Of a DNA stretch of 64,000 bases, positions 1-64,000 are shown piece after piece (positions within the stretch are counted from its first letter, which is position 1; every line of letters begins with the position of its first letter). The translations under genes were made by a program, and so were the position numbers. The notes under the pieces are model-generated. The model saw only the letters and a program-made list of their open reading frames with translations. It did no database searches and had not been told where the DNA came from. The stretch lies in IMG/VR virus record IMGVR_UViG_3300035701_000001. One strand, 5' to 3'. The DNA comes from a virus.

Positions 1-271
1 TCTTCCACGCCTTCTTTCCCCCGAAGATCACGGAGGGCTTGTCCCTCATCTGAGCGGCGATGCCACAGGCGTCGGAGACGTATCGCTGGTTCAGATCAGC
101 CATGTAGCGCGTCTTGACGTGCTTCTTCACCTCATTGGTGACGTGGCCAGTCCTCCGCATGAACTGGTAAGCCGACCGGACTGCACTGGACTGGACCAGC
201 ATCAACTTGGCCACCCGATCCCTGTCGGATTGGGAGGAAAAGTAGGCAGTTCCATGAGCCACACGTCGCAT
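1..271 (-). CDS. tnpB: IS200/IS605-family TnpB-related nuclease, N-terminal 90 aa (runs off left edge; IS1341-like, no tnpA upstream)
   Basis: Manual translation MRRVAHGTAYFSSQSDRDRVAKLMLVQSSAVRSAYQFMRR...LNQRYVSDACGIAAQMRDKPSVIFGGKKAWK matches the LM-x3-SSAVRxAY...LNxRYVxDA...VIFGGxK N-terminus of TnpB-related proteins; RuvC domain lies outside the window. Confidence 0.7.
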   Translation of the reverse strand, partial: MRRVAHGTAYFSSQSDRDRVAKLMLVQSSAVRSAYQFMRRTGHVTNEVKKHVKTRYMADLNQRYVSDACGIAAQMRDKPSVIFGGKKAWK

Positions 272-277
272 GGAGAG

Positions 278-306
278 AAGATAGAGGATTCTATTCCTCC
301 CGTCAA
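278..306 (-). promoter_or_regulatory. sigma70-type promoter for tnpB, probably leaderless
   Basis: Minus strand TTGACG (306-301), 17 nt, TATCTT (283-278); ATG 6 nt downstream; GAGGA-N6-TCCTC hairpin in the spacer. Confidence 0.5.
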
Positions 307-363
307 GGCCGCTCCATACAATGAGGCTTCATCAAGTTTCATCAACTTTTTGGGTAGCTGCTG

Positions 364-744
364 CTACCTCCCATACCATGCGGTCAATTTCTCCCGGAGT
401 TCCGGTTCCAGGGCCTTGGCCTTCCTCTGACCAGACTCGTATGCTTCAGGGAAGTTGCCGGGGAACACGCTCCGACGCCATCCAGAGTGGAGGTCCTTGA
501 GAACCTGATCGACGGATCCGTGCTGGCGGTAGCCCATCAGGGTCTTGACCGCCTGGGTGGCCTGGTTTCCAGCACCGGGGATCTGGCCGTTTTCCTCCGC
601 TGCCTTGAAATGTCTGCCGGTCGCTCCTGCTTCTTCGGGGCTGTCGTAGATGGCGACGATGTACGCCGCCGAAACGAGTGGCTGTCCGGGGTATTCGAAG
701 AACTCTCGGAGCCTGCAATACTCGCTGTCGCTGATTTTTTTCAT
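364..744 (-). CDS. hypothetical protein (126 aa)
   Basis: Protein-like ORF, divergent from the promoter at 774. Confidence 0.6.
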   Translation of the reverse strand: MKKISDSEYCRLREFFEYPGQPLVSAAYIVAIYDSPEEAGATGRHFKAAEENGQIPGAGNQATQAVKTLMGYRQHGSVDQVLKDLHSGWRRSVFPGNFPEAYESGQRKAKALEPELREKLTAWYGR

Positions 745-773
745 TTGGAAGTCTTATCCCTGGATCTGACAGT

Positions 774-802
774 TTGCCACAACGAGTGTCATCGGGTAAG
801 GT
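774..802 (+). promoter_or_regulatory. Promoter/operator copy 1 (TTGACAC-N5-GTGTCA-N5-TA class)
   Basis: TTGCCAC AACGA GTGTCA TCGGG TAAGGT; 17-nt spacer; upstream of ATG 840. Confidence 0.65.
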
Positions 803-839
803 TCTCCCACGAGGAAATGTTTCTTCTCAGGAGAAGCCC

Positions 840-1076
840 ATGGATTCCTTCACGGCGGTCGGTCTTGCGGAAGGCTTCCTTGATCCCACAAAACCGAACA
901 AGGAAGAACAGAAGGCCGAGATCCTCGAAGCCTGGCAGTACCTCATCGACACCGGAGAGGTCTGGCAGATGCAGGGATGGTTCGGTCGGACAGCCCAGGC
1001 TCTCCTGGACCGAGGGCTCTGCCGTCCAGCCCCCTCTCCAGCCCCCTCGAACCCGCTCGAAGCGAAGGAAGGTTGA
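840..1076 (+). CDS. conserved phage hypothetical protein (AWQYLIDTGxxWxMQGWFGRTA type)
   Basis: SD AGGAG before ATG 840; motif typical of a small phage protein family. Confidence 0.75.
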   Translation: MDSFTAVGLAEGFLDPTKPNKEEQKAEILEAWQYLIDTGEVWQMQGWFGRTAQALLDRGLCRPAPSPAPSNPLEAKEG

Positions 1077-1078
1077 CC

Positions 1079-1612
1079 ATGTGGGACATCGACTACCCCA
1101 AGACATCCTTCACCCCGTTCAACACCCTGGAAGAGGTCCGTGGATACGTCCTGGATCATCTCCGGTCTGGAGCGAGGTGTCCTTGCTGCGGTCAGACGGC
1201 GAAGGTCTACGGGCGCAAGTACAACCTCTCCGAGGCCTACTCACTCATCTGGCTCGTGAAGGAGTCCGGTCCCCTGATGCGCTGGGTGAACGTCCCGGAA
1301 AACGCACCAAAGGGTCTCATCAAGTCGAGGGAATTCCCCAAGAACCGGTACTGGGGCCTCATCGAGCCCAAGCCCAACGACGACGATCCGAAGAAGAAGG
1401 ACTCGGGGATCTGGCGTCCCACAGACAAGGGTGTGAACTTCGCCTACAACCGCATCCGGTTGGAGCAGAGGGTTTTCCTCTATGACAACCATGTGGTCGG
1501 CTTCGCCTCCGAGACGATGTCCATCCTGGACGCGCTCGGGACCCGGTTTGACTACGAGGAACTCATGTCGGACCGTTCCATGCCGGACCTCTGGAAGGAC
1601 TCCAAGAAGTAG
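1079..1612 (+). CDS. hypothetical protein with CPCC Zn-ribbon and possible winged-helix C-terminus
   Basis: SD GGAAGG before ATG 1079; CPCCGQ; WGLIE...GxWRPTDKG. Confidence 0.75.
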   Translation: MWDIDYPKTSFTPFNTLEEVRGYVLDHLRSGARCPCCGQTAKVYGRKYNLSEAYSLIWLVKESGPLMRWVNVPENAPKGLIKSREFPKNRYWGLIEPKPNDDDPKKKDSGIWRPTDKGVNFAYNRIRLEQRVFLYDNHVVGFASETMSILDALGTRFDYEELMSDRSMPDLWKDSKK

Positions 1613-1745
1613 AAGAGGTCCAAATTCTCCTGGAGATGCAGACTCTGCAGGAGTCTCAAAAAAACGTGTTTGTACGTAACTTTGTGTAGAGTACCTCCTT
1701 TTGGGTTAGAACGAGGACATGCAGATCCGTCGTACCCAGGACGGA

Positions 1746-2186
1746 ATGTCAGGGTTTTTGTGCTGGAACCTTGTCAGCCCTGGACTCGTGGACCTCGTCC
1801 ATGCCTTCTTCTCGGGGGATCGCTTCGTGGTTTGGCCCTTCGTTCTGACACAGCACGTGCTTCCGGTTGAAGAAGAGCTTCACGAGGTCATCCACGCGGT
1901 TCAACAGGTCGAGTGCTCGATGGCCGGGACCCTGCTCGTTCTGTTGCTCTACCTCTCCTGTCTTTCCCCGGCCGTGCTCTGGCTGCTTCCCTTTGCCTGG
2001 CTGCCGGGGTCGAACCCCTACCACATCTTGACGATTGTTTTCTATGAAATTGGACTTTTCAGACACAAGAGTCGGAATGCAGCTTGGCACCGGATTCCAT
2101 TTGAACAAGAGGCCAGGGAAGGCAAATCCTGTCTGTATTACCTGGTAAAACGTCCATTATTGGCCTGGTGGTCGTACCAGATCTGA
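1746..2186 (+). CDS. membrane protein with HExxH zincin-like motif
   Basis: LHEVIHAVQQVE, hydrophobic segment, then WHRIPFEQEA (resembles the HExIHxxQxxE...ISFEREA family). Confidence 0.6.
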   Translation: MSGFLCWNLVSPGLVDLVHAFFSGDRFVVWPFVLTQHVLPVEEELHEVIHAVQQVECSMAGTLLVLLLYLSCLSPAVLWLLPFAWLPGSNPYHILTIVFYEIGLFRHKSRNAAWHRIPFEQEAREGKSCLYYLVKRPLLAWWSYQI

Positions 2187-2224
2187 CCCTAGACATAACC
2201 CGAGGGTCCGGATAAGGACGCCGG

Positions 2225-2458
2225 ATGCCCCACTGGGAAGAAATCCTCGTGGAGTCCTACCGACTCCCGGCCGCTGGACGTGTCTGGACGTTCCACAAGG
2301 TACGCCTGCGGAGAGGACCGGATGGGAAGACGATCCTGCCTCGGGAAGAGCGGGATGCGATCCACACGGTCATCTCCCGAATCCTGCTGAAGAAAACCAC
2401 GCCACTCACGGAGGCGGAGCAGGCGTTTCTCGATGATCTGACCTACGAGTCGCTCTAG
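2225..2458 (+). CDS. hypothetical protein (77 aa)
   Basis: SD-like AAGGA; protein-like composition. Confidence 0.6.
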   Translation: MPHWEEILVESYRLPAAGRVWTFHKVRLRRGPDGKTILPREERDAIHTVISRILLKKTTPLTEAEQAFLDDLTYESL

Positions 2459-2487
2459 GGCAAGGCGGGGCAGGTTAGAGAAACTCC

Positions 2488-3324
2488 ATGGCCCTTCCGC
2501 TTCTGGCTCTCGGAATGCTCGGATTTGCCGCTGCGGCGGACGGGTCAAAGCCATCGTCCTCCGTGGAGTCGATTTCTCCGAGCGAACGTCTCCGTCGAAT
2601 TCGACAGCGACATTTTCTCTTTTACTTCGTCGGTGTAGATGTCGAGTTCAACGAAGGATTCGATTATGACCGCAAGGAAGGTCTGGGGATATTCCAAAAA
2701 TCAGGCGATGCCATCGCGGTGATTCCCCACTCGTTCCTGTACTGGTTGAATCAGCAATTCAGAGTGTTGGGACAGTTGGATCCACGGTTTGACCGATGTG
2801 AATTTTCGTACGGAGGACAGGACGATCCTCTTCCTGTCGAGCTTTATTTCACCCAATCCATCCCGGTGGGTCCTCTGCGGGATTACCTGATGAATCTTGG
2901 AGATTTCGAGAATCCCGCCACACCGAAAGACATTGAGTGCCGCCATGCCATCTTGGATTATCTGCTCTACGGTACGGATGAGGACTTCGAGTTTGTCCAG
3001 GACCTCCTGATCCGGAACTACGGCATGGACTGGATGATCCATAAGAACCCTACGTTTGGCCCCATGGATTTGCAGCGGGTCAAGACGGAGTTGAAAGCAG
3101 AACCTCCTGTCCACATCCTTCCGACTTCGATTCCGGATTACTACCTGAACCCGAGAATCGGACTGTCCAAGTGGAAGTCCTGTGATCTTTCCTGGATGGA
3201 AGTGGAAGACACCTTCGAGTTGAACTGTTCGTTGCTCTCGAAGACAGAATGGGATTCCCTGGAAGGCTACCTTGCCTGGCTCAAGGCAAAAGGTGGATTC
3301 TCCTCTGTCCCACGACTCGGTTAA
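2488..3324 (+). CDS. hypothetical protein with short N-terminal hydrophobic leader
   Basis: MALPLLALGMLGFAAAAD leader; 278-aa ORF. Confidence 0.8.
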   Translation: MALPLLALGMLGFAAAADGSKPSSSVESISPSERLRRIRQRHFLFYFVGVDVEFNEGFDYDRKEGLGIFQKSGDAIAVIPHSFLYWLNQQFRVLGQLDPRFDRCEFSYGGQDDPLPVELYFTQSIPVGPLRDYLMNLGDFENPATPKDIECRHAILDYLLYGTDEDFEFVQDLLIRNYGMDWMIHKNPTFGPMDLQRVKTELKAEPPVHILPTSIPDYYLNPRIGLSKWKSCDLSWMEVEDTFELNCSLLSKTEWDSLEGYLAWLKAKGGFSSVPRLG

Positions 3325-3351
3325 AGAAAAGAAGAACCCATTGGAGTCTCC

Positions 3352-4350
3352 ATGTTTCTTCCCCTTCTGCTCGGCGGTCTCGTCGGTTTCGTCGCGGCCC
3401 AGTCCATGGCCCCTACCGAGACGGAACTCGTGAAGGGGTTTTTGGGAGAGAAGGTCAAGGACGAGGACATCGAGAAGATCAAGTATGTCGTCGAGAACTT
3501 CTGGGACCAGATCCAGAACTTCATCTCCTTGATGGCTGCTCCTTCTGTGGCGAAGGAGGCAGCGGGAGGGTGCTATGGTTTGGCAGCGTGGCAAACCCTG
3601 GGTATGTCCGAGTCTGTGATCCCAGAAAGTGGGTATGAGCGTCAAAGTCGTGAGCGCAGAAGCATCCGCCGAACCCTCGGAGAGGTCCCCGGCGTCTTCG
3701 AGATGATCGCGATGTACTACCTGCTCGCGGATCCCCAGACCCCGCTCTACCTCAAGGCAGAACTCGCGAGCGTGCTGGCCTACGTGCTTTCTCCCGTCGA
3801 CCTCATCCCGGACGAGATCCCCGGCATCGGACAACTGGACGACCTCGGACTTCTCTACCTCGGCTACCAGCATGCCAAGGAGCATTTCCAGCCGCACCAC
3901 CTCGACCAGGCCGAGCAGTGGATCCGGGACCGGGGCAACGAGCCCTACCTCATGACGCCCAAGATTCTCTCCTCCTGGCTGCGCGCCAAGGCCCCGGCAG
4001 CCTTTGCCTCTCGGCCGACTTCCCACGAAGGATTCGGGGCCTCCGATCCATGGGAGATCTGTCCGGTCTGTGGAATGCCGGCAGAGGGCCGCTGCAAGTG
4101 CGCCTGGGGAGACCGGGAGTGCTCCTGTGGACATCACTGGGGCTGGTGCCCGGTTCATGGACGACGGGTTCTCTATCCTCCTGGTAAGAACTTGCATGCG
4201 CTGCCCACGCCCGAGTTCGGGACGTGCCTGTGCTCTTACGGAAAGCCCGTTCCGGAATCCCATCCTCCGACCCATGAAGGGTTTGGAGCACAAGATCGCA
4301 GGAGAGAAGAGGAACTTGTCCAGTTGTTCCTGGATGAACTCTACCCATGA
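3352..4350 (+). CDS. YkvA/DUF1232-domain protein with hydrophobic leader and C-terminal Cys-rich module
   Basis: DPQTPLYLKAELASVLAYVLSPVDLIPDEIPGIGQLDDL is the DUF1232 signature; CPVCG..CKC..CSCGHHWGWCPVHG. Confidence 0.8.
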   Translation: MFLPLLLGGLVGFVAAQSMAPTETELVKGFLGEKVKDEDIEKIKYVVENFWDQIQNFISLMAAPSVAKEAAGGCYGLAAWQTLGMSESVIPESGYERQSRERRSIRRTLGEVPGVFEMIAMYYLLADPQTPLYLKAELASVLAYVLSPVDLIPDEIPGIGQLDDLGLLYLGYQHAKEHFQPHHLDQAEQWIRDRGNEPYLMTPKILSSWLRAKAPAAFASRPTSHEGFGASDPWEICPVCGMPAEGRCKCAWGDRECSCGHHWGWCPVHGRRVLYPPGKNLHALPTPEFGTCLCSYGKPVPESHPPTHEGFGAQDRRREEELVQLFLDELYP

Positions 4351-4757
4351 TCCTCCCCGTCTTCCTCTTTACGCTGGCCGGAAGTCTCTTCACGGAGGAA
4401 GCCCGCAGGAGCGCCCAGTTCTCTCTCTGGTTGCAGAAGGTGTTCTACGATCCATCCGGAGAGAGAGTCGGTTCCGATCCCATCGTCTTCACGGCTCCGT
4501 TCTACGCAGACCGCTTGGAAGAGCTTCTCGGTCATCCGGACATCCTCGGGATTCCGTGGTCCCACTGGCAGCTTTCCCATGATCGGAAGACCCTGTTCCT
4601 GATCTCTTTTCGCAACCCGGTACCAAATTCCGACTATGACGTCGTGCTCGAAGCGGTCCTGCACAAGAACCTCGGCATCTTCATGGAAGCAGACCAGCTT
4701 GTCTTCGCCCTCTGGTCCGATCCCGACATCGTGCAGCAGAGCTACGGAAGTCTCTGA
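4347..4757 (+). CDS. hypothetical protein with hydrophobic leader
   Basis: ATGA overlap with upstream gene; MILPVFLFTLAGSLF. Confidence 0.7.
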   Translation: MILPVFLFTLAGSLFTEEARRSAQFSLWLQKVFYDPSGERVGSDPIVFTAPFYADRLEELLGHPDILGIPWSHWQLSHDRKTLFLISFRNPVPNSDYDVVLEAVLHKNLGIFMEADQLVFALWSDPDIVQQSYGSL

Positions 4758-4765
4758 TTTCTTCT

Positions 4766-4931
4766 GAAGAACGACAGGATCACCACGAAGAACACGAAGG
4801 ACACGAAGGATCGGACTGGTCGGACCCCGCGCTCTCCGCGTTCTCTGCGGTAGAAAAGACCAGAAAAACCACCACGGAGGACACGGAGGACACGGAGGAT
4901 CGGACGGACCGGACTCCGCGTTTTCGGCGGT
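4766..4931 (+). repeat. REP-like ~85-bp repeat family, locus 1 (arms A, B, A')
   Basis: CACCACGAAGAACACGAAGGACACGAAG; CCCCGCGCTCTCCGCGTTCTCTGCGGT; ACCACGGAGGACACGGAGGACACGGAG. Confidence 0.9.
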
Positions 4932-4952
4932 GACTTGTTCCCCAGACACAGA

Positions 4953-4985
4953 ACGACGCATCAGCCCCGAAGGGCTGTGCGTCGT
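4953..4985 (-). terminator. GC-rich hairpin downstream of the minus-strand gene (possible terminator)
   Basis: ACGACGCA-T-CAGCCC-CGAA-GGGCTG-TGCGTCGT; no clear U-tract. Confidence 0.45.
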
Positions 4986-5009
4986 CCGTGGACTTCCCTG
5001 GAGTGGGCG

Positions 5010-5474
5010 TCAGACGATGAAGTGCATCGTCAGCCGGGCGGACCCGACGGTCGGGAATCCACTGATGGTCGCGATGACTGCCTCGGGGACCTCCGGGGGG
5101 ATGGGTCCTGGGACGGCGACCGTAAAGGTGCGCTCCGCGTTGACCGACTTGATGCCGGGGGTCAGCAGATTGACCGCATCCACGAGGTTGATGAGGGAGT
5201 TCGGAACGGCGGCCGAACCGACGATGAGGGTCGCCAGGTTGTCGAACGGGGTGAGGACCTCGATCTCGGCCCCGGTGAAGACCATGCCGTTCGGGTAGGT
5301 CGGGGGGGCCTGGTTCGGAGGAGACAGGGTCGGGTACGCCCCTGCCGCACCGGGTAGCGCGATGACGACCGCGATCTCCTGCGGGGAGATGTTGGCTCCC
5401 ATGTCGCCCTGCTCGCCATCGAACCGCTCGTCGCAGAACCGGCTGTTCAACCCATCGACGTTTTTCTTGCCCAT
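5010..5474 (-). CDS. putative virion structural / head-decoration-like beta protein
   Basis: IEVLTPFDNLATLIVG resembles the V-x-TAF-N/D...+xVG motif of phage decoration proteins; Pro/Ala/Val/Gly-rich; SD GAGGA. Confidence 0.5.
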   Translation of the reverse strand: MGKKNVDGLNSRFCDERFDGEQGDMGANISPQEIAVVIALPGAAGAYPTLSPPNQAPPTYPNGMVFTGAEIEVLTPFDNLATLIVGSAAVPNSLINLVDAVNLLTPGIKSVNAERTFTVAVPGPIPPEVPEAVIATISGFPTVGSARLTMHFIV

Positions 5475-5687
5475 GATGTCCTCGTCCTCGTGTGGGAAGG
5501 TTCACCCCTCCTGTATCCGGCATCGGGGAAACCTTCCAATCCTCCGGGAGAGGCTTGGGGGGATGAAACAGGATTCATCCGGTTTGATGTGTGAAAATAA
5601 GCAGGATTCCCCTTGTGTATGACAAAGAGATGGTTCTGGTTGTCCTGGAAAAGCCTCCGTACGATTTGGACAGGGAGAGGAGGGTGG

Positions 5688-5701
5688 GCAAGACAGGTTA
5701 G
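5688..5701 (+). promoter_or_regulatory. motif class 2 (xxAGACRGGWTAR) upstream of the array start
   Basis: GCAAGACAGGTTAG, 9 nt before ATG 5711; near-copies at 28100, 31443, 19567, 10880. Confidence 0.4.
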
Positions 5702-5710
5702 GAAGAGTCC

Positions 5711-6178
5711 ATGATCTGGGAACTCGCCATGCTGGGACTCGCGCTCGCCTCGGATACACCTGAGGAAAATCCCGACAGCCCCTACTGGAACGATTGGCTG
5801 TGGGAAAAGCGGTTTGAGCACGCGGATCGGATCCGGAAATCCTTCGGAGTTCCCAAGATGACTCCCAGGGATCGAATGCGGGCATTGGTCCATGAACGGC
5901 CTTTTTCCCGCTATGTTGTCTATGGATTGACGATCTGGCTTGCCGAATACATTCCCCGTGACATCACTCCGGATGCTCCATGGGTTTTCGTTCAACACAC
6001 TCGTCTGCATGAGGCGTGGATTTCCCAACTCTGTGTCCCGCGTTCAAAGGGGGACATGTCCAAGAATATGCAGGTTCTGGCGAAGCAGATATTCCTGCCT
6101 TGGTTCGGTACCGGTGCGATCAGCCTCGGGTTCGTCTCGGAAGAAAAGATGCGCTCGTATTGCGGGACGCTGCCGTGA
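5711..6178 (+). CDS. Family A paralog 1
   Basis: MIWELAMLGLALASD...WEKRFEHADRIRKSFGVPKMTPRDRM. Confidence 0.9.
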   Translation: MIWELAMLGLALASDTPEENPDSPYWNDWLWEKRFEHADRIRKSFGVPKMTPRDRMRALVHERPFSRYVVYGLTIWLAEYIPRDITPDAPWVFVQHTRLHEAWISQLCVPRSKGDMSKNMQVLAKQIFLPWFGTGAISLGFVSEEKMRSYCGTLP

Positions 6179-6672
6179 TCCTGGAATTGACTACACTGGG
6201 ATTCGCGCTTGCCTCGGATGCTTCCGAGGAGAATCCCGAGAGCCCATACTGGGATGAGTGGTCCTGGGAATGTCGGTTCGAGCACGCGGATCGGATTCGG
6301 GAATCCCTTGTCATTCCAAAGCTCACTCCGGGGGATCGGATGCGGGTAATGCTGGGACAACCTCCTCGGTCTCCCTACGTAATCTCTGAGGATCTCTATC
6401 TTGTCCAGAAAATCGACGAAAAGAAACTGACGCTCAACCGAAAACTGGGGATACAGGAGAAATCGTACTGGCATCTGGTGCGGTACCAGGATTTGTCTCC
6501 CAAACACATCATGGCATCTCTGATTTCAAGACGCGGGGATCGTGCTTCACAACCTATTTTTGAAGTCGAGAAGGTGCTCGGAGAACAGATTTTTCTACCC
6601 CAGATCACCTGGTTGCCCATGGGTTGGATCAACGAAGATCAAGTCCGTGAAATCTGTGGAATGGTTCCATGA
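6175..6672 (+). CDS. Family A paralog 2
   Basis: GTG start overlapping TGA; (M)ILELTTLGFALASD; close to paralog 1 (ENPxSPYW). Confidence 0.9.
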   Translation: MILELTTLGFALASDASEENPESPYWDEWSWECRFEHADRIRESLVIPKLTPGDRMRVMLGQPPRSPYVISEDLYLVQKIDEKKLTLNRKLGIQEKSYWHLVRYQDLSPKHIMASLISRRGDRASQPIFEVEKVLGEQIFLPQITWLPMGWINEDQVREICGMVP

Positions 6673-7148
6673 TCCTCGAACTCACCACGCTGGGCCTTGC
6701 ATTGGCTTCGGATGCTTCGGGTTCCGAAGAAGAAGCCTGGATCCAGAAATTCGAGGAGACCAACATCCTTCGAGCTTCCTACGGAATTCCTGTGCTCACG
6801 GCTGCAGAACGCATGGCGTGGATGATCGGTGAAAATCCGATCTCGAAAAGCCATATGGTCTGTGGATATGTCGAGACAGGAAAACTCGGCACACTTTCCG
6901 ATTATCTTGTCTGGATTGCAGAAGCAAAACCGGACTTGGTACTTGGATACTCTACAGGTTCCATCAAGGGATTTCAACTTCACCTATTTTATGCATTCCG
7001 AAAAAAGTTTACGGACTCATGGGAAGTCTCCATTTTCGAGCAGGAAATCGCCAGGAAGTTGTTCCTTCCCTGTTCTCTTGTTCCCCGACGTCCAGGAACC
7101 GTCACAACAGTGAACAGCTTCCTGACATTGAGGAATGATCTTCGATGA
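6669..7148 (+). CDS. Family A paralog 3
   Basis: ATGA overlap; family core. Confidence 0.9.
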   Translation: MILELTTLGLALASDASGSEEEAWIQKFEETNILRASYGIPVLTAAERMAWMIGENPISKSHMVCGYVETGKLGTLSDYLVWIAEAKPDLVLGYSTGSIKGFQLHLFYAFRKKFTDSWEVSIFEQEIARKLFLPCSLVPRRPGTVTTVNSFLTLRNDLR

Positions 7149-7657
7149 TCCTCGAACTCGCCATGCTGGGACTTGCGGTGGCCTCGGACTCCGAGTCGGA
7201 CGGCAATGAGCAAGAATGGACAAGGCGATTCGAAGAGGTGGACAAGCTGAGAGTCCAGTATGGGGTCCCGCCTCTCACGGCACAGGACAGGATCCGGTGG
7301 ATGATCGGGCAGCAGCCTTCGAAGGAGTACGTGCTGGTCTGGCGGTTCGACCGTTTTCACGAGAGACAGACTCTCGACGACGTCATACTTTCCTTTTACC
7401 GAAAAGAAGTGGAGGAGCCTGCTTCATACCGACGGATGGTTTTCTCTTTTCTACCGAGTTGGAAGCTCTATGAGTTCGCACGGATCGCCAAGCAAACCTC
7501 ATTGAAAATAGAGGATCAGATCAGGTCTTACGCCGAAGTTCTCGAAAATCAGATGTTTTTGCGACGGGCGATCTCCGATGTCGGAGCAGGACTGATCGAT
7601 GTCCATCCTCCCAACGAGGTCCTGGGAATCATCCTTCATGGGGAGAAGAAGGGATGA
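7145..7657 (+). CDS. Family A paralog 4
   Basis: ATGA overlap; family core. Confidence 0.9.
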   Translation: MILELAMLGLAVASDSESDGNEQEWTRRFEEVDKLRVQYGVPPLTAQDRIRWMIGQQPSKEYVLVWRFDRFHERQTLDDVILSFYRKEVEEPASYRRMVFSFLPSWKLYEFARIAKQTSLKIEDQIRSYAEVLENQMFLRRAISDVGAGLIDVHPPNEVLGIILHGEKKG

Positions 7658-8124
7658 TTCTCGAACTCTCCATCCTGGGTCTCGCGATTCTCTCGGATTC
7701 CGAACCAGAGCCCGAAGGGTCTGAATGGATTCGGCGATTTGAAGAGATCGACAGCCTGCGTTTCAACTGCGAAATCCCCTTTCTTTCTGCTCAGGAACGG
7801 ATGGCAGTTGTCCTCGGAAAAAACCCGACCTCCAAAGATTACATTCTTTCGACTTTTCACGAACAAACCAAGCACCAGGGTTGGTTTCGAATCTTTGTTG
7901 GCAAATTGGAAGAAGGAGAGCTTTTGGATGGAAAAAGGTCGTTCTTGTTGAGAAGATGGTGCTTGTTCGCAGACAAGTTCAAGAGTATCTTCGATGCCAT
8001 GTCGGCACGGAACGGAATGGCGAAAGCACTGTTCCTCCCTGCTACCGCACTCTCTTTTTCCACAAGGGAACCCCACCATACGACCCAGGAAAGCCTGGAC
8101 GGCAACTGGATTGACCTGAGATGA
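7654..8124 (+). CDS. Family A paralog 5
   Basis: ATGA overlap; family core. Confidence 0.9.
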   Translation: MILELSILGLAILSDSEPEPEGSEWIRRFEEIDSLRFNCEIPFLSAQERMAVVLGKNPTSKDYILSTFHEQTKHQGWFRIFVGKLEEGELLDGKRSFLLRRWCLFADKFKSIFDAMSARNGMAKALFLPATALSFSTREPHHTTQESLDGNWIDLR

Positions 8125-8591
8125 TTCTCGAACTCGTCACCCTTGCGTTCTCCGCCCTCTCCGATCAGGAGAAGGTCTCTGAGCAGGACTGGTCTCAACG
8201 GTTCCAGGAAATGGATCTGAGGAGATCTGAAGTTGGGATTCCACCGCTTACACCAAGGGAACGGATGCAAAGGATGCTCGGAGAGCCCCCCTCTTCGGAC
8301 CAGTACGTATTGTATGCGAGAGAAGAGTGGGATTCTGATCTACATTTTTCCGTCTATGTCTTTGGCATGGCAAAGCTCGAAAAGTCCCCATCAGGATACG
8401 GATATCGCGTACGAAACTTTCAGCGCTTGATGGAAGAGGAGAAAGACCTTACAAAAGCGATGATCCGCCTTGGAGAATTGGCAAAGGAACTCCATGTCCT
8501 GTACAGCACACTCGTCAGTACATTGACTCCGGATTGGTTCGATGTCGACCACCTCGAAGAAATGCGGAAGAACTGGCTGGACATCCCATGA
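8121..8591 (+). CDS. Family A paralog 6
   Basis: ATGA overlap; family core. Confidence 0.9.
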   Translation: MILELVTLAFSALSDQEKVSEQDWSQRFQEMDLRRSEVGIPPLTPRERMQRMLGEPPSSDQYVLYAREEWDSDLHFSVYVFGMAKLEKSPSGYGYRVRNFQRLMEEEKDLTKAMIRLGELAKELHVLYSTLVSTLTPDWFDVDHLEEMRKNWLDIP

Positions 8592-9145
8592 TTCTCGAAC
8601 TCGTCACCCTTGCACTCGCCGCTGCCTCAGATGGAGAAGACTCCTCCGAAATCGACTGGACCCGGTGGTTCGACGAGATTGACTGGATGCGGATTTCCCT
8701 CGGAATGGCCCCGCTCTCTCCCCAGGAACGGATGTGCCTTCTACTCGGTGAAACCATTCCTGGAAACACCATTCCAACCCGATATGCCATCGGGTGTCTG
8801 CTCTCAGGGAAGGGCGAGGTTTCGGCCGAGGAATACCTGGTGAAACAGCGGATGATCGTGCAGGCCTTCCAAGCCATACACCTGGGTCCTTCCTCCACGG
8901 TGTTCGGGGCGAACTGGTTCTGGAAGAAGGTCGGACAGCGGGAGTTCCCCGATTCAACCTGGATGGATATCGAAGTCAATGGCCACAAACAGGCATACCC
9001 TGTCTCTCGCATCTCGCTCGCGACCCAGCGTTTGGCCAGGCAACTCTTCGTCCATTTTGCGGGATACGATGCGGCAGAGGGCCAGAGGCTCTCGACCTAC
9101 GATGTCCAGTGCATGGTCGGTCCTGTGAGGTCCCAAGTGCCATGA
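8588..9145 (+). CDS. Family A paralog 7
   Basis: ATG 8588; first 26 nt identical to paralog 6. Confidence 0.9.
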   Translation: MILELVTLALAAASDGEDSSEIDWTRWFDEIDWMRISLGMAPLSPQERMCLLLGETIPGNTIPTRYAIGCLLSGKGEVSAEEYLVKQRMIVQAFQAIHLGPSSTVFGANWFWKKVGQREFPDSTWMDIEVNGHKQAYPVSRISLATQRLARQLFVHFAGYDAAEGQRLSTYDVQCMVGPVRSQVP

Positions 9146-9615
9146 TCGGAGAACTCGCGCTGGTTTCGCTCGCACTGGCTGCCTCCTCGGAGGAAGGTCC
9201 AGAGGAGTCCACATGGATTGGCCGGTTCGAAGAACTCGACGCACTGCGGGGGAAGTACGGGGTGCCTCCGCTCACTCCCCAGGAACGGATGGGGCTCTTG
9301 ATCGGGGGAACGATTCCGTTTGTCTACGCCATTACGGATGTCCTTTCCTCGAAGAACTGCCCGCCGGGTCCATTCACGATCCAGGTTCTCACCTACCAAC
9401 CGGTCTGGGAAGGAGGGGAGTGGGTCTGGGAACAGGTGGGGTCGTCCTCTCCCAGCAGGGAACTCCTGCAGACCCTTTCTCATGAGAAAGTGGATGTCGA
9501 TGAGATCATGGAGGAACTGGCTCGAACATTGCGCGTACAGTACTTCTACATGATTCATCTGGGGCAGGAGGTACGGGGCTGGGAACTCGAACGCATGAAG
9601 GCGGGTGTGGAGTGA
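9142..9615 (+). CDS. Family A paralog 8
   Basis: ATG 9142 MIGELALVSLALAASSEE; family core. Confidence 0.9.
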   Translation: MIGELALVSLALAASSEEGPEESTWIGRFEELDALRGKYGVPPLTPQERMGLLIGGTIPFVYAITDVLSSKNCPPGPFTIQVLTYQPVWEGGEWVWEQVGSSSPSRELLQTLSHEKVDVDEIMEELARTLRVQYFYMIHLGQEVRGWELERMKAGVE

Positions 9616-10142
9616 TTTCTGCTCTTTCGCTCCTCGGCCTGGCATTCGCCTCTGCCTCGGACGGGGAGTCGAGCGGGGAGATCTCCTCCGAACAGGAGTG
9701 GACTCGTCGGTTCGAAGAAGTCGATCAGCTTCGGAAGAAGTACCAGATCCCTGCTCTTTCTGCACAGGAACGCATGGCGTTGTTGCTCGGGCGTCCAAAC
9801 TATCCTGGCTATGCGATCAAGGGAACGGCATATCACCAGGACGATTACGGGAATTACGAAATCGAGATTCGTGTGTATCGACCCCGGTTTTTCCAATACA
9901 AAGATCTGGAGCCCCTGTGGGTTTGGAAGAAGTGCCATACGTCCGCCGGGGATGCGTCTTTGTGGAAGAGCACGGAATCCTACATGGCTGAATGGGTGAG
10001 CGAACGGATCGACCGGATTGTCCAAGAATTGGCAAAGAGGATGTACGTGTATTCGAGCACTCTTTCGATTACGGAGGAAGAATATCTATCTCATCGGGAG
10101 ATCGAAGCGGTCCTCGGTCCCCACCCGAAGGTTTTGCCATGA
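9612..10142 (+). CDS. Family A paralog 9
   Basis: GTGA overlap; family core. Confidence 0.9.
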   Translation: MISALSLLGLAFASASDGESSGEISSEQEWTRRFEEVDQLRKKYQIPALSAQERMALLLGRPNYPGYAIKGTAYHQDDYGNYEIEIRVYRPRFFQYKDLEPLWVWKKCHTSAGDASLWKSTESYMAEWVSERIDRIVQELAKRMYVYSSTLSITEEEYLSHREIEAVLGPHPKVLP

Positions 10143-10579
10143 CCCTCTCGCTGCTTTCCCTGGCCAGCTTGGCGTTTGCCTCTTCTTCGGACGAAGAGTT
10201 CAGCAGGGAGGTCTCCTCCGAGCAGGACTGGGCCCAGCGGTTTGCGGAAGCGGATCATCTCCGTGCCCTCTGCAAGATCCCCGCAATGACGCAGAAAGAG
10301 CGCATGGCGCGGATGCTCGGGCTTCCCTTTGTCTGTCCCTACACGTTCTCCTTGTCTCTAGGAGGACCGTGCACCCACGCGATCTGCCGTGCCTGGGAAT
10401 CGGAACAAACAGGAATTCGGTACTGGAGATGGCTGAGGTTTGTGGATCAGGAGTCCGAGTCCGAAGACCAGGCAGATCGAATGTTCGTTCACCGGTTTTC
10501 CGTTCCGTATTCAGGGAGAATCATGCAGAACTGGGAATGGCAGTTTGTGCAGTCGGGCCGTCTTTACCTGCCTGAATAG
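10139..10579 (+). CDS. Family A paralog 10
   Basis: ATG 10139 MTLSLLSLASLAFASSSDEE; family core. Confidence 0.9.
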   Translation: MTLSLLSLASLAFASSSDEEFSREVSSEQDWAQRFAEADHLRALCKIPAMTQKERMARMLGLPFVCPYTFSLSLGGPCTHAICRAWESEQTGIRYWRWLRFVDQESESEDQADRMFVHRFSVPYSGRIMQNWEWQFVQSGRLYLPE

Positions 10580-10590
10580 CGCGGAGCACA

Positions 10591-10874
10591 TCTACCGCAG
10601 AGGACGCGGAGATCGCGGAGTACGACCCGATCCTTCGTGTTCTTCGTGTTCTTCGTGGTGATCTTGTCGTTCTTTTCTGCTGCAGAGGACGCGGAGATCG
10701 CGGAGTCCAACCCGATCCTTCGTGTCCTTCGTGTTCTTCGTGGTAGTCCTGTCGTTCTTTTCTACCGCTGAGAGTACGGAGATCGCGGAGTCCAACCCGA
10801 TCCTTCGTGTCCTTCGTGTTCTTCGTGGTGATCTTGTCGTTCTTTTCCACCGCAGAGGACGCTGAGATCGCGGG
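10591..10874 (-). repeat. REP-like repeat family, locus 2 (3.3 tandem units, period 85 bp, reverse orientation)
   Basis: Unit starts at 10591, 10676, 10761, 10846. Confidence 0.95.
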
Positions 10875-10879
10875 GCAGA

Positions 10880-10894
10880 GCCCAACGGGATAAA
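10880..10894 (+). promoter_or_regulatory. motif class 2, weak copy
   Basis: GCCCAACGGGATAAA upstream of the peptidase ATG. Confidence 0.25.
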
Positions 10895-10923
10895 GCTTCT
10901 TCAGCCCTTTCCTGGAGAGTCCA

Positions 10924-11640
10924 ATGCCTGTTTTACGCGATGGTTCGATTGCCCTCGACCCCCGACTCACCTGGATTCCCTTCTTCGACCCGAAGTCCAT
11001 CCTGTACAAGATCTCGGATCTCTTCGAAAAGGACGCGGTCCTCAAGACCAAGACCTGGCGCTGCCTGCAGGTCCTGGACCAGGGCAACGAAGGGGCCTGC
11101 ACCGGATTTGCAGTCGCTCACGAACTCATCGCGGCTCCCGTCGAAGTCAAGGGAATCGACGCGAAGTTTGCCAAGGAGAAGATCTACTGGGAGGCCCAGA
11201 AGATCGATCAATGGCCGGGAGGGGCGTATCCCGGAGCCGATCCCTACAAGGAAGGTTCTTCGGTGATCGCGGCGATGAAGGTTGCGAAGAGCCTCGGGTA
11301 CATCCAGGAGTACCGCTGGGCGTTCGGAATCGAGGACATCAAGCGGGCACTCTCGGAAATCGGTCCCGTGGTCCTCGGCATCCCCTGGTACAAGGACATG
11401 TTCAATCCTTCCCCCTGCGGAGCCATCCATCCGACGGGGAAGAAGGTCGGAGGTCATGCCCTCCTTGCCCGTGGAATCAACGTGAAGGAGAAGAAGATCC
11501 TGTTGCATAACTCGTGGGGAGAGCACTGGGGAGACGACGGGTGTACCTGGATCTACTGGGACGATCTCGCCACGCTCGTCCATGGTATGCAGGCGGAGGC
11601 CTGCGTTCCGCTCGTCCGGTCGCTCACACCGCAGCCATAG
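10924..11640 (+). CDS. papain-like cysteine peptidase (family C1)
   Basis: DQGNEGACTGFA (oxyanion Q, catalytic C), GGHALL (H), HNSWGEHWGDDG (N). Confidence 0.9.
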   Translation: MPVLRDGSIALDPRLTWIPFFDPKSILYKISDLFEKDAVLKTKTWRCLQVLDQGNEGACTGFAVAHELIAAPVEVKGIDAKFAKEKIYWEAQKIDQWPGGAYPGADPYKEGSSVIAAMKVAKSLGYIQEYRWAFGIEDIKRALSEIGPVVLGIPWYKDMFNPSPCGAIHPTGKKVGGHALLARGINVKEKKILLHNSWGEHWGDDGCTWIYWDDLATLVHGMQAEACVPLVRSLTPQP

Positions 11641-11667
11641 GTGGGTGTGATTCATGAACCGGTTGTT

Positions 11668-11743
11668 CTCCGCGATCTCCGCGTCCTTTGCGGTAGAAGA
11701 TAAGGACAGGATCACCACGAAGAACACGAAGAACACGAAGGAT
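11668..11743 (+). repeat. REP-like repeat family, locus 3 (one B+A unit)
   Basis: CTCCGCGATCTCCGCGTCCTTTGCGGT-AGAAGATAAGGACAGGATC-ACCACGAAGAACACGAAGAACACGAAG. Confidence 0.9.
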
Positions 11744-11775
11744 CTCGTAAGATTACACCTCCATAGGGTGATATC

Positions 11776-12249
11776 GTGATTTCCACGCTGGCTCTGGCTT
11801 CCCTGATACTTGCTACTGCAACTGAGCCGGGGGATGAAGAAACCTGGGCCGAGCGGTTCGCAGGAATAGACCAGATGCGGGCCCAGTACAAGATTCCTCC
11901 GCTCACACCCGCTGAACGGATGGGATGGTTGTTCCAAAAGGCCCCTCCTTTCCCAAGGAAATACGCCGTCTCGTATGGAAAGGTCAAATCAAGGGAAGAG
12001 CCGGGGAAGATGTACGAGTCCGTCAAGATTTTCCGATGTTAGAAAGACAAGGAAGGAACCTGGAGATGGAAGCTCGTCCACCAGGACGACGCCCAGTTCG
12101 ATCCCTGGGGAACTGGGTTTCGGCAAGCACGAAAAAAGGCGGAACTGCTTTCTGAGCAACTTGGAATTGTCTTTCTACACTACTTGGTGGAGGGAAAACC
12201 CCTGGTCTCGTGGATGAACGAGGCCATGTTCGGGACGAAAATTCCATGA
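11776..12249 (+). pseudogene. Family A paralog 11 with in-frame TAG at 12040-12042
   Basis: Frame continues KDKEGTWRWKLV...ARKKAELLSEQLGIVF...KIP to a TGA overlapping the next ATG (12246). Confidence 0.8.
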
Positions 12250-12737
12250 GCCTTGCCCTGCCTCTTCTCGGTGTGGCCTTCGCGCTGGCATCGGATGCTG
12301 AGCCGGGAGAAGAGGAGGCATGGACTCTGCGATTCGAAGAGTGCGATCATCTGCGAGCCCGGTACAAGATTCCTCCACTCACGGCTGCCGAGAGAATGGC
12401 ATGGGTGTTCGGAGGATTCCCTCCCTTTCCGCGCAAGTACGTCGTCTCGTATGGCAGGGTCCGATCAAAACTCCATCCTGGAAGGATGACGAGAGTCCTG
12501 AAGATCTTCCAGGTTCCTTCTCTTTTGGAAGTACAGGAATGGGATAAAGGATTCAAGCTTCTCTTCAAGGACAACATCGAGTTCGAGCTTCACTCTCAAA
12601 AAGGTTCGATTCAAATTCAAGGAATGGCAAAAGAACTCTCGGATCGGTTCCGTGTTCTCTACTGGCTCTATCTCTCTGACAAGGAACCCCTGCGTCCCTG
12701 GATGCTGCCCCTCCTGTACGGGACCCACAATCCATGA
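12246..12737 (+). CDS. Family A paralog 12
   Basis: MSLALPLLGVAFALASD; shares FPRKYxVSYGxVxS with paralog 11. Confidence 0.9.
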   Translation: MSLALPLLGVAFALASDAEPGEEEAWTLRFEECDHLRARYKIPPLTAAERMAWVFGGFPPFPRKYVVSYGRVRSKLHPGRMTRVLKIFQVPSLLEVQEWDKGFKLLFKDNIEFELHSQKGSIQIQGMAKELSDRFRVLYWLYLSDKEPLRPWMLPLLYGTHNP

Positions 12738-13261
12738 GCCTGCCTCTCTTCCTCGCTTCCCTTGCATTGGCCTCTGCCTCGGAGGAAGAGTCCCCGGAAG
12801 AGATCTGGGAAAAGAAATTCGCGGTCATTGACGGGATGAGAGAACATCTCCGCATTCCTCTGCTCACCCCAAGGGAGCGCATGGCGGTGATGCTGGGGAT
12901 GCTTCCGCCCATTCCCCAGTTTTTTGTACTCTCGGCTGGGGAAATCCGGACTCCCTGTCCACGGAGGAATGAACGTCTTCTTCCTATGGAGGTGGGTTCC
13001 TACAAGACCCACAACTGTGTGAAGGTCTACCAGATCGTACAGCGAAAGAAAGACAAGGTCTGGATCTGGAGGTACCTCACACAGGTTCCCACGCTGTACC
13101 CCGGTGGGCACGGTGGGTACTCCATGGCTCTTTTCAAGGGTTACGAGCTTTCAGATCTTCTTCATGTCCCTTTCATTTCCGGTCACCCCATACAGGGACA
13201 TCCGGTTATGCCGGTGGGTCTCAAGAGTTTGACGGGAATCGACCTGGAGAAAAACCCATGA
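12734..13261 (+). CDS. Family A paralog 13
   Basis: ATGA overlap; family core. Confidence 0.9.
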   Translation: MSLPLFLASLALASASEEESPEEIWEKKFAVIDGMREHLRIPLLTPRERMAVMLGMLPPIPQFFVLSAGEIRTPCPRRNERLLPMEVGSYKTHNCVKVYQIVQRKKDKVWIWRYLTQVPTLYPGGHGGYSMALFKGYELSDLLHVPFISGHPIQGHPVMPVGLKSLTGIDLEKNP

Positions 13262-13779
13262 TTTCCATGGCTGTTTCCCTTGCGTTGGCCTCGCTTGGCT
13301 TTGCCTCGGTCTCGGATGAAGAACCCATCTTGGAAGAAGCTTGGTTCCAGAAGTTTGAAGAAGCCAATCGGCTGCGGGCAGAACTCAATATCCGACCGTT
13401 GACTCCCAAGGAACGGATGAACATTCTCCTCGGGCAGTTTTTTCCTCCCTGGTGTGGGGTTTCTCTACGAGAATCTGTCCCTACCCTCATCGCCGCATTC
13501 GTCCCGGAATACAAAGGAAAAGGGCGTTTGAAGACGTGGTTCTGGAAAGAGATTGGACGCCAGGAGATCCCCGAGTCGACCTGGAAGAACTTCGAAGGGT
13601 TGAAGGGGCTTCCATCCTGGATGTCCTCCACTGATCTTCACAAGATGAACGGTGTGATAGGGGAGAGAGCCAAGAAGATGTACGTGTCCTGGCTCGGCAT
13701 CCACGTACGGAACGGAGATCCGATGGACACGGAGATCGAGCTTCCGTTGATCATTGGAGAGGGAAAGGCCTCGCGATGA
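13258..13779 (+). CDS. Family A paralog 14
   Basis: ATGA overlap; family core. Confidence 0.9.
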   Translation: MISMAVSLALASLGFASVSDEEPILEEAWFQKFEEANRLRAELNIRPLTPKERMNILLGQFFPPWCGVSLRESVPTLIAAFVPEYKGKGRLKTWFWKEIGRQEIPESTWKNFEGLKGLPSWMSSTDLHKMNGVIGERAKKMYVSWLGIHVRNGDPMDTEIELPLIIGEGKASR

Positions 13780-13847
13780 TCCTCTCAGGGAAAGACATCG
13801 GGTTAGAACCCTTGTAGGGGCCTGCAGGAGCCCCGAGGACACGTTCG

Positions 13848-14318
13848 ATGCTCATACCCCTGGCTCTTCTAACCCTCGCATTCTCCGTGGCCTCCCAGGG
13901 GCCGGAAACGGAGTCTACCGAGGAGTGGGCCTGGCAGTTCGAGGAGGCAGATCGGATCCGGGCAAGCCTGGGGATTCCTCCCTTGATCCCCAAGGAGCGC
14001 ATGGAGATTTTGCTTGGAAACCGCCTCCTGCTCTGCCCCTTCGTTGTCTCGGTCGGTCGCTACGGTTCGATGACGGCGAGCATACGATGGGGAAGCATCT
14101 CCCTGAGGTTCCCGATCTACAGCGTGAAGATCTACCGGGCCGTGCCGAGGCAATCCGATGGGGTCACCACCCGGAGGCTCTTCCGGACCGTGGGAACTCC
14201 GAGGGCTTGTCAGCATGAACCGAGTCAGAAGCTGATTGACGAAGGAGAGGCAATCGCCGAACAGATGGGGTTGCCGTTCGATCTCGACATCCGGCACGGG
14301 CAGGAGGCCTTCGCATGA
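13848..14318 (+). CDS. Family A paralog 15
   Basis: family core; preceded by a 68-bp gap. Confidence 0.9.
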   Translation: MLIPLALLTLAFSVASQGPETESTEEWAWQFEEADRIRASLGIPPLIPKERMEILLGNRLLLCPFVVSVGRYGSMTASIRWGSISLRFPIYSVKIYRAVPRQSDGVTTRRLFRTVGTPRACQHEPSQKLIDEGEAIAEQMGLPFDLDIRHGQEAFA

Positions 14319-14779
14319 TCGGCCTTCTCGCCCCGGTGTTTGCCTTGGCCGTCGCCTCGGATGCCGAGACGTCCTCGGATGCGAACGAAAAGGTCTGGGC
14401 CGAGCGGTTCCGTCAGGCAGATGTACTGCGGAAACTCTATGGAGTCCCCATGCTGACCCCCAGGGAGAGGATGACCATCCTCCTCCGGGGAGATCCAACA
14501 GGATTTCACCATCTCGTAGGGTCCGAGACAGAAAAGGACGAATGGATCGCAGAGGATAAAAAGTTCTGTGTATGCCTGTACACCCAGGTGAAATCCATCT
14601 CGGACGATACATGGGTATGGGAGAGCCAACGGTTTCTCTTGGAGTCTTTCCCCACGTATCGCCAGGTCAACGAGGCCATCGAAGACTGGGCCAGGCTCCT
14701 GCTTCTTCCGATGAATACATTGATTGAATCCTATGACGAGGTGGGTAACCACAGCCGACATACCCGGTGGCCATCTTGA
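14315..14779 (+). CDS. Family A paralog 16
   Basis: ATGA overlap; family core. Confidence 0.9.
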   Translation: MIGLLAPVFALAVASDAETSSDANEKVWAERFRQADVLRKLYGVPMLTPRERMTILLRGDPTGFHHLVGSETEKDEWIAEDKKFCVCLYTQVKSISDDTWVWESQRFLLESFPTYRQVNEAIEDWARLLLLPMNTLIESYDEVGNHSRHTRWPS

Positions 14780-15240
14780 TGGAAATACTGCTTCCCATCC
14801 TGCTTCTGGCCGTCGCCTCCGACTCTGAAGACGGCAATGAAGAGACCTGGGTCGAGCGGTTTGACCAGATCGATGCAGACCGGAATCATTACGGAGTTCC
14901 TCTGCTTTCGGCACGGGAACGGATGTCCATGATCCTGGGGAAACCAGATCCGAACCCGGATTGGATTGTGGGGGTCGTGTGGGACTACGGGATCCACGCC
15001 ATGGCTCTCTGTCTATACCGACTTGTCAACGAGGAGTTCCCTACTGCAGTCCGTTGGAAACTCGCCTGCGTTCTCGGAAAGTATGTCCACAATAACTACG
15101 GAGAAGAAGACAGGGCTTTGTTGGATCGAGACGCCGGGCAATGGGGGAGAAAACTGCACCTGGGAATTAACCTGCAAGCCCGTGACAGTTCGGAATGGTT
15201 CCTGTCTTTCTGGGCTTTCAAGACGGATCACCTGAAATGA
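14779..15240 (+). CDS. Family A paralog 17
   Basis: TGATG overlap; MEILLPILLLAVASDSED. Confidence 0.9.
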   Translation: MEILLPILLLAVASDSEDGNEETWVERFDQIDADRNHYGVPLLSARERMSMILGKPDPNPDWIVGVVWDYGIHAMALCLYRLVNEEFPTAVRWKLACVLGKYVHNNYGEEDRALLDRDAGQWGRKLHLGINLQARDSSEWFLSFWAFKTDHLK

Positions 15241-15734
15241 TCGGAATCCTGCTCCCTACGCTGTTCCTGGCCGCTGTCTCTGATTCCGAAGGCAGCAACG
15301 AGGAGGTTTGGACTGAACGGTTCCGCAAGGCAGACAAGGAACGAAAACGGGTGGAGGTTCCCCTGCTCACTCCCAAGGAGAAGATGCAGATTCTACTCGG
15401 GGCGCATCCTACTCTCGATGAGACCACGTTCCTCGTAGGGTTTGTCTGGAAGACCCCGGCGAGCATCACAGGGGAGGAACCCAGACGGTTCCAGTTCCGA
15501 TGGCAGGCTTGTGTCTATGAGACGGAATGGGACATTCTGGCCGCTCGACCCATCGTATACCGGACTCCTTATGCAGAGCCCTCTCGTTTTCTCGTCTCCG
15601 GAGACTCTACGGATGGATGGGAAGAAGCGTGTCTCGATGCCAAGGAACTGGCAACTCGACTTCTTTTGCCGTTTAGTATCGGAATTGCAGATGGATACTA
15701 TGTGGTTCAAGAGGGGCTGGAGGTTCCATGGTAG
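15237..15734 (+). CDS. Family A paralog 18
   Basis: ATG 15237 MIGILLPTLFLAAVSDSEGSNEE. Confidence 0.9.
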   Translation: MIGILLPTLFLAAVSDSEGSNEEVWTERFRKADKERKRVEVPLLTPKEKMQILLGAHPTLDETTFLVGFVWKTPASITGEEPRRFQFRWQACVYETEWDILAARPIVYRTPYAEPSRFLVSGDSTDGWEEACLDAKELATRLLLPFSIGIADGYYVVQEGLEVPW

Positions 15735-16210
15735 GCCTGGTTCTCCCCGTGCTGCTCCTGTCCGTTGCCTCCGATTCCGAAGGCAGCAACGAAGAGGCCT
15801 GGACCGAGCGGTTCCGGAAAGCGGACGAAGCGAGAAAAAGCCTCGACATTCCCCCTCTCACCGCACGGGAACGGATGGCCATTTTACTGGGACAACCCCT
15901 TTCTCTCCAGGAAGGATCGTTGATCCTCGGGTACGAGGAAGACGAGATTGTCTTGGAAGGAAAAAGATATTCCGTGATGTATGTGCGGGCATTTCGCTGC
16001 AGCAAACCCGTTCGTGGTTTTTTTGACACTCTGGAATCCATCGGGAAAGCGAAGATCTGGAAGTTTTCCGGAGGGTGGGCACGCCGCAATCGGCTCGCTG
16101 CGGTGGACGAGGTCTTGAGTCTCGCGATAGTTCTCCTTCTTCCTTATGATGTTTCAATCAATACACCCGGATTCAAAGGGGACGTTCAGGATGTGGAGTA
16201 CCCATGGTAG
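15728..16210 (+). CDS. Family A paralog 19
   Basis: CCATGGTAG junction; MVGLVLPVLLL subfamily. Confidence 0.9.
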   Translation: MVGLVLPVLLLSVASDSEGSNEEAWTERFRKADEARKSLDIPPLTARERMAILLGQPLSLQEGSLILGYEEDEIVLEGKRYSVMYVRAFRCSKPVRGFFDTLESIGKAKIWKFSGGWARRNRLAAVDEVLSLAIVLLLPYDVSINTPGFKGDVQDVEYPW

Positions 16211-16686
16211 GCCTGGTCCTTCCCGTATTGCTCCTGGCCGCTGCCTCCGACTTCGAAGGCAGCAGCGAAGAGGACTGGACCGAGCGGTTCGCATGGGTGA
16301 ATGAAGAACGAAAGAAAATCGGAATTCCACTGCTCACGGCCAAGGAACGGATGTTGATCCTGATTGGTCAACACGAGATGAAACCAGGATTTTACGTGGT
16401 TGGATACCAGTTGATTGATGTTTCTGGAGTCCAGAATTACCTGGGATGGAGAACGTGTGTTTTCAAGACGGATAAGGATGGATATGCAAGAACATCAGTC
16501 TTAGAGTGTCCTTTGCACAAGTTCGAGGATTCATCGCATCCATGGAGTCAAAGAGAAACCATCGAAAGTGATCGTGAGATCGAGAAACTGGCATATCAGT
16601 TGATGATTCCTTATTCCGTTTCCCTACATCGAGGTGGCAACGTCATTGATCTCATCGAGATAGGCTCGATAACATACCCATGGTAG
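16204..16686 (+). CDS. Family A paralog 20
   Basis: CCATGGTAG junction; MVGLVLPVLLL subfamily. Confidence 0.9.
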   Translation: MVGLVLPVLLLAAASDFEGSSEEDWTERFAWVNEERKKIGIPLLTAKERMLILIGQHEMKPGFYVVGYQLIDVSGVQNYLGWRTCVFKTDKDGYARTSVLECPLHKFEDSSHPWSQRETIESDREIEKLAYQLMIPYSVSLHRGGNVIDLIEIGSITYPW

Positions 16687-17117
16687 GCCTGGTTCTCCCC
16701 GTGCTGCTCCTGGCAGTTGCCTCCGATTCCGAAGGCAGCAACGAAGAGGACTGGGCCGAACGGTTTCGGAAAGCGGATGAAGCACGCAGAAAAGTAGGGA
16801 TTCCGCTACTCACTCCTCGGGAGAAGATGAGGGCGATCCTCGGAGAGGTCGTGAGGGGTAACTACGTCATTGGAGTTGTCTCTGCCAGGAAATTCGCCCC
16901 TGTTGGAGTCTATGTACAAGCTGGATTGTTCAAGAGGAATCTCGAACTATCGTATTTTCCCTTTCAATACACGGGTCATTTCCGTGGAGGCGGGAGGTAT
17001 TTTGAAATTCTTCGGGACATGAAGCTATGGGCAAAGGAACTCCTAATCCCATGGAGTACCGAAGTCGATAGCGGGTTACCACTATCCGAGAATGGCTACG
17101 AGAATCCACTTCAATGA
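16680..17117 (+). CDS. Family A paralog 21
   Basis: CCATGGTAG junction; MVGLVLPVLLL subfamily. Confidence 0.9.
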   Translation: MVGLVLPVLLLAVASDSEGSNEEDWAERFRKADEARRKVGIPLLTPREKMRAILGEVVRGNYVIGVVSARKFAPVGVYVQAGLFKRNLELSYFPFQYTGHFRGGGRYFEILRDMKLWAKELLIPWSTEVDSGLPLSENGYENPLQ

Positions 17118-17554
17118 TGATTTTCTCCCTGATTTCGCTTGCACTGGCCGCCGCCTCTGACTCCGAAGGCGAAAACGAGGAGGCTTGGGCCGAACGGTTT
17201 GCACAAGCGGACAAAGAACGCGTGAAGAAGAAGGTTCCTCTGCTGACACCGATGGAAAAATTCCAGATTCTGGTTCGGAAAATTCCTGCTCTACCCATCT
17301 ATCTCGTTGGAATCCTGGAAATAGATGATGAAAAGGGTTGGCCTCTCTGCTATTCCGTCCTGTACCAGTTTGGAAGCCAAGGGGCCAAAGAATGGGAAAG
17401 GGAGGAGTACTTGACGGGTCCCTACTCGGATTTTCGAAGGGCCGAGGAAGATGCGAAAGAATGGGCATCTCGTCTGCTTCTTCCCTTGAACTTGTCCATT
17501 TTGCCTGGCCACCCCCATGAGTGGTGTGCCCATGAAACCCGGTGGTCCCTATGA
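17114..17554 (+). CDS. Family A paralog 22
   Basis: ATGA overlap; family core. Confidence 0.9.
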   Translation: MMIFSLISLALAAASDSEGENEEAWAERFAQADKERVKKKVPLLTPMEKFQILVRKIPALPIYLVGILEIDDEKGWPLCYSVLYQFGSQGAKEWEREEYLTGPYSDFRRAEEDAKEWASRLLLPLNLSILPGHPHEWCAHETRWSL

Positions 17555-18009
17555 TGGAACTGATTTTTCCCGCGCTGCTGTTGGCCGCTGCCTCCGACTC
17601 CGAAGGCGGCAACGAAGAGGCATGGACAGAGCAGTTCCGAGTAGCGGATGAAAAACGGAAGAAGATTGGAATTCCTCTTCTCACTTCCAAGGAGAAGATG
17701 CGGATCTTGCTCGGTGTTCGAGAGATGTTCGACGGGATGTACATCGTTGGGTTCCAGTTGGGAGGATCGGGGAAAATACACCTATGGAATCCCGTTATCT
17801 TCCGGTGCCAGAAGTTGAAGACCTCGTTCGTCACCCAAGAAGTCCTGTATCGAGGTCCACAAACCCCCCATGACATCGAAGACGACTGCTTCACGGCCAA
17901 CGAGGCAGTCCTTGTTCTCGCGAAAGAACTGCTCATCGCCTCCAGCGGCCAGGTATCCTACCAAGGACAACGGATTCACGACGACGAGACATTGAGGTTT
18001 CCATGGTAG
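17551..18009 (+). CDS. Family A paralog 23
   Basis: ATG 17551 MMELIFPALLLAAASDSEGGNEE. Confidence 0.9.
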   Translation: MMELIFPALLLAAASDSEGGNEEAWTEQFRVADEKRKKIGIPLLTSKEKMRILLGVREMFDGMYIVGFQLGGSGKIHLWNPVIFRCQKLKTSFVTQEVLYRGPQTPHDIEDDCFTANEAVLVLAKELLIASSGQVSYQGQRIHDDETLRFPW

Positions 18010-18551
18010 GCCTGGTTCTCCCCGCACTGTTCCTGGCCGTCGCCTCGGATTCCGAAGACAGCAACGAAGAGGTCTGGGCCGAGCGGTTCCGGGTGGCCGA
18101 TGAAGAGCGGAAGACCTGGAACGTCCCCCCGCTTACCCTGAAAGAACGCATGGCCGCATTGCTCGGGGCTTCCCTCGGAACTGGTTCTCACGTGGTCGGG
18201 CTCCAGGTCGAGTCCTTCTTTTCCAAACCTCAGATTCCCACTACGGGAGACCCCTCGGATCCGGGGGATCCCTTTCGGCAGAAGTGGTTCTTGTGCATCT
18301 ACCGCGTCGAAAGAATTTGCAAGGCCATCCCCGGAGATTTTCCGCGTTCGGGACAAACGGTTCGGTTCATCGACCGCTGGACGGTGGACCGCAAGGTTCC
18401 CCTTCCGGGTCCCTTCCAGTCGACTCAGACAGCCTACTCAGCCTGCCGGGTGCTCGCATACCAGGTGATTCTTCCTTTCGACCCGATGTTGCGGGAGGAG
18501 AACCCGGTCCGGAGACGGCATTTCCAGAACTTCGCGAAGGCACCCTCATGA
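18003..18551 (+). CDS. Family A paralog 24
   Basis: CCATGGTAG junction; family core. Confidence 0.9.
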   Translation: MVGLVLPALFLAVASDSEDSNEEVWAERFRVADEERKTWNVPPLTLKERMAALLGASLGTGSHVVGLQVESFFSKPQIPTTGDPSDPGDPFRQKWFLCIYRVERICKAIPGDFPRSGQTVRFIDRWTVDRKVPLPGPFQSTQTAYSACRVLAYQVILPFDPMLREENPVRRRHFQNFAKAPS

Positions 18552-19042
18552 CGGAACTCGCGATCCTGTCGCTTGTACTGGCCGTTGCTTCGGATTCCGA
18601 AGGCAGCAACGAGGAGGCTTGGGCTGAGCGGTTCAAACGGGTGGATGAGGAAAGGAAGACCTGGGGTGTTCCTCCGATGACCGCGAAGGAACGCATGGCG
18701 GCGATGCTCGGGACTCCCCTTGGGACCGGTCTGCACGTGGTGGGGCTAGAAGTAAGAATGAAACGAGAGATCCCCGGACACTTTGTCTACCGATGGATTC
18801 TCTGTGTCTACCAGGTTCAAAAAGCGACAGGAAGTACCCAGTTCCCTCGCTGGACCGATCGATGGGAATTGGGGAGGGATGAAGTCCTTCCTGAACCTCT
18901 TGCACTCAAGGAACTCCGAGATGTAGAACCGAGTTGCCGTGACCTGGCGTTTCGACTGATGCTTCCCTACGATGTCCGCATCCGGAAAGGCAACAAGATC
19001 AAGAAACAGCACTTCCAGCGTTTTGCCGAGACCTCCCCATGA
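18548..19042 (+). CDS. Family A paralog 25
   Basis: ATG 18548 MTELAILSLVLAVASD; body similar to paralog 24 (GTGxHVVGLxV...HFQxFA). Confidence 0.9.
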   Translation: MTELAILSLVLAVASDSEGSNEEAWAERFKRVDEERKTWGVPPMTAKERMAAMLGTPLGTGLHVVGLEVRMKREIPGHFVYRWILCVYQVQKATGSTQFPRWTDRWELGRDEVLPEPLALKELRDVEPSCRDLAFRLMLPYDVRIRKGNKIKKQHFQRFAETSP

Positions 19043-19557
19043 CGGAACTCGCGATCCTGTCGCTTGTACTGGCCGCTGCCTCCGATGTGGAACGAGGAGA
19101 GGAAGAGGCCTGGGCTGATCGGTTCGAAGAGGCGGATCGGTTGCGGAAGAAATATGGAATCCCCTCACTCACTCCAAAGGAGCGGATGACGATTCTGCTT
19201 GGGCAGCCCTTTTTCACTGGATACGCGGTCCAGTCGACTGGATACTGCAAGAACTCGGACAGACCGGACATCCGAGAGACAGGAATCCTGTTCACCATCT
19301 ACAAGCCTTCCTTGGGACTACTGGGCGGATTTCATCTGGACCCGGAGAAATGCTGTTGGAAATGGGATCTCGTCTTGAAGAACCGGATTCCGTACAACCG
19401 GGAGGTCTCCTTCACAGAGGCCAAGGCATTCGGCCGAGAAGAAGCCCAACGCCTGTTCGTGACCCATGCCCCAGGTCTCCTCTTCGAAGGACTCTGGCTG
19501 ACGCGGGAGTCGGCCCTTTGTGTGCTGGGGCCCACGTCCCTGGGGCAGATCCGATGA
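19039..19557 (+). CDS. Family A paralog 26
   Basis: first 37 nt identical to paralog 25, different body. Confidence 0.9.
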   Translation: MTELAILSLVLAAASDVERGEEEAWADRFEEADRLRKKYGIPSLTPKERMTILLGQPFFTGYAVQSTGYCKNSDRPDIRETGILFTIYKPSLGLLGGFHLDPEKCCWKWDLVLKNRIPYNREVSFTEAKAFGREEAQRLFVTHAPGLLFEGLWLTRESALCVLGPTSLGQIR

Positions 19558-19566
19558 AGAGTAGAG

Positions 19567-19580
19567 GCCAAACGGGATAG
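19567..19580 (+). promoter_or_regulatory. motif class 2 copy
   Basis: GCCAAACGGGATAG in an intergenic gap. Confidence 0.3.
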
Positions 19581-19607
19581 AAGGAAGGTGGAACCCCGGA
19601 GCCGTTC

Positions 19608-20087
19608 GTGATCCTGGAACTCACCATTCTTGCCCTGGCCGTCGCCTCCGATCTCGAAGGCGAGGAGACCTGGGAAGACCGCTTTGCTCGGTGCGATGCG
19701 GAACGGGCGAAGTACGGGATCGAGCCCCTTTCCGCTCGGGAGCGCATGGCCTGGATGATCGGAGTCCACCCCTGTGCTCCTCGCTATATCATTACCGACT
19801 TTTATGGCAAGGTGCTTGCTGGACATGCTCGGTTCCTCCGGATCCTCAAAGCGACTCCCCGTAAGAAGGATGGGGAGTTGATCTGGAAGCCTCACACCAT
19901 AGATGATCTGGAACGACTCGGGTACGTCACGGAGAGAAAGAAAGGATGGGACGAGGCGTACCGAATGTCCGAACGACTCAGGATTCCATTTGGTAGATCC
20001 TCTGGAATGTCGAATTTTCTCGTCCATGACTCCGAGTATCGGTACCTGGACGACGCCCCCGGAGTCTGGAGGAAATACCCCGCATGA
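19608..20087 (+). CDS. Family A paralog 27
   Basis: GTG start; family core. Confidence 0.9.
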   Translation: MILELTILALAVASDLEGEETWEDRFARCDAERAKYGIEPLSARERMAWMIGVHPCAPRYIITDFYGKVLAGHARFLRILKATPRKKDGELIWKPHTIDDLERLGYVTERKKGWDEAYRMSERLRIPFGRSSGMSNFLVHDSEYRYLDDAPGVWRKYPA

Positions 20088-20617
20088 TCTCTGGACTTGC
20101 CCTTGCCACGCTCACCTTGGCCTTTGCCTCCGACTCCGAAGGTGAGGAGTCCTGGAAGGACCGCTTCGACCGGTGCGATGCGGAACGGGCGATGTATGGG
20201 ATCGAACCCCTGACAGCGGCCGAGCGAATGACGTGGATGCTCGGGCAGGCCCCTCCAATCCCCTGTTACCTGCTCCAGGCCTGGTGGCACAAAGCCAAGG
20301 CGTACATCCAGACGTACAAGGACAACGCCACGTGGACCCTCCGGATCTACAAGGCGACCCCCCGCAAGAAGGACGGAGTGTTGATCTGGAAGGTCCACCG
20401 GATCGATGACTTCGAAGGAATGGGGCTGATTCGGTTCGAAAAAGAGTTTGGCTGGGGACCTATGCGGAAGGAAGTTGCACGGATCTCCGAACGGCTCCGG
20501 GTTCCCATGGCAGGAAACTGTGGGTCGAACTTCGAACTTCTCCGTACGACCTACCGTTTTCCCTGGGATCCTCTCCCTACCTACACAAAGCTCGGCGCAA
20601 AGAGGGGAATGCCATGA
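20084..20617 (+). CDS. Family A paralog 28
   Basis: shares KATPRKKDGxLIWK with paralog 27. Confidence 0.9.
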   Translation: MISGLALATLTLAFASDSEGEESWKDRFDRCDAERAMYGIEPLTAAERMTWMLGQAPPIPCYLLQAWWHKAKAYIQTYKDNATWTLRIYKATPRKKDGVLIWKVHRIDDFEGMGLIRFEKEFGWGPMRKEVARISERLRVPMAGNCGSNFELLRTTYRFPWDPLPTYTKLGAKRGMP

Positions 20618-21258
20618 TCTCTGCCCTCTCCCTGCTTTCTCTTGTTTTTTCCGTTGTTTCGGACGGGGAAGAAACCGAGTCGTGGGAAGAGATTTTTGAG
20701 AGGGCGGATGCCCTGCGGGCCCAGTATGGAGTCCCGCCGATTCCGCCTTCCGAACGCATGAAGATCCTGATCGGAAAATCGACGCTTTCCTTCTCGGAAT
20801 CCGAGTTCGAAAGAGCGAATCTTCTGCGTGAAAAGATCGGTATTCCTCAAATCGTAAAGAATGAAGGAGCTTCTCTTCTTACGAGAACCCACTTGTTTCC
20901 TCCGGAATGGATGGTTGGATTCTTGGATGAGGAGACGAGGAAAGCCTCTGGAATTCGCAGGAAGAAGGGAGGACCTCTCGACCGGGATCGATACGGACGG
21001 TACGTTGGAATCTACCGGTTGAAACCAGGTCCAGAGCCGGATCGTCCCTTCTACGATCTCGTCTCGTTTCTTTCGATGAAAGATCCGTTTTTTTCAAAAG
21101 AAATTCGCAAGATGGAAAACCATCAGATTGTCGAAGTGGCCTCGAAGATGCTGCTTGTTCCATCCTATTATTACATGTGGTTGATTTTTCAGTATCCTGG
21201 TTGTGGAAGAGCTTTTCATCCCCTCGAAGAGCACCTCGTGGTCTGGCCATGGGAATGA
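20614..21258 (+). CDS. Family A paralog 29 (partial internal duplication of core)
   Basis: FERADALRAQYGVPPI then FERANLLREKIGIPQI. Confidence 0.9.
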   Translation: MISALSLLSLVFSVVSDGEETESWEEIFERADALRAQYGVPPIPPSERMKILIGKSTLSFSESEFERANLLREKIGIPQIVKNEGASLLTRTHLFPPEWMVGFLDEETRKASGIRRKKGGPLDRDRYGRYVGIYRLKPGPEPDRPFYDLVSFLSMKDPFFSKEIRKMENHQIVEVASKMLLVPSYYYMWLIFQYPGCGRAFHPLEEHLVVWPWE

Positions 21259-21701
21259 TCTGGACTCTACCATTTCTGGCCTTGGCCGCTGCCTCGGATT
21301 CCGAAGGCGGAAACGAAGAGGCCTGGGCCGAGCGGTTTGCCCAGATCGATGCCTGGCGGAAGGATTGTGGAATCCCTGTGCTCAGTCCCCAGGAGCGGAT
21401 GTCGTTCCTCCTTGGGTTTCCCCAGGTTCCCCGTGATTGGATCGTGACGTACCATTTCCTGCGCGAGGATATTGATCAATTGAAGACGCCGGAATCGGTT
21501 GGGTTTTCCGTCGTCTTGCTGCGACAGGAACCCGGTACGACCTACTGGACCCTCCACCGGAAATGGGGTGGGTATCGAATCGACCAGGCCATCGAGGAGG
21601 CCACACGGATTTCCCGGAATCTACTCGTGGGGCTTGACCTCAGCATCACCCTGTTCCGTCCTGTGTCCGAGACGAAGTACGAGACGGAGCACCTGAAATG
21701 A
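21255..21701 (+). CDS. Family A paralog 30
   Basis: ATG 21255 MIWTLPFLALAAASDSEGGNEE. Confidence 0.9.
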   Translation: MIWTLPFLALAAASDSEGGNEEAWAERFAQIDAWRKDCGIPVLSPQERMSFLLGFPQVPRDWIVTYHFLREDIDQLKTPESVGFSVVLLRQEPGTTYWTLHRKWGGYRIDQAIEEATRISRNLLVGLDLSITLFRPVSETKYETEHLK

Positions 21702-22192
21702 TCGAGACCCTGCTGTTGTCGCTTGGACTCGCTGCCCTTTCCGACGAGGAGAAAGAGAACGAAGAGGACTGGGCCAAGCGATTTGCGCAGATAGATACCG
21801 AGCGAAGCAAGTATGGATTTCCTCAGCTCACAGCCCCGGAACGGATGAAGATCTTTCTCGGGCAGACCTGTGTGAACCCCCGGTATGCTCTCGGGCTCGA
21901 AGGATTGGATCTACCTGATCACAGCGGGTGGGGCTGGGCGATGAGCCTGTATGAGGCATGTGAACCCACTCTGGAAGTCCGGTACCGGTTCTGGATGATT
22001 CCGAAAGGATTTCAACCTGTTTTTCTTCAACCTCGTTTTCGGTCAAGACAATCAGAAAGAATGTCGAGGTGGAAACGTGTCTGTTCCATTGCCAGCCAAT
22101 GCTGGATTCCCTGTCATCTTTCTGTTGGTCGGTGGAATGATGTGCAAAAGATCTCTGCCGAGGAGTACGAGTCCCAGTGGAGATTCCAGTGA
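21698..22192 (+). CDS. Family A paralog 31
   Basis: ATGA overlap; family core. Confidence 0.9.
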   Translation: MIETLLLSLGLAALSDEEKENEEDWAKRFAQIDTERSKYGFPQLTAPERMKIFLGQTCVNPRYALGLEGLDLPDHSGWGWAMSLYEACEPTLEVRYRFWMIPKGFQPVFLQPRFRSRQSERMSRWKRVCSIASQCWIPCHLSVGRWNDVQKISAEEYESQWRFQ

Positions 22193-22713
22193 TTGGTCTT
22201 ATACTCCTACCGCTGGTCCTGGCCGCCGCCTTCGATTCCGAAGGCAAGAGCGAAGAGGACTGGGCCAAGCGGTTTGCAGAGGTTGACGCCCTGCGCACCT
22301 CCATGAGGGTTCGACCCCTCACCGCACGAGAACGGATGAGCCTGGTGATCGGGGGGTCGTTTGGAAAGAAGCCAAAGAATGTAGATCTCGAATCCGTGGA
22401 GGTCCCCGAGTATCTCGTCGGGTACGTGGCGGTTGGAGAGCATGGGACCACGATGGCGAGCATTTCCTGGTACCTCATCGTACTGCAGAGGGAGTCTGAC
22501 GAGGATGGAACTTTTTGGAACGAAATCCACCGTCGGTTGATCCTGCAACACCACTGGGATCTCTGCAGCGAGGAATCCGTCCAGGAGGTACGGATGGCCC
22601 GTGAACAGGTGGAGGAGTGGGCGAGGAAACTTTTGTTACCATTCGAACCCTTTGTACGACACGGGGAACGGATCGATTCCGACTGGATGGATCACGTGGA
22701 ATGGCCACTATGA
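22189..22713 (+). CDS. Family A paralog 32
   Basis: GTGA overlap; family core. Confidence 0.9.
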   Translation: MIGLILLPLVLAAAFDSEGKSEEDWAKRFAEVDALRTSMRVRPLTARERMSLVIGGSFGKKPKNVDLESVEVPEYLVGYVAVGEHGTTMASISWYLIVLQRESDEDGTFWNEIHRRLILQHHWDLCSEESVQEVRMAREQVEEWARKLLLPFEPFVRHGERIDSDWMDHVEWPL

Positions 22714-23201
22714 CGGGAATCGTGCTGCTACCGCTTGTGCTTGCCGCCCTCTCCGACGAGGAGAGGGGTGGGGAAGGGGTGTGGGTCGAACGGTTTGCAC
22801 GGTGCGATGCCCTGCGGATTCAGCGAGGGGTTCGCCCCCTCACAGCACGGGAACGGATGCGGATACTCCTCTCGGATCCCTTCGACCCGCTGAACGAAGT
22901 CCCGGAGTACATGGTCGGATACCATCCCTCCGAAGATCACAAGACCTGGCTTGTCGGAATCTACCGGAATAGCAAGTTTGTCCATCCCCACGAACGCTTC
23001 AAGTGGATTCTGATCCATGAGAAGTCGATGGATCCATTGGACCCTGGAAAACTTGTCTTCTTCGAAGAAGCGACCGTAGGGCAACTTTTGCCGACTGTCC
23101 GTCGGTATGCCTTCGAGATGTACCTGCCCATCGACCCCTACTTGACACCGCAGAATTCCATCTGGGAAGACTGGCGTAGAGACGTGGAGTATCCATGGTG
23201 A
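22710..23201 (+). CDS. Family A paralog 33
   Basis: ATG 22710 MTGIVLLPLVLAALSDEE; shares VPEYxVGY with paralog 32. Confidence 0.9.
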   Translation: MTGIVLLPLVLAALSDEERGGEGVWVERFARCDALRIQRGVRPLTARERMRILLSDPFDPLNEVPEYMVGYHPSEDHKTWLVGIYRNSKFVHPHERFKWILIHEKSMDPLDPGKLVFFEEATVGQLLPTVRRYAFEMYLPIDPYLTPQNSIWEDWRRDVEYPW

Positions 23202-23671
23202 TGGGTCTGGCTTTGCTTCCGCTGTGGCTGGCGGCTACTTCCGATGAAGAAGGAGGAAACGAGGAGGCGTGGGCCGAACGGTTTGCCCAGGTCGACGCGG
23301 AACGAAAATCCTGTGGTATTCCACCGCTTTCTCTACGGGAACGGACGAATGCGATAATCAAGGGACATCCATGGCCCCGTCCGGGGGATCTGGTCGTTGG
23401 ATTTCACGCCAAGAAAACCTGGTATGCCTGCGTATTCTGGGTTCAGTCCATTCCCAGCAGGGCGCTTCCCGGTGGAATATGGAAAAAGGGAATGACCGTG
23501 AACGAGATCATCCATCGGGGTCCTGGTCACACCCTTTCAAAGGGGTGGAAGGCGGGTTCCATCGAAGCCTGCAACAAGGAAATCAAAGAGATGGCCCAGA
23601 GATTTCTGTTGCCCTATGGGTACAACATTCACCTGGAATGCGTGATAGAGGAAGTTCATTACCCATGGTGA
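23195..23671 (+). CDS. Family A paralog 34
   Basis: CCATGGTGA junction; family core. Confidence 0.9.
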   Translation: MVMGLALLPLWLAATSDEEGGNEEAWAERFAQVDAERKSCGIPPLSLRERTNAIIKGHPWPRPGDLVVGFHAKKTWYACVFWVQSIPSRALPGGIWKKGMTVNEIIHRGPGHTLSKGWKAGSIEACNKEIKEMAQRFLLPYGYNIHLECVIEEVHYPW

Positions 23672-24144
23672 CTCTAGCTCTTCCTCTGCTATTCCTGGCC
23701 GCTGCCTCCGATTCAGAAGACAGCAACGAAGGGGCTTGGACCAGGCGGTTTGCAGAGGTCGACGCGAAACGGGCGAAATATGGTATCGAACCTCTCTCTC
23801 CCCAGGAACGCATGGCGTGGATGATTGGAACTTCTCCGCCTCTTCCGTCTTACGGCCTCATGTATTCCCGTGCCGATCTCTGGGGAAACGGTGTGTATAC
23901 ATATGGCATCCGGTTCTACAAGGTTGCGTTTCGAAGAGGGACCGAAGAATTTTCCTGGCGATACTGCATCGAAGATGACGTCCATCGGAATGAAATCAAA
24001 TGGTGTTCTGATTCCATCCTCTTCGAACGTCAATTGTCGGAGGATCTCAGGATTCCCATCCTATTAGCCGTCCAAGGACAAGGAAGCAGGCAATACCGGT
24101 ATGCGGACGATCCGCCCTCAAAATGGAGGGTGTTTCCAAAATGA
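23665..24144 (+). CDS. Family A paralog 35
   Basis: CCATGGTGA junction; MVTLALPLLFLAAASDSEDSNE. Confidence 0.9.
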   Translation: MVTLALPLLFLAAASDSEDSNEGAWTRRFAEVDAKRAKYGIEPLSPQERMAWMIGTSPPLPSYGLMYSRADLWGNGVYTYGIRFYKVAFRRGTEEFSWRYCIEDDVHRNEIKWCSDSILFERQLSEDLRIPILLAVQGQGSRQYRYADDPPSKWRVFPK

Positions 24145-24632
24145 TTCCTGGGATTTCCATCCTGGTTTTCGTGCTGTCCGCCGCCTCGGATTCCGAAGGT
24201 GAGAGCGAAGAGACTTGGGCCGAACGGTTTGCCCGGTGTGATGCGATCCGTGAAAAATACAGAATCCCGCTGCTCACCGCAAAGGAGCGAATGTCGATTC
24301 TCCTCGGACAACACCGTATTTCGACGGACAATCCTCCAAGCCATCTCGTTGGATATTACTGGAGTTCCGGGGAATGGATCGTAGCCTTATACAAGAAAAA
24401 ACCCATTTTTTCAAGGATTCCATATCACAAGGGAGAATCGATCTCCAGAAGCTCAATCTGGAAGACGGTGTGGAAGATTTCCATCGGTGTGGCGAGCGAC
24501 ATTCCAGTCCAGAAAGTACAGGATAAAGCATTGGGAATTGCACGTGAACTTTTGCTCGGCTTCGACGACAGGGTCTGCCCGGATGATCTGGTCGGTTTTC
24601 AATGGGACGAGAACGTGCAGTGGCCATGGTAA
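24141..24632 (+). CDS. Family A paralog 36
   Basis: ATG 24141; ends WPW* immediately before a repeat. Confidence 0.9.
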   Translation: MIPGISILVFVLSAASDSEGESEETWAERFARCDAIREKYRIPLLTAKERMSILLGQHRISTDNPPSHLVGYYWSSGEWIVALYKKKPIFSRIPYHKGESISRSSIWKTVWKISIGVASDIPVQKVQDKALGIARELLLGFDDRVCPDDLVGFQWDENVQWPW

Positions 24633-24637
24633 ATCTT

Positions 24638-24760
24638 CACCACGAAGAACACGAAGGACACAAAGGAAGACGGAGGACCATCCGATCTCTGCATTCTCCG
24701 CGTCCTCGGCGGTAGAAAAGAACGATAGAATTACCACGGAGGACACAGAGGACACAGAGC
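24638..24760 (+). repeat. REP-like repeat family, locus 4 (A, B, A')
   Basis: CACCACGAAGAACACGAAGGACACAAAG...CTCCGCGTCCTCGGCGGTAGAAAAG...ACCACGGAGGACACAGAGGACACAGAG. Confidence 0.9.
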
Positions 24761-24786
24761 AGCTATAGAGAACCTGGAGTCTCCCC

Positions 24787-25179
24787 ATGGTCCTCGAACT
24801 TGCCTTCGTCCCCCTGGTCCTCTCGGTGGTCTCCGACGACGAATCGGAAGGGGAGAAGAACTGGGCCGAACGGTTCGAAGCCATTGACAAGGCTCGGAGT
24901 GTCCGGGGCCTTCCCCTGCTCACCCCGGCGGACCGGTTCCAGTTCTTGATGGGAGAGTTCCCGAAGAACTCGGAGTACGTGATCATGGGGTACGAGACGA
25001 GCCAGGGGGATTACCACGTTTCCATTCTGTGCGTAAACAAGGACAACCCACAGGCCTTCCACTACTTTCGACTCCTCGGCCTCCAGGAATGCCCTCCGAA
25101 AGATGCACGGGCAGAACGACTCCTGCTGCAGTCCTACGGGGAGAAGCTGGCACTTCCCGTCCGGGTGAGGATGAAATGA
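24787..25179 (+). CDS. Family A paralog 37
   Basis: SD GGAG; family core. Confidence 0.9.
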   Translation: MVLELAFVPLVLSVVSDDESEGEKNWAERFEAIDKARSVRGLPLLTPADRFQFLMGEFPKNSEYVIMGYETSQGDYHVSILCVNKDNPQAFHYFRLLGLQECPPKDARAERLLLQSYGEKLALPVRVRMK

Positions 25180-25619
25180 TCGAGGCCCTTGCTCTCGCCA
25201 CGATGACGCTTGCACTCGGTATGGGACCGGACATGCCCGAGGAAGTGCTCTGGACAGGAATCTTCGATGCCATCGACGAAGCCCGGAAACGCTACGAAGT
25301 GCCTCCCCTCTCGGCCGAGGAGCGGATGCGGAAAATGCTCGGGGAAGACCCTCGGGAAGGGGAGTATCTCCTCACGATACTGAGGGGGAAACCCTACAAG
25401 GAAACCGATCCACTCCACAAGATTTTTCCGCCAGATCAGCATTCCCAGTACTTCCTGGCGATCTTGAGAAGAAAAGAAAAGGAAGACGGGGTCCCGTACT
25501 GGGTCCTATACCGTAAACTGACAGTGGAGATGGACTACGCGCCTCTGCGGCTCGGAACGGACAGTCCCGTGGAACGATTCGAGAAGCTCCTGTATCTTGC
25601 CTATCGGAGAAACGGATGA
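25176..25619 (+). CDS. Family A paralog 38 (divergent leader)
   Basis: MIEALALATMTLALGMGPD...WTGIFDAIDEARKRYEVPPLSAEERM. Confidence 0.85.
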   Translation: MIEALALATMTLALGMGPDMPEEVLWTGIFDAIDEARKRYEVPPLSAEERMRKMLGEDPREGEYLLTILRGKPYKETDPLHKIFPPDQHSQYFLAILRRKEKEDGVPYWVLYRKLTVEMDYAPLRLGTDSPVERFEKLLYLAYRRNG

Positions 25620-26326
25620 TCCCGGAACTCCTCCTCGCAAGTCTCATCCTGGCCGCTGCCTCAGACGGGGAATCGGCCGAGGAGGAAGCCTGGGTTGAAC
25701 GGTTCCGGGAAACGGATGCCTACCGCGCGAGCTTCGGGCTCGGACCCCTGACCGCTGCCCAGCGTATGAGGGTGTTGCTGGGACAACCTCCGATTCCAAA
25801 GAAGGAGTATGATCGATGGAGAGAGGACCGAACTGAAGCCAAGAATGCATGTCGGTTTCACCTGATGTATCTCTTGTGGGGTGAGGAACAGGTTCTTGGG
25901 GGAGCCCTCTGTCCCGATGAGGGGTTCTGGAAGACACGGATCACAACGATCAATGCCAACCGGGCTCGACTCTCGGAAGCTGCCCTCGATCATGTCTGGG
26001 AACCGCAACCGACCCCCATTGGAAATGTGCTGGCTCCTGTGACGATTGGTCCCCTGACTCCCGTGGAGATCGGACGGATCCGAAAAGGACAACCTCCTGT
26101 TCTTGGCCTCTTTGTCCTCACGTTCTCTCCTTCCAATTCCGAGACTGATTTTCAGGGAGGTCCCAACATCGAGTTCTGCCGAAAACTCGAATCCGGAAAT
26201 TGGAAGATGCACGACACGCTCTTCATCAAAAACCGAGGCGACTCAGTTGGATCGGACTTTTGTGCGAAGGTATATTCTCAGGAAATCTACCTGCCATTCG
26301 TCCCCCGTCTGAAGGGGGTTGTATGA
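25616..26326 (+). CDS. Family A paralog 39 (longest, 236 aa)
   Basis: family core plus degenerate second GPLTPxE...GQPP. Confidence 0.9.
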   Translation: MIPELLLASLILAAASDGESAEEEAWVERFRETDAYRASFGLGPLTAAQRMRVLLGQPPIPKKEYDRWREDRTEAKNACRFHLMYLLWGEEQVLGGALCPDEGFWKTRITTINANRARLSEAALDHVWEPQPTPIGNVLAPVTIGPLTPVEIGRIRKGQPPVLGLFVLTFSPSNSETDFQGGPNIEFCRKLESGNWKMHDTLFIKNRGDSVGSDFCAKVYSQEIYLPFVPRLKGVV

Positions 26327-26796
26327 TCCTGACCCTTTCCCTTGCCGCACTGGGCTTGGCCACCGTTTCGAACGGAGAGTCGGCCGAGGGAAAAGCCTGG
26401 ATACAACGGTTCGAAACCATCGACCAGAACCGCACAAAATGGGGCATCCCCCTGCTTACACCTCGGGAACGCATGGAGGCGATGCTCGGACAGAAGTCCA
26501 CGAATTCCCTCTACTGCATCACGACGAATTTCAACCGTGAGTTCTACGATGGCCAGGGCAGACACCAGTGGATTTACTGCATCCACTTCTGGAGGTGGAT
26601 GAAGCTGCCCAGGAGCTATTCCGAGGAAGGAGGAATGTGGTCTCCCGAGAAGGCCCCTGCCGAGTTTCAGATGTTCATCCAGGGATACTTCATGGATCTC
26701 ATCGAACAGGCCCGGCAGTTGGCTCGGGACTTGTATCTACCCTTTGCCGTCGGGGAGATCGATGCGTTCTCCCATGCGCTGCCGGAGGAACGATGA
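26323..26796 (+). CDS. Family A paralog 40
   Basis: ATG 26323 MILTLSLAALGLA. Confidence 0.9.
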   Translation: MILTLSLAALGLATVSNGESAEGKAWIQRFETIDQNRTKWGIPLLTPRERMEAMLGQKSTNSLYCITTNFNREFYDGQGRHQWIYCIHFWRWMKLPRSYSEEGGMWSPEKAPAEFQMFIQGYFMDLIEQARQLARDLYLPFAVGEIDAFSHALPEER

Positions 26797-27254
26797 TTTC
26801 GACCCTTGCTTTCGCCGTACTCGGACTGGCCGCCGCATCGGAACCAGAAACGTCGGACGAAAAAGCCTGGGAAAAACGATTCCAGGACACGGATCGCCTT
26901 CGGAAGACCTGGGGCGTTCCTCCCCTCACCGCACGGGAACGGTTTGCGATGCTGCTGGGGCAATCGGCTCCACGGGATACCCATGTCGTCCAGGTCGTCC
27001 ATGTCATCGACCAGATCGGTTGGTGTCCGGAACCCCGGTATCCGGAACGGTACGACATCCTCATCTGGCAATTCTTGGGGACGAAAAATGAAGGGGAACC
27101 CCTCTGGAAAGATGCAGGCCGGTACAAGTGGTCTTCCAAAGATTCGAACGAAGGAGAAAAGACTGCAAAACACCTGTCCGACATTCTCTACATTCCCTTC
27201 TCGGAAGAAAATCCCAAGAACTCCATCGGCATTCCGAAGTTCAGGGAGGGTTGA
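26793..27254 (+). CDS. Family A paralog 41
   Basis: ATG 26793 MISTLAFAVLGLAAASE. Confidence 0.9.
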   Translation: MISTLAFAVLGLAAASEPETSDEKAWEKRFQDTDRLRKTWGVPPLTARERFAMLLGQSAPRDTHVVQVVHVIDQIGWCPEPRYPERYDILIWQFLGTKNEGEPLWKDAGRYKWSSKDSNEGEKTAKHLSDILYIPFSEENPKNSIGIPKFREG

Positions 27255-27257
27255 TCG

Positions 27258-27692
27258 ATGTCCGTCCTTCCCTTGACACTCATCTCCCTCGCACTTGCCG
27301 CCGGTTCGGACGGGGAATCCTCCGGGGAGAAGACCTGGGAAGAGCGGTTCGACGCCCTGGACGCTGCACGGAGAGAATTCTTCGTTCCTCCACTTTCCGC
27401 CGAGGAACGGATGCGGGTACTGCTCGGGGAACTCCCAAACAACAAGGAGTACGTGGTCTCTGCGGAATACGTGAGCAGTGGCTGGTACGGAATCGTCCTG
27501 CACCCGATGGAACAGAAAAGGAAGTCCCGGTTGAGCCAGGTCCAGAAGAGCCCCTGGGCGTGGGGTCGATTTGCGGGACATGTCGAGTTTCACGTGCTCT
27601 ACCATTCCCGGTGGATCGAAGAGCTTTCGAAACGCTTGTTCCTTCCTGCACGGGAGGATTTGCGGGTGGGGTCGCCATGTTCGAAGGGCTGA
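27258..27692 (+). CDS. Family A paralog 42
   Basis: SD GGAGGG; family core. Confidence 0.9.
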   Translation: MSVLPLTLISLALAAGSDGESSGEKTWEERFDALDAARREFFVPPLSAEERMRVLLGELPNNKEYVVSAEYVSSGWYGIVLHPMEQKRKSRLSQVQKSPWAWGRFAGHVEFHVLYHSRWIEELSKRLFLPAREDLRVGSPCSKG

Positions 27693-28099
27693 GCCTGATC
27701 ACCCTGGCCCTCTCGGCACTCTCCGAGGGAGAGGGCTCCGGGGAGGAATCCTGGGTCCAGCGGTTCGAAGAGGTCAATGCCCTGCGCTTCAAGTACGGAA
27801 TCCCGGTACTCACGGCTCGGGAACGGATGGAGGTGATGCTGGGAGAACCCCCCTCGTCCCATTTGACATGGGCCATTCGATTCCAAGAAAATTCCCTCAA
27901 TCCAAACGCCTACGACACCACGCTGGACCGTTACGATGGAGAACGGGAGAGATGGACCTTTGTGAACGTCTTGCGCACGGAGGTTGTCGGGTCAAACCGT
28001 GACGAGGACAAGAAGTGGGAGAAAAACTTTCATCTCCTCGAAGGACGAGCAGAGGACCTTGCTCGGTTCCTCCACATTCCCTTTGAATCTGTCGTCTAG
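27677..28099 (+). CDS. Family A paralog 43
   Basis: ATG 27677 MFEGLSLITLALSALSEGE. Confidence 0.9.
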   Translation: MFEGLSLITLALSALSEGEGSGEESWVQRFEEVNALRFKYGIPVLTARERMEVMLGEPPSSHLTWAIRFQENSLNPNAYDTTLDRYDGERERWTFVNVLRTEVVGSNRDEDKKWEKNFHLLEGRAEDLARFLHIPFESVV

Positions 28100-28861
<762 letters not shown>

Positions 28862-28865
<4 letters not shown>

Positions 28866-29293
28866 TGTTGCCCGTTCTTTCCCTCGCATTCCTCGGGATG
28901 GCCGCTGCCTTGGACGGGGAAGAGTCTGGGGAGCAGTCGTGGGCTCGATGGTTCGAAGAATGCGACCGACTGCGGGCTCAATATCACCTTCCTCCACTCA
29001 CAAGGCGGGAGCGGATGAAGAAAATGCTCGGAGAACCCAATCGGACGGAAGAATACTTTGTCGAAATCGGAAGTTGGAGGAAAACCAAAAAGGGAATCCT
29101 CTTGTTTGACCTGGAGATTTACAAGGAACAACAACCAGAACCTTTCTACCGAATGAGGTCCTGGCTCAGGATAGGGGTCAAACACTTGAAATCCGGGAAG
29201 TTCGAGGGAAAAGTGATTCGATTGAACAAGCAATGGATCCAGGCAGGAAGGACGTTTGCCGAAAAACTCTATCTCCCGTTCAAACTCACATGA
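28862..29293 (+). CDS. Family A paralog 46
   Basis: ATGA overlap; family core. Confidence 0.9.
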
Positions 29294-29754
29294 CTCTGCC
29301 TTTTTTCATCGTTGCGCTCGGACTCGCCGCTGCCTCGGAGGGGTCATTTCTCGACGAATCCGCCTGGCAAGAACGGTTCCAGCAGATCGACGATCTCCGT
29401 GTCCTTCATGGGATTCCCCGGCTGTCTCCACGAGAACGGATAAACCGGATGCTCGGACATTCCCCGCTTGACTACTTCTACTCCGTGACCGTCGAGCAGA
29501 ACGTTCACAACGGGCTACAGTACGATACCGTCCTGTGGAAGTGGAAACGGGACTTCCGTCACAAGGAAGCGAATCGAAAAGAGTGGGTTGCCGTTGCTGT
29601 GGAACAATTGGATAATGACTTTCTGGAAGACTACAACCTGGAAATCGGAGAACAGACAGCGGACTTGATGCGGATGGAAAAATCAGCACGAGAAAGAGCA
29701 CGTTCCCTCTACATCCGATACGGGTCTCCATGGATCTGGGGGCAAGAACCCTGA
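29290..29754 (+). CDS. Family A paralog 47
   Basis: ATG 29290 MTLPFFIVALGLAAASE. Confidence 0.9.
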   Translation: MTLPFFIVALGLAAASEGSFLDESAWQERFQQIDDLRVLHGIPRLSPRERINRMLGHSPLDYFYSVTVEQNVHNGLQYDTVLWKWKRDFRHKEANRKEWVAVAVEQLDNDFLEDYNLEIGEQTADLMRMEKSARERARSLYIRYGSPWIWGQEP

Positions 29755-30149
29755 TGTTCCCACTTCTTTCCCTTGCTACCCTTGCCCTTGCCTCTGGTTC
29801 GGACAGAGAAGAATCCAGTGAAGAGGCCTGGGCCGAACGGTTCCTCCGATGTGACGCACTCAGGACCCGATTCGGAATTCCACCGTTGACTCCTGGGGAC
29901 CGGATGAAAGTTCTTCTCGGGCAAGGTGGAATCAATCCCGAGTATCGGCTCAACGTCCGGAGAAATACTTCCCTTCCACCATCCGGGTATTTTGTAATAC
30001 TCGAAAAGAACAAAGATTTCCCTGCGACTTGTTGGTGTCCTCTGCAACGGGTGAGCCCTCTGTACTCAACCGATAGAGAAGCCAACGCGGAAGGCTACCG
30101 GTTGAGCCGGGAGATGTGGATTGTCGTTTCTCAGTGGATTACAGAGTAG
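29754..30149 (+). CDS. Family A paralog 48
   Basis: TGATG overlap; MFPLLSLATLALASGSD. Confidence 0.9.
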   Translation: MFPLLSLATLALASGSDREESSEEAWAERFLRCDALRTRFGIPPLTPGDRMKVLLGQGGINPEYRLNVRRNTSLPPSGYFVILEKNKDFPATCWCPLQRVSPLYSTDREANAEGYRLSREMWIVVSQWITE

Positions 30150-30151
30150 AA

Positions 30152-30523
30152 ATGATATTCGTCCTTCCTACGCTGTGTCTCAGCCTGGCCATCGCTTCGG
30201 ATACCGAGGTAGAAAGCGAACAAGCCTGGGCTGAACGGTTTGAAGCCATTGACCGGAACCGAGCGGAATTAGAAATCCCTCCACTCATGGCAAAAGAAAG
30301 GATGGGTCTTCTGCTTGGAAAATGGCCGAACCCGGACTTCTACTATATCGACGTTCACGAATTTCCACGTCGGCAAGATCGTTTTCGAATGGCGTTATAT
30401 CGGCACGGAAAGAAAGAGAGGGACTTGCCGTTGAAGAACCAGGAGCACGGATTCGAAGCCGGTCAGGAAGCCATTGCCCTGGCAAAGTCTCTCTACATTT
30501 CCTGGGGACCTGACCCCGCCTGA
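30152..30523 (+). CDS. Family A paralog 49
   Basis: ATG 30152 MIFVLPTLCLSLAIASD. Confidence 0.9.
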   Translation: MIFVLPTLCLSLAIASDTEVESEQAWAERFEAIDRNRAELEIPPLMAKERMGLLLGKWPNPDFYYIDVHEFPRRQDRFRMALYRHGKKERDLPLKNQEHGFEAGQEAIALAKSLYISWGPDPA

Positions 30524-30539
30524 CACGATAGAGGATCCT

Positions 30540-31004
30540 ATGTTCCCCGCCCTTTCCCTTGTCACCCTCGCCCTTGCCTCCGGATCGGACGGAGAAGAAT
30601 CCAGCGAAAAAGCCTGGTTTGAACGATTCGAAGCCATCGATCAAGCACGGAAAGGCTTGAATATACCACCTCTTTCGAAGAAAGAGCGGATGGCTTTGTT
30701 GTTGGGGCAGGGACCCATCTGCACGACGTTTGTCCTCAACGTCTGCCAGAGCCGGGACCCTACCTCCTACGACGAAGCGATGCATCGTTCCGAGTTCAAC
30801 TACGACATTTCCCTTGCCCGCTGGGAGAAAGATCCCGTCTATCCCGCATCTACGACGTGGTTTCTGAAGCCCATGAGGACGGAGTACTGCATCACGGATG
30901 CCTTGCGGAAGGTCCGGGAGTACAGCCAGGACTTGAACTTGAAGTTCCTGTGGTGTGAACCCCACGACTTACCTCCTCCTCCCTACATCTCAGCCTACGA
31001 GTAG
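30540..31004 (+). CDS. Family A paralog 50
   Basis: SD GAGGA; MFPALSLVTLALASGSDGEE. Confidence 0.9.
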   Translation: MFPALSLVTLALASGSDGEESSEKAWFERFEAIDQARKGLNIPPLSKKERMALLLGQGPICTTFVLNVCQSRDPTSYDEAMHRSEFNYDISLARWEKDPVYPASTTWFLKPMRTEYCITDALRKVREYSQDLNLKFLWCEPHDLPPPPYISAYE

Positions 31005-31010
31005 GCCCCC

Positions 31011-31442
31011 ATGTGGACTGCCTTTTCCCTTGTCATCCTCGCGCTTGCCGCCAGATCGGACAGAGAAATCCCGGACGAGGAAGCGTGGATCCAGCGGTTC
31101 GAGGCCATCGACCGGTTGCGGGAGAAATACGGAGTCCCCTCCCTCACGGCAGCCGAGCGGATACGGGTCGTGATCGGGGAGCCTCCACTCGACCATCGCT
31201 ATGGACTCTACCTGCAAGAACGATCTTCGGGTTCCTACGGTCGCTACGGGGTCATCCTCATGGTCTGGCGTGAGTTTCCCTCTTCTTCCAAGCTTGTTGA
31301 GAAAGGAGAATGGATCGGGATCAAAGACGTCGAGGAAACCGATCCGGACCGACAGGCACTGCGTTTGAGGGAAGAGGCGATGGTCTATGTCCAGTCCCTC
31401 GCGGACCGGATGTTCCTTCCCTTCGTCCACTGGGGAGGATGA
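31011..31442 (+). CDS. Family A paralog 51
   Basis: family core. Confidence 0.9.
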   Translation: MWTAFSLVILALAARSDREIPDEEAWIQRFEAIDRLREKYGVPSLTAAERIRVVIGEPPLDHRYGLYLQERSSGSYGRYGVILMVWREFPSSSKLVEKGEWIGIKDVEETDPDRQALRLREEAMVYVQSLADRMFLPFVHWGG

Positions 31443-31457
31443 ACCAGACGGGATAGG
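31443..31457 (+). promoter_or_regulatory. motif class 2 copy
   Basis: ACCAGACGGGATAGG followed by AGATCCCCATG, as at 28100. Confidence 0.35.
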
Positions 31458-31465
31458 AGATCCCC

Positions 31466-31861
31466 ATGCTCTCCGCCCTTGCCCTTGCCACCCTTGCTTT
31501 CGCTTCCGCTTCGGACGGCGAGAATCCAGACAAGAGTACTTGGGTTGAACGGTTCGAAGCCATCGACCGACGCCGTGCGGAATTTGGAATTCCACCGCTC
31601 TCGCCACGGGAGCGGATGGCGATGATGCTCGGCAAGGGTCCTGTTTCTTCCCTGTACTACATAGATGTACTGGAAGATGAAGATCGGGAACGTTGCTATC
31701 GGATCATGCTGTACCGGTGGGTGGAAAAGAAGAAGGGAAGGGCCGACTGGGTAGAAGAGAAGGAGCTACCCTGCGTGGTCTTCGCGGATTACATCGGTTC
31801 CAACGACGAAGCCTATCTCCTGGCGAAGTCCCTGTACCTGCCCATGAATCCGCCGTTCTGA
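31466..31861 (+). CDS. Family A paralog 52
   Basis: family core. Confidence 0.9.
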   Translation: MLSALALATLAFASASDGENPDKSTWVERFEAIDRRRAEFGIPPLSPRERMAMMLGKGPVSSLYYIDVLEDEDRERCYRIMLYRWVEKKKGRADWVEEKELPCVVFADYIGSNDEAYLLAKSLYLPMNPPF

Positions 31862-31871
31862 GGAAGACCTC

Positions 31872-32306
31872 ATGATCCTCCCCCTTTCCCTTGTCATCCT
31901 CGCACTCTCCACTGGATCGGACGCGGAATCCCCCGAGAACGAGTCCGCCTGGACACAGAAGTTCGAGGCCTGTGACCGCGCACGGTACGAACTCGACATC
32001 CCGCCCTTGAGCCCGGCTGAAAGAATGCGGATAATTCTGAAAGAACTGCCGCAAAGCAACCGATATGCCATCACATTCGTGTAATCGGGTCCTGTCTGGG
32101 ATCCATTCTGGAGTGTCAAGGTCTACCAGGCAAAGGAGAGAAAGAAGGACAAGGTCTGGACCTGGAGGTTGTTCTGGACTTGCCCGTTGTTCCCTCGTGG
32201 ACGTCGTATGTACGAAGGGGAAGCCAGCAGCGAAGCGACAGTGCTTTCGAACGAACTCTACCTTCCACTCCTCGAAGGATTGAAGACGGGTTCTCTGGTG
32301 AAGTAG
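31872..32306 (+). pseudogene. Family A paralog 53 with in-frame TAA at 32082-32084
   Basis: Frame continues SGPVWDPFWSVKVYQAKERKKDKVWTWRL...EATVLSNELYLP to TAG 32304-32306. Confidence 0.8.
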
Positions 32307-32324
32307 GCTTTCAGGAGCTTTTTC

Positions 32325-32756
32325 ATGATTTCTGCGCTGGCCATCGCTTCTCTCGTCTTTGCGGCAGGGTCAGAGGGAGAAGCTTCGAGCGAGGAAGTCT
32401 GGGCTCGAACGTTCGACACGGTGAACTCGCTCCGGGAACGACGAGGGATTCCCCCCCTCACCTTGCGGGAAAGGTTTTCGATGGTGCTCGGGGAACCGCC
32501 GGATGAGGATTGTCGTTTCGGTATCGGGGTGGAGGGGGACGGAGACCACCCGGAATCCTATGAGATCGTACGGTACGATTGGATCAATGAACCCGAGGTT
32601 CCAGGGGGCGGATACTGGAATGGAATCCTGGGATGGGCTTCCACCCATCTCTGGGACGATTGGAAGGAGATTGACGAATTCATCCGCTATCAAGCTGCGG
32701 TACGAGAAGCCGAGAGCCTCGCGAAATCCCTCTACATCCTTTACCTGGACCTGTGA
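32325..32756 (+). CDS. Family A paralog 54
   Basis: SD AGGAG; family core. Confidence 0.9.
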   Translation: MISALAIASLVFAAGSEGEASSEEVWARTFDTVNSLRERRGIPPLTLRERFSMVLGEPPDEDCRFGIGVEGDGDHPESYEIVRYDWINEPEVPGGGYWNGILGWASTHLWDDWKEIDEFIRYQAAVREAESLAKSLYILYLDL

Positions 32757-32764
32757 GTCCGTCG

Positions 32765-33175
32765 ATGACCGTCCTCCTCCTTTCCATGGCTTCCCTTGTC
32801 CTTTCCGCCGGATCGGACGACGAGACAGTGGATGAGGAAACCTGGGTTCGGCGGTTTGAAACCATCGACGAGAAACGAGTCGAGCACAACATTCCCCCCC
32901 TGTCCGCCGAGGAACGCTTGAGACTCCTGCTGGGACGACCACCGCTCGACAGGCCCTATGCTCTTGTCATCACCTACCAGGAACACGACCGTGACGTCAT
33001 CAAAGCCAACATCCGTCAATTCACGGGAAAACTCGATGAGCCCTGCTGGGTTGCCTGGAGTGTCCATGAATTCATCACCTCGGAGTGGTCCATCTACTTC
33101 ACAGATCTGGAAGAGAAGATGAAAGGATTCGCTTCCAAGCTGTACATCCGGTACGCGAGGATCGAGGATCTCTGA
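32765..33175 (+). CDS. Family A paralog 55 (last; start 32753 GTG or 32765 ATG)
   Basis: MTVLLLSMASLVLSAGSDDE; family core. Confidence 0.9.
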   Translation: MTVLLLSMASLVLSAGSDDETVDEETWVRRFETIDEKRVEHNIPPLSAEERLRLLLGRPPLDRPYALVITYQEHDRDVIKANIRQFTGKLDEPCWVAWSVHEFITSEWSIYFTDLEEKMKGFASKLYIRYARIEDL

Positions 33176-33280
33176 AGACTTTTCCGGTCAACTCTTCCAT
33201 GATTTTCCATTGGACTCCGGAGGAAGAAACCCCGATCCACCGCCTTGGCCCTGGTGGATGAAAAAAATCAGGAATCCCCA

Positions 33281-33309
33281 TTGACACGGCTTGTGTCATC
33301 TTATAGCTT
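33281..33309 (+). promoter_or_regulatory. Promoter/operator copy 2
   Basis: TTGACAC GGCTT GTGTCA TCTTA TAGCTT; A7 tract upstream. Confidence 0.8.
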
Positions 33310-33333
33310 CGGGGTGTCCACCGGAGCGATTCC

Positions 33334-33735
33334 ATGGCCGAGGATTCCCCTCTCTCCACGCTTGACCCTGCCGAGCAGGCGCTTGCGTTGGAGGGCCAAT
33401 ACCTCGAAGTCTTGAAGGCCTACCGGGGTCGTACCCGGTGCTCCCTGCGCTCGGCACGGGTCCAGGTGGACGCATTTCTCCTGCAGTCCGGCCGTGAGGT
33501 CCCCAAGGGGGATCTCTCTCCTACCCTCTTCTCTCCCACCCACGAACCCCTCCGGGATGACCGAGAGCAGTCCATCCAGGACCTGGCCCGTCTGATCGGC
33601 TGGCAGTACCTTGAACGCTGCACCCGCTGCGACCGCTACAAGCTCCGCAACGAGGGATGCTGGTGGTGCCAGGGCATCGAACCCTCCTTCCTCGACCGGC
33701 TGGGAACCCGTGCGAAGGCCAAGGAAACCCCATGA
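33334..33735 (+). CDS. hypothetical protein, C-terminal CxxC...CxxC
   Basis: SD GGAG; CTRC...CWWC. Confidence 0.75.
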   Translation: MAEDSPLSTLDPAEQALALEGQYLEVLKAYRGRTRCSLRSARVQVDAFLLQSGREVPKGDLSPTLFSPTHEPLRDDREQSIQDLARLIGWQYLERCTRCDRYKLRNEGCWWCQGIEPSFLDRLGTRAKAKETP

Positions 33736-34385
33736 ATTCCTACCTTGATCCCAACCGGCGCATGGCATTGCGTGACGAATACCCTCGCACCACGAGTCAC
33801 GGGAAGGTCTTGAACGACGTGCTGGATGCGCTGGACGAAGTCGAGAAGACGATCCGAAAGGAAGAACGCAAGAACGTCGGGGACGAACTTCTGGAACTGG
33901 GCAGTACACTCCGCATCCTTCCGGACCCTTCCGGACTTCTGGGTATCGCGCTCTGTGACATCGCTTCCAACCTCCAGGCAGGGGAACCGGTTTATCGGTG
34001 GAAGAACTTCGTCGATTTGCCCGTGGAACCCTCCGAGGAACTCCCCCGTGACGAGACCACCGAGGAAACCCGCCGACTCGTCGAGAAGGTCTCCGAGATC
34101 ATCGAGGAGGGATGGGCGACCTGGTGCTGCACCCACCTCGACAATCAGGGTCGCTATTTTCTGGCCCCTCGCTGGAAGCAGTACAGCGTCTGGATGATGG
34201 TGCGAAGCGACGGATTGCTCACCCATGAACGCGGAGATGCCTTGTCCGGCAGTTGGCATCGGCTCCTCGAAGACTCCATGCGGCTTCTCGATGCACATGT
34301 TCCACTCGGTCCGGACTTGGATGGGATCTCGGACCCCACCGAACCCCCCTCGTGGGAATCGCTCTTGCAGAAGGAGACTTCGTGA
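33732..34385 (+). CDS. hypothetical protein
   Basis: ATGA overlap, SD AAGGA. Confidence 0.75.
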   Translation: MNSYLDPNRRMALRDEYPRTTSHGKVLNDVLDALDEVEKTIRKEERKNVGDELLELGSTLRILPDPSGLLGIALCDIASNLQAGEPVYRWKNFVDLPVEPSEELPRDETTEETRRLVEKVSEIIEEGWATWCCTHLDNQGRYFLAPRWKQYSVWMMVRSDGLLTHERGDALSGSWHRLLEDSMRLLDAHVPLGPDLDGISDPTEPPSWESLLQKETS

Positions 34386-34855
34386 GCCCAAACCGGAAAG
34401 ACCCCTCTTATTGTCCTTGGACGCGAAGCATCGAACGCGTGAAAGCCTCCTTGGGTTCCGAGTTCAAGGTGGAATCGTCGGATGCGAAGTCTTCGACTGG
34501 ATGTGACTTGATCCTCTCCTGGAAAGACTGTTTTCGTCCGGACAGTTTGGATTACATAGGCTCCGTGACCTTCTGTCTGAAGCAACGGAAATGGTGTGCT
34601 GGGATCTCCGTCCACGCACACCGATTCATGAGACAGGAGGATTGGTACGGGATGAACGGAGAAATACCGCATTCCGGCAGGCAATGGATCGAGAAGACGG
34701 TATGCGATATCCGGACCGCAGTCTCCCGCAGCCTCCTCGACTGCATGGATGCCTATCGGTCTCCGGAGAAAGTCCCCGAATGGGTCTATGAGGCTGCAGG
34801 GGACGAATGGAGATGGGATCGAGGCATTCCACGCAAGGTACGGAGCACTCCATGA
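34382..34855 (+). CDS. hypothetical protein
   Basis: GTGA overlap, SD AAGGAG. Confidence 0.7.
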   Translation: MSPNRKDPSYCPWTRSIERVKASLGSEFKVESSDAKSSTGCDLILSWKDCFRPDSLDYIGSVTFCLKQRKWCAGISVHAHRFMRQEDWYGMNGEIPHSGRQWIEKTVCDIRTAVSRSLLDCMDAYRSPEKVPEWVYEAAGDEWRWDRGIPRKVRSTP

Positions 34856-35304
34856 ACGAACCCCAGATGACGGAGACCCTGACCTTCACGATCCCCATCG
34901 ACTCGGACATGGAGGACAAGATCTCGTTCTTTACGGGCATCTATCCGAATGAGGAAGGGGAGAAGTACGGCTATGCCGACGTCTTCTCGCACGACTGCAT
35001 CGGTTACTGGATGCAGGGTATCGAGAGCGACCCTGTGAAGGGCTGGCTTGGCTGGGAGTTTTTGGAAGACGAGGATCCAGAGGATGAAGAAGTCCAGGAA
35101 CGTCACGAAGAAGCCATTCGTACCTGGAAGAACGGAGAAGTCCTCCCCAAGAACTACTACTCGCTCGACCGGGAGATGGCCAAGAAGATCCTTGTCTACG
35201 GCATGGGTCGATGGGGACAGGATTTCGTGAACGGCCAGTGTGATGTGAACGACGACGACGTCGCCGTGCAAATGACGTTACTCCAGGAGGTTCGCTATGG
35301 GTGA
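34852..35304 (+). CDS. acidic hypothetical protein
   Basis: ATGA overlap, SD GGAG. Confidence 0.75.
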   Translation: MNEPQMTETLTFTIPIDSDMEDKISFFTGIYPNEEGEKYGYADVFSHDCIGYWMQGIESDPVKGWLGWEFLEDEDPEDEEVQERHEEAIRTWKNGEVLPKNYYSLDREMAKKILVYGMGRWGQDFVNGQCDVNDDDVAVQMTLLQEVRYG

Positions 35305-35650
35305 ATCCAGTTCCAGTGCAGGGAAACGGCTGCGTGCCTACCGGGCCGAACACGGGATGAGTCAATCCGCATTCGCCCGGCTGATTCCTGTGCACCTGGT
35401 GACCGTCTCCCAGTGGGAGCGCGGGGTGATCACACCGTCTTCGAAACGGACCGAGAAGATCGAAGAGATCACGGGAATTCCTGCCTCGAACTGGAGGGAA
35501 CCCCTGGCTTCTTCCCCCTCTCTTCCCGATCCCCTCCTTCGCGATTCTTCGTTCGTGAAAGTCCGCAGGACGGATGGAAGCCTCCTGTTGCTCGAACCCG
35601 CCGAAGGGGAGATGTACCGGATCGCCTGGCAGGAGGTTACCGGTGATTGA
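35297..35650 (+). CDS. XRE/Cro-C1 helix-turn-helix protein
   Basis: LRAYRAEHGMSQSAFARLIPVHLVTVSQWERGVITP; SD AGGAGG. Confidence 0.85.
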   Translation: MGESSSSAGKRLRAYRAEHGMSQSAFARLIPVHLVTVSQWERGVITPSSKRTEKIEEITGIPASNWREPLASSPSLPDPLLRDSSFVKVRRTDGSLLLLEPAEGEMYRIAWQEVTGD

Positions 35651-36962
35651 ACCTTCCGATCCCTCCGAACTTCTGCTCGGAACCTACCCGAGCCGGTGCG
35701 CGGAGTGGAGAGAACGCATCCGGATCCGTCTGCAATCCCGGAACCAGGGAAAGGAGACCGAGGTTCTCCTCCAGATCGACGAGTTCGAGAACCGGTTGAA
35801 GAACGCGGTCCCCGAGGATGTGTTCGGGACGTCCGGCCGACCGTCCCTTCTGCGGATGGCCAGTACCCTCGATGCCAAGGTCCGCGAACTCACCGATGCC
35901 TACCTGCAGATGGAAGATCTCGTGGACAACGGGCTGTACCGGATCCGAGCCCGCAACGCGAACTACGGGATCTGGAATGGCAAGAAGAAGGAATTCGAGA
36001 TCTTCCGCAAGAAATTCGAGGAAGAGTTCTTGGACTCCGAACTGCACTGGGATGCCGATCCGCACCATGGAACGGCGAAACCCGACGCATTGATAGAAGT
36101 CCCCCCTCTCTTCGAAGATGCCTCCACACGATTCGCGTACCTGAAAGGGTGGTGCGAACGATTGCAAGAAGGAGTTCCGACCATGTCCAGTCCAGAGTCC
36201 CTATCCTCGGTCTCTTCCGAGACGATCCCGGAAGCGGTCGAGGTTCCGCCTTCCGTCGACCCTCCCTCTGCAGAGGTCTCGGCTTCCGAGGAAGAACCCC
36301 CCTCCGAACCTGTACCGGAAACCGAGGTTTCACAGGTCGAGACTCCGAAGGCTGATCCTCTCCCCCTCGAACTCCGTCGGGGCGGACTCCTCCTCACCGA
36401 GTACCGGGAGAAGGAGGGGCTCACCCAGGCACAACTCGCCAAGCGCCTGTACGTCTACCAGACGCTGATCCACTGGTGGGAAAAGGGGATGAAGAGCCCC
36501 GAGCCCAAGAAGGCAGCTTTCATCGAGAAAGTCACCGGCATCCCCACCGCTTCCTGGGACTTGCAGCGCATGGCCCGTCGCAAGCCTGGTCGTCCGCCCA
36601 AGGTGAAGACCGAGGAAATTCCCGTCGAAGTCGAGAAGAAGAAGCGGGGACGTCCGCCCAAGGCAAAGGTAGAGACTACACCGGTTTCGCCGAACCCGGA
36701 GTCCGACAAGAAGGCGGACAAGAAGGCCCACCCGAAGGCCGACAAGAAGGCCAACCCGAAGACCAGGAAAAAGACCAGGAGGATCTTGTGGGAAGCCCAG
36801 ATTCGGGGCAAGAAATCCAAGATCACAACCCGGCTCATCGTGGGGCCTCCTGACATGAAGTTCGTGCTGCTGGCGCTGTGGGAAGAACCCCTGCAGGGGA
36901 CCCTTATCAGCCTGCGACAGTCGGATCCCGAGTTCTTTGTCTCCGTCCTGGATCTGCCGTGA
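35643..36962 (+). CDS. multidomain protein: unknown N-domain, acidic linker, XRE HTH, two AT-hook-like motifs
   Basis: GTG with SD GGAGG; YREKEGLTQAQLAKRLYVYQTLIHWWEKG; KPGRPPK, KRGRPPK. Confidence 0.8.
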   Translation: MIEPSDPSELLLGTYPSRCAEWRERIRIRLQSRNQGKETEVLLQIDEFENRLKNAVPEDVFGTSGRPSLLRMASTLDAKVRELTDAYLQMEDLVDNGLYRIRARNANYGIWNGKKKEFEIFRKKFEEEFLDSELHWDADPHHGTAKPDALIEVPPLFEDASTRFAYLKGWCERLQEGVPTMSSPESLSSVSSETIPEAVEVPPSVDPPSAEVSASEEEPPSEPVPETEVSQVETPKADPLPLELRRGGLLLTEYREKEGLTQAQLAKRLYVYQTLIHWWEKGMKSPEPKKAAFIEKVTGIPTASWDLQRMARRKPGRPPKVKTEEIPVEVEKKKRGRPPKAKVETTPVSPNPESDKKADKKAHPKADKKANPKTRKKTRRILWEAQIRGKKSKITTRLIVGPPDMKFVLLALWEEPLQGTLISLRQSDPEFFVSVLDLP

Positions 36963-37255
36963 GTGAACGCCCTCCCTACGAAACCTGGACGGTGGAAGCA
37001 CTGGTTTCCGAGTGCGACCGGCTGCGTGCCGTCATCGAGAAGAACAAGGCATCCTTCCTTTCCCTCCAGGCCCTCTGCCAGACACAGCGCCAGGAGATCG
37101 AGGAACGGAAGGCCGAGCAGGAAGGGGAAGACCTCCTCGCTGCCCTGGAGGCTCAAGCCAATGTGGGGGCAGCGAAGAATCGCCGGAAGATCGGACGGGC
37201 CCTCGTGGAGAAGCTCAAGGAAAAAGGTGTTGGCAAGACCGAAGGGGAGAACTGA
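36959..37255 (+). CDS. coiled-coil hypothetical protein
   Basis: GTGA overlap. Confidence 0.65.
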   Translation: MSERPPYETWTVEALVSECDRLRAVIEKNKASFLSLQALCQTQRQEIEERKAEQEGEDLLAALEAQANVGAAKNRRKIGRALVEKLKEKGVGKTEGEN

Positions 37256-37257
37256 CC

Positions 37258-37650
37258 ATGGACGACAAGGACGCCCGCGAGATCCTCCTCCAGGTTCAGA
37301 CGTGGTGGAAGGGGCTTTCCACCGAGGAGAAGAACCAACAGATCGAAGTGGCACTGGAACGAGTCAAGGCACTCGTCGACCAGGTGGTCGAGGAGCGGGA
37401 CAAGGCCCAGGTACAGTCCCAGCAGATGCTCGAAGCCCTCGATTCGGCGGCCGACACCTCGGACCAGATCGCGGGTCAACTCAAAGCGGTCGCACGGGAT
37501 GCCTGGGCCTTGCACACGGCGGTCGACAAGCTCCCTGCTGATTCCTGGACCGATGAGATGAAGATCGCCATGCCATCCCTCGCCTCCACCCTCACGCGCC
37601 TTCATCTGCCGAAGGAAGAACTCAACGCTCCGAACGAGATGACTGCGTAG
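37258..37650 (+). CDS. coiled-coil hypothetical protein
   Basis: SD GGGGAG; heptad-like pattern. Confidence 0.75.
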   Translation: MDDKDAREILLQVQTWWKGLSTEEKNQQIEVALERVKALVDQVVEERDKAQVQSQQMLEALDSAADTSDQIAGQLKAVARDAWALHTAVDKLPADSWTDEMKIAMPSLASTLTRLHLPKEELNAPNEMTA

Positions 37651-37662
37651 GAGGAGACAGCG

Positions 37663-37932
37663 ATGTTGTGGACGAGCATGAGGATGGAGGTGAGCGAGGG
37701 AATCTTCGGCTGGATTGTCGAAGACGGAGGCGATGACGGCATCGAGATCCAGTACTGGGAACGAGAGGGGGATGTCCAGGATGGAGAGAAGGTCCAAAAG
37801 GCCACGATCTCCTGTCAGACCGAAAGCGGACAGGCCATTGCAGAAGCTCTCCTGGCCGTCGTCCTCTACCGGAAGAGAGTCGAGGAGGAATCCACCCTCC
37901 GTGAAAAGATAGAGAAGGAACAGAAATCATGA
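37663..37932 (+). CDS. hypothetical protein
   Basis: SD AGGAGG. Confidence 0.75.
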   Translation: MLWTSMRMEVSEGIFGWIVEDGGDDGIEIQYWEREGDVQDGEKVQKATISCQTESGQAIAEALLAVVLYRKRVEEESTLREKIEKEQKS

Positions 37933-38108
37933 AGGGAAAACCTGGATTCCAGACCCCTCGCAACCAGCCGGATGCCCAGCCGGTCTTCCGCGTTCGTCGG
38001 GGGAAGAAGGTCCAGGTTCCCCCCGAATGGATGGGCCACACCGTACACGAGCAGACAAAGCAAAAACGACAGCCGGTGAGCCGACGGACGCGCAAGGAGC
38101 ACAAATAA
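37929..38108 (+). CDS. small basic protein (59 aa, below the ORF-track cutoff)
   Basis: ATGA overlap, SD AAGGA; PVFRVRRGKKVQVPPEWMGHTVHEQTKQKRQ. Confidence 0.65.
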   Translation: MKGKPGFQTPRNQPDAQPVFRVRRGKKVQVPPEWMGHTVHEQTKQKRQPVSRRTRKEHK

Positions 38109-38145
38109 GTTCCGTACTTCCCCACAAAATCAAAAAGGTGCGGTG

Positions 38146-38442
38146 ATGCCGAAAATCGGGGAACGGGTCGTGGCGATCAGCCACTCGGATGACGAGACGA
38201 TTTACCTGTTCGGGTTCGGTGTGTACGAGGGGGACTTCGACCCGGAAGAGGCAGGGGGACCCCTCGGGGAGATGTGCCGGGAGATGGGACGTGGAAACCC
38301 TCGCATTCGCCTGGACAACGGAAAGATCGTCTACGGCTGCGAGTGCTGGTGGCACCCCGAGGAAAAGACCACGCTCGACATGAAGAAAAAGGTTGTCCTG
38401 TTGGACATCGACGAAGAACGCAAGAAGTGCAAAGGAGAATAA
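38146..38442 (+). CDS. conserved phage hypothetical protein (FGFGVYEGD...NPRIRLDNG..VYGCECWW)
   Basis: SD AAGGTG; motif seen in phage proteins. Confidence 0.75.
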   Translation: MPKIGERVVAISHSDDETIYLFGFGVYEGDFDPEEAGGPLGEMCREMGRGNPRIRLDNGKIVYGCECWWHPEEKTTLDMKKKVVLLDIDEERKKCKGE

Positions 38443-38446
38443 GGCG

Positions 38447-38782
38447 ATGGAATCAGAAGAAAACTGCCTGCTAGAACGTACCTATCTCATCCATTTCCTG
38501 GGGCAGACGTTGGGAGGTCAGGCCCATGAGCGACTGCTCGGACAGGGGGGGGAACTGGATGCCCAGATCTTTCGGCAGGAGATGAAGTACATCGTCGAAA
38601 ACGACATTTTCTGGGATCTCCTGGAAAAAACCAGCGTGGATAGCATCTCCCAGGATGTCGTGATACTGGGCACGATGCATGGAGGTGAGGCAAACGAAGC
38701 GATTCTCAAGATTGCAGCCGAGATACCAACCGTGCTGCGCGAGGCGGTTGCCCAGCGGACAAAGTCGACCGGATCCGCGTGA
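38447..38782 (+). CDS. hypothetical protein
   Basis: SD GGAG/AAGG. Confidence 0.7.
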   Translation: MESEENCLLERTYLIHFLGQTLGGQAHERLLGQGGELDAQIFRQEMKYIVENDIFWDLLEKTSVDSISQDVVILGTMHGGEANEAILKIAAEIPTVLREAVAQRTKSTGSA

Positions 38783-38813
38783 ACGACCTGTTTCTCCATG
38801 AGGAGATTTGATC

Positions 38814-39344
38814 ATGACCGACCCGAAGTCCTTGGATCTCGCCGCCCTCCAGACCAGAGAAGCCGTAGCCACGCCAGGACCTTGGTACACCGAAGAAGAA
38901 ATGGTCCAGACGAACTGGATCGATCCGCTCTGGCCCGAAGATGACCAAGCGGGTTGGACTGTGGCAGAGTGCTACAACCTTGGCGGAAAAGAAGGGCATG
39001 GAAAGGCCAACGCGGCGTTCATCGCCCACGCCCGTGAAGACATTCCTGCGCTGCGCGCCGCACTGGAACAGGCCCAGCAGGACAACGAACGGGTCACGCG
39101 AGACAGAGACGCGAAGAGCCATGTCATCGACCGGATCGTGGATGCCTTCCAGACCGGGAAGGAGCCCGATGCGGAGCATTGGCCATTTCCTGCCCAGGTG
39201 GCCGCCCTCGTGAGAGAACGCGATGATCTCCGCGTAAAGTGGAACGAAGCCTGTGATGAACTGCGCGATCTCCTGTTGAATGTCGGCATGGCGAATGCGC
39301 GGAGAGACCACATCGCCGCTCTCCTGGTGAGAAAAAATCCATGA
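38814..39344 (+). CDS. Ead/Ea22-like phage protein
   Basis: ATPGPW...ANAAFIAHAREDIPAL; SD GAGGAG. Confidence 0.7.
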   Translation: MTDPKSLDLAALQTREAVATPGPWYTEEEMVQTNWIDPLWPEDDQAGWTVAECYNLGGKEGHGKANAAFIAHAREDIPALRAALEQAQQDNERVTRDRDAKSHVIDRIVDAFQTGKEPDAEHWPFPAQVAALVRERDDLRVKWNEACDELRDLLLNVGMANARRDHIAALLVRKNP

Positions 39345-39805
39345 CCACCCCACAGATCGACACGGAGGCCATTGCCAAGGCTTTGGGGGCCGAGCGGATG
39401 AGCAGGGAAGACCTTGTCCTGGATCGCATGCGGCTCTCCAACGAACTGGCACGGGTCCACTCGATCCTCGAACTCGTGCGCGACGAGGTCATAGGACTTC
39501 ATCAGCGCCAGGAGTCCTGCAATGAAGCAGCTTGGCATCTGAACCGGGAAGAAGAAGCCATCGACCGGGAACGGCTGAGGGGGAAGGCTTCGGCTTACGG
39601 GCACTCGGCCGAACTCATCGAAGCCGTATTGCCGAAACAGGATCACCACGAAGAACACGAAGGACACGAAGGATCGGACGGACAGGACTCCGCGCTCTCC
39701 GCGTCCTTGGCGGTGGAAAAGACCGGAAAAATCACCACGGAGGACACAGAGAACGCGGAGGATCTGGCTGAACTCCGTAAACTCCGCGATCTCCGTGTCC
39801 TCTGA
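39341..39805 (+). CDS. coiled-coil protein whose C-terminal ~55 aa are repeat-derived
   Basis: ATGA overlap; tail QDHHEEHEGHEG...TTEDTENAE encoded by the repeat. Confidence 0.7.
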   Translation: MTTPQIDTEAIAKALGAERMSREDLVLDRMRLSNELARVHSILELVRDEVIGLHQRQESCNEAAWHLNREEEAIDRERLRGKASAYGHSAELIEAVLPKQDHHEEHEGHEGSDGQDSALSASLAVEKTGKITTEDTENAEDLAELRKLRDLRVL

Positions 39806-39905
39806 GGTGAAAGAGAATGGCAGGATCACCACGAAGAACACGAAGGACACAAAGAATCGGACCGACTGAACTCCGCGATCCCTGCGTTCTCATCGGTGGA
39901 AAAGG
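39638..39905 (+). repeat. REP-like repeat family, locus 5 (A B A' B A B)
   Basis: three degenerate tandem units. Confidence 0.9.
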
Positions 39906-39915
39906 ACGGTGAAAA

Positions 39916-40320
39916 GTGGGTTTTTATACCTTCGAGAAGATCAAGAGGAACCGCAAGGTCTACTGGCAGTGCGTCGTGTGCGGGCGCAACTTCCAGAAAT
40001 CCAAGACGGTCACGCATACCGTCAACCCGTTCAACCGCAACGAGCGAGGAGAGGTCCGGAGCCGAGGAGAGGTCTCCGATTGTGCCCAGGTGGAACTGGA
40101 TGCCTGGGCAAGGTCGATCCCGCCTCTGTGTGGCCATTGTCATGAGAAATGGGAACTCGTCCCCGAGATCGTCACCACGGATGGATTTGGCCATCCAAAC
40201 GGCGTTTTGCACGATGTACCGGTCTGCCGGTTCTGCAGGGCTCGGTCTGGCCATCCCCATGCGGAAGGCTGCGAAGCATTGAAAGAGAAGGAAGAAACAA
40301 TGACTTTGTCGAAGGAGTGA
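39916..40320 (+). CDS. Zn-finger phage protein (start uncertain)
   Basis: CVVCG...TVNPFN; CGHC; CRFC..GHPHAEGC. Confidence 0.7.
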   Translation: MGFYTFEKIKRNRKVYWQCVVCGRNFQKSKTVTHTVNPFNRNERGEVRSRGEVSDCAQVELDAWARSIPPLCGHCHEKWELVPEIVTTDGFGHPNGVLHDVPVCRFCRARSGHPHAEGCEALKEKEETMTLSKE

Positions 40321-40323
40321 AAA

Positions 40324-40617
40324 ATGGCCCAGAGAACGCTGGAAGACGAGTTCCTTGAAGGCCTGTTCGGAACCGGAAGGGTGATTCGCCATTTCATCCC
40401 TCCGCCCGGCACGAGCTTCGACTTCTTCCTCTGCGGAGGAGCCGGATGGGGCACCGAGAACGCACAGAACGTGACCTGTCCGAAGTGTTTGGAGAGACTC
40501 CACGCCGAGGACACCTCGGATGCCCACGCGGTAGAGAAGGCCATCGCCGAGGGAGGAGAGACCTTCTCCCACGAACAAGTCGGGGCGGAACTCGGATTGC
40601 GGAATGACGATGCGTAA
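40324..40617 (+). CDS. small Cys-containing protein
   Basis: SD AAGGAG; LCG...VTCPKC. Confidence 0.7.
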   Translation: MAQRTLEDEFLEGLFGTGRVIRHFIPPPGTSFDFFLCGGAGWGTENAQNVTCPKCLERLHAEDTSDAHAVEKAIAEGGETFSHEQVGAELGLRNDDA

Positions 40618-40843
40618 GACGATCCCCCGCTGCCCGAAATGCGGAAAGGAACCCTGGCAGTACCGGGAGACCGTGACCTTGGAGTGGTTCTTCGAGGTCG
40701 AGAACGGTCAAATCGTGGACCAAGGAGCCACGGACAACGCCACGCACGGACCCCCCGTCACCGCGATGTGCACGTGCGGCCACGAGTGGACACTGCGCGG
40801 GGTGAGCCAGATCATCGAGCTACCCCTACTGGAGAAGGATTGA
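40604..40843 (+). CDS. Zn-ribbon protein
   Basis: CPKCG...CTCGHEW. Confidence 0.7.
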   Translation: MTMRKTIPRCPKCGKEPWQYRETVTLEWFFEVENGQIVDQGATDNATHGPPVTAMCTCGHEWTLRGVSQIIELPLLEKD

Positions 40844-41046
40844 ACCAGCGCCGTGCCAAGAAAGATGCCTGCCATGTCGTTGCCCGGCTGATCCATTCCT
40901 ACCTGGATGTCGGTCAACCTGGAAACGACTGCCTGGATGGAATCCACGGCTGGACCCCGAAAGACGAGAAGAAGCTCACTGCTGCGTTCCAGGGACTCAT
41001 CAATGAAATGGAGCATCGGGCCGAGCTACCGGAGGATGAACCATGA
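40840..41046 (+). CDS. hypothetical protein (TTG start)
   Basis: TTGA overlap, SD GGAGAAGG. Confidence 0.55.
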   Translation: MNQRRAKKDACHVVARLIHSYLDVGQPGNDCLDGIHGWTPKDEKKLTAAFQGLINEMEHRAELPEDEP

Positions 41047-41489
41047 AGCCGGAAGAAATCGACATCCGGATGACTTCCGAGGAGATCGCGACCCGGCGTG
41101 AACGGGCCCAGCGCTATGTCGATGGACGAGAGATCCACCCCTCTCTCTCGTATGTCATCGCGGCGGATGCGGTCCTCCTCTGCAACGAACTGGAAATCGT
41201 CCGCGTCGAGCGCGAGGAAGCAAGGGATCGCGCTGCCCTCCTCAGTGCCATCGTGGGAGGCATCGTGCTCGCGTTCCAGCGTGCTGGATGGACCGAGATC
41301 CCAACCCCCCCCGAACGAGCCGTCGACCTCCTGATTCGACAGCGAGATGAAGCCCATGAAGCGGCCCGATTCCATCGGGAACAGCGGGACGAGGCGATGT
41401 CCGCACTCATCCACGAAGGACACACCGAGCATTGTGCCGCACGACTCGCCTGTGGCGATGGCCAGTGTAAATGCGGGAAAAAGCAATGA
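41043..41489 (+). CDS. coiled-coil protein with C-terminal HC..C..C.C motif
   Basis: ATGA overlap, SD GGAGG. Confidence 0.75.
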   Translation: MKPEEIDIRMTSEEIATRRERAQRYVDGREIHPSLSYVIAADAVLLCNELEIVRVEREEARDRAALLSAIVGGIVLAFQRAGWTEIPTPPERAVDLLIRQRDEAHEAARFHREQRDEAMSALIHEGHTEHCAARLACGDGQCKCGKKQ

Positions 41490-42106
41490 CAATCCAAAAG
41501 AAACCACGAGAAATGGCTGTAGAATGCAAAGCCAATGGATGTTATCGGTTTGCCTCCAACACCCCTGAACGAACCGCATGCGAAGGGGACTGCTGGCTTT
41601 CCAAAGGGGAAGAGACGATTGAAACGGAACCGGACCCCGAAAAAATGGACATCGAGAAGGTACGGAAAAAAACGGCGTTTGTACTGGAGATGGCAGAGAT
41701 ACAGGTTTCGAATGGAGTCTCTCCGAACCTGATGTTTTTCCTGCAGCAGATCGCAACGGCCAACCTCGAATTCTGTGAAGAACTGAAGAAAGCCTACGAT
41801 GCTTCGAAAGAAATCGAACGACAAAGCCAGGAACTCCAGGCCCAGTGCAGAGAGATTTCCCAACACCCAGGTCCCCTGGATACTCCCGAGATGAGGAAGA
41901 AAATCGCTCGGACGACACGCCTGTACGAGGAGTTCCTGCAAAAATACGAGATCCTGGAAGGCATGATCTCGGAGAAGTCGATGACTCGGATCAGCAAGAT
42001 CAACTCGGTCTTCCTCGATTTTTTGTCCAAGGGAGTGATTCCTCCGGTTCCGGAACCTCCTGGCAGAAAACCGGATTCCAAGGATGAGCCGGAGAACGTG
42101 TCGTGA
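41486..42106 (+). CDS. hypothetical protein with N-terminal Cys module and coiled coil
   Basis: ATGA overlap; CKANGCYRFASNTPERTACEGDC. Confidence 0.7.
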   Translation: MTIQKKPREMAVECKANGCYRFASNTPERTACEGDCWLSKGEETIETEPDPEKMDIEKVRKKTAFVLEMAEIQVSNGVSPNLMFFLQQIATANLEFCEELKKAYDASKEIERQSQELQAQCREISQHPGPLDTPEMRKKIARTTRLYEEFLQKYEILEGMISEKSMTRISKINSVFLDFLSKGVIPPVPEPPGRKPDSKDEPENVS

Positions 42107-42990
42107 GGAGGTATGGTTCCCCAAAGGCGTTTTCCCCTTGTCAGAGGCTCGTGGAGCCCTGTGCGGGCAGCGCCGCGCTATCCCTGCACTTCCTGGGTGC
42201 AAAACGCTCCCTGATGCCCTACCAGGGCGGGAAATGGCGGGTTCGGCACTCCCTGGCAACCCTCCTGGCTTCGTTCGGTTCCATCCCGGTGACGGACGTC
42301 GTGCTCGCGGATCCCGGTCCCTGGGGGTTGGTGCTATCCACCGTGCTCAACCCGATCTTGCGTGCGGAAGTCGTCCAGAAACTCGTCCAGATGTCCCAGA
42401 AAGATCCCTGGGGTGTCTTCCAGTCCCTGCAGGGAGCCCCGATTCCGAAAGACCCCGTTCTCTTCGCTGCCGAGTTCCTGTTTCTGCAGCGCCTGTCCTT
42501 CAGCGGAAAGGCCGTGGGACTCTACAGAGACGAGACGTGGTCTTCTCCTGGGTTCAACGCGTCGAGTGCATATGGGCTGAAAGGGACGATCAAGTTCGGA
42601 GAGATTCATCCGATGATTCCCTCGCTTGTCCGTGTACTCCAGTCCTACGACCGAGACCTGGTCCTTCCCCATTTTCTGCAGGTGCTGCACGAGGCAAACC
42701 ACTTCGATGAGACCCTCGGCAAGGACACGGTTGTCTACCTTGATCCCCCCTACGAGCACTCGACGCCCTACCCGAACGGGTCCATGACGCACGCCGAGGT
42801 CGTTGATCTGGCCACCCGCTGGCAGTCGACCGGAGCCAGCGTAGTCGTCTCGGAGTCGAAGCCCCTCCAGGAACTGGTCGATCAGGGGTGGAAGACCCTG
42901 CGACTGCATACCGGTCGAACGGACACCTCGCCGTTCAAGGGCAAGCACGAGGAATGGGTCACCTACTTCCCCCCAAAATCAAAATCCTGA
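42103..42990 (+). CDS. N6-adenine DNA methyltransferase (Dam/D12-like)
   Basis: EPCAGSAA (motif I), PYQGGK, VVYLDPPY (motif IV). Confidence 0.8.
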   Translation: MRRYGSPKAFSPCQRLVEPCAGSAALSLHFLGAKRSLMPYQGGKWRVRHSLATLLASFGSIPVTDVVLADPGPWGLVLSTVLNPILRAEVVQKLVQMSQKDPWGVFQSLQGAPIPKDPVLFAAEFLFLQRLSFSGKAVGLYRDETWSSPGFNASSAYGLKGTIKFGEIHPMIPSLVRVLQSYDRDLVLPHFLQVLHEANHFDETLGKDTVVYLDPPYEHSTPYPNGSMTHAEVVDLATRWQSTGASVVVSESKPLQELVDQGWKTLRLHTGRTDTSPFKGKHEEWVTYFPPKSKS

Positions 42991-43003
42991 TGGAGAGCCG
43001 ACA

Positions 43004-43240
43004 ATGGAGTCTTCAGACCACAGGCATATCGACGATCTTCCCCCCGAAATCCTCCAGATCGTCCGGGACTACCAGCAGATCCGCAACCTGCTCAACGACG
43101 ATACCTGCCTCATCGGTACGAACACGCCCGTCGCGTACCGCCTGCTCATCTTCCTGCAGTGGCTGGAACTGCGGGGTCCGAAGCTCGCGAAGCTCATGGA
43201 GGAGGAGTGGAGGAGGTACCGGGGGGATCAGAAGATCTGA
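43004..43240 (+). CDS. hypothetical protein
   Basis: SD GGAG. Confidence 0.65.
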   Translation: MESSDHRHIDDLPPEILQIVRDYQQIRNLLNDDTCLIGTNTPVAYRLLIFLQWLELRGPKLAKLMEEEWRRYRGDQKI

Positions 43241-43282
43241 AAAGAATGAAAGAACTGTAAAAAACGAAGGAAATCCCAATTC

Positions 43283-43495
43283 ATGTCCGATTCCATCTGT
43301 GCCATCACGGTTGTGCTCGACCACGATCACCGCCCCGAGGAAATCCAGGGGCTCACACAGGCCCTCCTGCAGTTGCGGGGGGTTGCAAGTGTCGAAGTGC
43401 GTCCAACCGACAACCTCGCCGCCATGACGGAGCGCATCCGCTCGGATACCCGCTGGCGGGAAGCCCTGTTCAAGCTCATGACCGAAATGATCTAG
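43283..43495 (+). CDS. small ferredoxin/ACT-like phage protein
   Basis: ITVVLDHD...ALLQLRGVASVEV; SD AAGGA. Confidence 0.65.
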   Translation: MSDSICAITVVLDHDHRPEEIQGLTQALLQLRGVASVEVRPTDNLAAMTERIRSDTRWREALFKLMTEMI

Positions 43496-43504
43496 GAGGA
43501 ACCC

Positions 43505-44089
43505 ATGGAACCAATCTTGTTCGACATTGCACTCAAAATGGTGAAAGCAGGTTTGCCAAGCGTTTTCGTTCAACGTATCTACGATCTCGCCAAGGAAAGC
43601 GAAGGGGTTTCCGATTTCATGCACCTGTGGTTGCAAGCACCGGACGAGGCAGAACGCGAGTCGTGTGTGAATGCGATGCGGGAAGCGGTTGCAGACCGAC
43701 TGATCGCCCAAATCAACTCCAAGCACGAGCCAGTGGGGCTCGACGGACCGCTCAACCGGATGGCCGCCGAGGTGCACCAGACCGCTGTCGAACATGGATG
43801 GTGGGAGGGAGGAGAGAGAAGCCTGGGGGATCAATTCGCCAATTTCCACTGTGAGCTTTCGGAGGCCTGGGAGGAGTACCGCGACGGACATCCGCTCACC
43901 GAGATCCGGATTCACATCGACCCCAAGAAGGGAGAAGGGCCGGTGGGATTCCCCATCGAACTGGCGGATCTGTTGATCCGCGTCTTCGATACGGCAGCGG
44001 CGTACCACATCGATCTCGACCTCGCGTTTTGTACGAAGGCGGCCTACAACAAGACAAGGCCCTATCGTCATGGCGGAAAGAAGGCATAG
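43505..44089 (+). CDS. MazG-like NTP pyrophosphohydrolase (C-terminal domain)
   Basis: HGWWE...HCELSEAWEEYR...ELADLLIRVFD...KAAYNKTRPYRHGGK. Confidence 0.8.
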   Translation: MEPILFDIALKMVKAGLPSVFVQRIYDLAKESEGVSDFMHLWLQAPDEAERESCVNAMREAVADRLIAQINSKHEPVGLDGPLNRMAAEVHQTAVEHGWWEGGERSLGDQFANFHCELSEAWEEYRDGHPLTEIRIHIDPKKGEGPVGFPIELADLLIRVFDTAAAYHIDLDLAFCTKAAYNKTRPYRHGGKKA

Positions 44090-44126
44090 AACCTGTATTT
44101 CCTTGGTTTTTTCTGAGGGTTTCCCT

Positions 44127-44621
44127 ATGAACAACGTCATGATCCCGGCCTGCGACCCGGCACTCCAGCGCGCGTTTAACTGGACGGACCAGCGGGTCCA
44201 TGCTCGATACGACCTTCGCCTGGACTGGAAGCGGGTGAAGAAGGGAACCTGGGGGCGACTGAAAGACGCTCTCAAAGCCATCGACCGAGATCTCTACGAC
44301 GATTGGGACACGCTCTACTATGATGGGTACCGAGTCCGTTGGCGCCATCCACACGGCACGTTGCGCGACGTGTTCGCTGTGCTTCGGAGGAATGGAATTG
44401 AGGAGGTGCGTGGCTACTGTCTCCCATCCGGCTGGAACTGCGGCTGTATGCAGGAAGCAAAGGAGGCGGGGGCAGCACTCGATCTGGGTAGTCCTGACCC
44501 GCGTGTCCAGCCGGACTACCCCCACTGCATGTTCAAGCTGGGAGACGGAGCAGCCTGCGATGCCCAACCCGGAGAGAATGACTGGTTCGTGTGGAAGGCA
44601 GGACAGGAGGAGGTGAGGTGA
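44127..44621 (+). CDS. hypothetical protein
   Basis: SD GAGGG; coupled to the next gene by TGATG. Confidence 0.7.
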   Translation: MNNVMIPACDPALQRAFNWTDQRVHARYDLRLDWKRVKKGTWGRLKDALKAIDRDLYDDWDTLYYDGYRVRWRHPHGTLRDVFAVLRRNGIEEVRGYCLPSGWNCGCMQEAKEAGAALDLGSPDPRVQPDYPHCMFKLGDGAACDAQPGENDWFVWKAGQEEVR

Positions 44622-44977
44622 TGGCGGATTTCGAATGTGTCAGGAAAGAAGGTATGAACCTTGTCATCTGGTGGACGTCCAATGCCGAGGCAGATCTCAT
44701 CGGAGAAGACCCGGAGACAGTGAAGGGCTTTCCCCTGTACCTACGGGATCAGTTCCAGAGCCGACTCGGCCGCAACGGCCGGGGCCGACTCTGGATTCCC
44801 CCGCAATTCAGCCAGGAAATCAAGGGGATACCCTGGCCCGAAGGCAAAGACGAAACCCCTCTCGTCCGGTACTGTGCCAAGGCAGCAGGCATCGTCCTCG
44901 ACGTGCACGATGTCCCAGTCCTGCTAGGGTTTCCAGGTGTCGTGACGGACCTTTCCCTCCATCAGTGGCTACCCTGA
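44621..44977 (+). CDS. hypothetical protein
   Basis: SD GGAGGTGAGG. Confidence 0.7.
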   Translation: MADFECVRKEGMNLVIWWTSNAEADLIGEDPETVKGFPLYLRDQFQSRLGRNGRGRLWIPPQFSQEIKGIPWPEGKDETPLVRYCAKAAGIVLDVHDVPVLLGFPGVVTDLSLHQWLP

Positions 44978-45032
44978 CCTCACCGATGGGAAAGTACGGG
45001 TTCGACAGGGTCGATGGACAAAGGAATTTTGG

Positions 45033-45320
45033 ATGGATTGGCTCATTTCGTTCTTTCTCGTTCCCGTGGTCCTCACGTTCCTGGTCCTCTATGGCTGGGC
45101 CTTCATCCAACTGGGGTTGCCCCTGTTCGCCTGGATGGGTCGTACCTGGAGTCGGCTTGTCGCTCCGATCACCCATGTCCTGGAGTACGGGGTGCAGACC
45201 CGGAGAGAAAAGGCAGTCGTCTGGACCCTCCTCGTAGTATCCCTTGCCTTGGTTTGGTTCTGCATGGCCTCGGGCATCCACGCTTCTCTCTACGAGCCCC
45301 CGGCGACAGTCCCTCCATGA
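45033..45320 (+). CDS. 2-TM membrane protein
   Basis: SD AAGGA; two hydrophobic segments. Confidence 0.7.
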   Translation: MDWLISFFLVPVVLTFLVLYGWAFIQLGLPLFAWMGRTWSRLVAPITHVLEYGVQTRREKAVVWTLLVVSLALVWFCMASGIHASLYEPPATVPP

Positions 45321-45334
45321 ACGGAGGAATCAGT

Positions 45335-45363
45335 TTGACACAACCTGTATCATAAGATAGAAG
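45335..45363 (+). promoter_or_regulatory. Promoter/operator copy 3
   Basis: TTGACAC AACCT GTATCA TAAGA TAGAAG; ATG 45369 follows closely. Confidence 0.65.
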
Positions 45364-45368
45364 AGACC

Positions 45369-45869
45369 ATGGCACTCTCCCTCCTCGACATCACGGACAC
45401 CTCGACGTTTTCCATCTACCTGCTCGTCGCGACGTCCTTTGGCGTCATCGGGGGGGCCATCCTGTTTTTCTCTGTCGTCTTCGCAGGGATGTCCTCGTCC
45501 TTCCATGACTCGGATCGGAGGATTTTCTGGTCCCAGGTACGGTGGGGAGTTGGAACGCTCCTCATGGGGGTCTTCTGGCCTCTGCTCCCGCTTGTTCCCC
45601 TCTACTGGATTCTTCGAGGCTTCCTGCGTATCTCCGGAGTGAGCCCAACGATCGGAACCTGGTGGTACCACCGTCAATTCCAGGCGGAGAAGAGGAAGGA
45701 ACAGCAACAGCGGGAACACCAGGAGCGACAGCGGCAGGAACGGCTGGAACGGAAACGCAAGGAGATCCGGATGGACGGAGCCCTGTCTCTCCCCCAGGAA
45801 GAACAGGGAATGTTGAGCCTGTGTGACGGGAAAAGACCGACAAAAACAAGCCTCTTGGCAGAGGGGTAG
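45369..45869 (+). CDS. membrane protein with charged coiled-coil tail
   Basis: two TM segments; QQQREHQERQRQERLERKRK. Confidence 0.75.
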   Translation: MALSLLDITDTSTFSIYLLVATSFGVIGGAILFFSVVFAGMSSSFHDSDRRIFWSQVRWGVGTLLMGVFWPLLPLVPLYWILRGFLRISGVSPTIGTWWYHRQFQAEKRKEQQQREHQERQRQERLERKRKEIRMDGALSLPQEEQGMLSLCDGKRPTKTSLLAEG

Positions 45870-45873
45870 GTAG

Positions 45874-46050
45874 ATGGTCGACATCGTGGGAATGCGGGCC
45901 TGGTGTGACAGCGTGGAAGAGATATTCCAGCCACGAGAGAGATTGCCAAAGGGGGAGATACCCCGGCAAATCCCGGAGACATTCCTGGCTGCAACCCTCC
46001 GCTTTCTCCGCTGCTGCTGTGACGAGATGGAAAAGGAAAAAAGGTCATGA
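45874..46050 (+). CDS. small hypothetical protein (58 aa, not in ORF track)
   Basis: MVDIVGMRAWCD...EKEKRS*; ends in ATGA overlap with 46047. Confidence 0.5.
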   Translation: MVDIVGMRAWCDSVEEIFQPRERLPKGEIPRQIPETFLAATLRFLRCCCDEMEKEKRS

Positions 46051-46415
46051 GCTTCGTACCCGATCCAGAAGAAGTCGACGCTGCAGTTCTCCGAGGTGAC
46101 GTTCAGTGGCTCAAAGATGCTTTTGAGACCGCCAACGAAGAACGGACGAGCCTGATGCACGAGTTGAGTCGGATGCGCCACGACCCAAAAGCACAGGCAG
46201 CCCATCTGCCTCCGATACCGGTCCTCCTCCGGTATGCCGATGGATCGACCGTCGAGCGCCGAATTGTCCCAGAACACACCTGGTACGGAATTCCAGGGGG
46301 AAATCCACTGGAATGGCAGGGGGAATGCCAGTGGGCCCTCTATGCATGGGACGTGGATCGAAAGGAATATGTTCACCTTTTACTGAAGTGTATGTTGATG
46401 ACCCCGGACCGTTGA
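46047..46415 (+). CDS. WYL-like domain protein
   Basis: VLLRYADGSTVERRIVPEHTWYG...QWALYAWDVDRKEYVHLLL. Confidence 0.65.
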   Translation: MSFVPDPEEVDAAVLRGDVQWLKDAFETANEERTSLMHELSRMRHDPKAQAAHLPPIPVLLRYADGSTVERRIVPEHTWYGIPGGNPLEWQGECQWALYAWDVDRKEYVHLLLKCMLMTPDR

Positions 46416-46447
46416 CCTATGAGACCGAGCTTCAGAAGGAACAAATC

Positions 46448-46636
46448 ATGAAAATTTACCAACGAGTCGAAGTTGTGAAGACAGGCAATGTCCCGATAGA
46501 CACCGTACTTCCAAGCGGAGACCCCTACGGAAAGTTGATCGGGATGCGGGGCGTTGTCGTGGGACTGAGCAAAGACTGCAACGGTGGGTGGATTGTTCAG
46601 TTTGATCATGGCAATGTCTATACGCTGTACGACTAG
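46448..46636 (+). CDS. small SH3/KOW-like beta protein
   Basis: SD AAGGA; RVEVV...GMRGVVVG...WIVQFD. Confidence 0.6.
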   Translation: MKIYQRVEVVKTGNVPIDTVLPSGDPYGKLIGMRGVVVGLSKDCNGGWIVQFDHGNVYTLYD

Positions 46637-46642
46637 CATCTC

Positions 46643-47029
46643 ATGGCAATCGAGGAGGAAAAGGCTTCGATTCCACCTGATAAGAAACGGAAGCCCGTCG
46701 GCTACGTCAACATCGAATCGGGTTCCCTGGCCATCTTGGATCAACGGGCAGTGGGTCTGTGTGCCCGGAGCCATGCCACAGATGTCTCCCCGCTCATGGA
46801 TGGGGAAGTGAACATCGGAAAACACCTCTACTACGCAGGAACTCGCACGCATATACCGATGGCGGTCCTGCTCTTCGAGGCCCTCGGAGGAGATGGCTGC
46901 TTCCCTGTCTACGTCGAGCGGAGAGAAGACGAGTTCGGGCACGTCATCCACCGAATCCTCATCGAGGTCGAGCACGGCCCCAAGGACGAGGATGAGTGGC
47001 AAAAGCGTGTGAAGGGAGAGATTCCATGA
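46643..47029 (+). CDS. hypothetical protein (same frame as 46448, separated by one TAG)
   Basis: VGYVNIESGSLAILD...GGDGCFPVYVE. Confidence 0.65.
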   Translation: MAIEEEKASIPPDKKRKPVGYVNIESGSLAILDQRAVGLCARSHATDVSPLMDGEVNIGKHLYYAGTRTHIPMAVLLFEALGGDGCFPVYVERREDEFGHVIHRILIEVEHGPKDEDEWQKRVKGEIP

Positions 47030-47307
47030 ACGGGTATGAGCCCTGGACCTACGACGAGCGCCAGCGGTGGTGGACGGCCCTGTACGGCGGCCTGCCCGCC
47101 GCAGTTGTATGGATGGAGGCGTTCCAGCATTGGACCGTCGGGTTCAACGGCAAACCCTTGACCTCCTTCTACACCGACAAGGATGACGAACCGATTGCCG
47201 ATCGGACTCACTTCGAGGATCCCATCGAGGCCATCGTTGCCGTCAACCGGGTCGTCTCGGCACTCGGATTCGAGACCCTTCCCGTTCCCAAGAAAGAAGG
47301 TTTGTGA
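47026..47307 (+). CDS. hypothetical protein
   Basis: ATGA overlap, SD GGGAG. Confidence 0.7.
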   Translation: MNGYEPWTYDERQRWWTALYGGLPAAVVWMEAFQHWTVGFNGKPLTSFYTDKDDEPIADRTHFEDPIEAIVAVNRVVSALGFETLPVPKKEGL

Positions 47308-48185
47308 TGGGCCTCTACGATGTGGACTACCCACTGCCTGACTTGAGCGATCCCCCTTCTGACCGGAAGGAAATGGTGCGGCAGATCATGGAGGAGGGGC
47401 TCTTCCAACCGGTCGATTTCACCTCCTGGATCTGGGAGCGGACGCTATTGACTGGCGATCCCCAGTGGTTCCTGGAGACCTCTCCGCTCCCCGACCTCCC
47501 CCTCTCCGCGATCCTCCTCGTCGCGGAGTCCGCCGTGAACGCGGAAACGGACCCCGAGAAGGCACTCGTTCTGCTCTGGCGCTACCGGGGAAGGAAAAAA
47601 GAGACGATGCGCGCCCTTGAAAAAATCGAAAAGGGTTTCGGACCCAGTACCCCATTGCAGGAGGGGAAGAGCCGGACCTCCACCGAAATTGTCCGCCTCA
47701 CCCGTCGCTGTGACGATCTCATGGGCTGGCTCGACCGTGCGCTGCAGGCCCTCGATGCGATCCACCGGGCCCATACATCGGGCGGATGCTGTGATCCGGC
47801 CTGTGCCTGCTGCCTCGAAGAAGACGAGGACTGCGACTGCGGATACTGCGATGCTTCCGAAGATGTGGCAGCCTACGCAGGCAATGTCCGTGAAACCCTT
47901 CTGCACGAGAGGTTGCAGGAACCCCGGAAGCTCACCTGGGTCTGGACCGATGGGACCTGTGGTTCCCAGGCCGACAACGGGGTCCGTGTCAAAGGTAAGG
48001 ACACGAAAGGATGGTCCGTCCTGTACGGGAACTGTCTGATCGTCGCCTTCGCGACGACCCGTACAGCCGCCAAGCTCTGTGCGGAGGAGATGGGGTTCAA
48101 AGAAATTTGGAAGAAATCACGGGAACTGGAACACAACCCCCTCGGGGACTTGTGCCATGGGTTCGGACAGGACGACGAGGAGTGA
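47307..48185 (+). CDS. hypothetical protein with dense Cys cluster
   Basis: CCDPACACCLEEDEDCDCGYC. Confidence 0.75.
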   Translation: MGLYDVDYPLPDLSDPPSDRKEMVRQIMEEGLFQPVDFTSWIWERTLLTGDPQWFLETSPLPDLPLSAILLVAESAVNAETDPEKALVLLWRYRGRKKETMRALEKIEKGFGPSTPLQEGKSRTSTEIVRLTRRCDDLMGWLDRALQALDAIHRAHTSGGCCDPACACCLEEDEDCDCGYCDASEDVAAYAGNVRETLLHERLQEPRKLTWVWTDGTCGSQADNGVRVKGKDTKGWSVLYGNCLIVAFATTRTAAKLCAEEMGFKEIWKKSRELEHNPLGDLCHGFGQDDEE

Positions 48186-48227
48186 TCCTGTCCCTTTTCA
48201 CAGCAACATTTTCCTGCGAGGTTCTCC

Positions 48228-48491
48228 ATGCAAAAACGGCCTGACATCGAAGCGTTCCAGAAAACGATGTACCGTTCGAACGAACTGTTCCCCCACACGA
48301 AGATCACCAAGGACATCTTGGAGATCCTCGCCTACCTGAAGTCTGTGGAACAACAACGCGATGAAGCCCTGATCGCCGTGCGAGAGGATGGATGCCAGGG
48401 CTATCCTCATGTCTGCGAAGAATGCACGTACAACAACCCTTGCAAGCAGCGAAATGTCCTGGCTGCCGAAGACGAGAGGAACAAGCCATGA
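48228..48491 (+). CDS. hypothetical protein with C-terminal Cys motif
   Basis: SD GAGG; GCQGYPHVCEECTYNNPC. Confidence 0.7.
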   Translation: MQKRPDIEAFQKTMYRSNELFPHTKITKDILEILAYLKSVEQQRDEALIAVREDGCQGYPHVCEECTYNNPCKQRNVLAAEDERNKP

Positions 48492-49105
48492 ACGGACCGG
48501 AAGCCGATACCCTCGTCGGGCTGGAGAAGCTGTTCGAAAGGGTAGAACGAGAGCGCGACGATGCCTTGGCCATCGTGGCGGAGTACAAAGCCGCACGAGA
48601 GGATGCACTCAACCTCCGTGAGGAAGCCCGTCGGGAACGCGATGATCTCCAGGCAAAGCTCACGGAGATATCCGGACTTTTCCGTTCCGAGGGGGCTCTC
48701 CGTATCCTGGAAGAACGGAATCGCCAGGTGACTGCCGAGGGCTGGACCCCAGAACATGACGACGGACATGTCCACGGAGAACTCGCCATCCGTGCCGCCG
48801 AACTGGCGGTGGACGGTACGGATGCCTGGGTAGACGACCCGAACTGTGACAAGGATCCCTGGGGACTTGTCCAGAAACACGGTCACTGCAGTAAAAACGG
48901 AGATCGCAAGCGGGCACTTGCCATTGCAGGGGCACTGCTGGCGGCGGAACTGGACCGCGTTCTTCGCAAAAATATCCATGCAAAAGCCGAGTTCCTCCAC
49001 GAGGAGTACGGTGTGCCCGTGGAACATGCTGTCGGGATGCTCACGGGGAAGAAGCCCATCGGTACTTCCGATGAAGAGAGCGGATCGGGGGAAACCTCCC
49101 GATGA
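48488..49105 (+). CDS. coiled coil plus conserved phage ERxRQ..EGWTPEHDD domain
   Basis: EERNRQVTAEGWTPEHDDGHVHGELA...RALAIAGALLAAELDR. Confidence 0.75.
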   Translation: MNGPEADTLVGLEKLFERVERERDDALAIVAEYKAAREDALNLREEARRERDDLQAKLTEISGLFRSEGALRILEERNRQVTAEGWTPEHDDGHVHGELAIRAAELAVDGTDAWVDDPNCDKDPWGLVQKHGHCSKNGDRKRALAIAGALLAAELDRVLRKNIHAKAEFLHEEYGVPVEHAVGMLTGKKPIGTSDEESGSGETSR

Positions 49106-49494
49106 CTCGTTTTTTCTGGATGGCGGGCTTCCTGACCCTGTGGCTACTGATTCCACAGGTCTGGACCCTGGGATTCGAAGCAGTGTGGTTGTGGCGTATC
49201 TACAAGAAGAACGGGAGGAAAGCGTTCTGGTCCGCCCTGGATGCCTTCCTGCACTATTTGGACAACTACCGGCAGGACTTCGGACTGACCGCTGCACGGC
49301 TCGTCGAGCAGGGCCAGATCGTTCGGCCCGCAACGTTTCTTCCCGATATCACCCCCCTTCACATGCTCCTCTGGCCCCTATACTGGCCCTACGATGTCGC
49401 AACGATTCGCTTCGTCCAGACCGTCTTGCTCGTTGTGCTGGACGAAAATTCTCGAAACAATGAAAACACTCCAACCCATGGAAAATATCCATGA
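49102..49494 (+). CDS. membrane protein
   Basis: ATGA overlap; N-terminal TM. Confidence 0.65.
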   Translation: MTRFFWMAGFLTLWLLIPQVWTLGFEAVWLWRIYKKNGRKAFWSALDAFLHYLDNYRQDFGLTAARLVEQGQIVRPATFLPDITPLHMLLWPLYWPYDVATIRFVQTVLLVVLDENSRNNENTPTHGKYP

Positions 49495-49874
49495 GAACGA
49501 TCACGACACACCACGATAGACACGGGATCAACGACGAGACCGTCATCGAGGTCGATGACAAGGATCCGAACGCGGGGGGAGCCAGCCATCACTACGAGTT
49601 GTCCCGTCCTGTTCCTGGGTGGGGAACCACCAAGACCCACGCTCTCATCGACTTCCAGCATGGTCCCCGCCTGGACTTGAACAGCACTCCCGGCATCCTC
49701 GATGGGGCCATCCTCGCCGTCCTCATCGACCGCTACGAGTGCTTCCAGGCAGGCCCGTTCGCCTGCCGGGAGAACGCCCTCATCCTCACGAAGCTCCAGG
49801 AGGCGATGCACTGGATGAAGCATCGGGCCGATGAGCGCGCCCAGCGCAACGTGCTTGGCAAAAACGAGAAGTAA
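49491..49874 (+). CDS. tad1: Tad1-family anti-Thoeris signalling-molecule sponge
   Basis: GGASHHY; IDFQHGPR; GILD..IL..LIDR..CFQAGPFACRENALILTKLQEAMHWM..R...R..RNVLGKNEK matches the Tad1 sequence pattern as recalled, over the full length. Confidence 0.85.
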   Translation: MRTITTHHDRHGINDETVIEVDDKDPNAGGASHHYELSRPVPGWGTTKTHALIDFQHGPRLDLNSTPGILDGAILAVLIDRYECFQAGPFACRENALILTKLQEAMHWMKHRADERAQRNVLGKNEK

Positions 49875-49877
49875 GAC

Positions 49878-49961
49878 ATGAACCCGATCTGTGAAAAAAG
49901 CGGCTGTTTCCTGTTCTCCGATGGCACCCCCGAGCGGAAGGAATGCGAGGGCAACTGTTAA
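49878..49961 (+). pseudogene. 27-aa Cys module homologous to the N-terminus of 41486 gene, stopped by TAA
   Basis: CEKSGCFLFSDGTPERKECEGNC* vs CKANGCYRFASNTPERTACEGDCW. Confidence 0.5.
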
Positions 49962-50063
49962 CTCGAAGGACACGTATATCCGGTTCTTTTGCCCGAATCT
50001 CTCTGCTTCTTTCCGAATCTACTCCGCGAAGACGTTTCACTCGATATACCCAAGGAGAAGGTA

Positions 50064-50297
50064 ATGAAGATCACCTCTCAAGACAAGATCTCCAATCTCA
50101 TCGCAGTCAAAGACAACAAGATCCTTGGCTATCTACTGGAAATCGATCTGCGTACGTTCCATTATGTTCAACAAATTCCTACCGAAGGAAAAACCATGGA
50201 AGAGGCAGAGATCCGGAGAGGAGTCGCAGACTTTGTTCTCATTGGAGATCGGAAAAAGGCCAACAAGTTTTTCTTGAAGCATTTCAAGGAAAAATGA
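50064..50297 (+). CDS. hypothetical protein
   Basis: SD AAGGAG before ATG 50064. Confidence 0.65.
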   Translation: MKITSQDKISNLIAVKDNKILGYLLEIDLRTFHYVQQIPTEGKTMEEAEIRRGVADFVLIGDRKKANKFFLKHFKEK

Positions 50298-50370
50298 GGA
50301 TGAACTCAATATATTCTCTTAGAGTACCGATGTTGGAAAACAAGTTATCCACATACCAAAGGACAAGTCA

Positions 50371-50862
50371 ATGCCCGATCAACGAGAAGGAGCCTGGGGA
50401 TGGGTCGAGGTGGTCGAACGACGGGTCGTCTTCCCCTCGAACTGGGAAAAAATCTGGTTGCCCGACGGAGAGGTTGTCTCCGTCGCGTACATCAACCAAG
50501 ACACCGAGGAAATCCACTTCGAAGGATCCAGCCTGGGAAGCCTCCGCCAGAGTTGTACCTGCGATGGGCTCTACCTTTCGAAGGACGGGTCCGGACAGGA
50601 TGGATACCGACTCGAACTGGATACCCCCGAGAATCCCATCGGGCACCGGTTCTGGTCCGTCCACAGGGGGGAAAAGACCATTCCCGTGCAGAAAGCCCCT
50701 CCCATACAGGAAGGACTTCCTCCGGACTGCCAGGTTCTCACCCCGGAGGGATGTCGTCTCCTGAACACCCTGCAGCCGGGAGACAAGGTACTCGTCTGGA
50801 ACGATTCCCTCGGAAAATTGGTCGAACGGAACCTTCTGTCCTTCTCCCGGAACGGATCCTAG
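50371..50862 (+). CDS. hypothetical protein ending in a truncated Hint/intein-N-like segment
   Basis: GLPPDCQVLTPEGCRLLNTLQPGDKVLVWNDSLGKLVERNLL. Confidence 0.65.
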   Translation: MPDQREGAWGWVEVVERRVVFPSNWEKIWLPDGEVVSVAYINQDTEEIHFEGSSLGSLRQSCTCDGLYLSKDGSGQDGYRLELDTPENPIGHRFWSVHRGEKTIPVQKAPPIQEGLPPDCQVLTPEGCRLLNTLQPGDKVLVWNDSLGKLVERNLLSFSRNGS

Positions 50863-50884
50863 AAGTTCCAAAGGAGATACGAAG

Positions 50885-51193
50885 ATGACAAGGACAGGAT
50901 TCCTCCTCCTTTATGCCTCGGTGACAGGCATGCTTTTCCTGTTCGCGTTCGGATGGATGGTCCAGGTCTTCTACCGTCTCGGAACCTCTGGATTCACCTT
51001 CGGCCCTGCCTGGGACTACGAGATGGACAAAGCCAGGGAAGGACTCCGCTGGGCTGGATGGACAGCCTTCCTCGGCTTGTTCTGGCCGATGGCCCTGGTT
51101 GCCGCTTTCTTGTTCCTCGTCTGGCAGATTGCAGTTCCTTGCTGGACGGGGCTCGAACGATTCTACCAGACATGGCAGGAGCCTCACCGATGA
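50885..51193 (+). CDS. 2-TM membrane protein
   Basis: SD AAGGAG; two hydrophobic segments. Confidence 0.7.
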   Translation: MTRTGFLLLYASVTGMLFLFAFGWMVQVFYRLGTSGFTFGPAWDYEMDKAREGLRWAGWTAFLGLFWPMALVAAFLFLVWQIAVPCWTGLERFYQTWQEPHR

Positions 51194-51420
51194 AATTCAC
51201 CGCCCGGTTCACCTTGGGTGCCCTCGTTCGCGGTACCGTCCGGCAGAAGCTGAAAGGTTACCTCGCGGGAATCGAGGGAATCTCTTACGACCTGGATGAG
51301 GACAAGGGATTCCTGGAATCCGACTTCCTGCTCACCGTGAGCGGAGACGACGAACAGATCGTGGAGCGGGTCAAGGCGGACATCCGGGACTACTTCGATC
51401 GGGCAAGGAGGGCCGGATGA
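51190..51420 (+). CDS. small hypothetical protein (EDKGFLESDF type)
   Basis: ATGA overlap, SD AGGAG. Confidence 0.7.
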   Translation: MKFTARFTLGALVRGTVRQKLKGYLAGIEGISYDLDEDKGFLESDFLLTVSGDDEQIVERVKADIRDYFDRARRAG

Positions 51421-51737
51421 ACAACAGCATTCGACAGGGCTCTGACCTCGCACGATTCCAGAGAGAAATCTACGACAACAAGGTCAAAAAGGGCTTCAAC
51501 GTCACGGACATTTACCTGGAGTTTTGTTATCTCCACGGAGAAGTGACGGAAGCCTTCGAAAGCTACCTGAAACAAAAACCGAACCAGGGAGAGGAACTCG
51601 CTGATATCGCAATCTTCCTCTTTGGACTCGCAGAGATCCTCCATGTGGATCTCGAAGCTGAGATCCTACGGAAGATGGAGAAGAACAGGAATCGCACCTA
51701 CGAAAAAGTGGGAGACGGCTTTGTCAAAAACGAGTGA
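51417..51737 (+). CDS. MazG-like nucleotide pyrophosphohydrolase
   Basis: LHGEVTEAFE...GEELADIAIFLFGLA...DLEAEILRKMEKNRNR. Confidence 0.85.
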   Translation: MNNSIRQGSDLARFQREIYDNKVKKGFNVTDIYLEFCYLHGEVTEAFESYLKQKPNQGEELADIAIFLFGLAEILHVDLEAEILRKMEKNRNRTYEKVGDGFVKNE

Positions 51738-51753
51738 ATCCGAACCCGAAAAG

Positions 51754-51927
51754 ATGGGGATGAAGAAGAAGGAACCCAACCAGCCGACTTCCCGGTACGG
51801 TCCCTGTCCTGAATGTGGGGATGAATCCTCCCTCATCGTATGGGGCTGGCACGGCATCTACTATGATTTGCAGTGTAAGAACGGCCACGATTGGACCTAC
51901 ACATTTCCAAATAAACAGGAAGGATGA
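51754..51927 (+). CDS. small Zn-ribbon protein
   Basis: CPECG...CKNGHDW. Confidence 0.6.
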   Translation: MGMKKKEPNQPTSRYGPCPECGDESSLIVWGWHGIYYDLQCKNGHDWTYTFPNKQEG

Positions 51928-51953
51928 TTCCGATGGAGACCAGAGGATAAAAG

Positions 51954-52544
51954 ATGAAAAAACACCTTACCTGGGCCGAAATCGCACACAGAGCAGAAAG
52001 TCCCGTTCCAGAAGAAGGGCCGATCCGAACGATCTTCTGGCACTTCTATGGCCAGACGGGGGGTTTCCCGCGCATCCACTCCTGTCCTGCCTTTCTCGCC
52101 ACAGGTGTCATCGACTACGTCCGACAGCGGCATGGCCTGGAGCCAGTCGAAGTCCTCTGCAACGAGTCGCTTACGATGGATCCAGGAGGAACGCTCTGGG
52201 GAGCGGACCATCCTCACCGCACGGCAAGTTTCGGGGAAGGAGAACAGTCTTACCCCCTTTCCATCCACCCCTACCATGCAGAGACTCTGCTTTCCTGGAT
52301 CCCTCAATGCCTGGGCGAACCTGAATACCGGAGAATCTTCGAAGGGGTCCCCTGCCTGAGGGTACCGTCCTTCCCGGCGCAGATCACGGTGTTTCCCCTT
52401 TCGGACTGTGAGGCAATCCTCGCCTTTCTCGATACGCTCCTCCCGGAACACGATGCCATCTGCAAAGAAGCCAAGCATCCTACCCAACGTCTGGGGGGGC
52501 CGAAGATGGAACCACGAATCCAGATGCGGAACCGGAGACCCTGA
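51954..52544 (+). CDS. hypothetical protein
   Basis: SD GAGGA. Confidence 0.7.
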   Translation: MKKHLTWAEIAHRAESPVPEEGPIRTIFWHFYGQTGGFPRIHSCPAFLATGVIDYVRQRHGLEPVEVLCNESLTMDPGGTLWGADHPHRTASFGEGEQSYPLSIHPYHAETLLSWIPQCLGEPEYRRIFEGVPCLRVPSFPAQITVFPLSDCEAILAFLDTLLPEHDAICKEAKHPTQRLGGPKMEPRIQMRNRRP

Positions 52545-52545
52545 A

Positions 52546-53421
52546 ATGCACCCGTACGACCAGAGTCCTTTCGTCGTCCCCCTCTCCCAGGATGACCTCT
52601 CTACCCTCGCACTCCCCCAGGGAAACTACGGAAATGGAGTGCACATCTCCCGCATGAACGGGAAGTGGCACCTCGAACCGGGAACGAATGAATGGAGGCC
52701 CCCTCGCAGGAAACGGAAGAGGGAATCCACCGTCCGGACCCTTGGGAGCCTGATGCGGGACATGCGGTCCGACCCCCAACCCATTCCCCTCGACTTGGAC
52801 GAGGTTGTCCTCTCCCCGCACCCGGCGGATCGCTGGGAGGTGGTCGGGCACTGGAACTTGGCAGGAGCCTGGAGAATCCGGGGAACGGAGGACTGGCCAT
52901 TCGGCGGACAGAAGAAGACCTGGGAAGAAGTCCAGGAAGAACCAAGTCCCAAACTCGTGGCCTGCCTGCCGGACGGAACGGTCTTCGTCCCACGCATCCC
53001 CTCTTTCCAGGAGGCCGAAGCCTGGGTCATCGCCCAGGACCTGTCCGTTCCGGAAACCCAGTGCGACTGCGGAAAGGTCCACTGGGGAGCGGGCAAGGTC
53101 GTTGGACTTCTCGTGAGTAACCTCGGATTCCCTGGCAAGCTGCCGATCCCGAACGTGAACCTGATCGTACAGGAACACTGCCGCAAGAACTTCCATGGCA
53201 AGTGCCCCGAGATGGTCCTGGACTTGCGGATTTGCGCATGGCTCCACTGCGTGGAACCCGGAGGGATGAGCCCCCTCGAATGGATGCGGACACGGGGAGA
53301 TGAAGAAGCGCGTACGGAGGCGGAGCGGATCCTCGAAGCAACCCGGAAGGCACAAGAGGAAAACGAGGCACAGTGGGCTCTTTTGCGCGCCCGACTTTCA
53401 AATGGGAAACCCCTGGCATGA
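52546..53421 (+). CDS. hypothetical protein
   Basis: SD GGAG; CDCG motif. Confidence 0.7.
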   Translation: MHPYDQSPFVVPLSQDDLSTLALPQGNYGNGVHISRMNGKWHLEPGTNEWRPPRRKRKRESTVRTLGSLMRDMRSDPQPIPLDLDEVVLSPHPADRWEVVGHWNLAGAWRIRGTEDWPFGGQKKTWEEVQEEPSPKLVACLPDGTVFVPRIPSFQEAEAWVIAQDLSVPETQCDCGKVHWGAGKVVGLLVSNLGFPGKLPIPNVNLIVQEHCRKNFHGKCPEMVLDLRICAWLHCVEPGGMSPLEWMRTRGDEEARTEAERILEATRKAQEENEAQWALLRARLSNGKPLA

Positions 53422-53440
53422 ACAGGCCAAACTTCTCGGA

Positions 53441-53688
53441 CTCCGCGTCCTCCGCGTCCTCTGCGGTGGAAAAGAAGGGCAGGATCACCACGAAGAACAC
53501 GAAGAACACGAAGGATCGGTCCGAACTCCGCGTTCTCCGCGTTCTCTGCGGTGGAAAAGAAGGGCAGAATCACCACGAAGAACACGAAGAACACGAAGGA
53601 TCGGACGGACCAAACTCCGCGTTCTCCGCGTCCTCTGCGGTGGAAAAGAAGGGCAGGATCACCACGAAGAACACGAAGAACACGAAGA
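53441..53688 (+). repeat. REP-like repeat family, locus 6 (three tandem B+A units, 85-89 bp)
   Basis: CTCCGCG unit starts at 53441, 53526, 53615. Confidence 0.95.
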
Positions 53689-53701
53689 AGGAAACCAAGG
53701 C

Positions 53702-54139
53702 ATGAACGACCTGGAACGACGTGGCAATTTTTGCCGGATCTATCAGTGCTCATCCTGTGGTACGGTACTGGCGGATGGCCCCATCGAAGAAACGTACTGG
53801 CTGACGCGAAAACGGAGAATCCAGGCGTGGGTATTTGGGTTGATCTCCTTCGGAGTCCTGCTTCTTCCTCTTTTTGAAAGAAATCCGAATGGAAAACCTC
53901 CCAAATTCGACAGGCCCCCCTCCTTCTTGATCTGCCCTCGGTGCGGAGCCGACAACGACAAGCTGGAGATGAAGTTCGCGGCTTGGGTCTCGACCTCCCA
54001 CTGGTTTCTGCCCTGGACCTGGGGACGGGGATCCTGGCTCTTGCGGGAGGATTTCCAGAGGCTTCTGACCGGAGAAGACGAGAAGCCGGAAGGAGGAGAA
54101 CTGACCTTGATGAAGGGAGGGAAGAGAAAGTCTGTTTGA
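53702..54139 (+). CDS. membrane protein with two CxxC pairs
   Basis: CSSCG...TM...CPRCG; SD AAGG. Confidence 0.7.
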   Translation: MNDLERRGNFCRIYQCSSCGTVLADGPIEETYWLTRKRRIQAWVFGLISFGVLLLPLFERNPNGKPPKFDRPPSFLICPRCGADNDKLEMKFAAWVSTSHWFLPWTWGRGSWLLREDFQRLLTGEDEKPEGGELTLMKGGKRKSV

Positions 54140-54164
54140 CACAGGCCGTGTCATCCAGTAGATT
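54136..54164 (+). promoter_or_regulatory. Promoter/operator copy 4
   Basis: TTGACAC AGGCC GTGTCA TCCAG TAGATT. Confidence 0.8.
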
Positions 54165-54181
54165 TCCCCTCGGAGGTTCCC

Positions 54182-54520
54182 ATGAAGATGCAGCGCTTCA
54201 TCATCCGATTCGTCTCCGAATGCGAGATGACCGTCTACGCCCCCGAGGGGACCGATGCGGAGGACATCGAGGAGATCGCCACAGAAATCGCCCAGTCTCC
54301 CTCCATCCATGGCTGGGATTTCCCCGAGTTCCAAGTGGACGTCCATCCACGGGACCTCGTCGATCTTTCCGAGTCCGACCGGCTACGGTCGGAACCGAAC
54401 GCCCACGGGTTCCGAGCCGTCCTGTCCGGCCCTCTCGCGGACAAAGACACCGTGGTCCTTTCGGATGGGAAAGACGATCTCGTGGCGCCGGAAGACGCCA
54501 CGTGGTGGGAAGCACCATGA
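54182..54520 (+). CDS. acidic hypothetical protein
   Basis: SD GGAGG. Confidence 0.75.
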   Translation: MKMQRFIIRFVSECEMTVYAPEGTDAEDIEEIATEIAQSPSIHGWDFPEFQVDVHPRDLVDLSESDRLRSEPNAHGFRAVLSGPLADKDTVVLSDGKDDLVAPEDATWWEAP

Positions 54521-54750
54521 AGTGGAAGAAAGTCCAACGGGAAGAGTCCAAGCTCGTCCTGCCCGCTCGGGTCTATAAAGCAGGACAGTGGATGGCCATT
54601 GTTGGCTTCCTCCTCCTCGCCTTTTCTTCTTGGATTGGACCCTTCCTCGACTCCTGGCTTCCCCGCTGGACTGCCCTCCTTCCCTCTCTCCTTCTCTTCG
54701 TTGGGCTCGGTGTCCACTTCCTCTGCGTTCCCGAGGAGAAGGAACCATGA
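54517..54750 (+). CDS. small 2-TM protein
   Basis: ATGA overlap. Confidence 0.7.
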   Translation: MKWKKVQREESKLVLPARVYKAGQWMAIVGFLLLAFSSWIGPFLDSWLPRWTALLPSLLLFVGLGVHFLCVPEEKEP

Positions 54751-54983
54751 AAAAAGGGGATTGGATGTGGAACAAGCCCTGGAGACTCGGGCTCATGGTT
54801 CTCACCTTCGGACTCTTGTTCGGAGGATGGGGGTGCATCTACCTCGTTCTTCTCCCAATCAAAGGAGGAGAGGGAGAAGCCGTCGCGTTCGTCGGCTGGC
54901 TTCTCCTCTGCTCTGCCCTCGGGAATGGACTGGCCCGGTTCGGAGAACGAAAGGGGCTAGACGGAGAAAAGGAGGAGCCCTGA
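54747..54983 (+). CDS. small 2-TM protein
   Basis: ATGA overlap, SD AAGGA. Confidence 0.7.
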   Translation: MKKGDWMWNKPWRLGLMVLTFGLLFGGWGCIYLVLLPIKGGEGEAVAFVGWLLLCSALGNGLARFGERKGLDGEKEEP

Positions 54984-55216
54984 TACCCGGAAAACCCATC
55001 CTCTCCCCCTGGAGAATCCTCCTCACGTTCCTGTTCTACGGATCGGTTCTCGTCCTGTTCGGGCTCGTCCTCTTCACCAACTTCCTCGCGGATTCAGAAA
55101 CAGGAAGGCTCGGGTGGATCCTCCTGGTCTTCTACGGGTGCGGCTTTCTCATCCAGAGACTCATCCGACTCGGAAGACGGATGGGATTCGAGGAAGAAGA
55201 AGGAGTGGAATCCTGA
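54980..55216 (+). CDS. small 2-TM protein with apparent CTG start
   Basis: SD AAGGAGG then CTGA in the usual ATGA position. Confidence 0.55.
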   Translation: MIPGKPILSPWRILLTFLFYGSVLVLFGLVLFTNFLADSETGRLGWILLVFYGCGFLIQRLIRLGRRMGFEEEEGVES

Positions 55217-55304
55217 TGCCTGCACGAATGCCCGGAAGGGACTGCCTTCGAAGACCTTCTGGTTGTCTGTCTAGTACAAAGTCGTCCATCCGGAGGATAG
55301 GCAC

Positions 55305-55589
55305 ATGCTGGAAGTAATCTCTTGGATGTTGGAAAACCCAAACTGCGTGGTCAAAGTTCTGGTGCAAGGAACAACAGTTAAGATCGAACTCCCCGTTCTC
55401 GACTTGGGGGTGTGGGTCCGAAACGGTGTCCTAACCCATCCGGGAAGCCACCAGTTCACGCACAGCGGTGAAGAGGAACTCGTGCTGTTCAGATGGGATG
55501 AAAGTGCTCATCCTACGTTTGCCCGCGAGTTCGCTACCCTTTGCTGTGTGAACGGCATCTTTCAGTTCTGTCCCCCTATGAACGGGTGA
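55305..55589 (+). CDS. hypothetical protein
   Basis: SD GGAGG. Confidence 0.6.
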   Translation: MLEVISWMLENPNCVVKVLVQGTTVKIELPVLDLGVWVRNGVLTHPGSHQFTHSGEEELVLFRWDESAHPTFAREFATLCCVNGIFQFCPPMNG

Positions 55590-55686
55590 TGGAGACCGCA
55601 CACGACGTCCTCTTCGCAGGTGGACAACAGGAAGACGACCGGGGCAGAAACCTGGAACTCGACGGAGAAAAAGAGGTGAAATCCTG

Positions 55687-55851
55687 ATGCCTGCACGCTG
55701 GAAATCTTCAGAACGGTGGTTCTTCGCGGCCGTCATCGCCATCGTCATCCTGGGGTCCACCCTCGTCCACTGGATCGACCAGGCCTGGCCCGATCCACCT
55801 CCCTGTGACTGTTCCTGCGAAGAGTTGGCCCCCGGAGCGACCTCCCCATGA
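55687..55851 (+). CDS. small 1-TM protein (54 aa, not in ORF track)
   Basis: MPARWKSSERWFFAAVIAIVILGSTLVHW...CDCSC; ends in ATGA overlap. Confidence 0.55.
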   Translation: MPARWKSSERWFFAAVIAIVILGSTLVHWIDQAWPDPPPCDCSCEELAPGATSP

Positions 55852-56258
55852 TGGCCGAGCTTGCCCTGGCCGCAGGATGGGGACTCCTCCTCGGGGTCCT
55901 GGTGGGCCACTTCTGGCCCCGCCACAAGGATCCATACAACCCATTGCACCCTCCGGTTTGCATCGGACAGGTCTGGAGGGATGCTGAGGGCAACGAGGGT
56001 GCCGTGTACGAGTTCGACTTCGACGATGTCCTGGTGGAATGGAAGAACCCCTCTGACTGGGGGACTTCTGTCAGCCCCTATTCCCCCATGACTCGTCGCA
56101 AGGGGAAACCTGCATCCCTGCGGGGACTATGTACACTCGCACGGGATGAACGGGGAAACGAGCCCGAGTTCCATCGGATGGAGAAAGCTTTACCAGGGGC
56201 TGGTGATCTCACACTCCTCCAGAATCCCGAGAAGAAAAAGCTCCGCGAGGTGCGATGA
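55848..56258 (+). CDS. N-terminally anchored hypothetical protein
   Basis: ATGA overlaps on both sides. Confidence 0.7.
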   Translation: MMAELALAAGWGLLLGVLVGHFWPRHKDPYNPLHPPVCIGQVWRDAEGNEGAVYEFDFDDVLVEWKNPSDWGTSVSPYSPMTRRKGKPASLRGLCTLARDERGNEPEFHRMEKALPGAGDLTLLQNPEKKKLREVR

Positions 56259-56593
56259 TGAATTCCCGTTCTCCCGGCGTCGGAAATCCGCTCACGTTCT
56301 GCTGCTGGAACTGCCGACGGAACAACCGAAAATTCGAGAACCCCATTCCGGATGGCCGAATCGACCAGGTCCTGATCATCGGCAAGACCCGGAAGAACCA
56401 TGCCCTCCTCGGTCGAGAAGCCTCTTCCCCAAGGATGCGGAAAATCCGGGTCCAATACCGCTGCCTGGACTGTGGGCATGTCGGATGGTCTGCGCATGTC
56501 GACCTCGTGAACCGGTTCGAGCAATGGCAGGCAACAATTCCCCAGGAATCCATCCCCTTTCCGAAAAAAGAAGAGAGGAACGAAACTTTATGA
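56255..56593 (+). CDS. basic CxxC protein
   Basis: SD GAGGTG; YRCLDCGHVGW. Confidence 0.65.
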   Translation: MMNSRSPGVGNPLTFCCWNCRRNNRKFENPIPDGRIDQVLIIGKTRKNHALLGREASSPRMRKIRVQYRCLDCGHVGWSAHVDLVNRFEQWQATIPQESIPFPKKEERNETL

Positions 56594-56871
56594 GCCATGA
56601 ACCGCCGAGTGATCTGGACCGTCTGCAGGCATCCCTCCAGGGCATCGAGGAGGCAATCCAGGATCAGACAAAGGTAATTTCAGAGCTTCATCATGGATTC
56701 CATACCGCTCTTGCCGAGGAATACCTGGAACGTGCGGTGAGTGCCGAAAGGAAGTGGAAGGAACTCGATGCCAAGCTGCGGAACCTGGCCGGGAAGTGGA
56801 AGAAAGCAAACTGCAACACATCCTTCGATGTCTGTGCTTGTGAATTGCTCTCCTTGTTGGACAAGTCATGA
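56590..56871 (+). CDS. coiled-coil hypothetical protein
   Basis: ATGA overlap. Confidence 0.65.
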   Translation: MSHEPPSDLDRLQASLQGIEEAIQDQTKVISELHHGFHTALAEEYLERAVSAERKWKELDAKLRNLAGKWKKANCNTSFDVCACELLSLLDKS

Positions 56872-57164
56872 CCTGTGAAAACTGGACCCCAAGCCTCTGG
56901 CGTACTCTCATCGGCGAATACCTGGAGGTCAAGCCAAGTCTCGTCGCAAACCGGATGACACCCAACGACATGACGGCACGGCAACAGGTGGGCCTCTACC
57001 TCAAGTCCTTCGGAGGCAACGCCCTCGTGACGTTTCGCTCCCTGCCTCGTGACGTGCAACGGGGATACCAGAAGCAGTGGCCCGAGTTCGAGGGGCTCCT
57101 GGAGCAGTGCATCCAGGAAGGACCCGGAAATCCGATGCCGCCTCCTGTCGATTCGGAGATCTGA
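56868..57164 (+). CDS. hypothetical protein
   Basis: ATGA overlap. Confidence 0.65.
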   Translation: MTCENWTPSLWRTLIGEYLEVKPSLVANRMTPNDMTARQQVGLYLKSFGGNALVTFRSLPRDVQRGYQKQWPEFEGLLEQCIQEGPGNPMPPPVDSEI

Positions 57165-57197
57165 CAGAGAGATTCACAAAAATGCAAGCAGAACATC

Positions 57198-57226
57198 TTG
57201 AAACCGGACGTGTCCTCGGGTAGAGG
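57198..57226 (+). promoter_or_regulatory. Promoter/operator copy 5
   Basis: TTGAAAC CGGAC GTGTCC TCGGG TAGAGG. Confidence 0.55.
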
Positions 57227-57324
57227 AGGGTGGAAACGCAACTTCCACGGAGGAACAGGCCATGTACAGACCCGGATGCGTGAGACAGGCTCCGATGATG
57301 CCCGCGATAGGCATGGGGGACTCG

Positions 57325-57564
57325 ATGAAGAGTGCCAACCTCGCGAAGGTCGAGAACGGCTTCATCGTGACCCTCTGCTACCCGAAGAAGTTCGAGCCTT
57401 CTGCCGAAGAGCGAAAGCTGATGGAGAAGTACGCCGGATCATGCGAGGGGCCTCCGCTCGGACTCGGAGAACTCGACTTCGGAAACCAGATGGTCGAAGA
57501 GACCCATGTGGCCAAGACCTGGGACGAGGCGGTGCAGATCCTGGCCACCTGCATGGCCACCTGA
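57325..57564 (+). CDS. hypothetical protein (KVENGFIVT type)
   Basis: SD GGGGGA before ATG 57325. Confidence 0.6.
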   Translation: MKSANLAKVENGFIVTLCYPKKFEPSAEERKLMEKYAGSCEGPPLGLGELDFGNQMVEETHVAKTWDEAVQILATCMAT

Positions 57565-57578
57565 CAAGGCGAGCCGAT

Positions 57579-57838
57579 CTCCGCGTTTTCCGCGTTCTTT
57601 GCGGTAGAAAAGAACGGAGGGATCACCACGAAGAACACGAAGAACACGAAGGATCGGATGGGCCGGACTCCGCGTTCTCCGCGTTCTCAGCAGTAGATTT
57701 CCTCTCCGGATTTCTACCACGAAGAACACGAAGGACATGAAGGAAGACGGAGGACCCTCTGATCTCCGCGTTCTCCGCGTTCTCAGCGGTAGAAAAGACT
57801 GAAAGAACCACCACGGAGGACGCGGAGGACACGGAGAG
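57579..57838 (+). repeat. REP-like repeat family, locus 7 (B A B A B A')
   Basis: three tandem units; linker GGAAGACGGAGGACC shared with locus 4. Confidence 0.9.
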
Positions 57839-57883
57839 CACACCAGTCCAAACGGTTTCTCGACCTCTTGCCCATGAAACGGT

Positions 57884-57912
57884 TCGACACAGCCTGTGTC
57901 ACAGGGTAGAAG
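57884..57912 (+). promoter_or_regulatory. Promoter/operator copy 6, upstream of Family B array
   Basis: TCGACAC AGCCT GTGTCA CAGGG TAGAAG. Confidence 0.65.
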
Positions 57913-57932
57913 AGGGGAGAGGTTTCTCTCCA

Positions 57933-58502
57933 ATGTCCAAAACGAAGGACAAGACCCAGAAAAACAAGGTCCGAAAGGACAAGACCCGGTTCGTCTCCGT
58001 GCTCTTGCACCCTCCCAAGGGAGATCCACAGGGACTCTTGAGGGAAGGACCACTCGGGGCTCGGCCCCCCATGGCCTGGCTCTCGAAGACGAGCGAACGA
58101 AAGCACGAGGAGTGCCTGGATTGCGATCCCTGCTTCGAACTGCACCGGGAAGGCTATAGCCATTGCACGGTGTGTGAAGAGGAATGGCCGTGCAGCCAGG
58201 TGGGTAAGGTCGAGGTTCCTGCAAGCAAACAGTGGAAGCCCTGCGAGGGGTGCCCCCCCGAGAAAGAACGGTGGAGACCCTGTGGAGGGTGCCGGGGAGA
58301 TGCCATCGTGCTTGCCTGGGAAGGCCAGGTCATCGAGGGGGGCTGTACGTGGCTCACCATGAGATACCCATCGAGAATGTTCAGCACCCTTTACGTAGAT
58401 GTTGTCTTCATGCTCAAAGAGCAAACCGATTTCAGTTCCCTTCGCGCGGTGGGAGAGGTTGTCCTGCTCGATGCGAACGGCAAGGAGGTGTTCGGTGACT
58501 GA
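57933..58502 (+). CDS. Family B paralog 1 (Cys-rich insert)
   Basis: VLLHPPKGDPQGLLREGPLGARPP...IVLAWEG...LLDANGKE. Confidence 0.85.
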   Translation: MSKTKDKTQKNKVRKDKTRFVSVLLHPPKGDPQGLLREGPLGARPPMAWLSKTSERKHEECLDCDPCFELHREGYSHCTVCEEEWPCSQVGKVEVPASKQWKPCEGCPPEKERWRPCGGCRGDAIVLAWEGQVIEGGCTWLTMRYPSRMFSTLYVDVVFMLKEQTDFSSLRAVGEVVLLDANGKEVFGD

Positions 58503-58917
58503 CCCCTCCGCCATCCTGCTCGTTGCCACATCCGAACACGGCAAAGCCCTGTTGCGAGAGGGGCCGTGTGGAGCACGCCCCCCGATGGTCGTGCTGGGAG
58601 GGAAGGGCCGAGACGGTCCGGCACGGTGGCTTCCACGCGACCAGGCAGACTGGACAACGACCAATCGGAGATGTCCCATGTTGGGGCGGGATTTCGGCGG
58701 GGGCCATCGTGCCGTTACCGCTCTTGTTCTCGCCTGGGAGGGGGAAAACGTCCCCGAAGGCTGGGACCGCCTCACCCGTGTCGCGCCGAAGGTCTATCTG
58801 TCCCGTCTGAACTTCTTTCCCGACGGTGCGCTCGCCTGTGCGCGTGCGTACGAACGGGCCGGATTCGGGACCGTCGTCTGCCTGGGAACGGACGGCAAGG
58901 AGATGTCCGATGGCTGA
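58495..58917 (+). CDS. Family B paralog 2
   Basis: GTG start; ILLVAT...GPCGARPP...LVLAWEG...LGTDGKE. Confidence 0.85.
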   Translation: MTDPSAILLVATSEHGKALLREGPCGARPPMVVLGGKGRDGPARWLPRDQADWTTTNRRCPMLGRDFGGGHRAVTALVLAWEGENVPEGWDRLTRVAPKVYLSRLNFFPDGALACARAYERAGFGTVVCLGTDGKEMSDG

Positions 58918-59443
58918 CCCCTCCGCCATCCTGCTCGTCCCTACACCCGAGTATACCGAGGTTCTCTTCCGTACTGGCCCCTGTGGAGCCCGACCTCCAC
59001 TGGTCGGTCGCTTTGCGGTCGCAGGGACCGCGAAGTGCCCTCACTGCCAGAAAACGCTTCGCTACAGCCCCCCTCCAACCGAGCAGACCTCCGATCTCTG
59101 GTGTTGCGATTCCTGCGACCAGTCGTGGTACGAACGGCAGATCTACGACTTCTCGGAGCATCGCTGGGAAACCTACCGGGGCTGGAAACCGGTTCCCATG
59201 CAGTGGGATCGCTGTGCACTGGTCCTTGCCTGGGAAGGCAAACCGTTGGAAGAAGGCCTTTTCCGTGCAGTCCGTGCACTGGGAAAGGACCATGGAAGGC
59301 TCGAACGGATCCAGGCGTACCTGAACTGCATCGAAATGAGGGGGATTCCCGATCTCCTGGAAACCTGCCAGTACCATAGGCTTGATACGTTGGGCACGTT
59401 GATCCACCTCGACGCGGAAGGCAAGGAGGTCTCCGGTGGCTGA
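58910..59443 (+). CDS. Family B paralog 3 (CPHC..CCDSC insert)
   Basis: family motifs. Confidence 0.85.
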   Translation: MADPSAILLVPTPEYTEVLFRTGPCGARPPLVGRFAVAGTAKCPHCQKTLRYSPPPTEQTSDLWCCDSCDQSWYERQIYDFSEHRWETYRGWKPVPMQWDRCALVLAWEGKPLEEGLFRAVRALGKDHGRLERIQAYLNCIEMRGIPDLLETCQYHRLDTLGTLIHLDAEGKEVSGG

Positions 59444-59861
59444 CGTCCATGCCCTCTTGCTCGTCCCCCCCAAGAGAGATCCGAAGGGCCTGCTCCGCGA
59501 AGGACCCTGCGGGGCAAGGCCTCCCAATGTCCACTGGACGACCTGTCCGGTGCACGGGCGCAGTGCCCTGGTCTCCAACGACAAACTTCCACCCGCACCT
59601 TGCCCTGAGTACGCCTGCGGACCCATCCACACCCACGAGGCCCTCGTGCTTGCGTGGGACGGACAGCCGGTGGACGAGGGAATCGACCGGGCCGTCCGGG
59701 TTTTGGGTTTTCACCGGAGCCATGTCTACAAGATCGTGATGGCCCATCTGGGACTGCTGAAAGGCCCCGAGAACCTGCTGCGCTGGTTGCGGGACGATTC
59801 GGTGAATCTCGGTACGCTCATCCGGCTCGACGAAGATGGAAAGGAGATCTCCGATAGCTGA
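59436..59861 (+). CDS. Family B paralog 4 (CPVHG insert)
   Basis: family motifs. Confidence 0.85.
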   Translation: MADVHALLLVPPKRDPKGLLREGPCGARPPNVHWTTCPVHGRSALVSNDKLPPAPCPEYACGPIHTHEALVLAWDGQPVDEGIDRAVRVLGFHRSHVYKIVMAHLGLLKGPENLLRWLRDDSVNLGTLIRLDEDGKEISDS

Positions 59862-60270
59862 CCCCTTCGCCGTCCTGTTCGTTCCCACCGAAGAACATCG
59901 GGAAGCCCTGCTGCACCGTGGCCCGTGCGGAGCCCGGCCGCCGATGGCACAAATCAACTCTCTTCTCGTTGGTGACAAATGGGTGCCGATCTGGGTCGAG
60001 GTGACGTATGAGTATAGACCTGGATTCGCACTCGTTCTTGCCTGGGAAGACAAGTCCGTTCTCGAAGGGCTGGAACGACTGCACCACCATGCAACGGAGT
60101 TCTCCCTCGCTGAGAAATGCCGATGGAAATGGAACCTGAAGGCCCCTTCGGACTGGATGGTCCCTGACCAGGTTTTCGAAGTCGTACAAGTCGCCCGGCT
60201 TGCCGAGGAAATGGGGCTTGGAACCGTTGTCTGCCTCGATGCGGAAGGCAAGGAGATCTCCCATGGCTGA
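59854..60270 (+). CDS. Family B paralog 5 (ATA in the start position)
   Basis: AAGGAG-N7-ATAGCTGAC aligns with ATGGCTGAC/GTGGCTGAC of siblings. Confidence 0.7.
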   Translation: MADPFAVLFVPTEEHREALLHRGPCGARPPMAQINSLLVGDKWVPIWVEVTYEYRPGFALVLAWEDKSVLEGLERLHHHATEFSLAEKCRWKWNLKAPSDWMVPDQVFEVVQVARLAEEMGLGTVVCLDAEGKEISHG

Positions 60271-60697
60271 TCTCTTCGCCGTCCTGCTCGTCCCCTCTCC
60301 CGAGCACCTGGAACTCACGCTCGATGGTCCCTACGGAGCCCGGCCCCCAACGGCCCGTGCCTTCACGTGCCCCGTGCACGGTCGGGGCCCCTGGTACGTC
60401 CACAACTACGCGCTGAGCACACGCTGCTGCAGTTCCGTGAAGGCAGATTCCACCTGTACGAAAGATTGTCCTCCCACCGTCGGCCTCGTGCTGGCCTGGG
60501 ACGGAAAACCCATCGAGATGGGCATGTTCTATGCAGTACGCGCTCTCGAAAAAGCCATCGGTAGACGCCACGAAATTTTTGTGTCCTGGCACTGTGTCGA
60601 CATGGACAACGTGAGGAATCTGCGACATGACTGCCTTGGCCATGAACTTGGAAAGTTCCTCAGTCTAAACGCCGATGGACGGGAGATGAACCCATGA
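60263..60697 (+). CDS. Family B paralog 6 (CPVHG insert)
   Basis: family motifs. Confidence 0.85.
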   Translation: MADLFAVLLVPSPEHLELTLDGPYGARPPTARAFTCPVHGRGPWYVHNYALSTRCCSSVKADSTCTKDCPPTVGLVLAWDGKPIEMGMFYAVRALEKAIGRRHEIFVSWHCVDMDNVRNLRHDCLGHELGKFLSLNADGREMNP

Positions 60698-61764
60698 GCG
60701 ATGTGGGAACTCCCATTCTACTGACGCGAGACGCCTTCCGAACTGCCGTGTTCGAGCGGGACCAGTACCGGTGTGTGCTCTGCGAAAAACCAGCCGCCGA
60801 TGCCCATCATATCCTCGACCGTCGTCTCTGGCCCGACGAGGGCTACTACCTGGAAAACGGGGCCTCGGTCTGCCCCGAGCACCACATCCTATGTGAACAG
60901 ACCGTAGTCTCCTGCGAGGAACTCCGGGAACGGTGTGGTATTACCCACGCCATCCTTCCTCCGCACCTCTACGATGACGGGGACTCCCACTATGACAAGT
61001 GGGGCAACCCGATCCTCTCGAACGGAATGCGGATGCGGGGGGAACTGTTCTTCGACGAGTCCGTCCAGAAAGTCCTCGTGGAAGGAAGGGTTCTCGGCCT
61101 CTTCACCCAGTACGTGAAATATCCGAGGACGTACCACCTCCCCTGGAGTCCTGGAGTCACAAAAGACGACCGGGTGCAGACCGATCTTTCGGCCTTCAAG
61201 GGGCAGGAGGTGGTGGCAACCGTCAAGATGGACGGGGAAAACACGACTTTTTACCGGAACTATATCCACGCCCGGTCCCTGGAGTACCGGCCACGGGTAG
61301 ACCGCGACCGGGTGAAAGCCCTCCATGCGGTCCTTTCCCACGAGATCCCTTATGGATGGCGCATTTGCGGCGAAAACCTCTGGGCAGAGCACAGCATCCG
61401 CTACGAGCACCTTCCGTCCATCTTTCAGGTCTTCTCGGTCTGGGACGATCAAAACCACTGCCTTCCGTGGGACGAAACGGTGGAATGGGTAGCCATGCTC
61501 GATCTACATATGGTTCCAGTGCTGTACCGAGGCCCTTGGGATGAAGCCCGTGTCCGGTCGCTCTATGTCCCGACGTTTCAAGACGAAGCGTGCGAGGGGT
61601 TCGTGATTCGAGTCACTGCAGGGTTCCGCTATGGGGAATTCCGCCGGAAAGTCGCCAAGTACGTCCGGGAGGGGCATGTCCGGACACAGGCCCATTGGAC
61701 CCGTTCCATCCGACCCAATGGTCTTCGGATCGATACTGAAGGAAAGGAGACTCCCCATGTCTGA
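60694..61764 (+). CDS. HNH endonuclease - ATP-dependent RNA ligase fusion
   Basis: N-term RDQYRCVLC...AHHI...NGASVCPEHH; C-term KYPRTYHLPWS, KMDGEN (adenylation motif), CGENL, EGFVIR, AKYVR. Confidence 0.85.
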   Translation: MSDVGTPILLTRDAFRTAVFERDQYRCVLCEKPAADAHHILDRRLWPDEGYYLENGASVCPEHHILCEQTVVSCEELRERCGITHAILPPHLYDDGDSHYDKWGNPILSNGMRMRGELFFDESVQKVLVEGRVLGLFTQYVKYPRTYHLPWSPGVTKDDRVQTDLSAFKGQEVVATVKMDGENTTFYRNYIHARSLEYRPRVDRDRVKALHAVLSHEIPYGWRICGENLWAEHSIRYEHLPSIFQVFSVWDDQNHCLPWDETVEWVAMLDLHMVPVLYRGPWDEARVRSLYVPTFQDEACEGFVIRVTAGFRYGEFRRKVAKYVREGHVRTQAHWTRSIRPNGLRIDTEGKETPHV

Positions 61765-62152
61765 TGTGTGGACCATCCTGCTCATTCCAAAGAAAGAGGA
61801 CCCGTTTGGAATCCTTCGGAGAGGACCGTTCGGAGCCCAGCCCCCGACTCTGATGAACTTCTCATCCAACCCGACCTCGAACAAGTCGGGGAGATGGGAC
61901 TGCTCGGTTCACATTCCAGATCAGCCAGGTTGGAAATCTCCACCGGAAGCACTCGTCCTCGCCCACGAAAGGGGTGTGGTCGAGGAGGGGGTTGTCTGGC
62001 TCGCAATGCGGTGTCCACCGATTGTCTACGGAAACCTGTACGGCCCGATCTTCGGCATGCTCAAGGAAGGATGGGTGTACGAACCGCTTGAGGAGGTGGG
62101 TACGGTCCTCCTGCTCGACCGGGAAGGGAAGGAGATCCAGCCGAGAACATGA
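61757..62152 (+). CDS. Family B paralog 7
   Basis: ILLIPKKEDPFGILRRGPFGAQPP...LVLAHE...LLDREGKE. Confidence 0.85.
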   Translation: MSDVWTILLIPKKEDPFGILRRGPFGAQPPTLMNFSSNPTSNKSGRWDCSVHIPDQPGWKSPPEALVLAHERGVVEEGVVWLAMRCPPIVYGNLYGPIFGMLKEGWVYEPLEEVGTVLLLDREGKEIQPRT

Positions 62153-62189
62153 AACGGGAGATCCTGTTCGAATTCTTGGGAGGTGTCCG

Positions 62190-62687
62190 ATGGGTGACGG
62201 GAAGGCGATTCTGCTGATTCCAGCCAAGGGAGACCCGTTGGATCTGCTGGCAGAAGAGGGACCCTGTGGGGCTCTTCCGCCCAGAGCATGGTGCCACCGG
62301 ACTCCTGCTCGGGTCCACGAAGCATGCCAGGACTGCGATGATCTGCGTGATCTGCACCAGGGAGAGGACGGAGACTGGTGCTTCCACTGCACGGAGTGCC
62401 ACGAGCGATGGCCCTGTCTGGAGGCTGGTAAGGAGGTCGAGCCTCCCTCCGAGACATGGGAACCGGGTGGACGGTTTCCCGATGCCCTCGTGCTGGCCTG
62501 GGATGGAAAAACACTGGGTTACGGCTGCCTGTGGCTCGCAGAAAGAGCCGGTCACGTGGTGCCTGGCTTGATCCGAGGCAAGGTTGACTTCCTGCTCTCA
62601 GGTATCGGAGACATGCCGGGATTCCTCGGGGAGTACGGAACCGTCGTCCTACTGGATGTGGAAGGCAAGGAGGTTTCCCGTGGTTGA
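62190..62687 (+). CDS. Family B paralog 8 (insert shared with B1)
   Basis: SD GGAGG; HEACQDCD...HCTECHERWPC. Confidence 0.85.
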   Translation: MGDGKAILLIPAKGDPLDLLAEEGPCGALPPRAWCHRTPARVHEACQDCDDLRDLHQGEDGDWCFHCTECHERWPCLEAGKEVEPPSETWEPGGRFPDALVLAWDGKTLGYGCLWLAERAGHVVPGLIRGKVDFLLSGIGDMPGFLGEYGTVVLLDVEGKEVSRG

Positions 62688-63111
62688 TGTGCACTCGGTC
62701 CTGCTTGTTCCGTCTCCCGAGCATGTCAAAGCACTACTGTGCTGTGGACCTTGCGGAGCCCGTCCTCCAATGGCACACCGTGCTGTACGCCCCATGGGTG
62801 CAGACTTCGAAATGTTCTGGTGTGGAGCACAACTCACTGAGACTCCGTGGGGAACTGGATTTGTTCTTGTCCTTGCATGGGAAGGGGAGACGGTTCCCGA
62901 AGGAATGGATCGTGTGACTCGCTGCGTTGAAAAGAAGGGACAAATGGTGGATTCAGAGCACGAAAAGCACAACAACCTTTTTGCTGCAAACTGGATACAT
63001 CAAGCGAATTTTTCGGATTTGAACAACAAGAAAAGCGGTGTACCTGCATTATTGCTCCAGTTTGGAACCCTCGTCTTTCTCGATGCGAACGGCAAGGAGA
63101 TTCAGCCATGA
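62680..63111 (+). CDS. Family B paralog 9
   Basis: GTG start; family motifs. Confidence 0.85.
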   Translation: MVDVHSVLLVPSPEHVKALLCCGPCGARPPMAHRAVRPMGADFEMFWCGAQLTETPWGTGFVLVLAWEGETVPEGMDRVTRCVEKKGQMVDSEHEKHNNLFAANWIHQANFSDLNNKKSGVPALLLQFGTLVFLDANGKEIQP

Positions 63112-63518
63112 CGAAACGGCTTCTCTGTGCCATTCTGCTGATTCCCGCCCTGGAAGATCCGCTGGGACTTCTCCAGGAAGGCCCCTGTGGAGCCAGGCCT
63201 CCCCTGGCAATGAAGCCGGACTGCGAAATCCACGGGGCCCAGTGGATCCTCGGCAAGGAAGTTCCCTGCTGCCAGAACGCAGGACACAGCATTCTCATGG
63301 GAAACTGCGTGGAGGCCCTTGTACTCGTCTGGGACGGCAAACCGGTCCGCGAAGGGTGCGGGAAGCTGGAAGAAGCCTGGATGCCCTATGTGGCCGTCCG
63401 CTGGATTGACCAGGTTCTCCTGGAGATCCTGCAGGGAACCTCACGCAAGTCTCTCGGGGAAGATTGCCCCGGAACGCTCGTGTTCCTCGATGCCGAAAGG
63501 CGGGAGATCACTCCATGA
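63108..63518 (+). CDS. Family B paralog 10 (CEIHG insert)
   Basis: family motifs. Confidence 0.85.
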   Translation: MTKRLLCAILLIPALEDPLGLLQEGPCGARPPLAMKPDCEIHGAQWILGKEVPCCQNAGHSILMGNCVEALVLVWDGKPVREGCGKLEEAWMPYVAVRWIDQVLLEILQGTSRKSLGEDCPGTLVFLDAERREITP

Positions 63519-63925
63519 CTACTACTCCTGTCCACGCCGTTCTGCTCACCCCGGAGAAGGGGGACCCTCTCGGCCTGCTCCACGGGGAACCGTGCGGAGC
63601 CAAACCCCCCATCGCGTTTCGCGTGGACTGCAAGATCCACGGGGTTGGATGGTTCGCGGCCAACGAGAAACCCTGCTGCCTGAACGCGGGAATCCACCTC
63701 ATGGCAGGAGAGTCCACGGAAGCTCTGGTCCTCGTCTGGAAGGGAGAACCCGTTCCGATGGGGATGGACCGGGTACGTCGCTGTGGGCTCGACATCGAGG
63801 ACGACGAGGTCCTTCGGAACGCAGAAGATTGGGCGACCATCGGAATCATGGAGGGGACCGTCGTTCTGCTCGATGTACGGGGGACCAAAGGCCCTCCCAC
63901 TCACTGCAGCCGAACAGAACCGTAG
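63515..63925 (+). CDS. Family B paralog 11 (CKIHG insert, close to B10)
   Basis: family motifs. Confidence 0.85.
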   Translation: MTTTPVHAVLLTPEKGDPLGLLHGEPCGAKPPIAFRVDCKIHGVGWFAANEKPCCLNAGIHLMAGESTEALVLVWKGEPVPMGMDRVRRCGLDIEDDEVLRNAEDWATIGIMEGTVVLLDVRGTKGPPTHCSRTEP

Positions 63926-63937
63926 AAGGTAAATTCC

Positions 63938-64000
63938 ATGAAGAAGACCTCTGCTTCGACAATGAAACGGTCCGCTCTCCTCCTGGTCCCGGATCCGGGC
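63938..64000 (+). CDS. probable Family B paralog 12, 5' partial
   Basis: MKKTSASTMKRSALLLVPDPG matches the family ALLLVP start. Confidence 0.55.
   Translation, partial: MKKTSASTMKRSALLLVPDPG

Follow-up and report, generated by a model that had tools for sequence, protein, structure and literature searches.

Organization of the Locus

The window analyzed here, a stretch of 64,000 nucleotides from IMG/VR virus record IMGVR_UViG_3300035701_000001, ends in a tandem array of small genes belonging to one family, termed Family B. Across the 64 kb, a profile HMM of the family matched exactly 11 plus-strand ORFs (E 3.5e-26 to 2.7e-36) and nothing besides. These 11 complete genes span 57933–63925 on the plus strand and encode products of 131–189 aa, while a twelfth starts with the ATG at 63938 and extends past the window end, which agrees with the 11 complete members and one partial member counted in the preliminary description. 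The downstream sequence needed for the full count was obtained from metagenome contig L042, which is 100% identical to the window over 63221–64000. Since member 12 is complete on this contig (P0049, 155 aa) and the next three genes are non-members (family HMM, E ≥ 0.055), the array comprises exactly 12 members. All 12 frames are open, and the array is broken once, by an HNH-RNA ligase gene between members 6 and 7. The source is a large uncultured phage with one operon of twelve very different Family B copies. Each copy contains two variable regions, namely insert 1, which follows directly after the GPCGARPP motif, and region 2, predicted to be helical, which follows EG-x-DR. With gene limits set from the Shine-Dalgarno (SD) sequence and the start codon, the features are as follows:

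57579–57840, no strand assigned: inverted-repeat element at the operon head, three tandem imperfect copies of 75–90 nt
57846–57932, plus strand: leader with a purine-rich SD (GGGGAGAGG) ahead of member 1, read from the sequence
57933–58502, plus strand: member 1, 189 aa (HMM E 3.9e-32, alignment); N-terminal extension rich in Lys, GPLGARPP, insert 1 long and rich in Cys (10 residues, CxxC...CxxC)
58495–58917, plus strand: member 2, 140 aa, GTG start (HMM); 8-nt overlap with member 1, one Cys only in insert 1
58910–59443, plus strand: member 3, 177 aa (HMM); insert 1 resembles a zinc ribbon (CPHC...CDSC), Pfam zinc-ribbon matches weak and below cut-off
59436–59861, plus strand: member 4, 141 aa (HMM), the protein used for the structure model
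59836–60270, plus strand: member 5, 144 aa if the ATG at 59836 is the start; the canonical post-SD start (59854) is ATA in the window and ATG in the sister contig L014
60263–60697, plus strand: member 6, 144 aa, GPYGARPP (HMM)
60694–61764, plus strand: HNH-RNA ligase, non-member, 356 aa, KMDGEN nucleotidyl-transferase motif, coupled on both sides
61757–62152, plus strand: member 7, 131 aa, GPFGAQPP, LVLAH (HMM)
62190–62687, plus strand: member 8, 165 aa (HMM); net charge −14, double CxxC in insert 1, resembling member 1
62680–63111, plus strand: member 9, 143 aa, GTG start (HMM); in a sister contig, two short genes (77 and 55 aa) are called in its place, so that it is probably disrupted there
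63108–63518, plus strand: member 10, 136 aa (HMM); insert 1 short, with C-x-I-H-G...CC
63515–63925, plus strand: member 11, 136 aa, EPCGAKPP (HMM); C-terminal GKE motif decayed (GTKG), no overlap with the next gene
63938–64000, plus strand: start of member 12, the last array member

Operon Architecture and Repeat Element

The array is one translationally coupled operon, in which genes overlap by 4 or 8 nt and the codons of the conserved C-terminal GKE motif (GGCAAGGAG) double as the ribosome-binding site of the following gene. GKE[IV] had been counted as part of a constant protein scaffold; the scaffold stands, but this element of it is also the SD of the following gene, and even the unrelated RNA ligase gene ends with the same GKE codons. 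An identical overlap pattern is present in a five-member Family B array on contig L001. The RNA ligase gene matches PF09414 (E 2.2e-30, 106.5 bits with a cut-off of 27) and contains the KxDG motif, matches phrog_24030 (E 1.4e-128) in addition to HNH PHROGs, and is 64% identical at the nucleotide level to the RNA ligase gene of Caulobacter phage CcrSC. An enzyme of the RNA ligase class is used by phage T4 to reverse host tRNA cleavage.

The arms of the element at the operon head are built of 9-nt sub-repeats (CTCCGCGTT / CACGAAGAA), and alignment shows that the loop GGTAGAAAAG is conserved. The same repeat family (D10) recurs at 4825, 11668, 24687, 39688, 39782, and 53432–53615. The element was initially taken for the sixth copy of a promoter, an assignment that is not supported as stated: it is an imperfect inverted repeat, no sigma-70-like site was found in 57100–64000, and the minus strand folds better (−38 to −47.6 kcal/mol, z −4.8 to −6.4) than the plus strand (−27 to −43). 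A U-tract after the stem is absent on both strands, and the repeat has no Rfam match, the Rfam and tRNA scans of the entire window being empty as well.

Conserved Scaffold and Variable Regions

Alignment of the members bears out the proposed constant scaffold with variable inserts. The motifs originally quoted are real but looser than stated, such that GPCGARPP is exact in six of the 12 members, with the Cys replaced by L, Y, or F in three of the 11 window members, and the Trp of LVLAW is replaced by His in one. Strictly invariant positions across the window members are occupied only by M, L, P, G, A, and V. The segments A-[VI]-L-L-V-P, G-D-P-x-G-L-L, GPCGARPP, one Trp, ALVLAWDG-x-PV-x-EG, and G-T-x-V-L-L-D are predicted to form the hydrophobic core and the homodimer interface. 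Insert 1 has a two-knuckle CxxC pattern in members 1, 3, and 8 and a shorter C-x-[VI]-H-G...CC pattern in members 4, 6, 10, and 11 (together 7/11), and no more than one Cys is present there in the other four. Within the family, 57 of 130 members have at least four Cys+His in insert 1, and 33 have at most one; insert 1 is predicted to be zinc-ribbon-like in roughly half of the family. All zinc-ribbon matches to insert 1 in Pfam and NCBIfam are below cut-off. As previously suggested, the proteins appear soluble, since no hydrophobic leader or transmembrane segment is found in any member (maximal 19-residue Kyte-Doolittle mean 0.63–1.65). Nine of 11 carry a net negative charge, down to −14, with pI values of 4.7–6.9, and each product is predicted to be a soluble, mostly acidic α/β protein of 131–189 aa.

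Predicted Structure and Dimerization

HMM searches and structure prediction of the scaffold, as advised in the preliminary description, yielded a confident model and no fold neighbor. The AlphaFold model of member 4 has a pLDDT of 83.8, and its best Foldseek match in the PDB has an E of 0.59 and a TM of 0.14. Comparison with 48,161 chains by VIA-align gave a best Z of 3.0, with none reaching 5; matches in the ESM Atlas had a TM of at most 0.34 and feature searches returned no usable match, while the best E was 0.25 in BFVD and 0.38 in a PDB sequence-profile search. As modeled, the protein is without a fold neighbor in the PDB, BFVD, and ESM Atlas, which is not proof of a new fold.

Homodimer prediction gave an ipSAE of 0.56, compared with 0.00 for the best control; among solved structures, 20 of 30 homo-pairs and one of 23 single chains attained the ipSAE mark. 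Contact agreement between the runs was at least 86%, with a partner pLDDT of at least 72. The interface of the dimer model comprises residues 23–32, 47–49, 71, 74–75, 79–85, and 88, which correspond to the invariant motifs, and a symmetric homodimer through the GPCGARPP and LVLAWDG motifs is supported by the predictions. Whether the Cys of GPCGARPP lies in a pocket had been raised as a check; the modeled dimer has it packed against V71 and W74 of the partner chain, so that a catalytic pocket is not indicated; the same Cys is the one substituted in three of 11 members. Closest of all modeled contacts is that between R28 and R28' at the axis, ringed by the conserved W74, D75, E81, and R85.

Family Identity and Distribution

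The earlier view that Family B corresponds to no recognized family was borne out, since a known domain was sought in Pfam-A, PHROGs, NCBIfam, and PADLOC and not found. Pfam assigned no family to eight of nine window members scanned, with sub-threshold zinc-ribbon-type matches in the insert of one member; PHROGs v4 returned nothing for Family B at E < 0.007, and NCBIfam 20 and PADLOC-DB 2 nothing meaningful. Among 130 family members scanned against profiles, no family was matched by more than two. In metagenomes, Family B amounts to 823 clusters (50% identity). All lie on phage-like contigs, where one or two copies are the rule, with DNA pol A, PDDEXK, primase-like, methylase, HNH, and baseplate genes as context (phage accessory or replication modules). 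The family is not private to this genome, in which the copy number is the unusual feature.

A related-locus search of viral contigs returned two loci, and tblastn of four members against 50,697 GenBank phage records gave no match. A degenerate DNA pattern for EGPCGARPP gave 27 matches in 185,579 species genomes, none of which is a family member by HMM; because the pattern covers roughly a third of the members, absence from bacterial chromosomes and prophages is only weakly supported. No longer fused Family B forms were found by a dedicated search. Three fusion proteins (P0137, P0019, and L007:10405–11319) carry extra domains without a Pfam match. Elsewhere in the window, Pfam gave no match for large ORFs, and a PHROG scan of ten neighboring ORFs matched only one, an HTH protein at 35574–36962. 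Family A, confirmed as real by 42 copies of a 44-nt motif at a spacing of about 470 nt, was held to be unrelated to Family B, in agreement with an hhalign probability of 0.3%.

Evolution of the Array

The paralogs share 31–40% identity and are old rather than the product of a recent burst. A single recent duplication burst is unsupported, the window members being spread over four or more groups that also contain sequences of other contigs (FastTree, 126 columns, poorly resolved). Recent gene conversion was likewise rejected as a major force, with 925 shared synonymous codons observed and 778 expected, a 19% excess without an outlier pair.

The sister contig L014 is 86–89% identical over members 4–6, while the flanking genes differ: an unrelated 183-aa gene lies upstream of the member 4 orthologue, and the RNA ligase is missing after member 6. 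Another sister contig has a different neighbor. Array content varies among close relatives. Member 4 and its L014 orthologue have a dN/dS of 0.14, and the C-terminal half of member 5 shows a dN of 0 at a dS of 0.15–0.30; to judge by these values, Family B orthologues are under purifying selection. Insert 1 of member 5 (59916–60027) is non-homologous to that of the orthologue, and the swap is bounded exactly by the GPCGARPP and ALVLAW codons. Region 2 of member 6 has a dN of 0.53 and a dS of 0.33, compared with a dN of 0–0.016 at similar dS in the first 60 codons (Fisher p 1.6e-6), such that region 2 changes about 30-fold faster than the scaffold. Its dN/dS of about 1.6 is not significantly above 1 (p 0.52), and relaxed constraint on region 2 is possible. 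These comparisons show that the variable regions evolve by rapid amino-acid replacement as well as by replacement of whole inserts between conserved anchors.

Possible Function of the Array

We favor, with a probability of roughly 0.4, that the array is a repertoire of dimeric host-binding or counter-defense proteins. The twelve proteins would be co-produced in similar amounts and would act as stoichiometric binders or inhibitors of host proteins during host takeover or counter-defense, each paralog having its own target or target variant. This reading draws on the lack of an enzyme-like signature, given the nature of the invariant residues and the substituted Cys, and on the variable parts, which behave as specificity determinants in that insert 1 of member 5 is swapped and region 2 of member 6 is fast. 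It also draws on the translational coupling, on the predicted homodimer, on the selection that keeps the genes (as judged from members 4 and 5), on array content differing between close relatives, and on the enclosed RNA ligase together with the accessory or replication context elsewhere. Acidic charge is common among protein-binding phage inhibitors, and most members are net negative. A precedent is the amplification of a phage toxin-inhibitor gene under defense pressure (Srikant et al., 2022, PMC9391042). Against this reading, PADLOC ties no member to any defense system. The basic function of the family needs no repertoire, because it usually occurs in one or two copies elsewhere. Instead of a simple interface, several invariant polar residues (the D of GDP, the R of GARPP, the D of AWDG, the E/R of EG-x-DR, and the D/E of LLD-x-G-x-E) could make up a conserved site for a ligand.

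Alternatively, the members may be dimeric nucleic-acid-binding regulators, with zinc-ribbon-like inserts reading DNA or RNA and different paralogs controlling different phage or host transcripts. The Cys/His-rich inserts, the predicted symmetric dimer, and the weak zinc-ribbon matches would suit such regulators, yet the acidic charge of nine of 11 members would not, the putative reading head is optional in the family and in the window, and profile scans detected no HTH or other DNA-binding domain, so that we consider this unlikely. Slightly less probable again is a small-molecule binder (signal sponge) or enzyme, with the Arg, Trp, and acidic residues at the two-fold axis as the pocket and the inserts as decoration. 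Facing like charges, as modeled for R28 and R28', usually need a bridging anion, and known phage immune-signal sponges are small oligomers with pockets at their interfaces. However, no solved sponge or enzyme was found to be similar in fold (best VIA Z 3.0, best Foldseek E 0.59), the Cys varies between members, and twelve diverged copies with swapped inserts and fast surfaces would be unexpected for a ligand sponge.

If all paralogs shared the predicted interface, the twelve co-translated proteins could assemble freely into up to 78 homo- and heterodimers, each bringing two different variable inserts together at the two-fold axis. That a bacterial virus would in this way encode antibody-like combinatorial bivalent binders, renewed by insert swaps between the anchors, is a doubtful extension. 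That the products are internal proteins, associated with the virion or ejected, which enter together with the DNA and act at once in the host, is quite improbable: a family gene lies less than 3 kb from baseplate and sheath-initiator genes in L007/L008, but others lie in the replication modules of L011 and L013, the window array is beside an RNA ligase and far from recognizable structural genes, and no signal or processing motif is present. Least credible is that duplication in a hyperplastic region has been selectively neutral and has left debris, with most copies functionless. The lost canonical ATG of member 5, the apparently split member 9 in a sister contig, and the decayed C-terminus of member 11 would fit such debris, whereas the 12 open frames, the scaffold retained by ancient paralogs, and the low orthologue dN/dS (0.14, with a dN of 0 over 60 codons) speak against it.

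Comparison With Known Systems

Large phages contain many arrays of small unknown genes, and fold, oligomeric state, or evolutionary mode has been defined for almost none of them. For the abundant, phage-only Family B, the analysis adds a family definition with a confident model without a known fold neighbor, a testable rationale for the motifs as a predicted dimer interface, and direct evidence of exchanged, fast-evolving variable regions on a frozen frame. If the members are inhibitors of host proteins, the array would offer twelve natural variants for target finding, possibly leading to new defense systems of uncultured bacteria, and the scaffold could serve as a framework for small dimeric binders.

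Arrayed paralogs with constant partner-binding and variable target-binding parts that act in anti-defense are known from large eukaryotic DNA viruses, in the poxvirus ankyrin/F-box proteins and the ASFV MGF. These are unrelated to Family B in realm, fold, and scale, and the constant partner of Family B is only a predicted self-association. Bacterial poly-immunity loci, reportedly described by Zhang, Iyer and Aravind, are said to contain tandem SUKH/Imm-type paralogs near polymorphic toxins; as in Family B, the paralogs are small, soluble, strongly diverged, and devoid of catalytic residues, and they are thought to neutralize varied protein toxins by binding. By contrast, those loci are bacterial and toxin-adjacent with known folds, whereas Family B lies on phage contigs without an adjacent toxin or a fold match. 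No toxin domain was found in the Family B operon, whose only non-member gene is the HNH-RNA ligase, the upstream ORFs have no PHROG match, and no SUKH/Imm Pfam match was found in Family B.

Hyperplastic regions with PeSL (promoter-early stem-loop) cassettes, described in T4-type phages (Arbiol et al., 2010, PMC2839356), resemble the array in that a large phage carries blocks of small, seemingly non-essential genes of unknown function, with repeated stem-loops heading gene blocks and with relatives differing by gene insertion, deletion, and replacement, as is also seen with L014 and the sister contigs. However, PeSL regions hold unrelated ORFans instead of paralogs of one family, and the single exchange seen here breaks inside the coding sequence at scaffold codons rather than between intergenic cassettes. 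With no sigma-70-like promoter or U-tract found, the Family B element also does not match a cassette of strong sigma-70-like promoter and stem-loop terminator. Tandem amplification of tifA in phage T4 against ToxN (Srikant et al., 2022) likewise multiplies a small phage gene head to tail, the gene product being an inhibitor that binds a host protein. Those copies are recent, identical, and dosage-giving, whereas the Family B members are 31–40% identical, do not form one recent clade, and show no strong gene conversion. The array is not an accordion for dosage but a repertoire of diversified proteins.

Array and operon architecture

From position 57933 to the end of the window, the plus strand carries eleven complete Family B genes and the 5′ part of a twelfth, with gene limits set by Shine-Dalgarno (SD) sequences and start codons. 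A profile search of the 64 kb matches exactly these ORFs (E 3.5e-26 to 2.7e-36) and finds no further member anywhere in the window. The products are 131-189 aa long and share 31-40% pairwise identity with member 4 (59436-59861). Member 12 opens at ATG 63938, and its full product is the 155-aa metagenome protein P0049, encoded on L042, a metagenome contig that matches window 63221-64000 with 100% identity and extends beyond it. Since L042 completes member 12 and the three genes 3′ of it are non-members (E >= 0.055), the array has exactly twelve members, the last being member 12. The preliminary description, which had counted at least twelve, is thus confirmed in its observation of the array and supported in part in its interpretation. 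It also held up in treating Family B as unrelated to Family A (profile comparison probability 0.3%), a separate array at 5711-33175 in which a 44-nt motif recurs 42 times at ~470-nt spacing and which has a hydrophobic N-terminal leader.

Features of the Family B operon and its leading element
57579-57840: a 75-90-nt element, three copies in tandem, heading the Family B operon
4825-4917, 11668-11744, 24687-24763, 39688-39858, 53432-53691: further copies of this element (family D10), in seven other places
60694-61764: single gene with an HNH-type motif (N-terminal) and an RNA ligase domain (C-terminal), the sole interruption of the array

The RNA ligase gene (PF09414, E 2.2e-30; phrog_24030, E 1.4e-128) overlaps its neighbours on both sides and is thereby coupled to them. 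Its closest DNA match is the RNA ligase gene of the Caulobacter jumbo phage CcrSC, with 64% nucleotide identity. Nine of the twelve array junctions, including both RNA ligase junctions, are overlaps of 4 or 8 nt, and the overlaps of a five-member Family B array on contigs L001-L004 are likewise 8, 8, 4, and 4 nt. The remaining three junctions are a 37-nt gap before member 8, a 12-nt gap before member 12, and an uncertain start at member 4/5. At this last junction the canonical start of member 5 is ATA in the window (59854-59856) and ATG in the related phage contig L014 (window 59836-59861 aligned with L014:1146-1171), and the sole in-frame ATG (59836) sits 5′ of the SD, so that member 5 may be poorly translated or use a non-canonical start codon. 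Terminator-like sites are not in excess within the array (eight found, 6.9 expected in a terminator scan).

AAGGAG stands 7-9 nt 5′ of the start codon and falls within the Gly-Lys-Glu codons (GGC AAG GAG) at the conserved C-terminus of the preceding gene. Because the RNA ligase, which is unrelated to Family B, ends in the same residues with the identical hexamer, the Gly-Lys-Glu “protein motif” serves, at least in part, as a nucleotide-level translational-coupling signal in this genome. The constant scaffold described previously is real, but its GKE[IV] portion doubles as the SD of the next gene.

Inverted-repeat element

The D10 copies all share one orientation within the window. The element is an imperfect inverted repeat with arms built from 9-nt sub-repeats and a conserved loop, GGTAGAAAAG. 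The differences between the arms are G/A changes in one arm; on the minus strand these still pair as G-U, on the plus strand they become C-A mismatches, so that pairing is kept on the minus strand only. Minus-strand folds reach -38 to -47.6 kcal/mol (z -4.8 to -6.4), and one copy has no plus-strand fold (z +1.8) as opposed to z -5.0 on the minus strand. There is no U-tract 3′ of the stem and no Rfam match. The element does head the operon, as the earlier reading of a sixth promoter copy implied, but no sigma-70-like site is present in 57100-64000, and it may equally be a protein-binding, processing or PeSL-like regulatory cassette.

Elsewhere in the window, AT skew in 2-kb windows is strongly positive (0.13-0.25) at 36000-42000, 48000-54000, and 56000-58000 and ~0 in the remainder; most large ORFs in these stretches have no Pfam or PHROG match. 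A 462-aa protein encoded at 35574-36962, with an HTH_3 domain (E 1.3e-6) and a phrog_3740 region, is the sole recognisable regulator among the neighbouring ORFs scanned.

Scaffold, inserts, and predicted dimer

Four blocks are conserved family-wide, namely A-[VI]-L-L-[VI]-P, G-D-P-x-G-L-L-x-E-G-P-C-G-A-R-P-P, A-L-V-L-A-W-D-G-x-P-V-x-E-G-x-D-R, and L-G-T-x-V-L-L-D-A-x-G-R-E-V. Between them lie insert 1, directly after GPCGARPP (22-81 residues), and region 2, after EG-x-DR (24-52 residues). A lone Trp in insert 1 is kept in 125 of 130 relatives. The Cys+His content of this insert is at least four in 57 of the 130 and at most one in 33, and three classes are found in the window:

Classes of insert 1
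Members 1, 3, 8: long, double CxxC
Members 4, 6, 10, 11: short, C-x-[VI]-H-G...CC
Members 2, 5, 7, 9: Cys-poor (0-1 Cys)

Nine of eleven window members are net acidic, and hydrophobic leaders and TM segments are absent from all of them, in line with the solubility proposed before.

The AlphaFold2 model of member 4, computed with an alignment of 130 Family B sequences, comprises five strands and three helices (mean pLDDT 83.8, pTM 0.77; 79.8-83.8 pLDDT over five models). Searches with this model gave at best E 0.59 against the PDB (Foldseek), Z 3.0 against 48,161 chains (VIA-align, where unmatched models usually reach 7-8), TM 0.34 in the ESM Atlas, and E 0.25 in BFVD. Thus no known fold was found for the predicted structure, which does not prove a new fold.

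Prediction with two copies supports a symmetric homodimer, with ipSAE 0.56 (runs 0.55-0.58) compared with 0.00 in the best of three controls, contact agreement of at least 86% and partner pLDDT of at least 72. Among solved proteins, 20 of 30 homo-pairs and one of 23 single chains reach the score mark, counts that are approximate for Family B because the analysis’s own alignment was used. The modelled interface comprises residues 23-32 (GPCGARPP-N-V), 47-49, V71, W74, D75, 79-82, 84-85, and 88, and coincides with the invariant motifs, such that dimerisation would explain the strict conservation of these motifs in an otherwise variable sequence. The Cys of GPCGARPP, for which a pocket had been considered, is in the model not a pocket nucleophile; C25 is instead predicted to pack on V71/W74/P30 of the partner chain, which agrees with the presence of L, Y or F at this position in three window members.

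Evolution of the paralogs

In a poorly resolved tree with 151 other family members, the window paralogs fall into at least four groups, {1, 7, 8}, {2, 3, 5, 9}, {4, 6}, and {10, 11}, mixed with sequences of other contigs, and the sharing of synonymous codons at identical residues exceeds codon-usage expectation by only 19%, with no outlier pair. The paralogs are old; the grouping does not support a recent burst, and gene conversion has not homogenised the array.

Members 4, 5, and 6 have orthologues with 86-89% nucleotide identity on L014, which comes from a different sample. The dN/dS of member 4 (0.064/0.449 = 0.14) and the absence of nonsynonymous change in the C-terminal 60 codons of member 5 (dN 0 at dS 0.15-0.30) indicate that the genes are under purifying selection. 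In member 5, similarity to L014 stops exactly from the GPCGARPP codons (59915) to the ALVLAW codons (60028), where 112 nt are replaced by 127 unrelated nt coding for a different insert 1. Member 6 has dN 0-0.016 and dS 0.42-0.75 over its first 60 codons, and dN 0.53 and dS 0.33 in region 2 (columns 91-120). Here the first 90 columns of the alignment differ significantly from the 54 at the C-terminus (Fisher p 1.6e-6); the local ratio of ~1.6 in region 2 does not significantly exceed 1 (p 0.52). Gene content differs as well. L014 has an unrelated 183-aa gene at the place of members 1-3 and, at the position corresponding to the RNA ligase, a 73-aa gene instead. According to the gene tables of two sister contigs (Logan, SRR11719878 and SRR11721627), one has two short gene calls (77 and 55 aa) in place of member 9, and in the other a 108-aa gene, not member 5, comes after member 4. 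Overall, these comparisons show a frozen frame, rapid turnover of both variable regions and fluid array membership among strains.

Distribution of the family

As the preliminary description had it, no known family is recognisable: a match to a known domain family was looked for, and Pfam, PHROGs, NCBIfam, and PADLOC gave none for the Family B members. Single Pfam families are matched by at most two of the 130 relatives each, and these matches are to zinc-ribbon models and lie in the insert. When 1.84 billion cluster representatives were searched exhaustively with the family profile, 823 clusters passed E <= 1e-3 and 376 passed E <= 1e-10, and those labelled by source are all metagenomic and all unnamed or “hypothetical”. 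On long contigs the neighbours are phage genes:

Neighbours of Family B genes
L007: baseplate J, sheath initiator, Dit-like, HNH
L011: DNA polymerase A, PDDEXK nuclease, DUF5906 primase-helicase-like protein
L013: SNF2 helicase, DNA polymerase A, methyltransferase

One carrier is an 80-kb IMG/VR contig with a CheckV completeness of 24%, implying a jumbo phage. The G+C content of the loci ranges from 43% to 70%. Within the ~10-20 kb examined around each match there are one or two copies per locus, and five in L001, so that the twelve of the window form the largest array seen. No true member was returned by tblastn of four members against 50,697 GenBank phage records or by scanning 185,579 species genomes for a motif; the latter result carries little weight, as its pattern takes in only about one third of the family. 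Family B is thus abundant, was found on phage-like contigs alone and so far comes from uncultured phages only.

The family domain also occurs in fusions (L007:10405-11319 and the metagenome proteins P0137 and P0019), whose additional domains, N- or C-terminal and 40-175 residues long, have no Pfam match; the L007 fusion stands immediately after a stand-alone member. On the phage-like contig L006, which has one Family B gene, the protein of L006:16111-17130 has a Volactin (actin-like) Pfam match.

Possible function and comparison with known systems

We tentatively read the array as a repertoire of dimeric host-binding or counter-defence proteins (probability roughly 0.4). A fixed core with its self-association surface would carry exposed, exchangeable binding regions, and all paralogs would be co-expressed via one coupled operon. 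Such an arms-race repertoire of binding proteins fits the features better than enzymes or regulators do: the proteins are small, soluble, mostly acidic, and devoid of an invariant catalytic residue; a constant core and a predicted self-association surface are combined with exposed regions that are quickly changing or swapped; expression would come from a single coupled operon that includes an RNA-repair enzyme; and the family is distributed in phages only, in accessory or replication regions. If the paralogs heterodimerised freely via the common interface, which is unlikely, the repertoire would become combinatorial.

Zinc-ribbon regulators binding nucleic acids are an unlikely alternative, given the acidity of the members and the many that are Cys-free. 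The diversification pattern argues against a ligand pocket or sponge at the R28-R28′ axis, which is slightly less probable still. A role as virion or ejected proteins is improbable, and neutral debris, contradicted by the selection data, is the least credible explanation. Family B is an abundant phage protein family, new and uncatalogued, for which no fold neighbour was found, and it is expanded to twelve diverged copies in this genome.

Such a repertoire has functional analogies in bacterial poly-immunity loci and in the multigene families of large eukaryotic viruses. The closest described phenomenon is found in the hyperplastic regions of T4-type phages, where recombination shuffles small accessory genes flanked by promoter-plus-stem-loop cassettes (PMC2839356). 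Both systems have a fluid gene content and a stem-loop that recurs, whereas paralogy, intragenic breakpoints, and the lack of a recognisable promoter set the Family B array apart. In T4, the gene tifA, which encodes a ToxN inhibitor, is amplified in tandem, and this demonstrates that defence pressure multiplies small inhibitor genes (PMC9391042), although the tifA copies are identical, whereas those of Family B are ancient and diverged.
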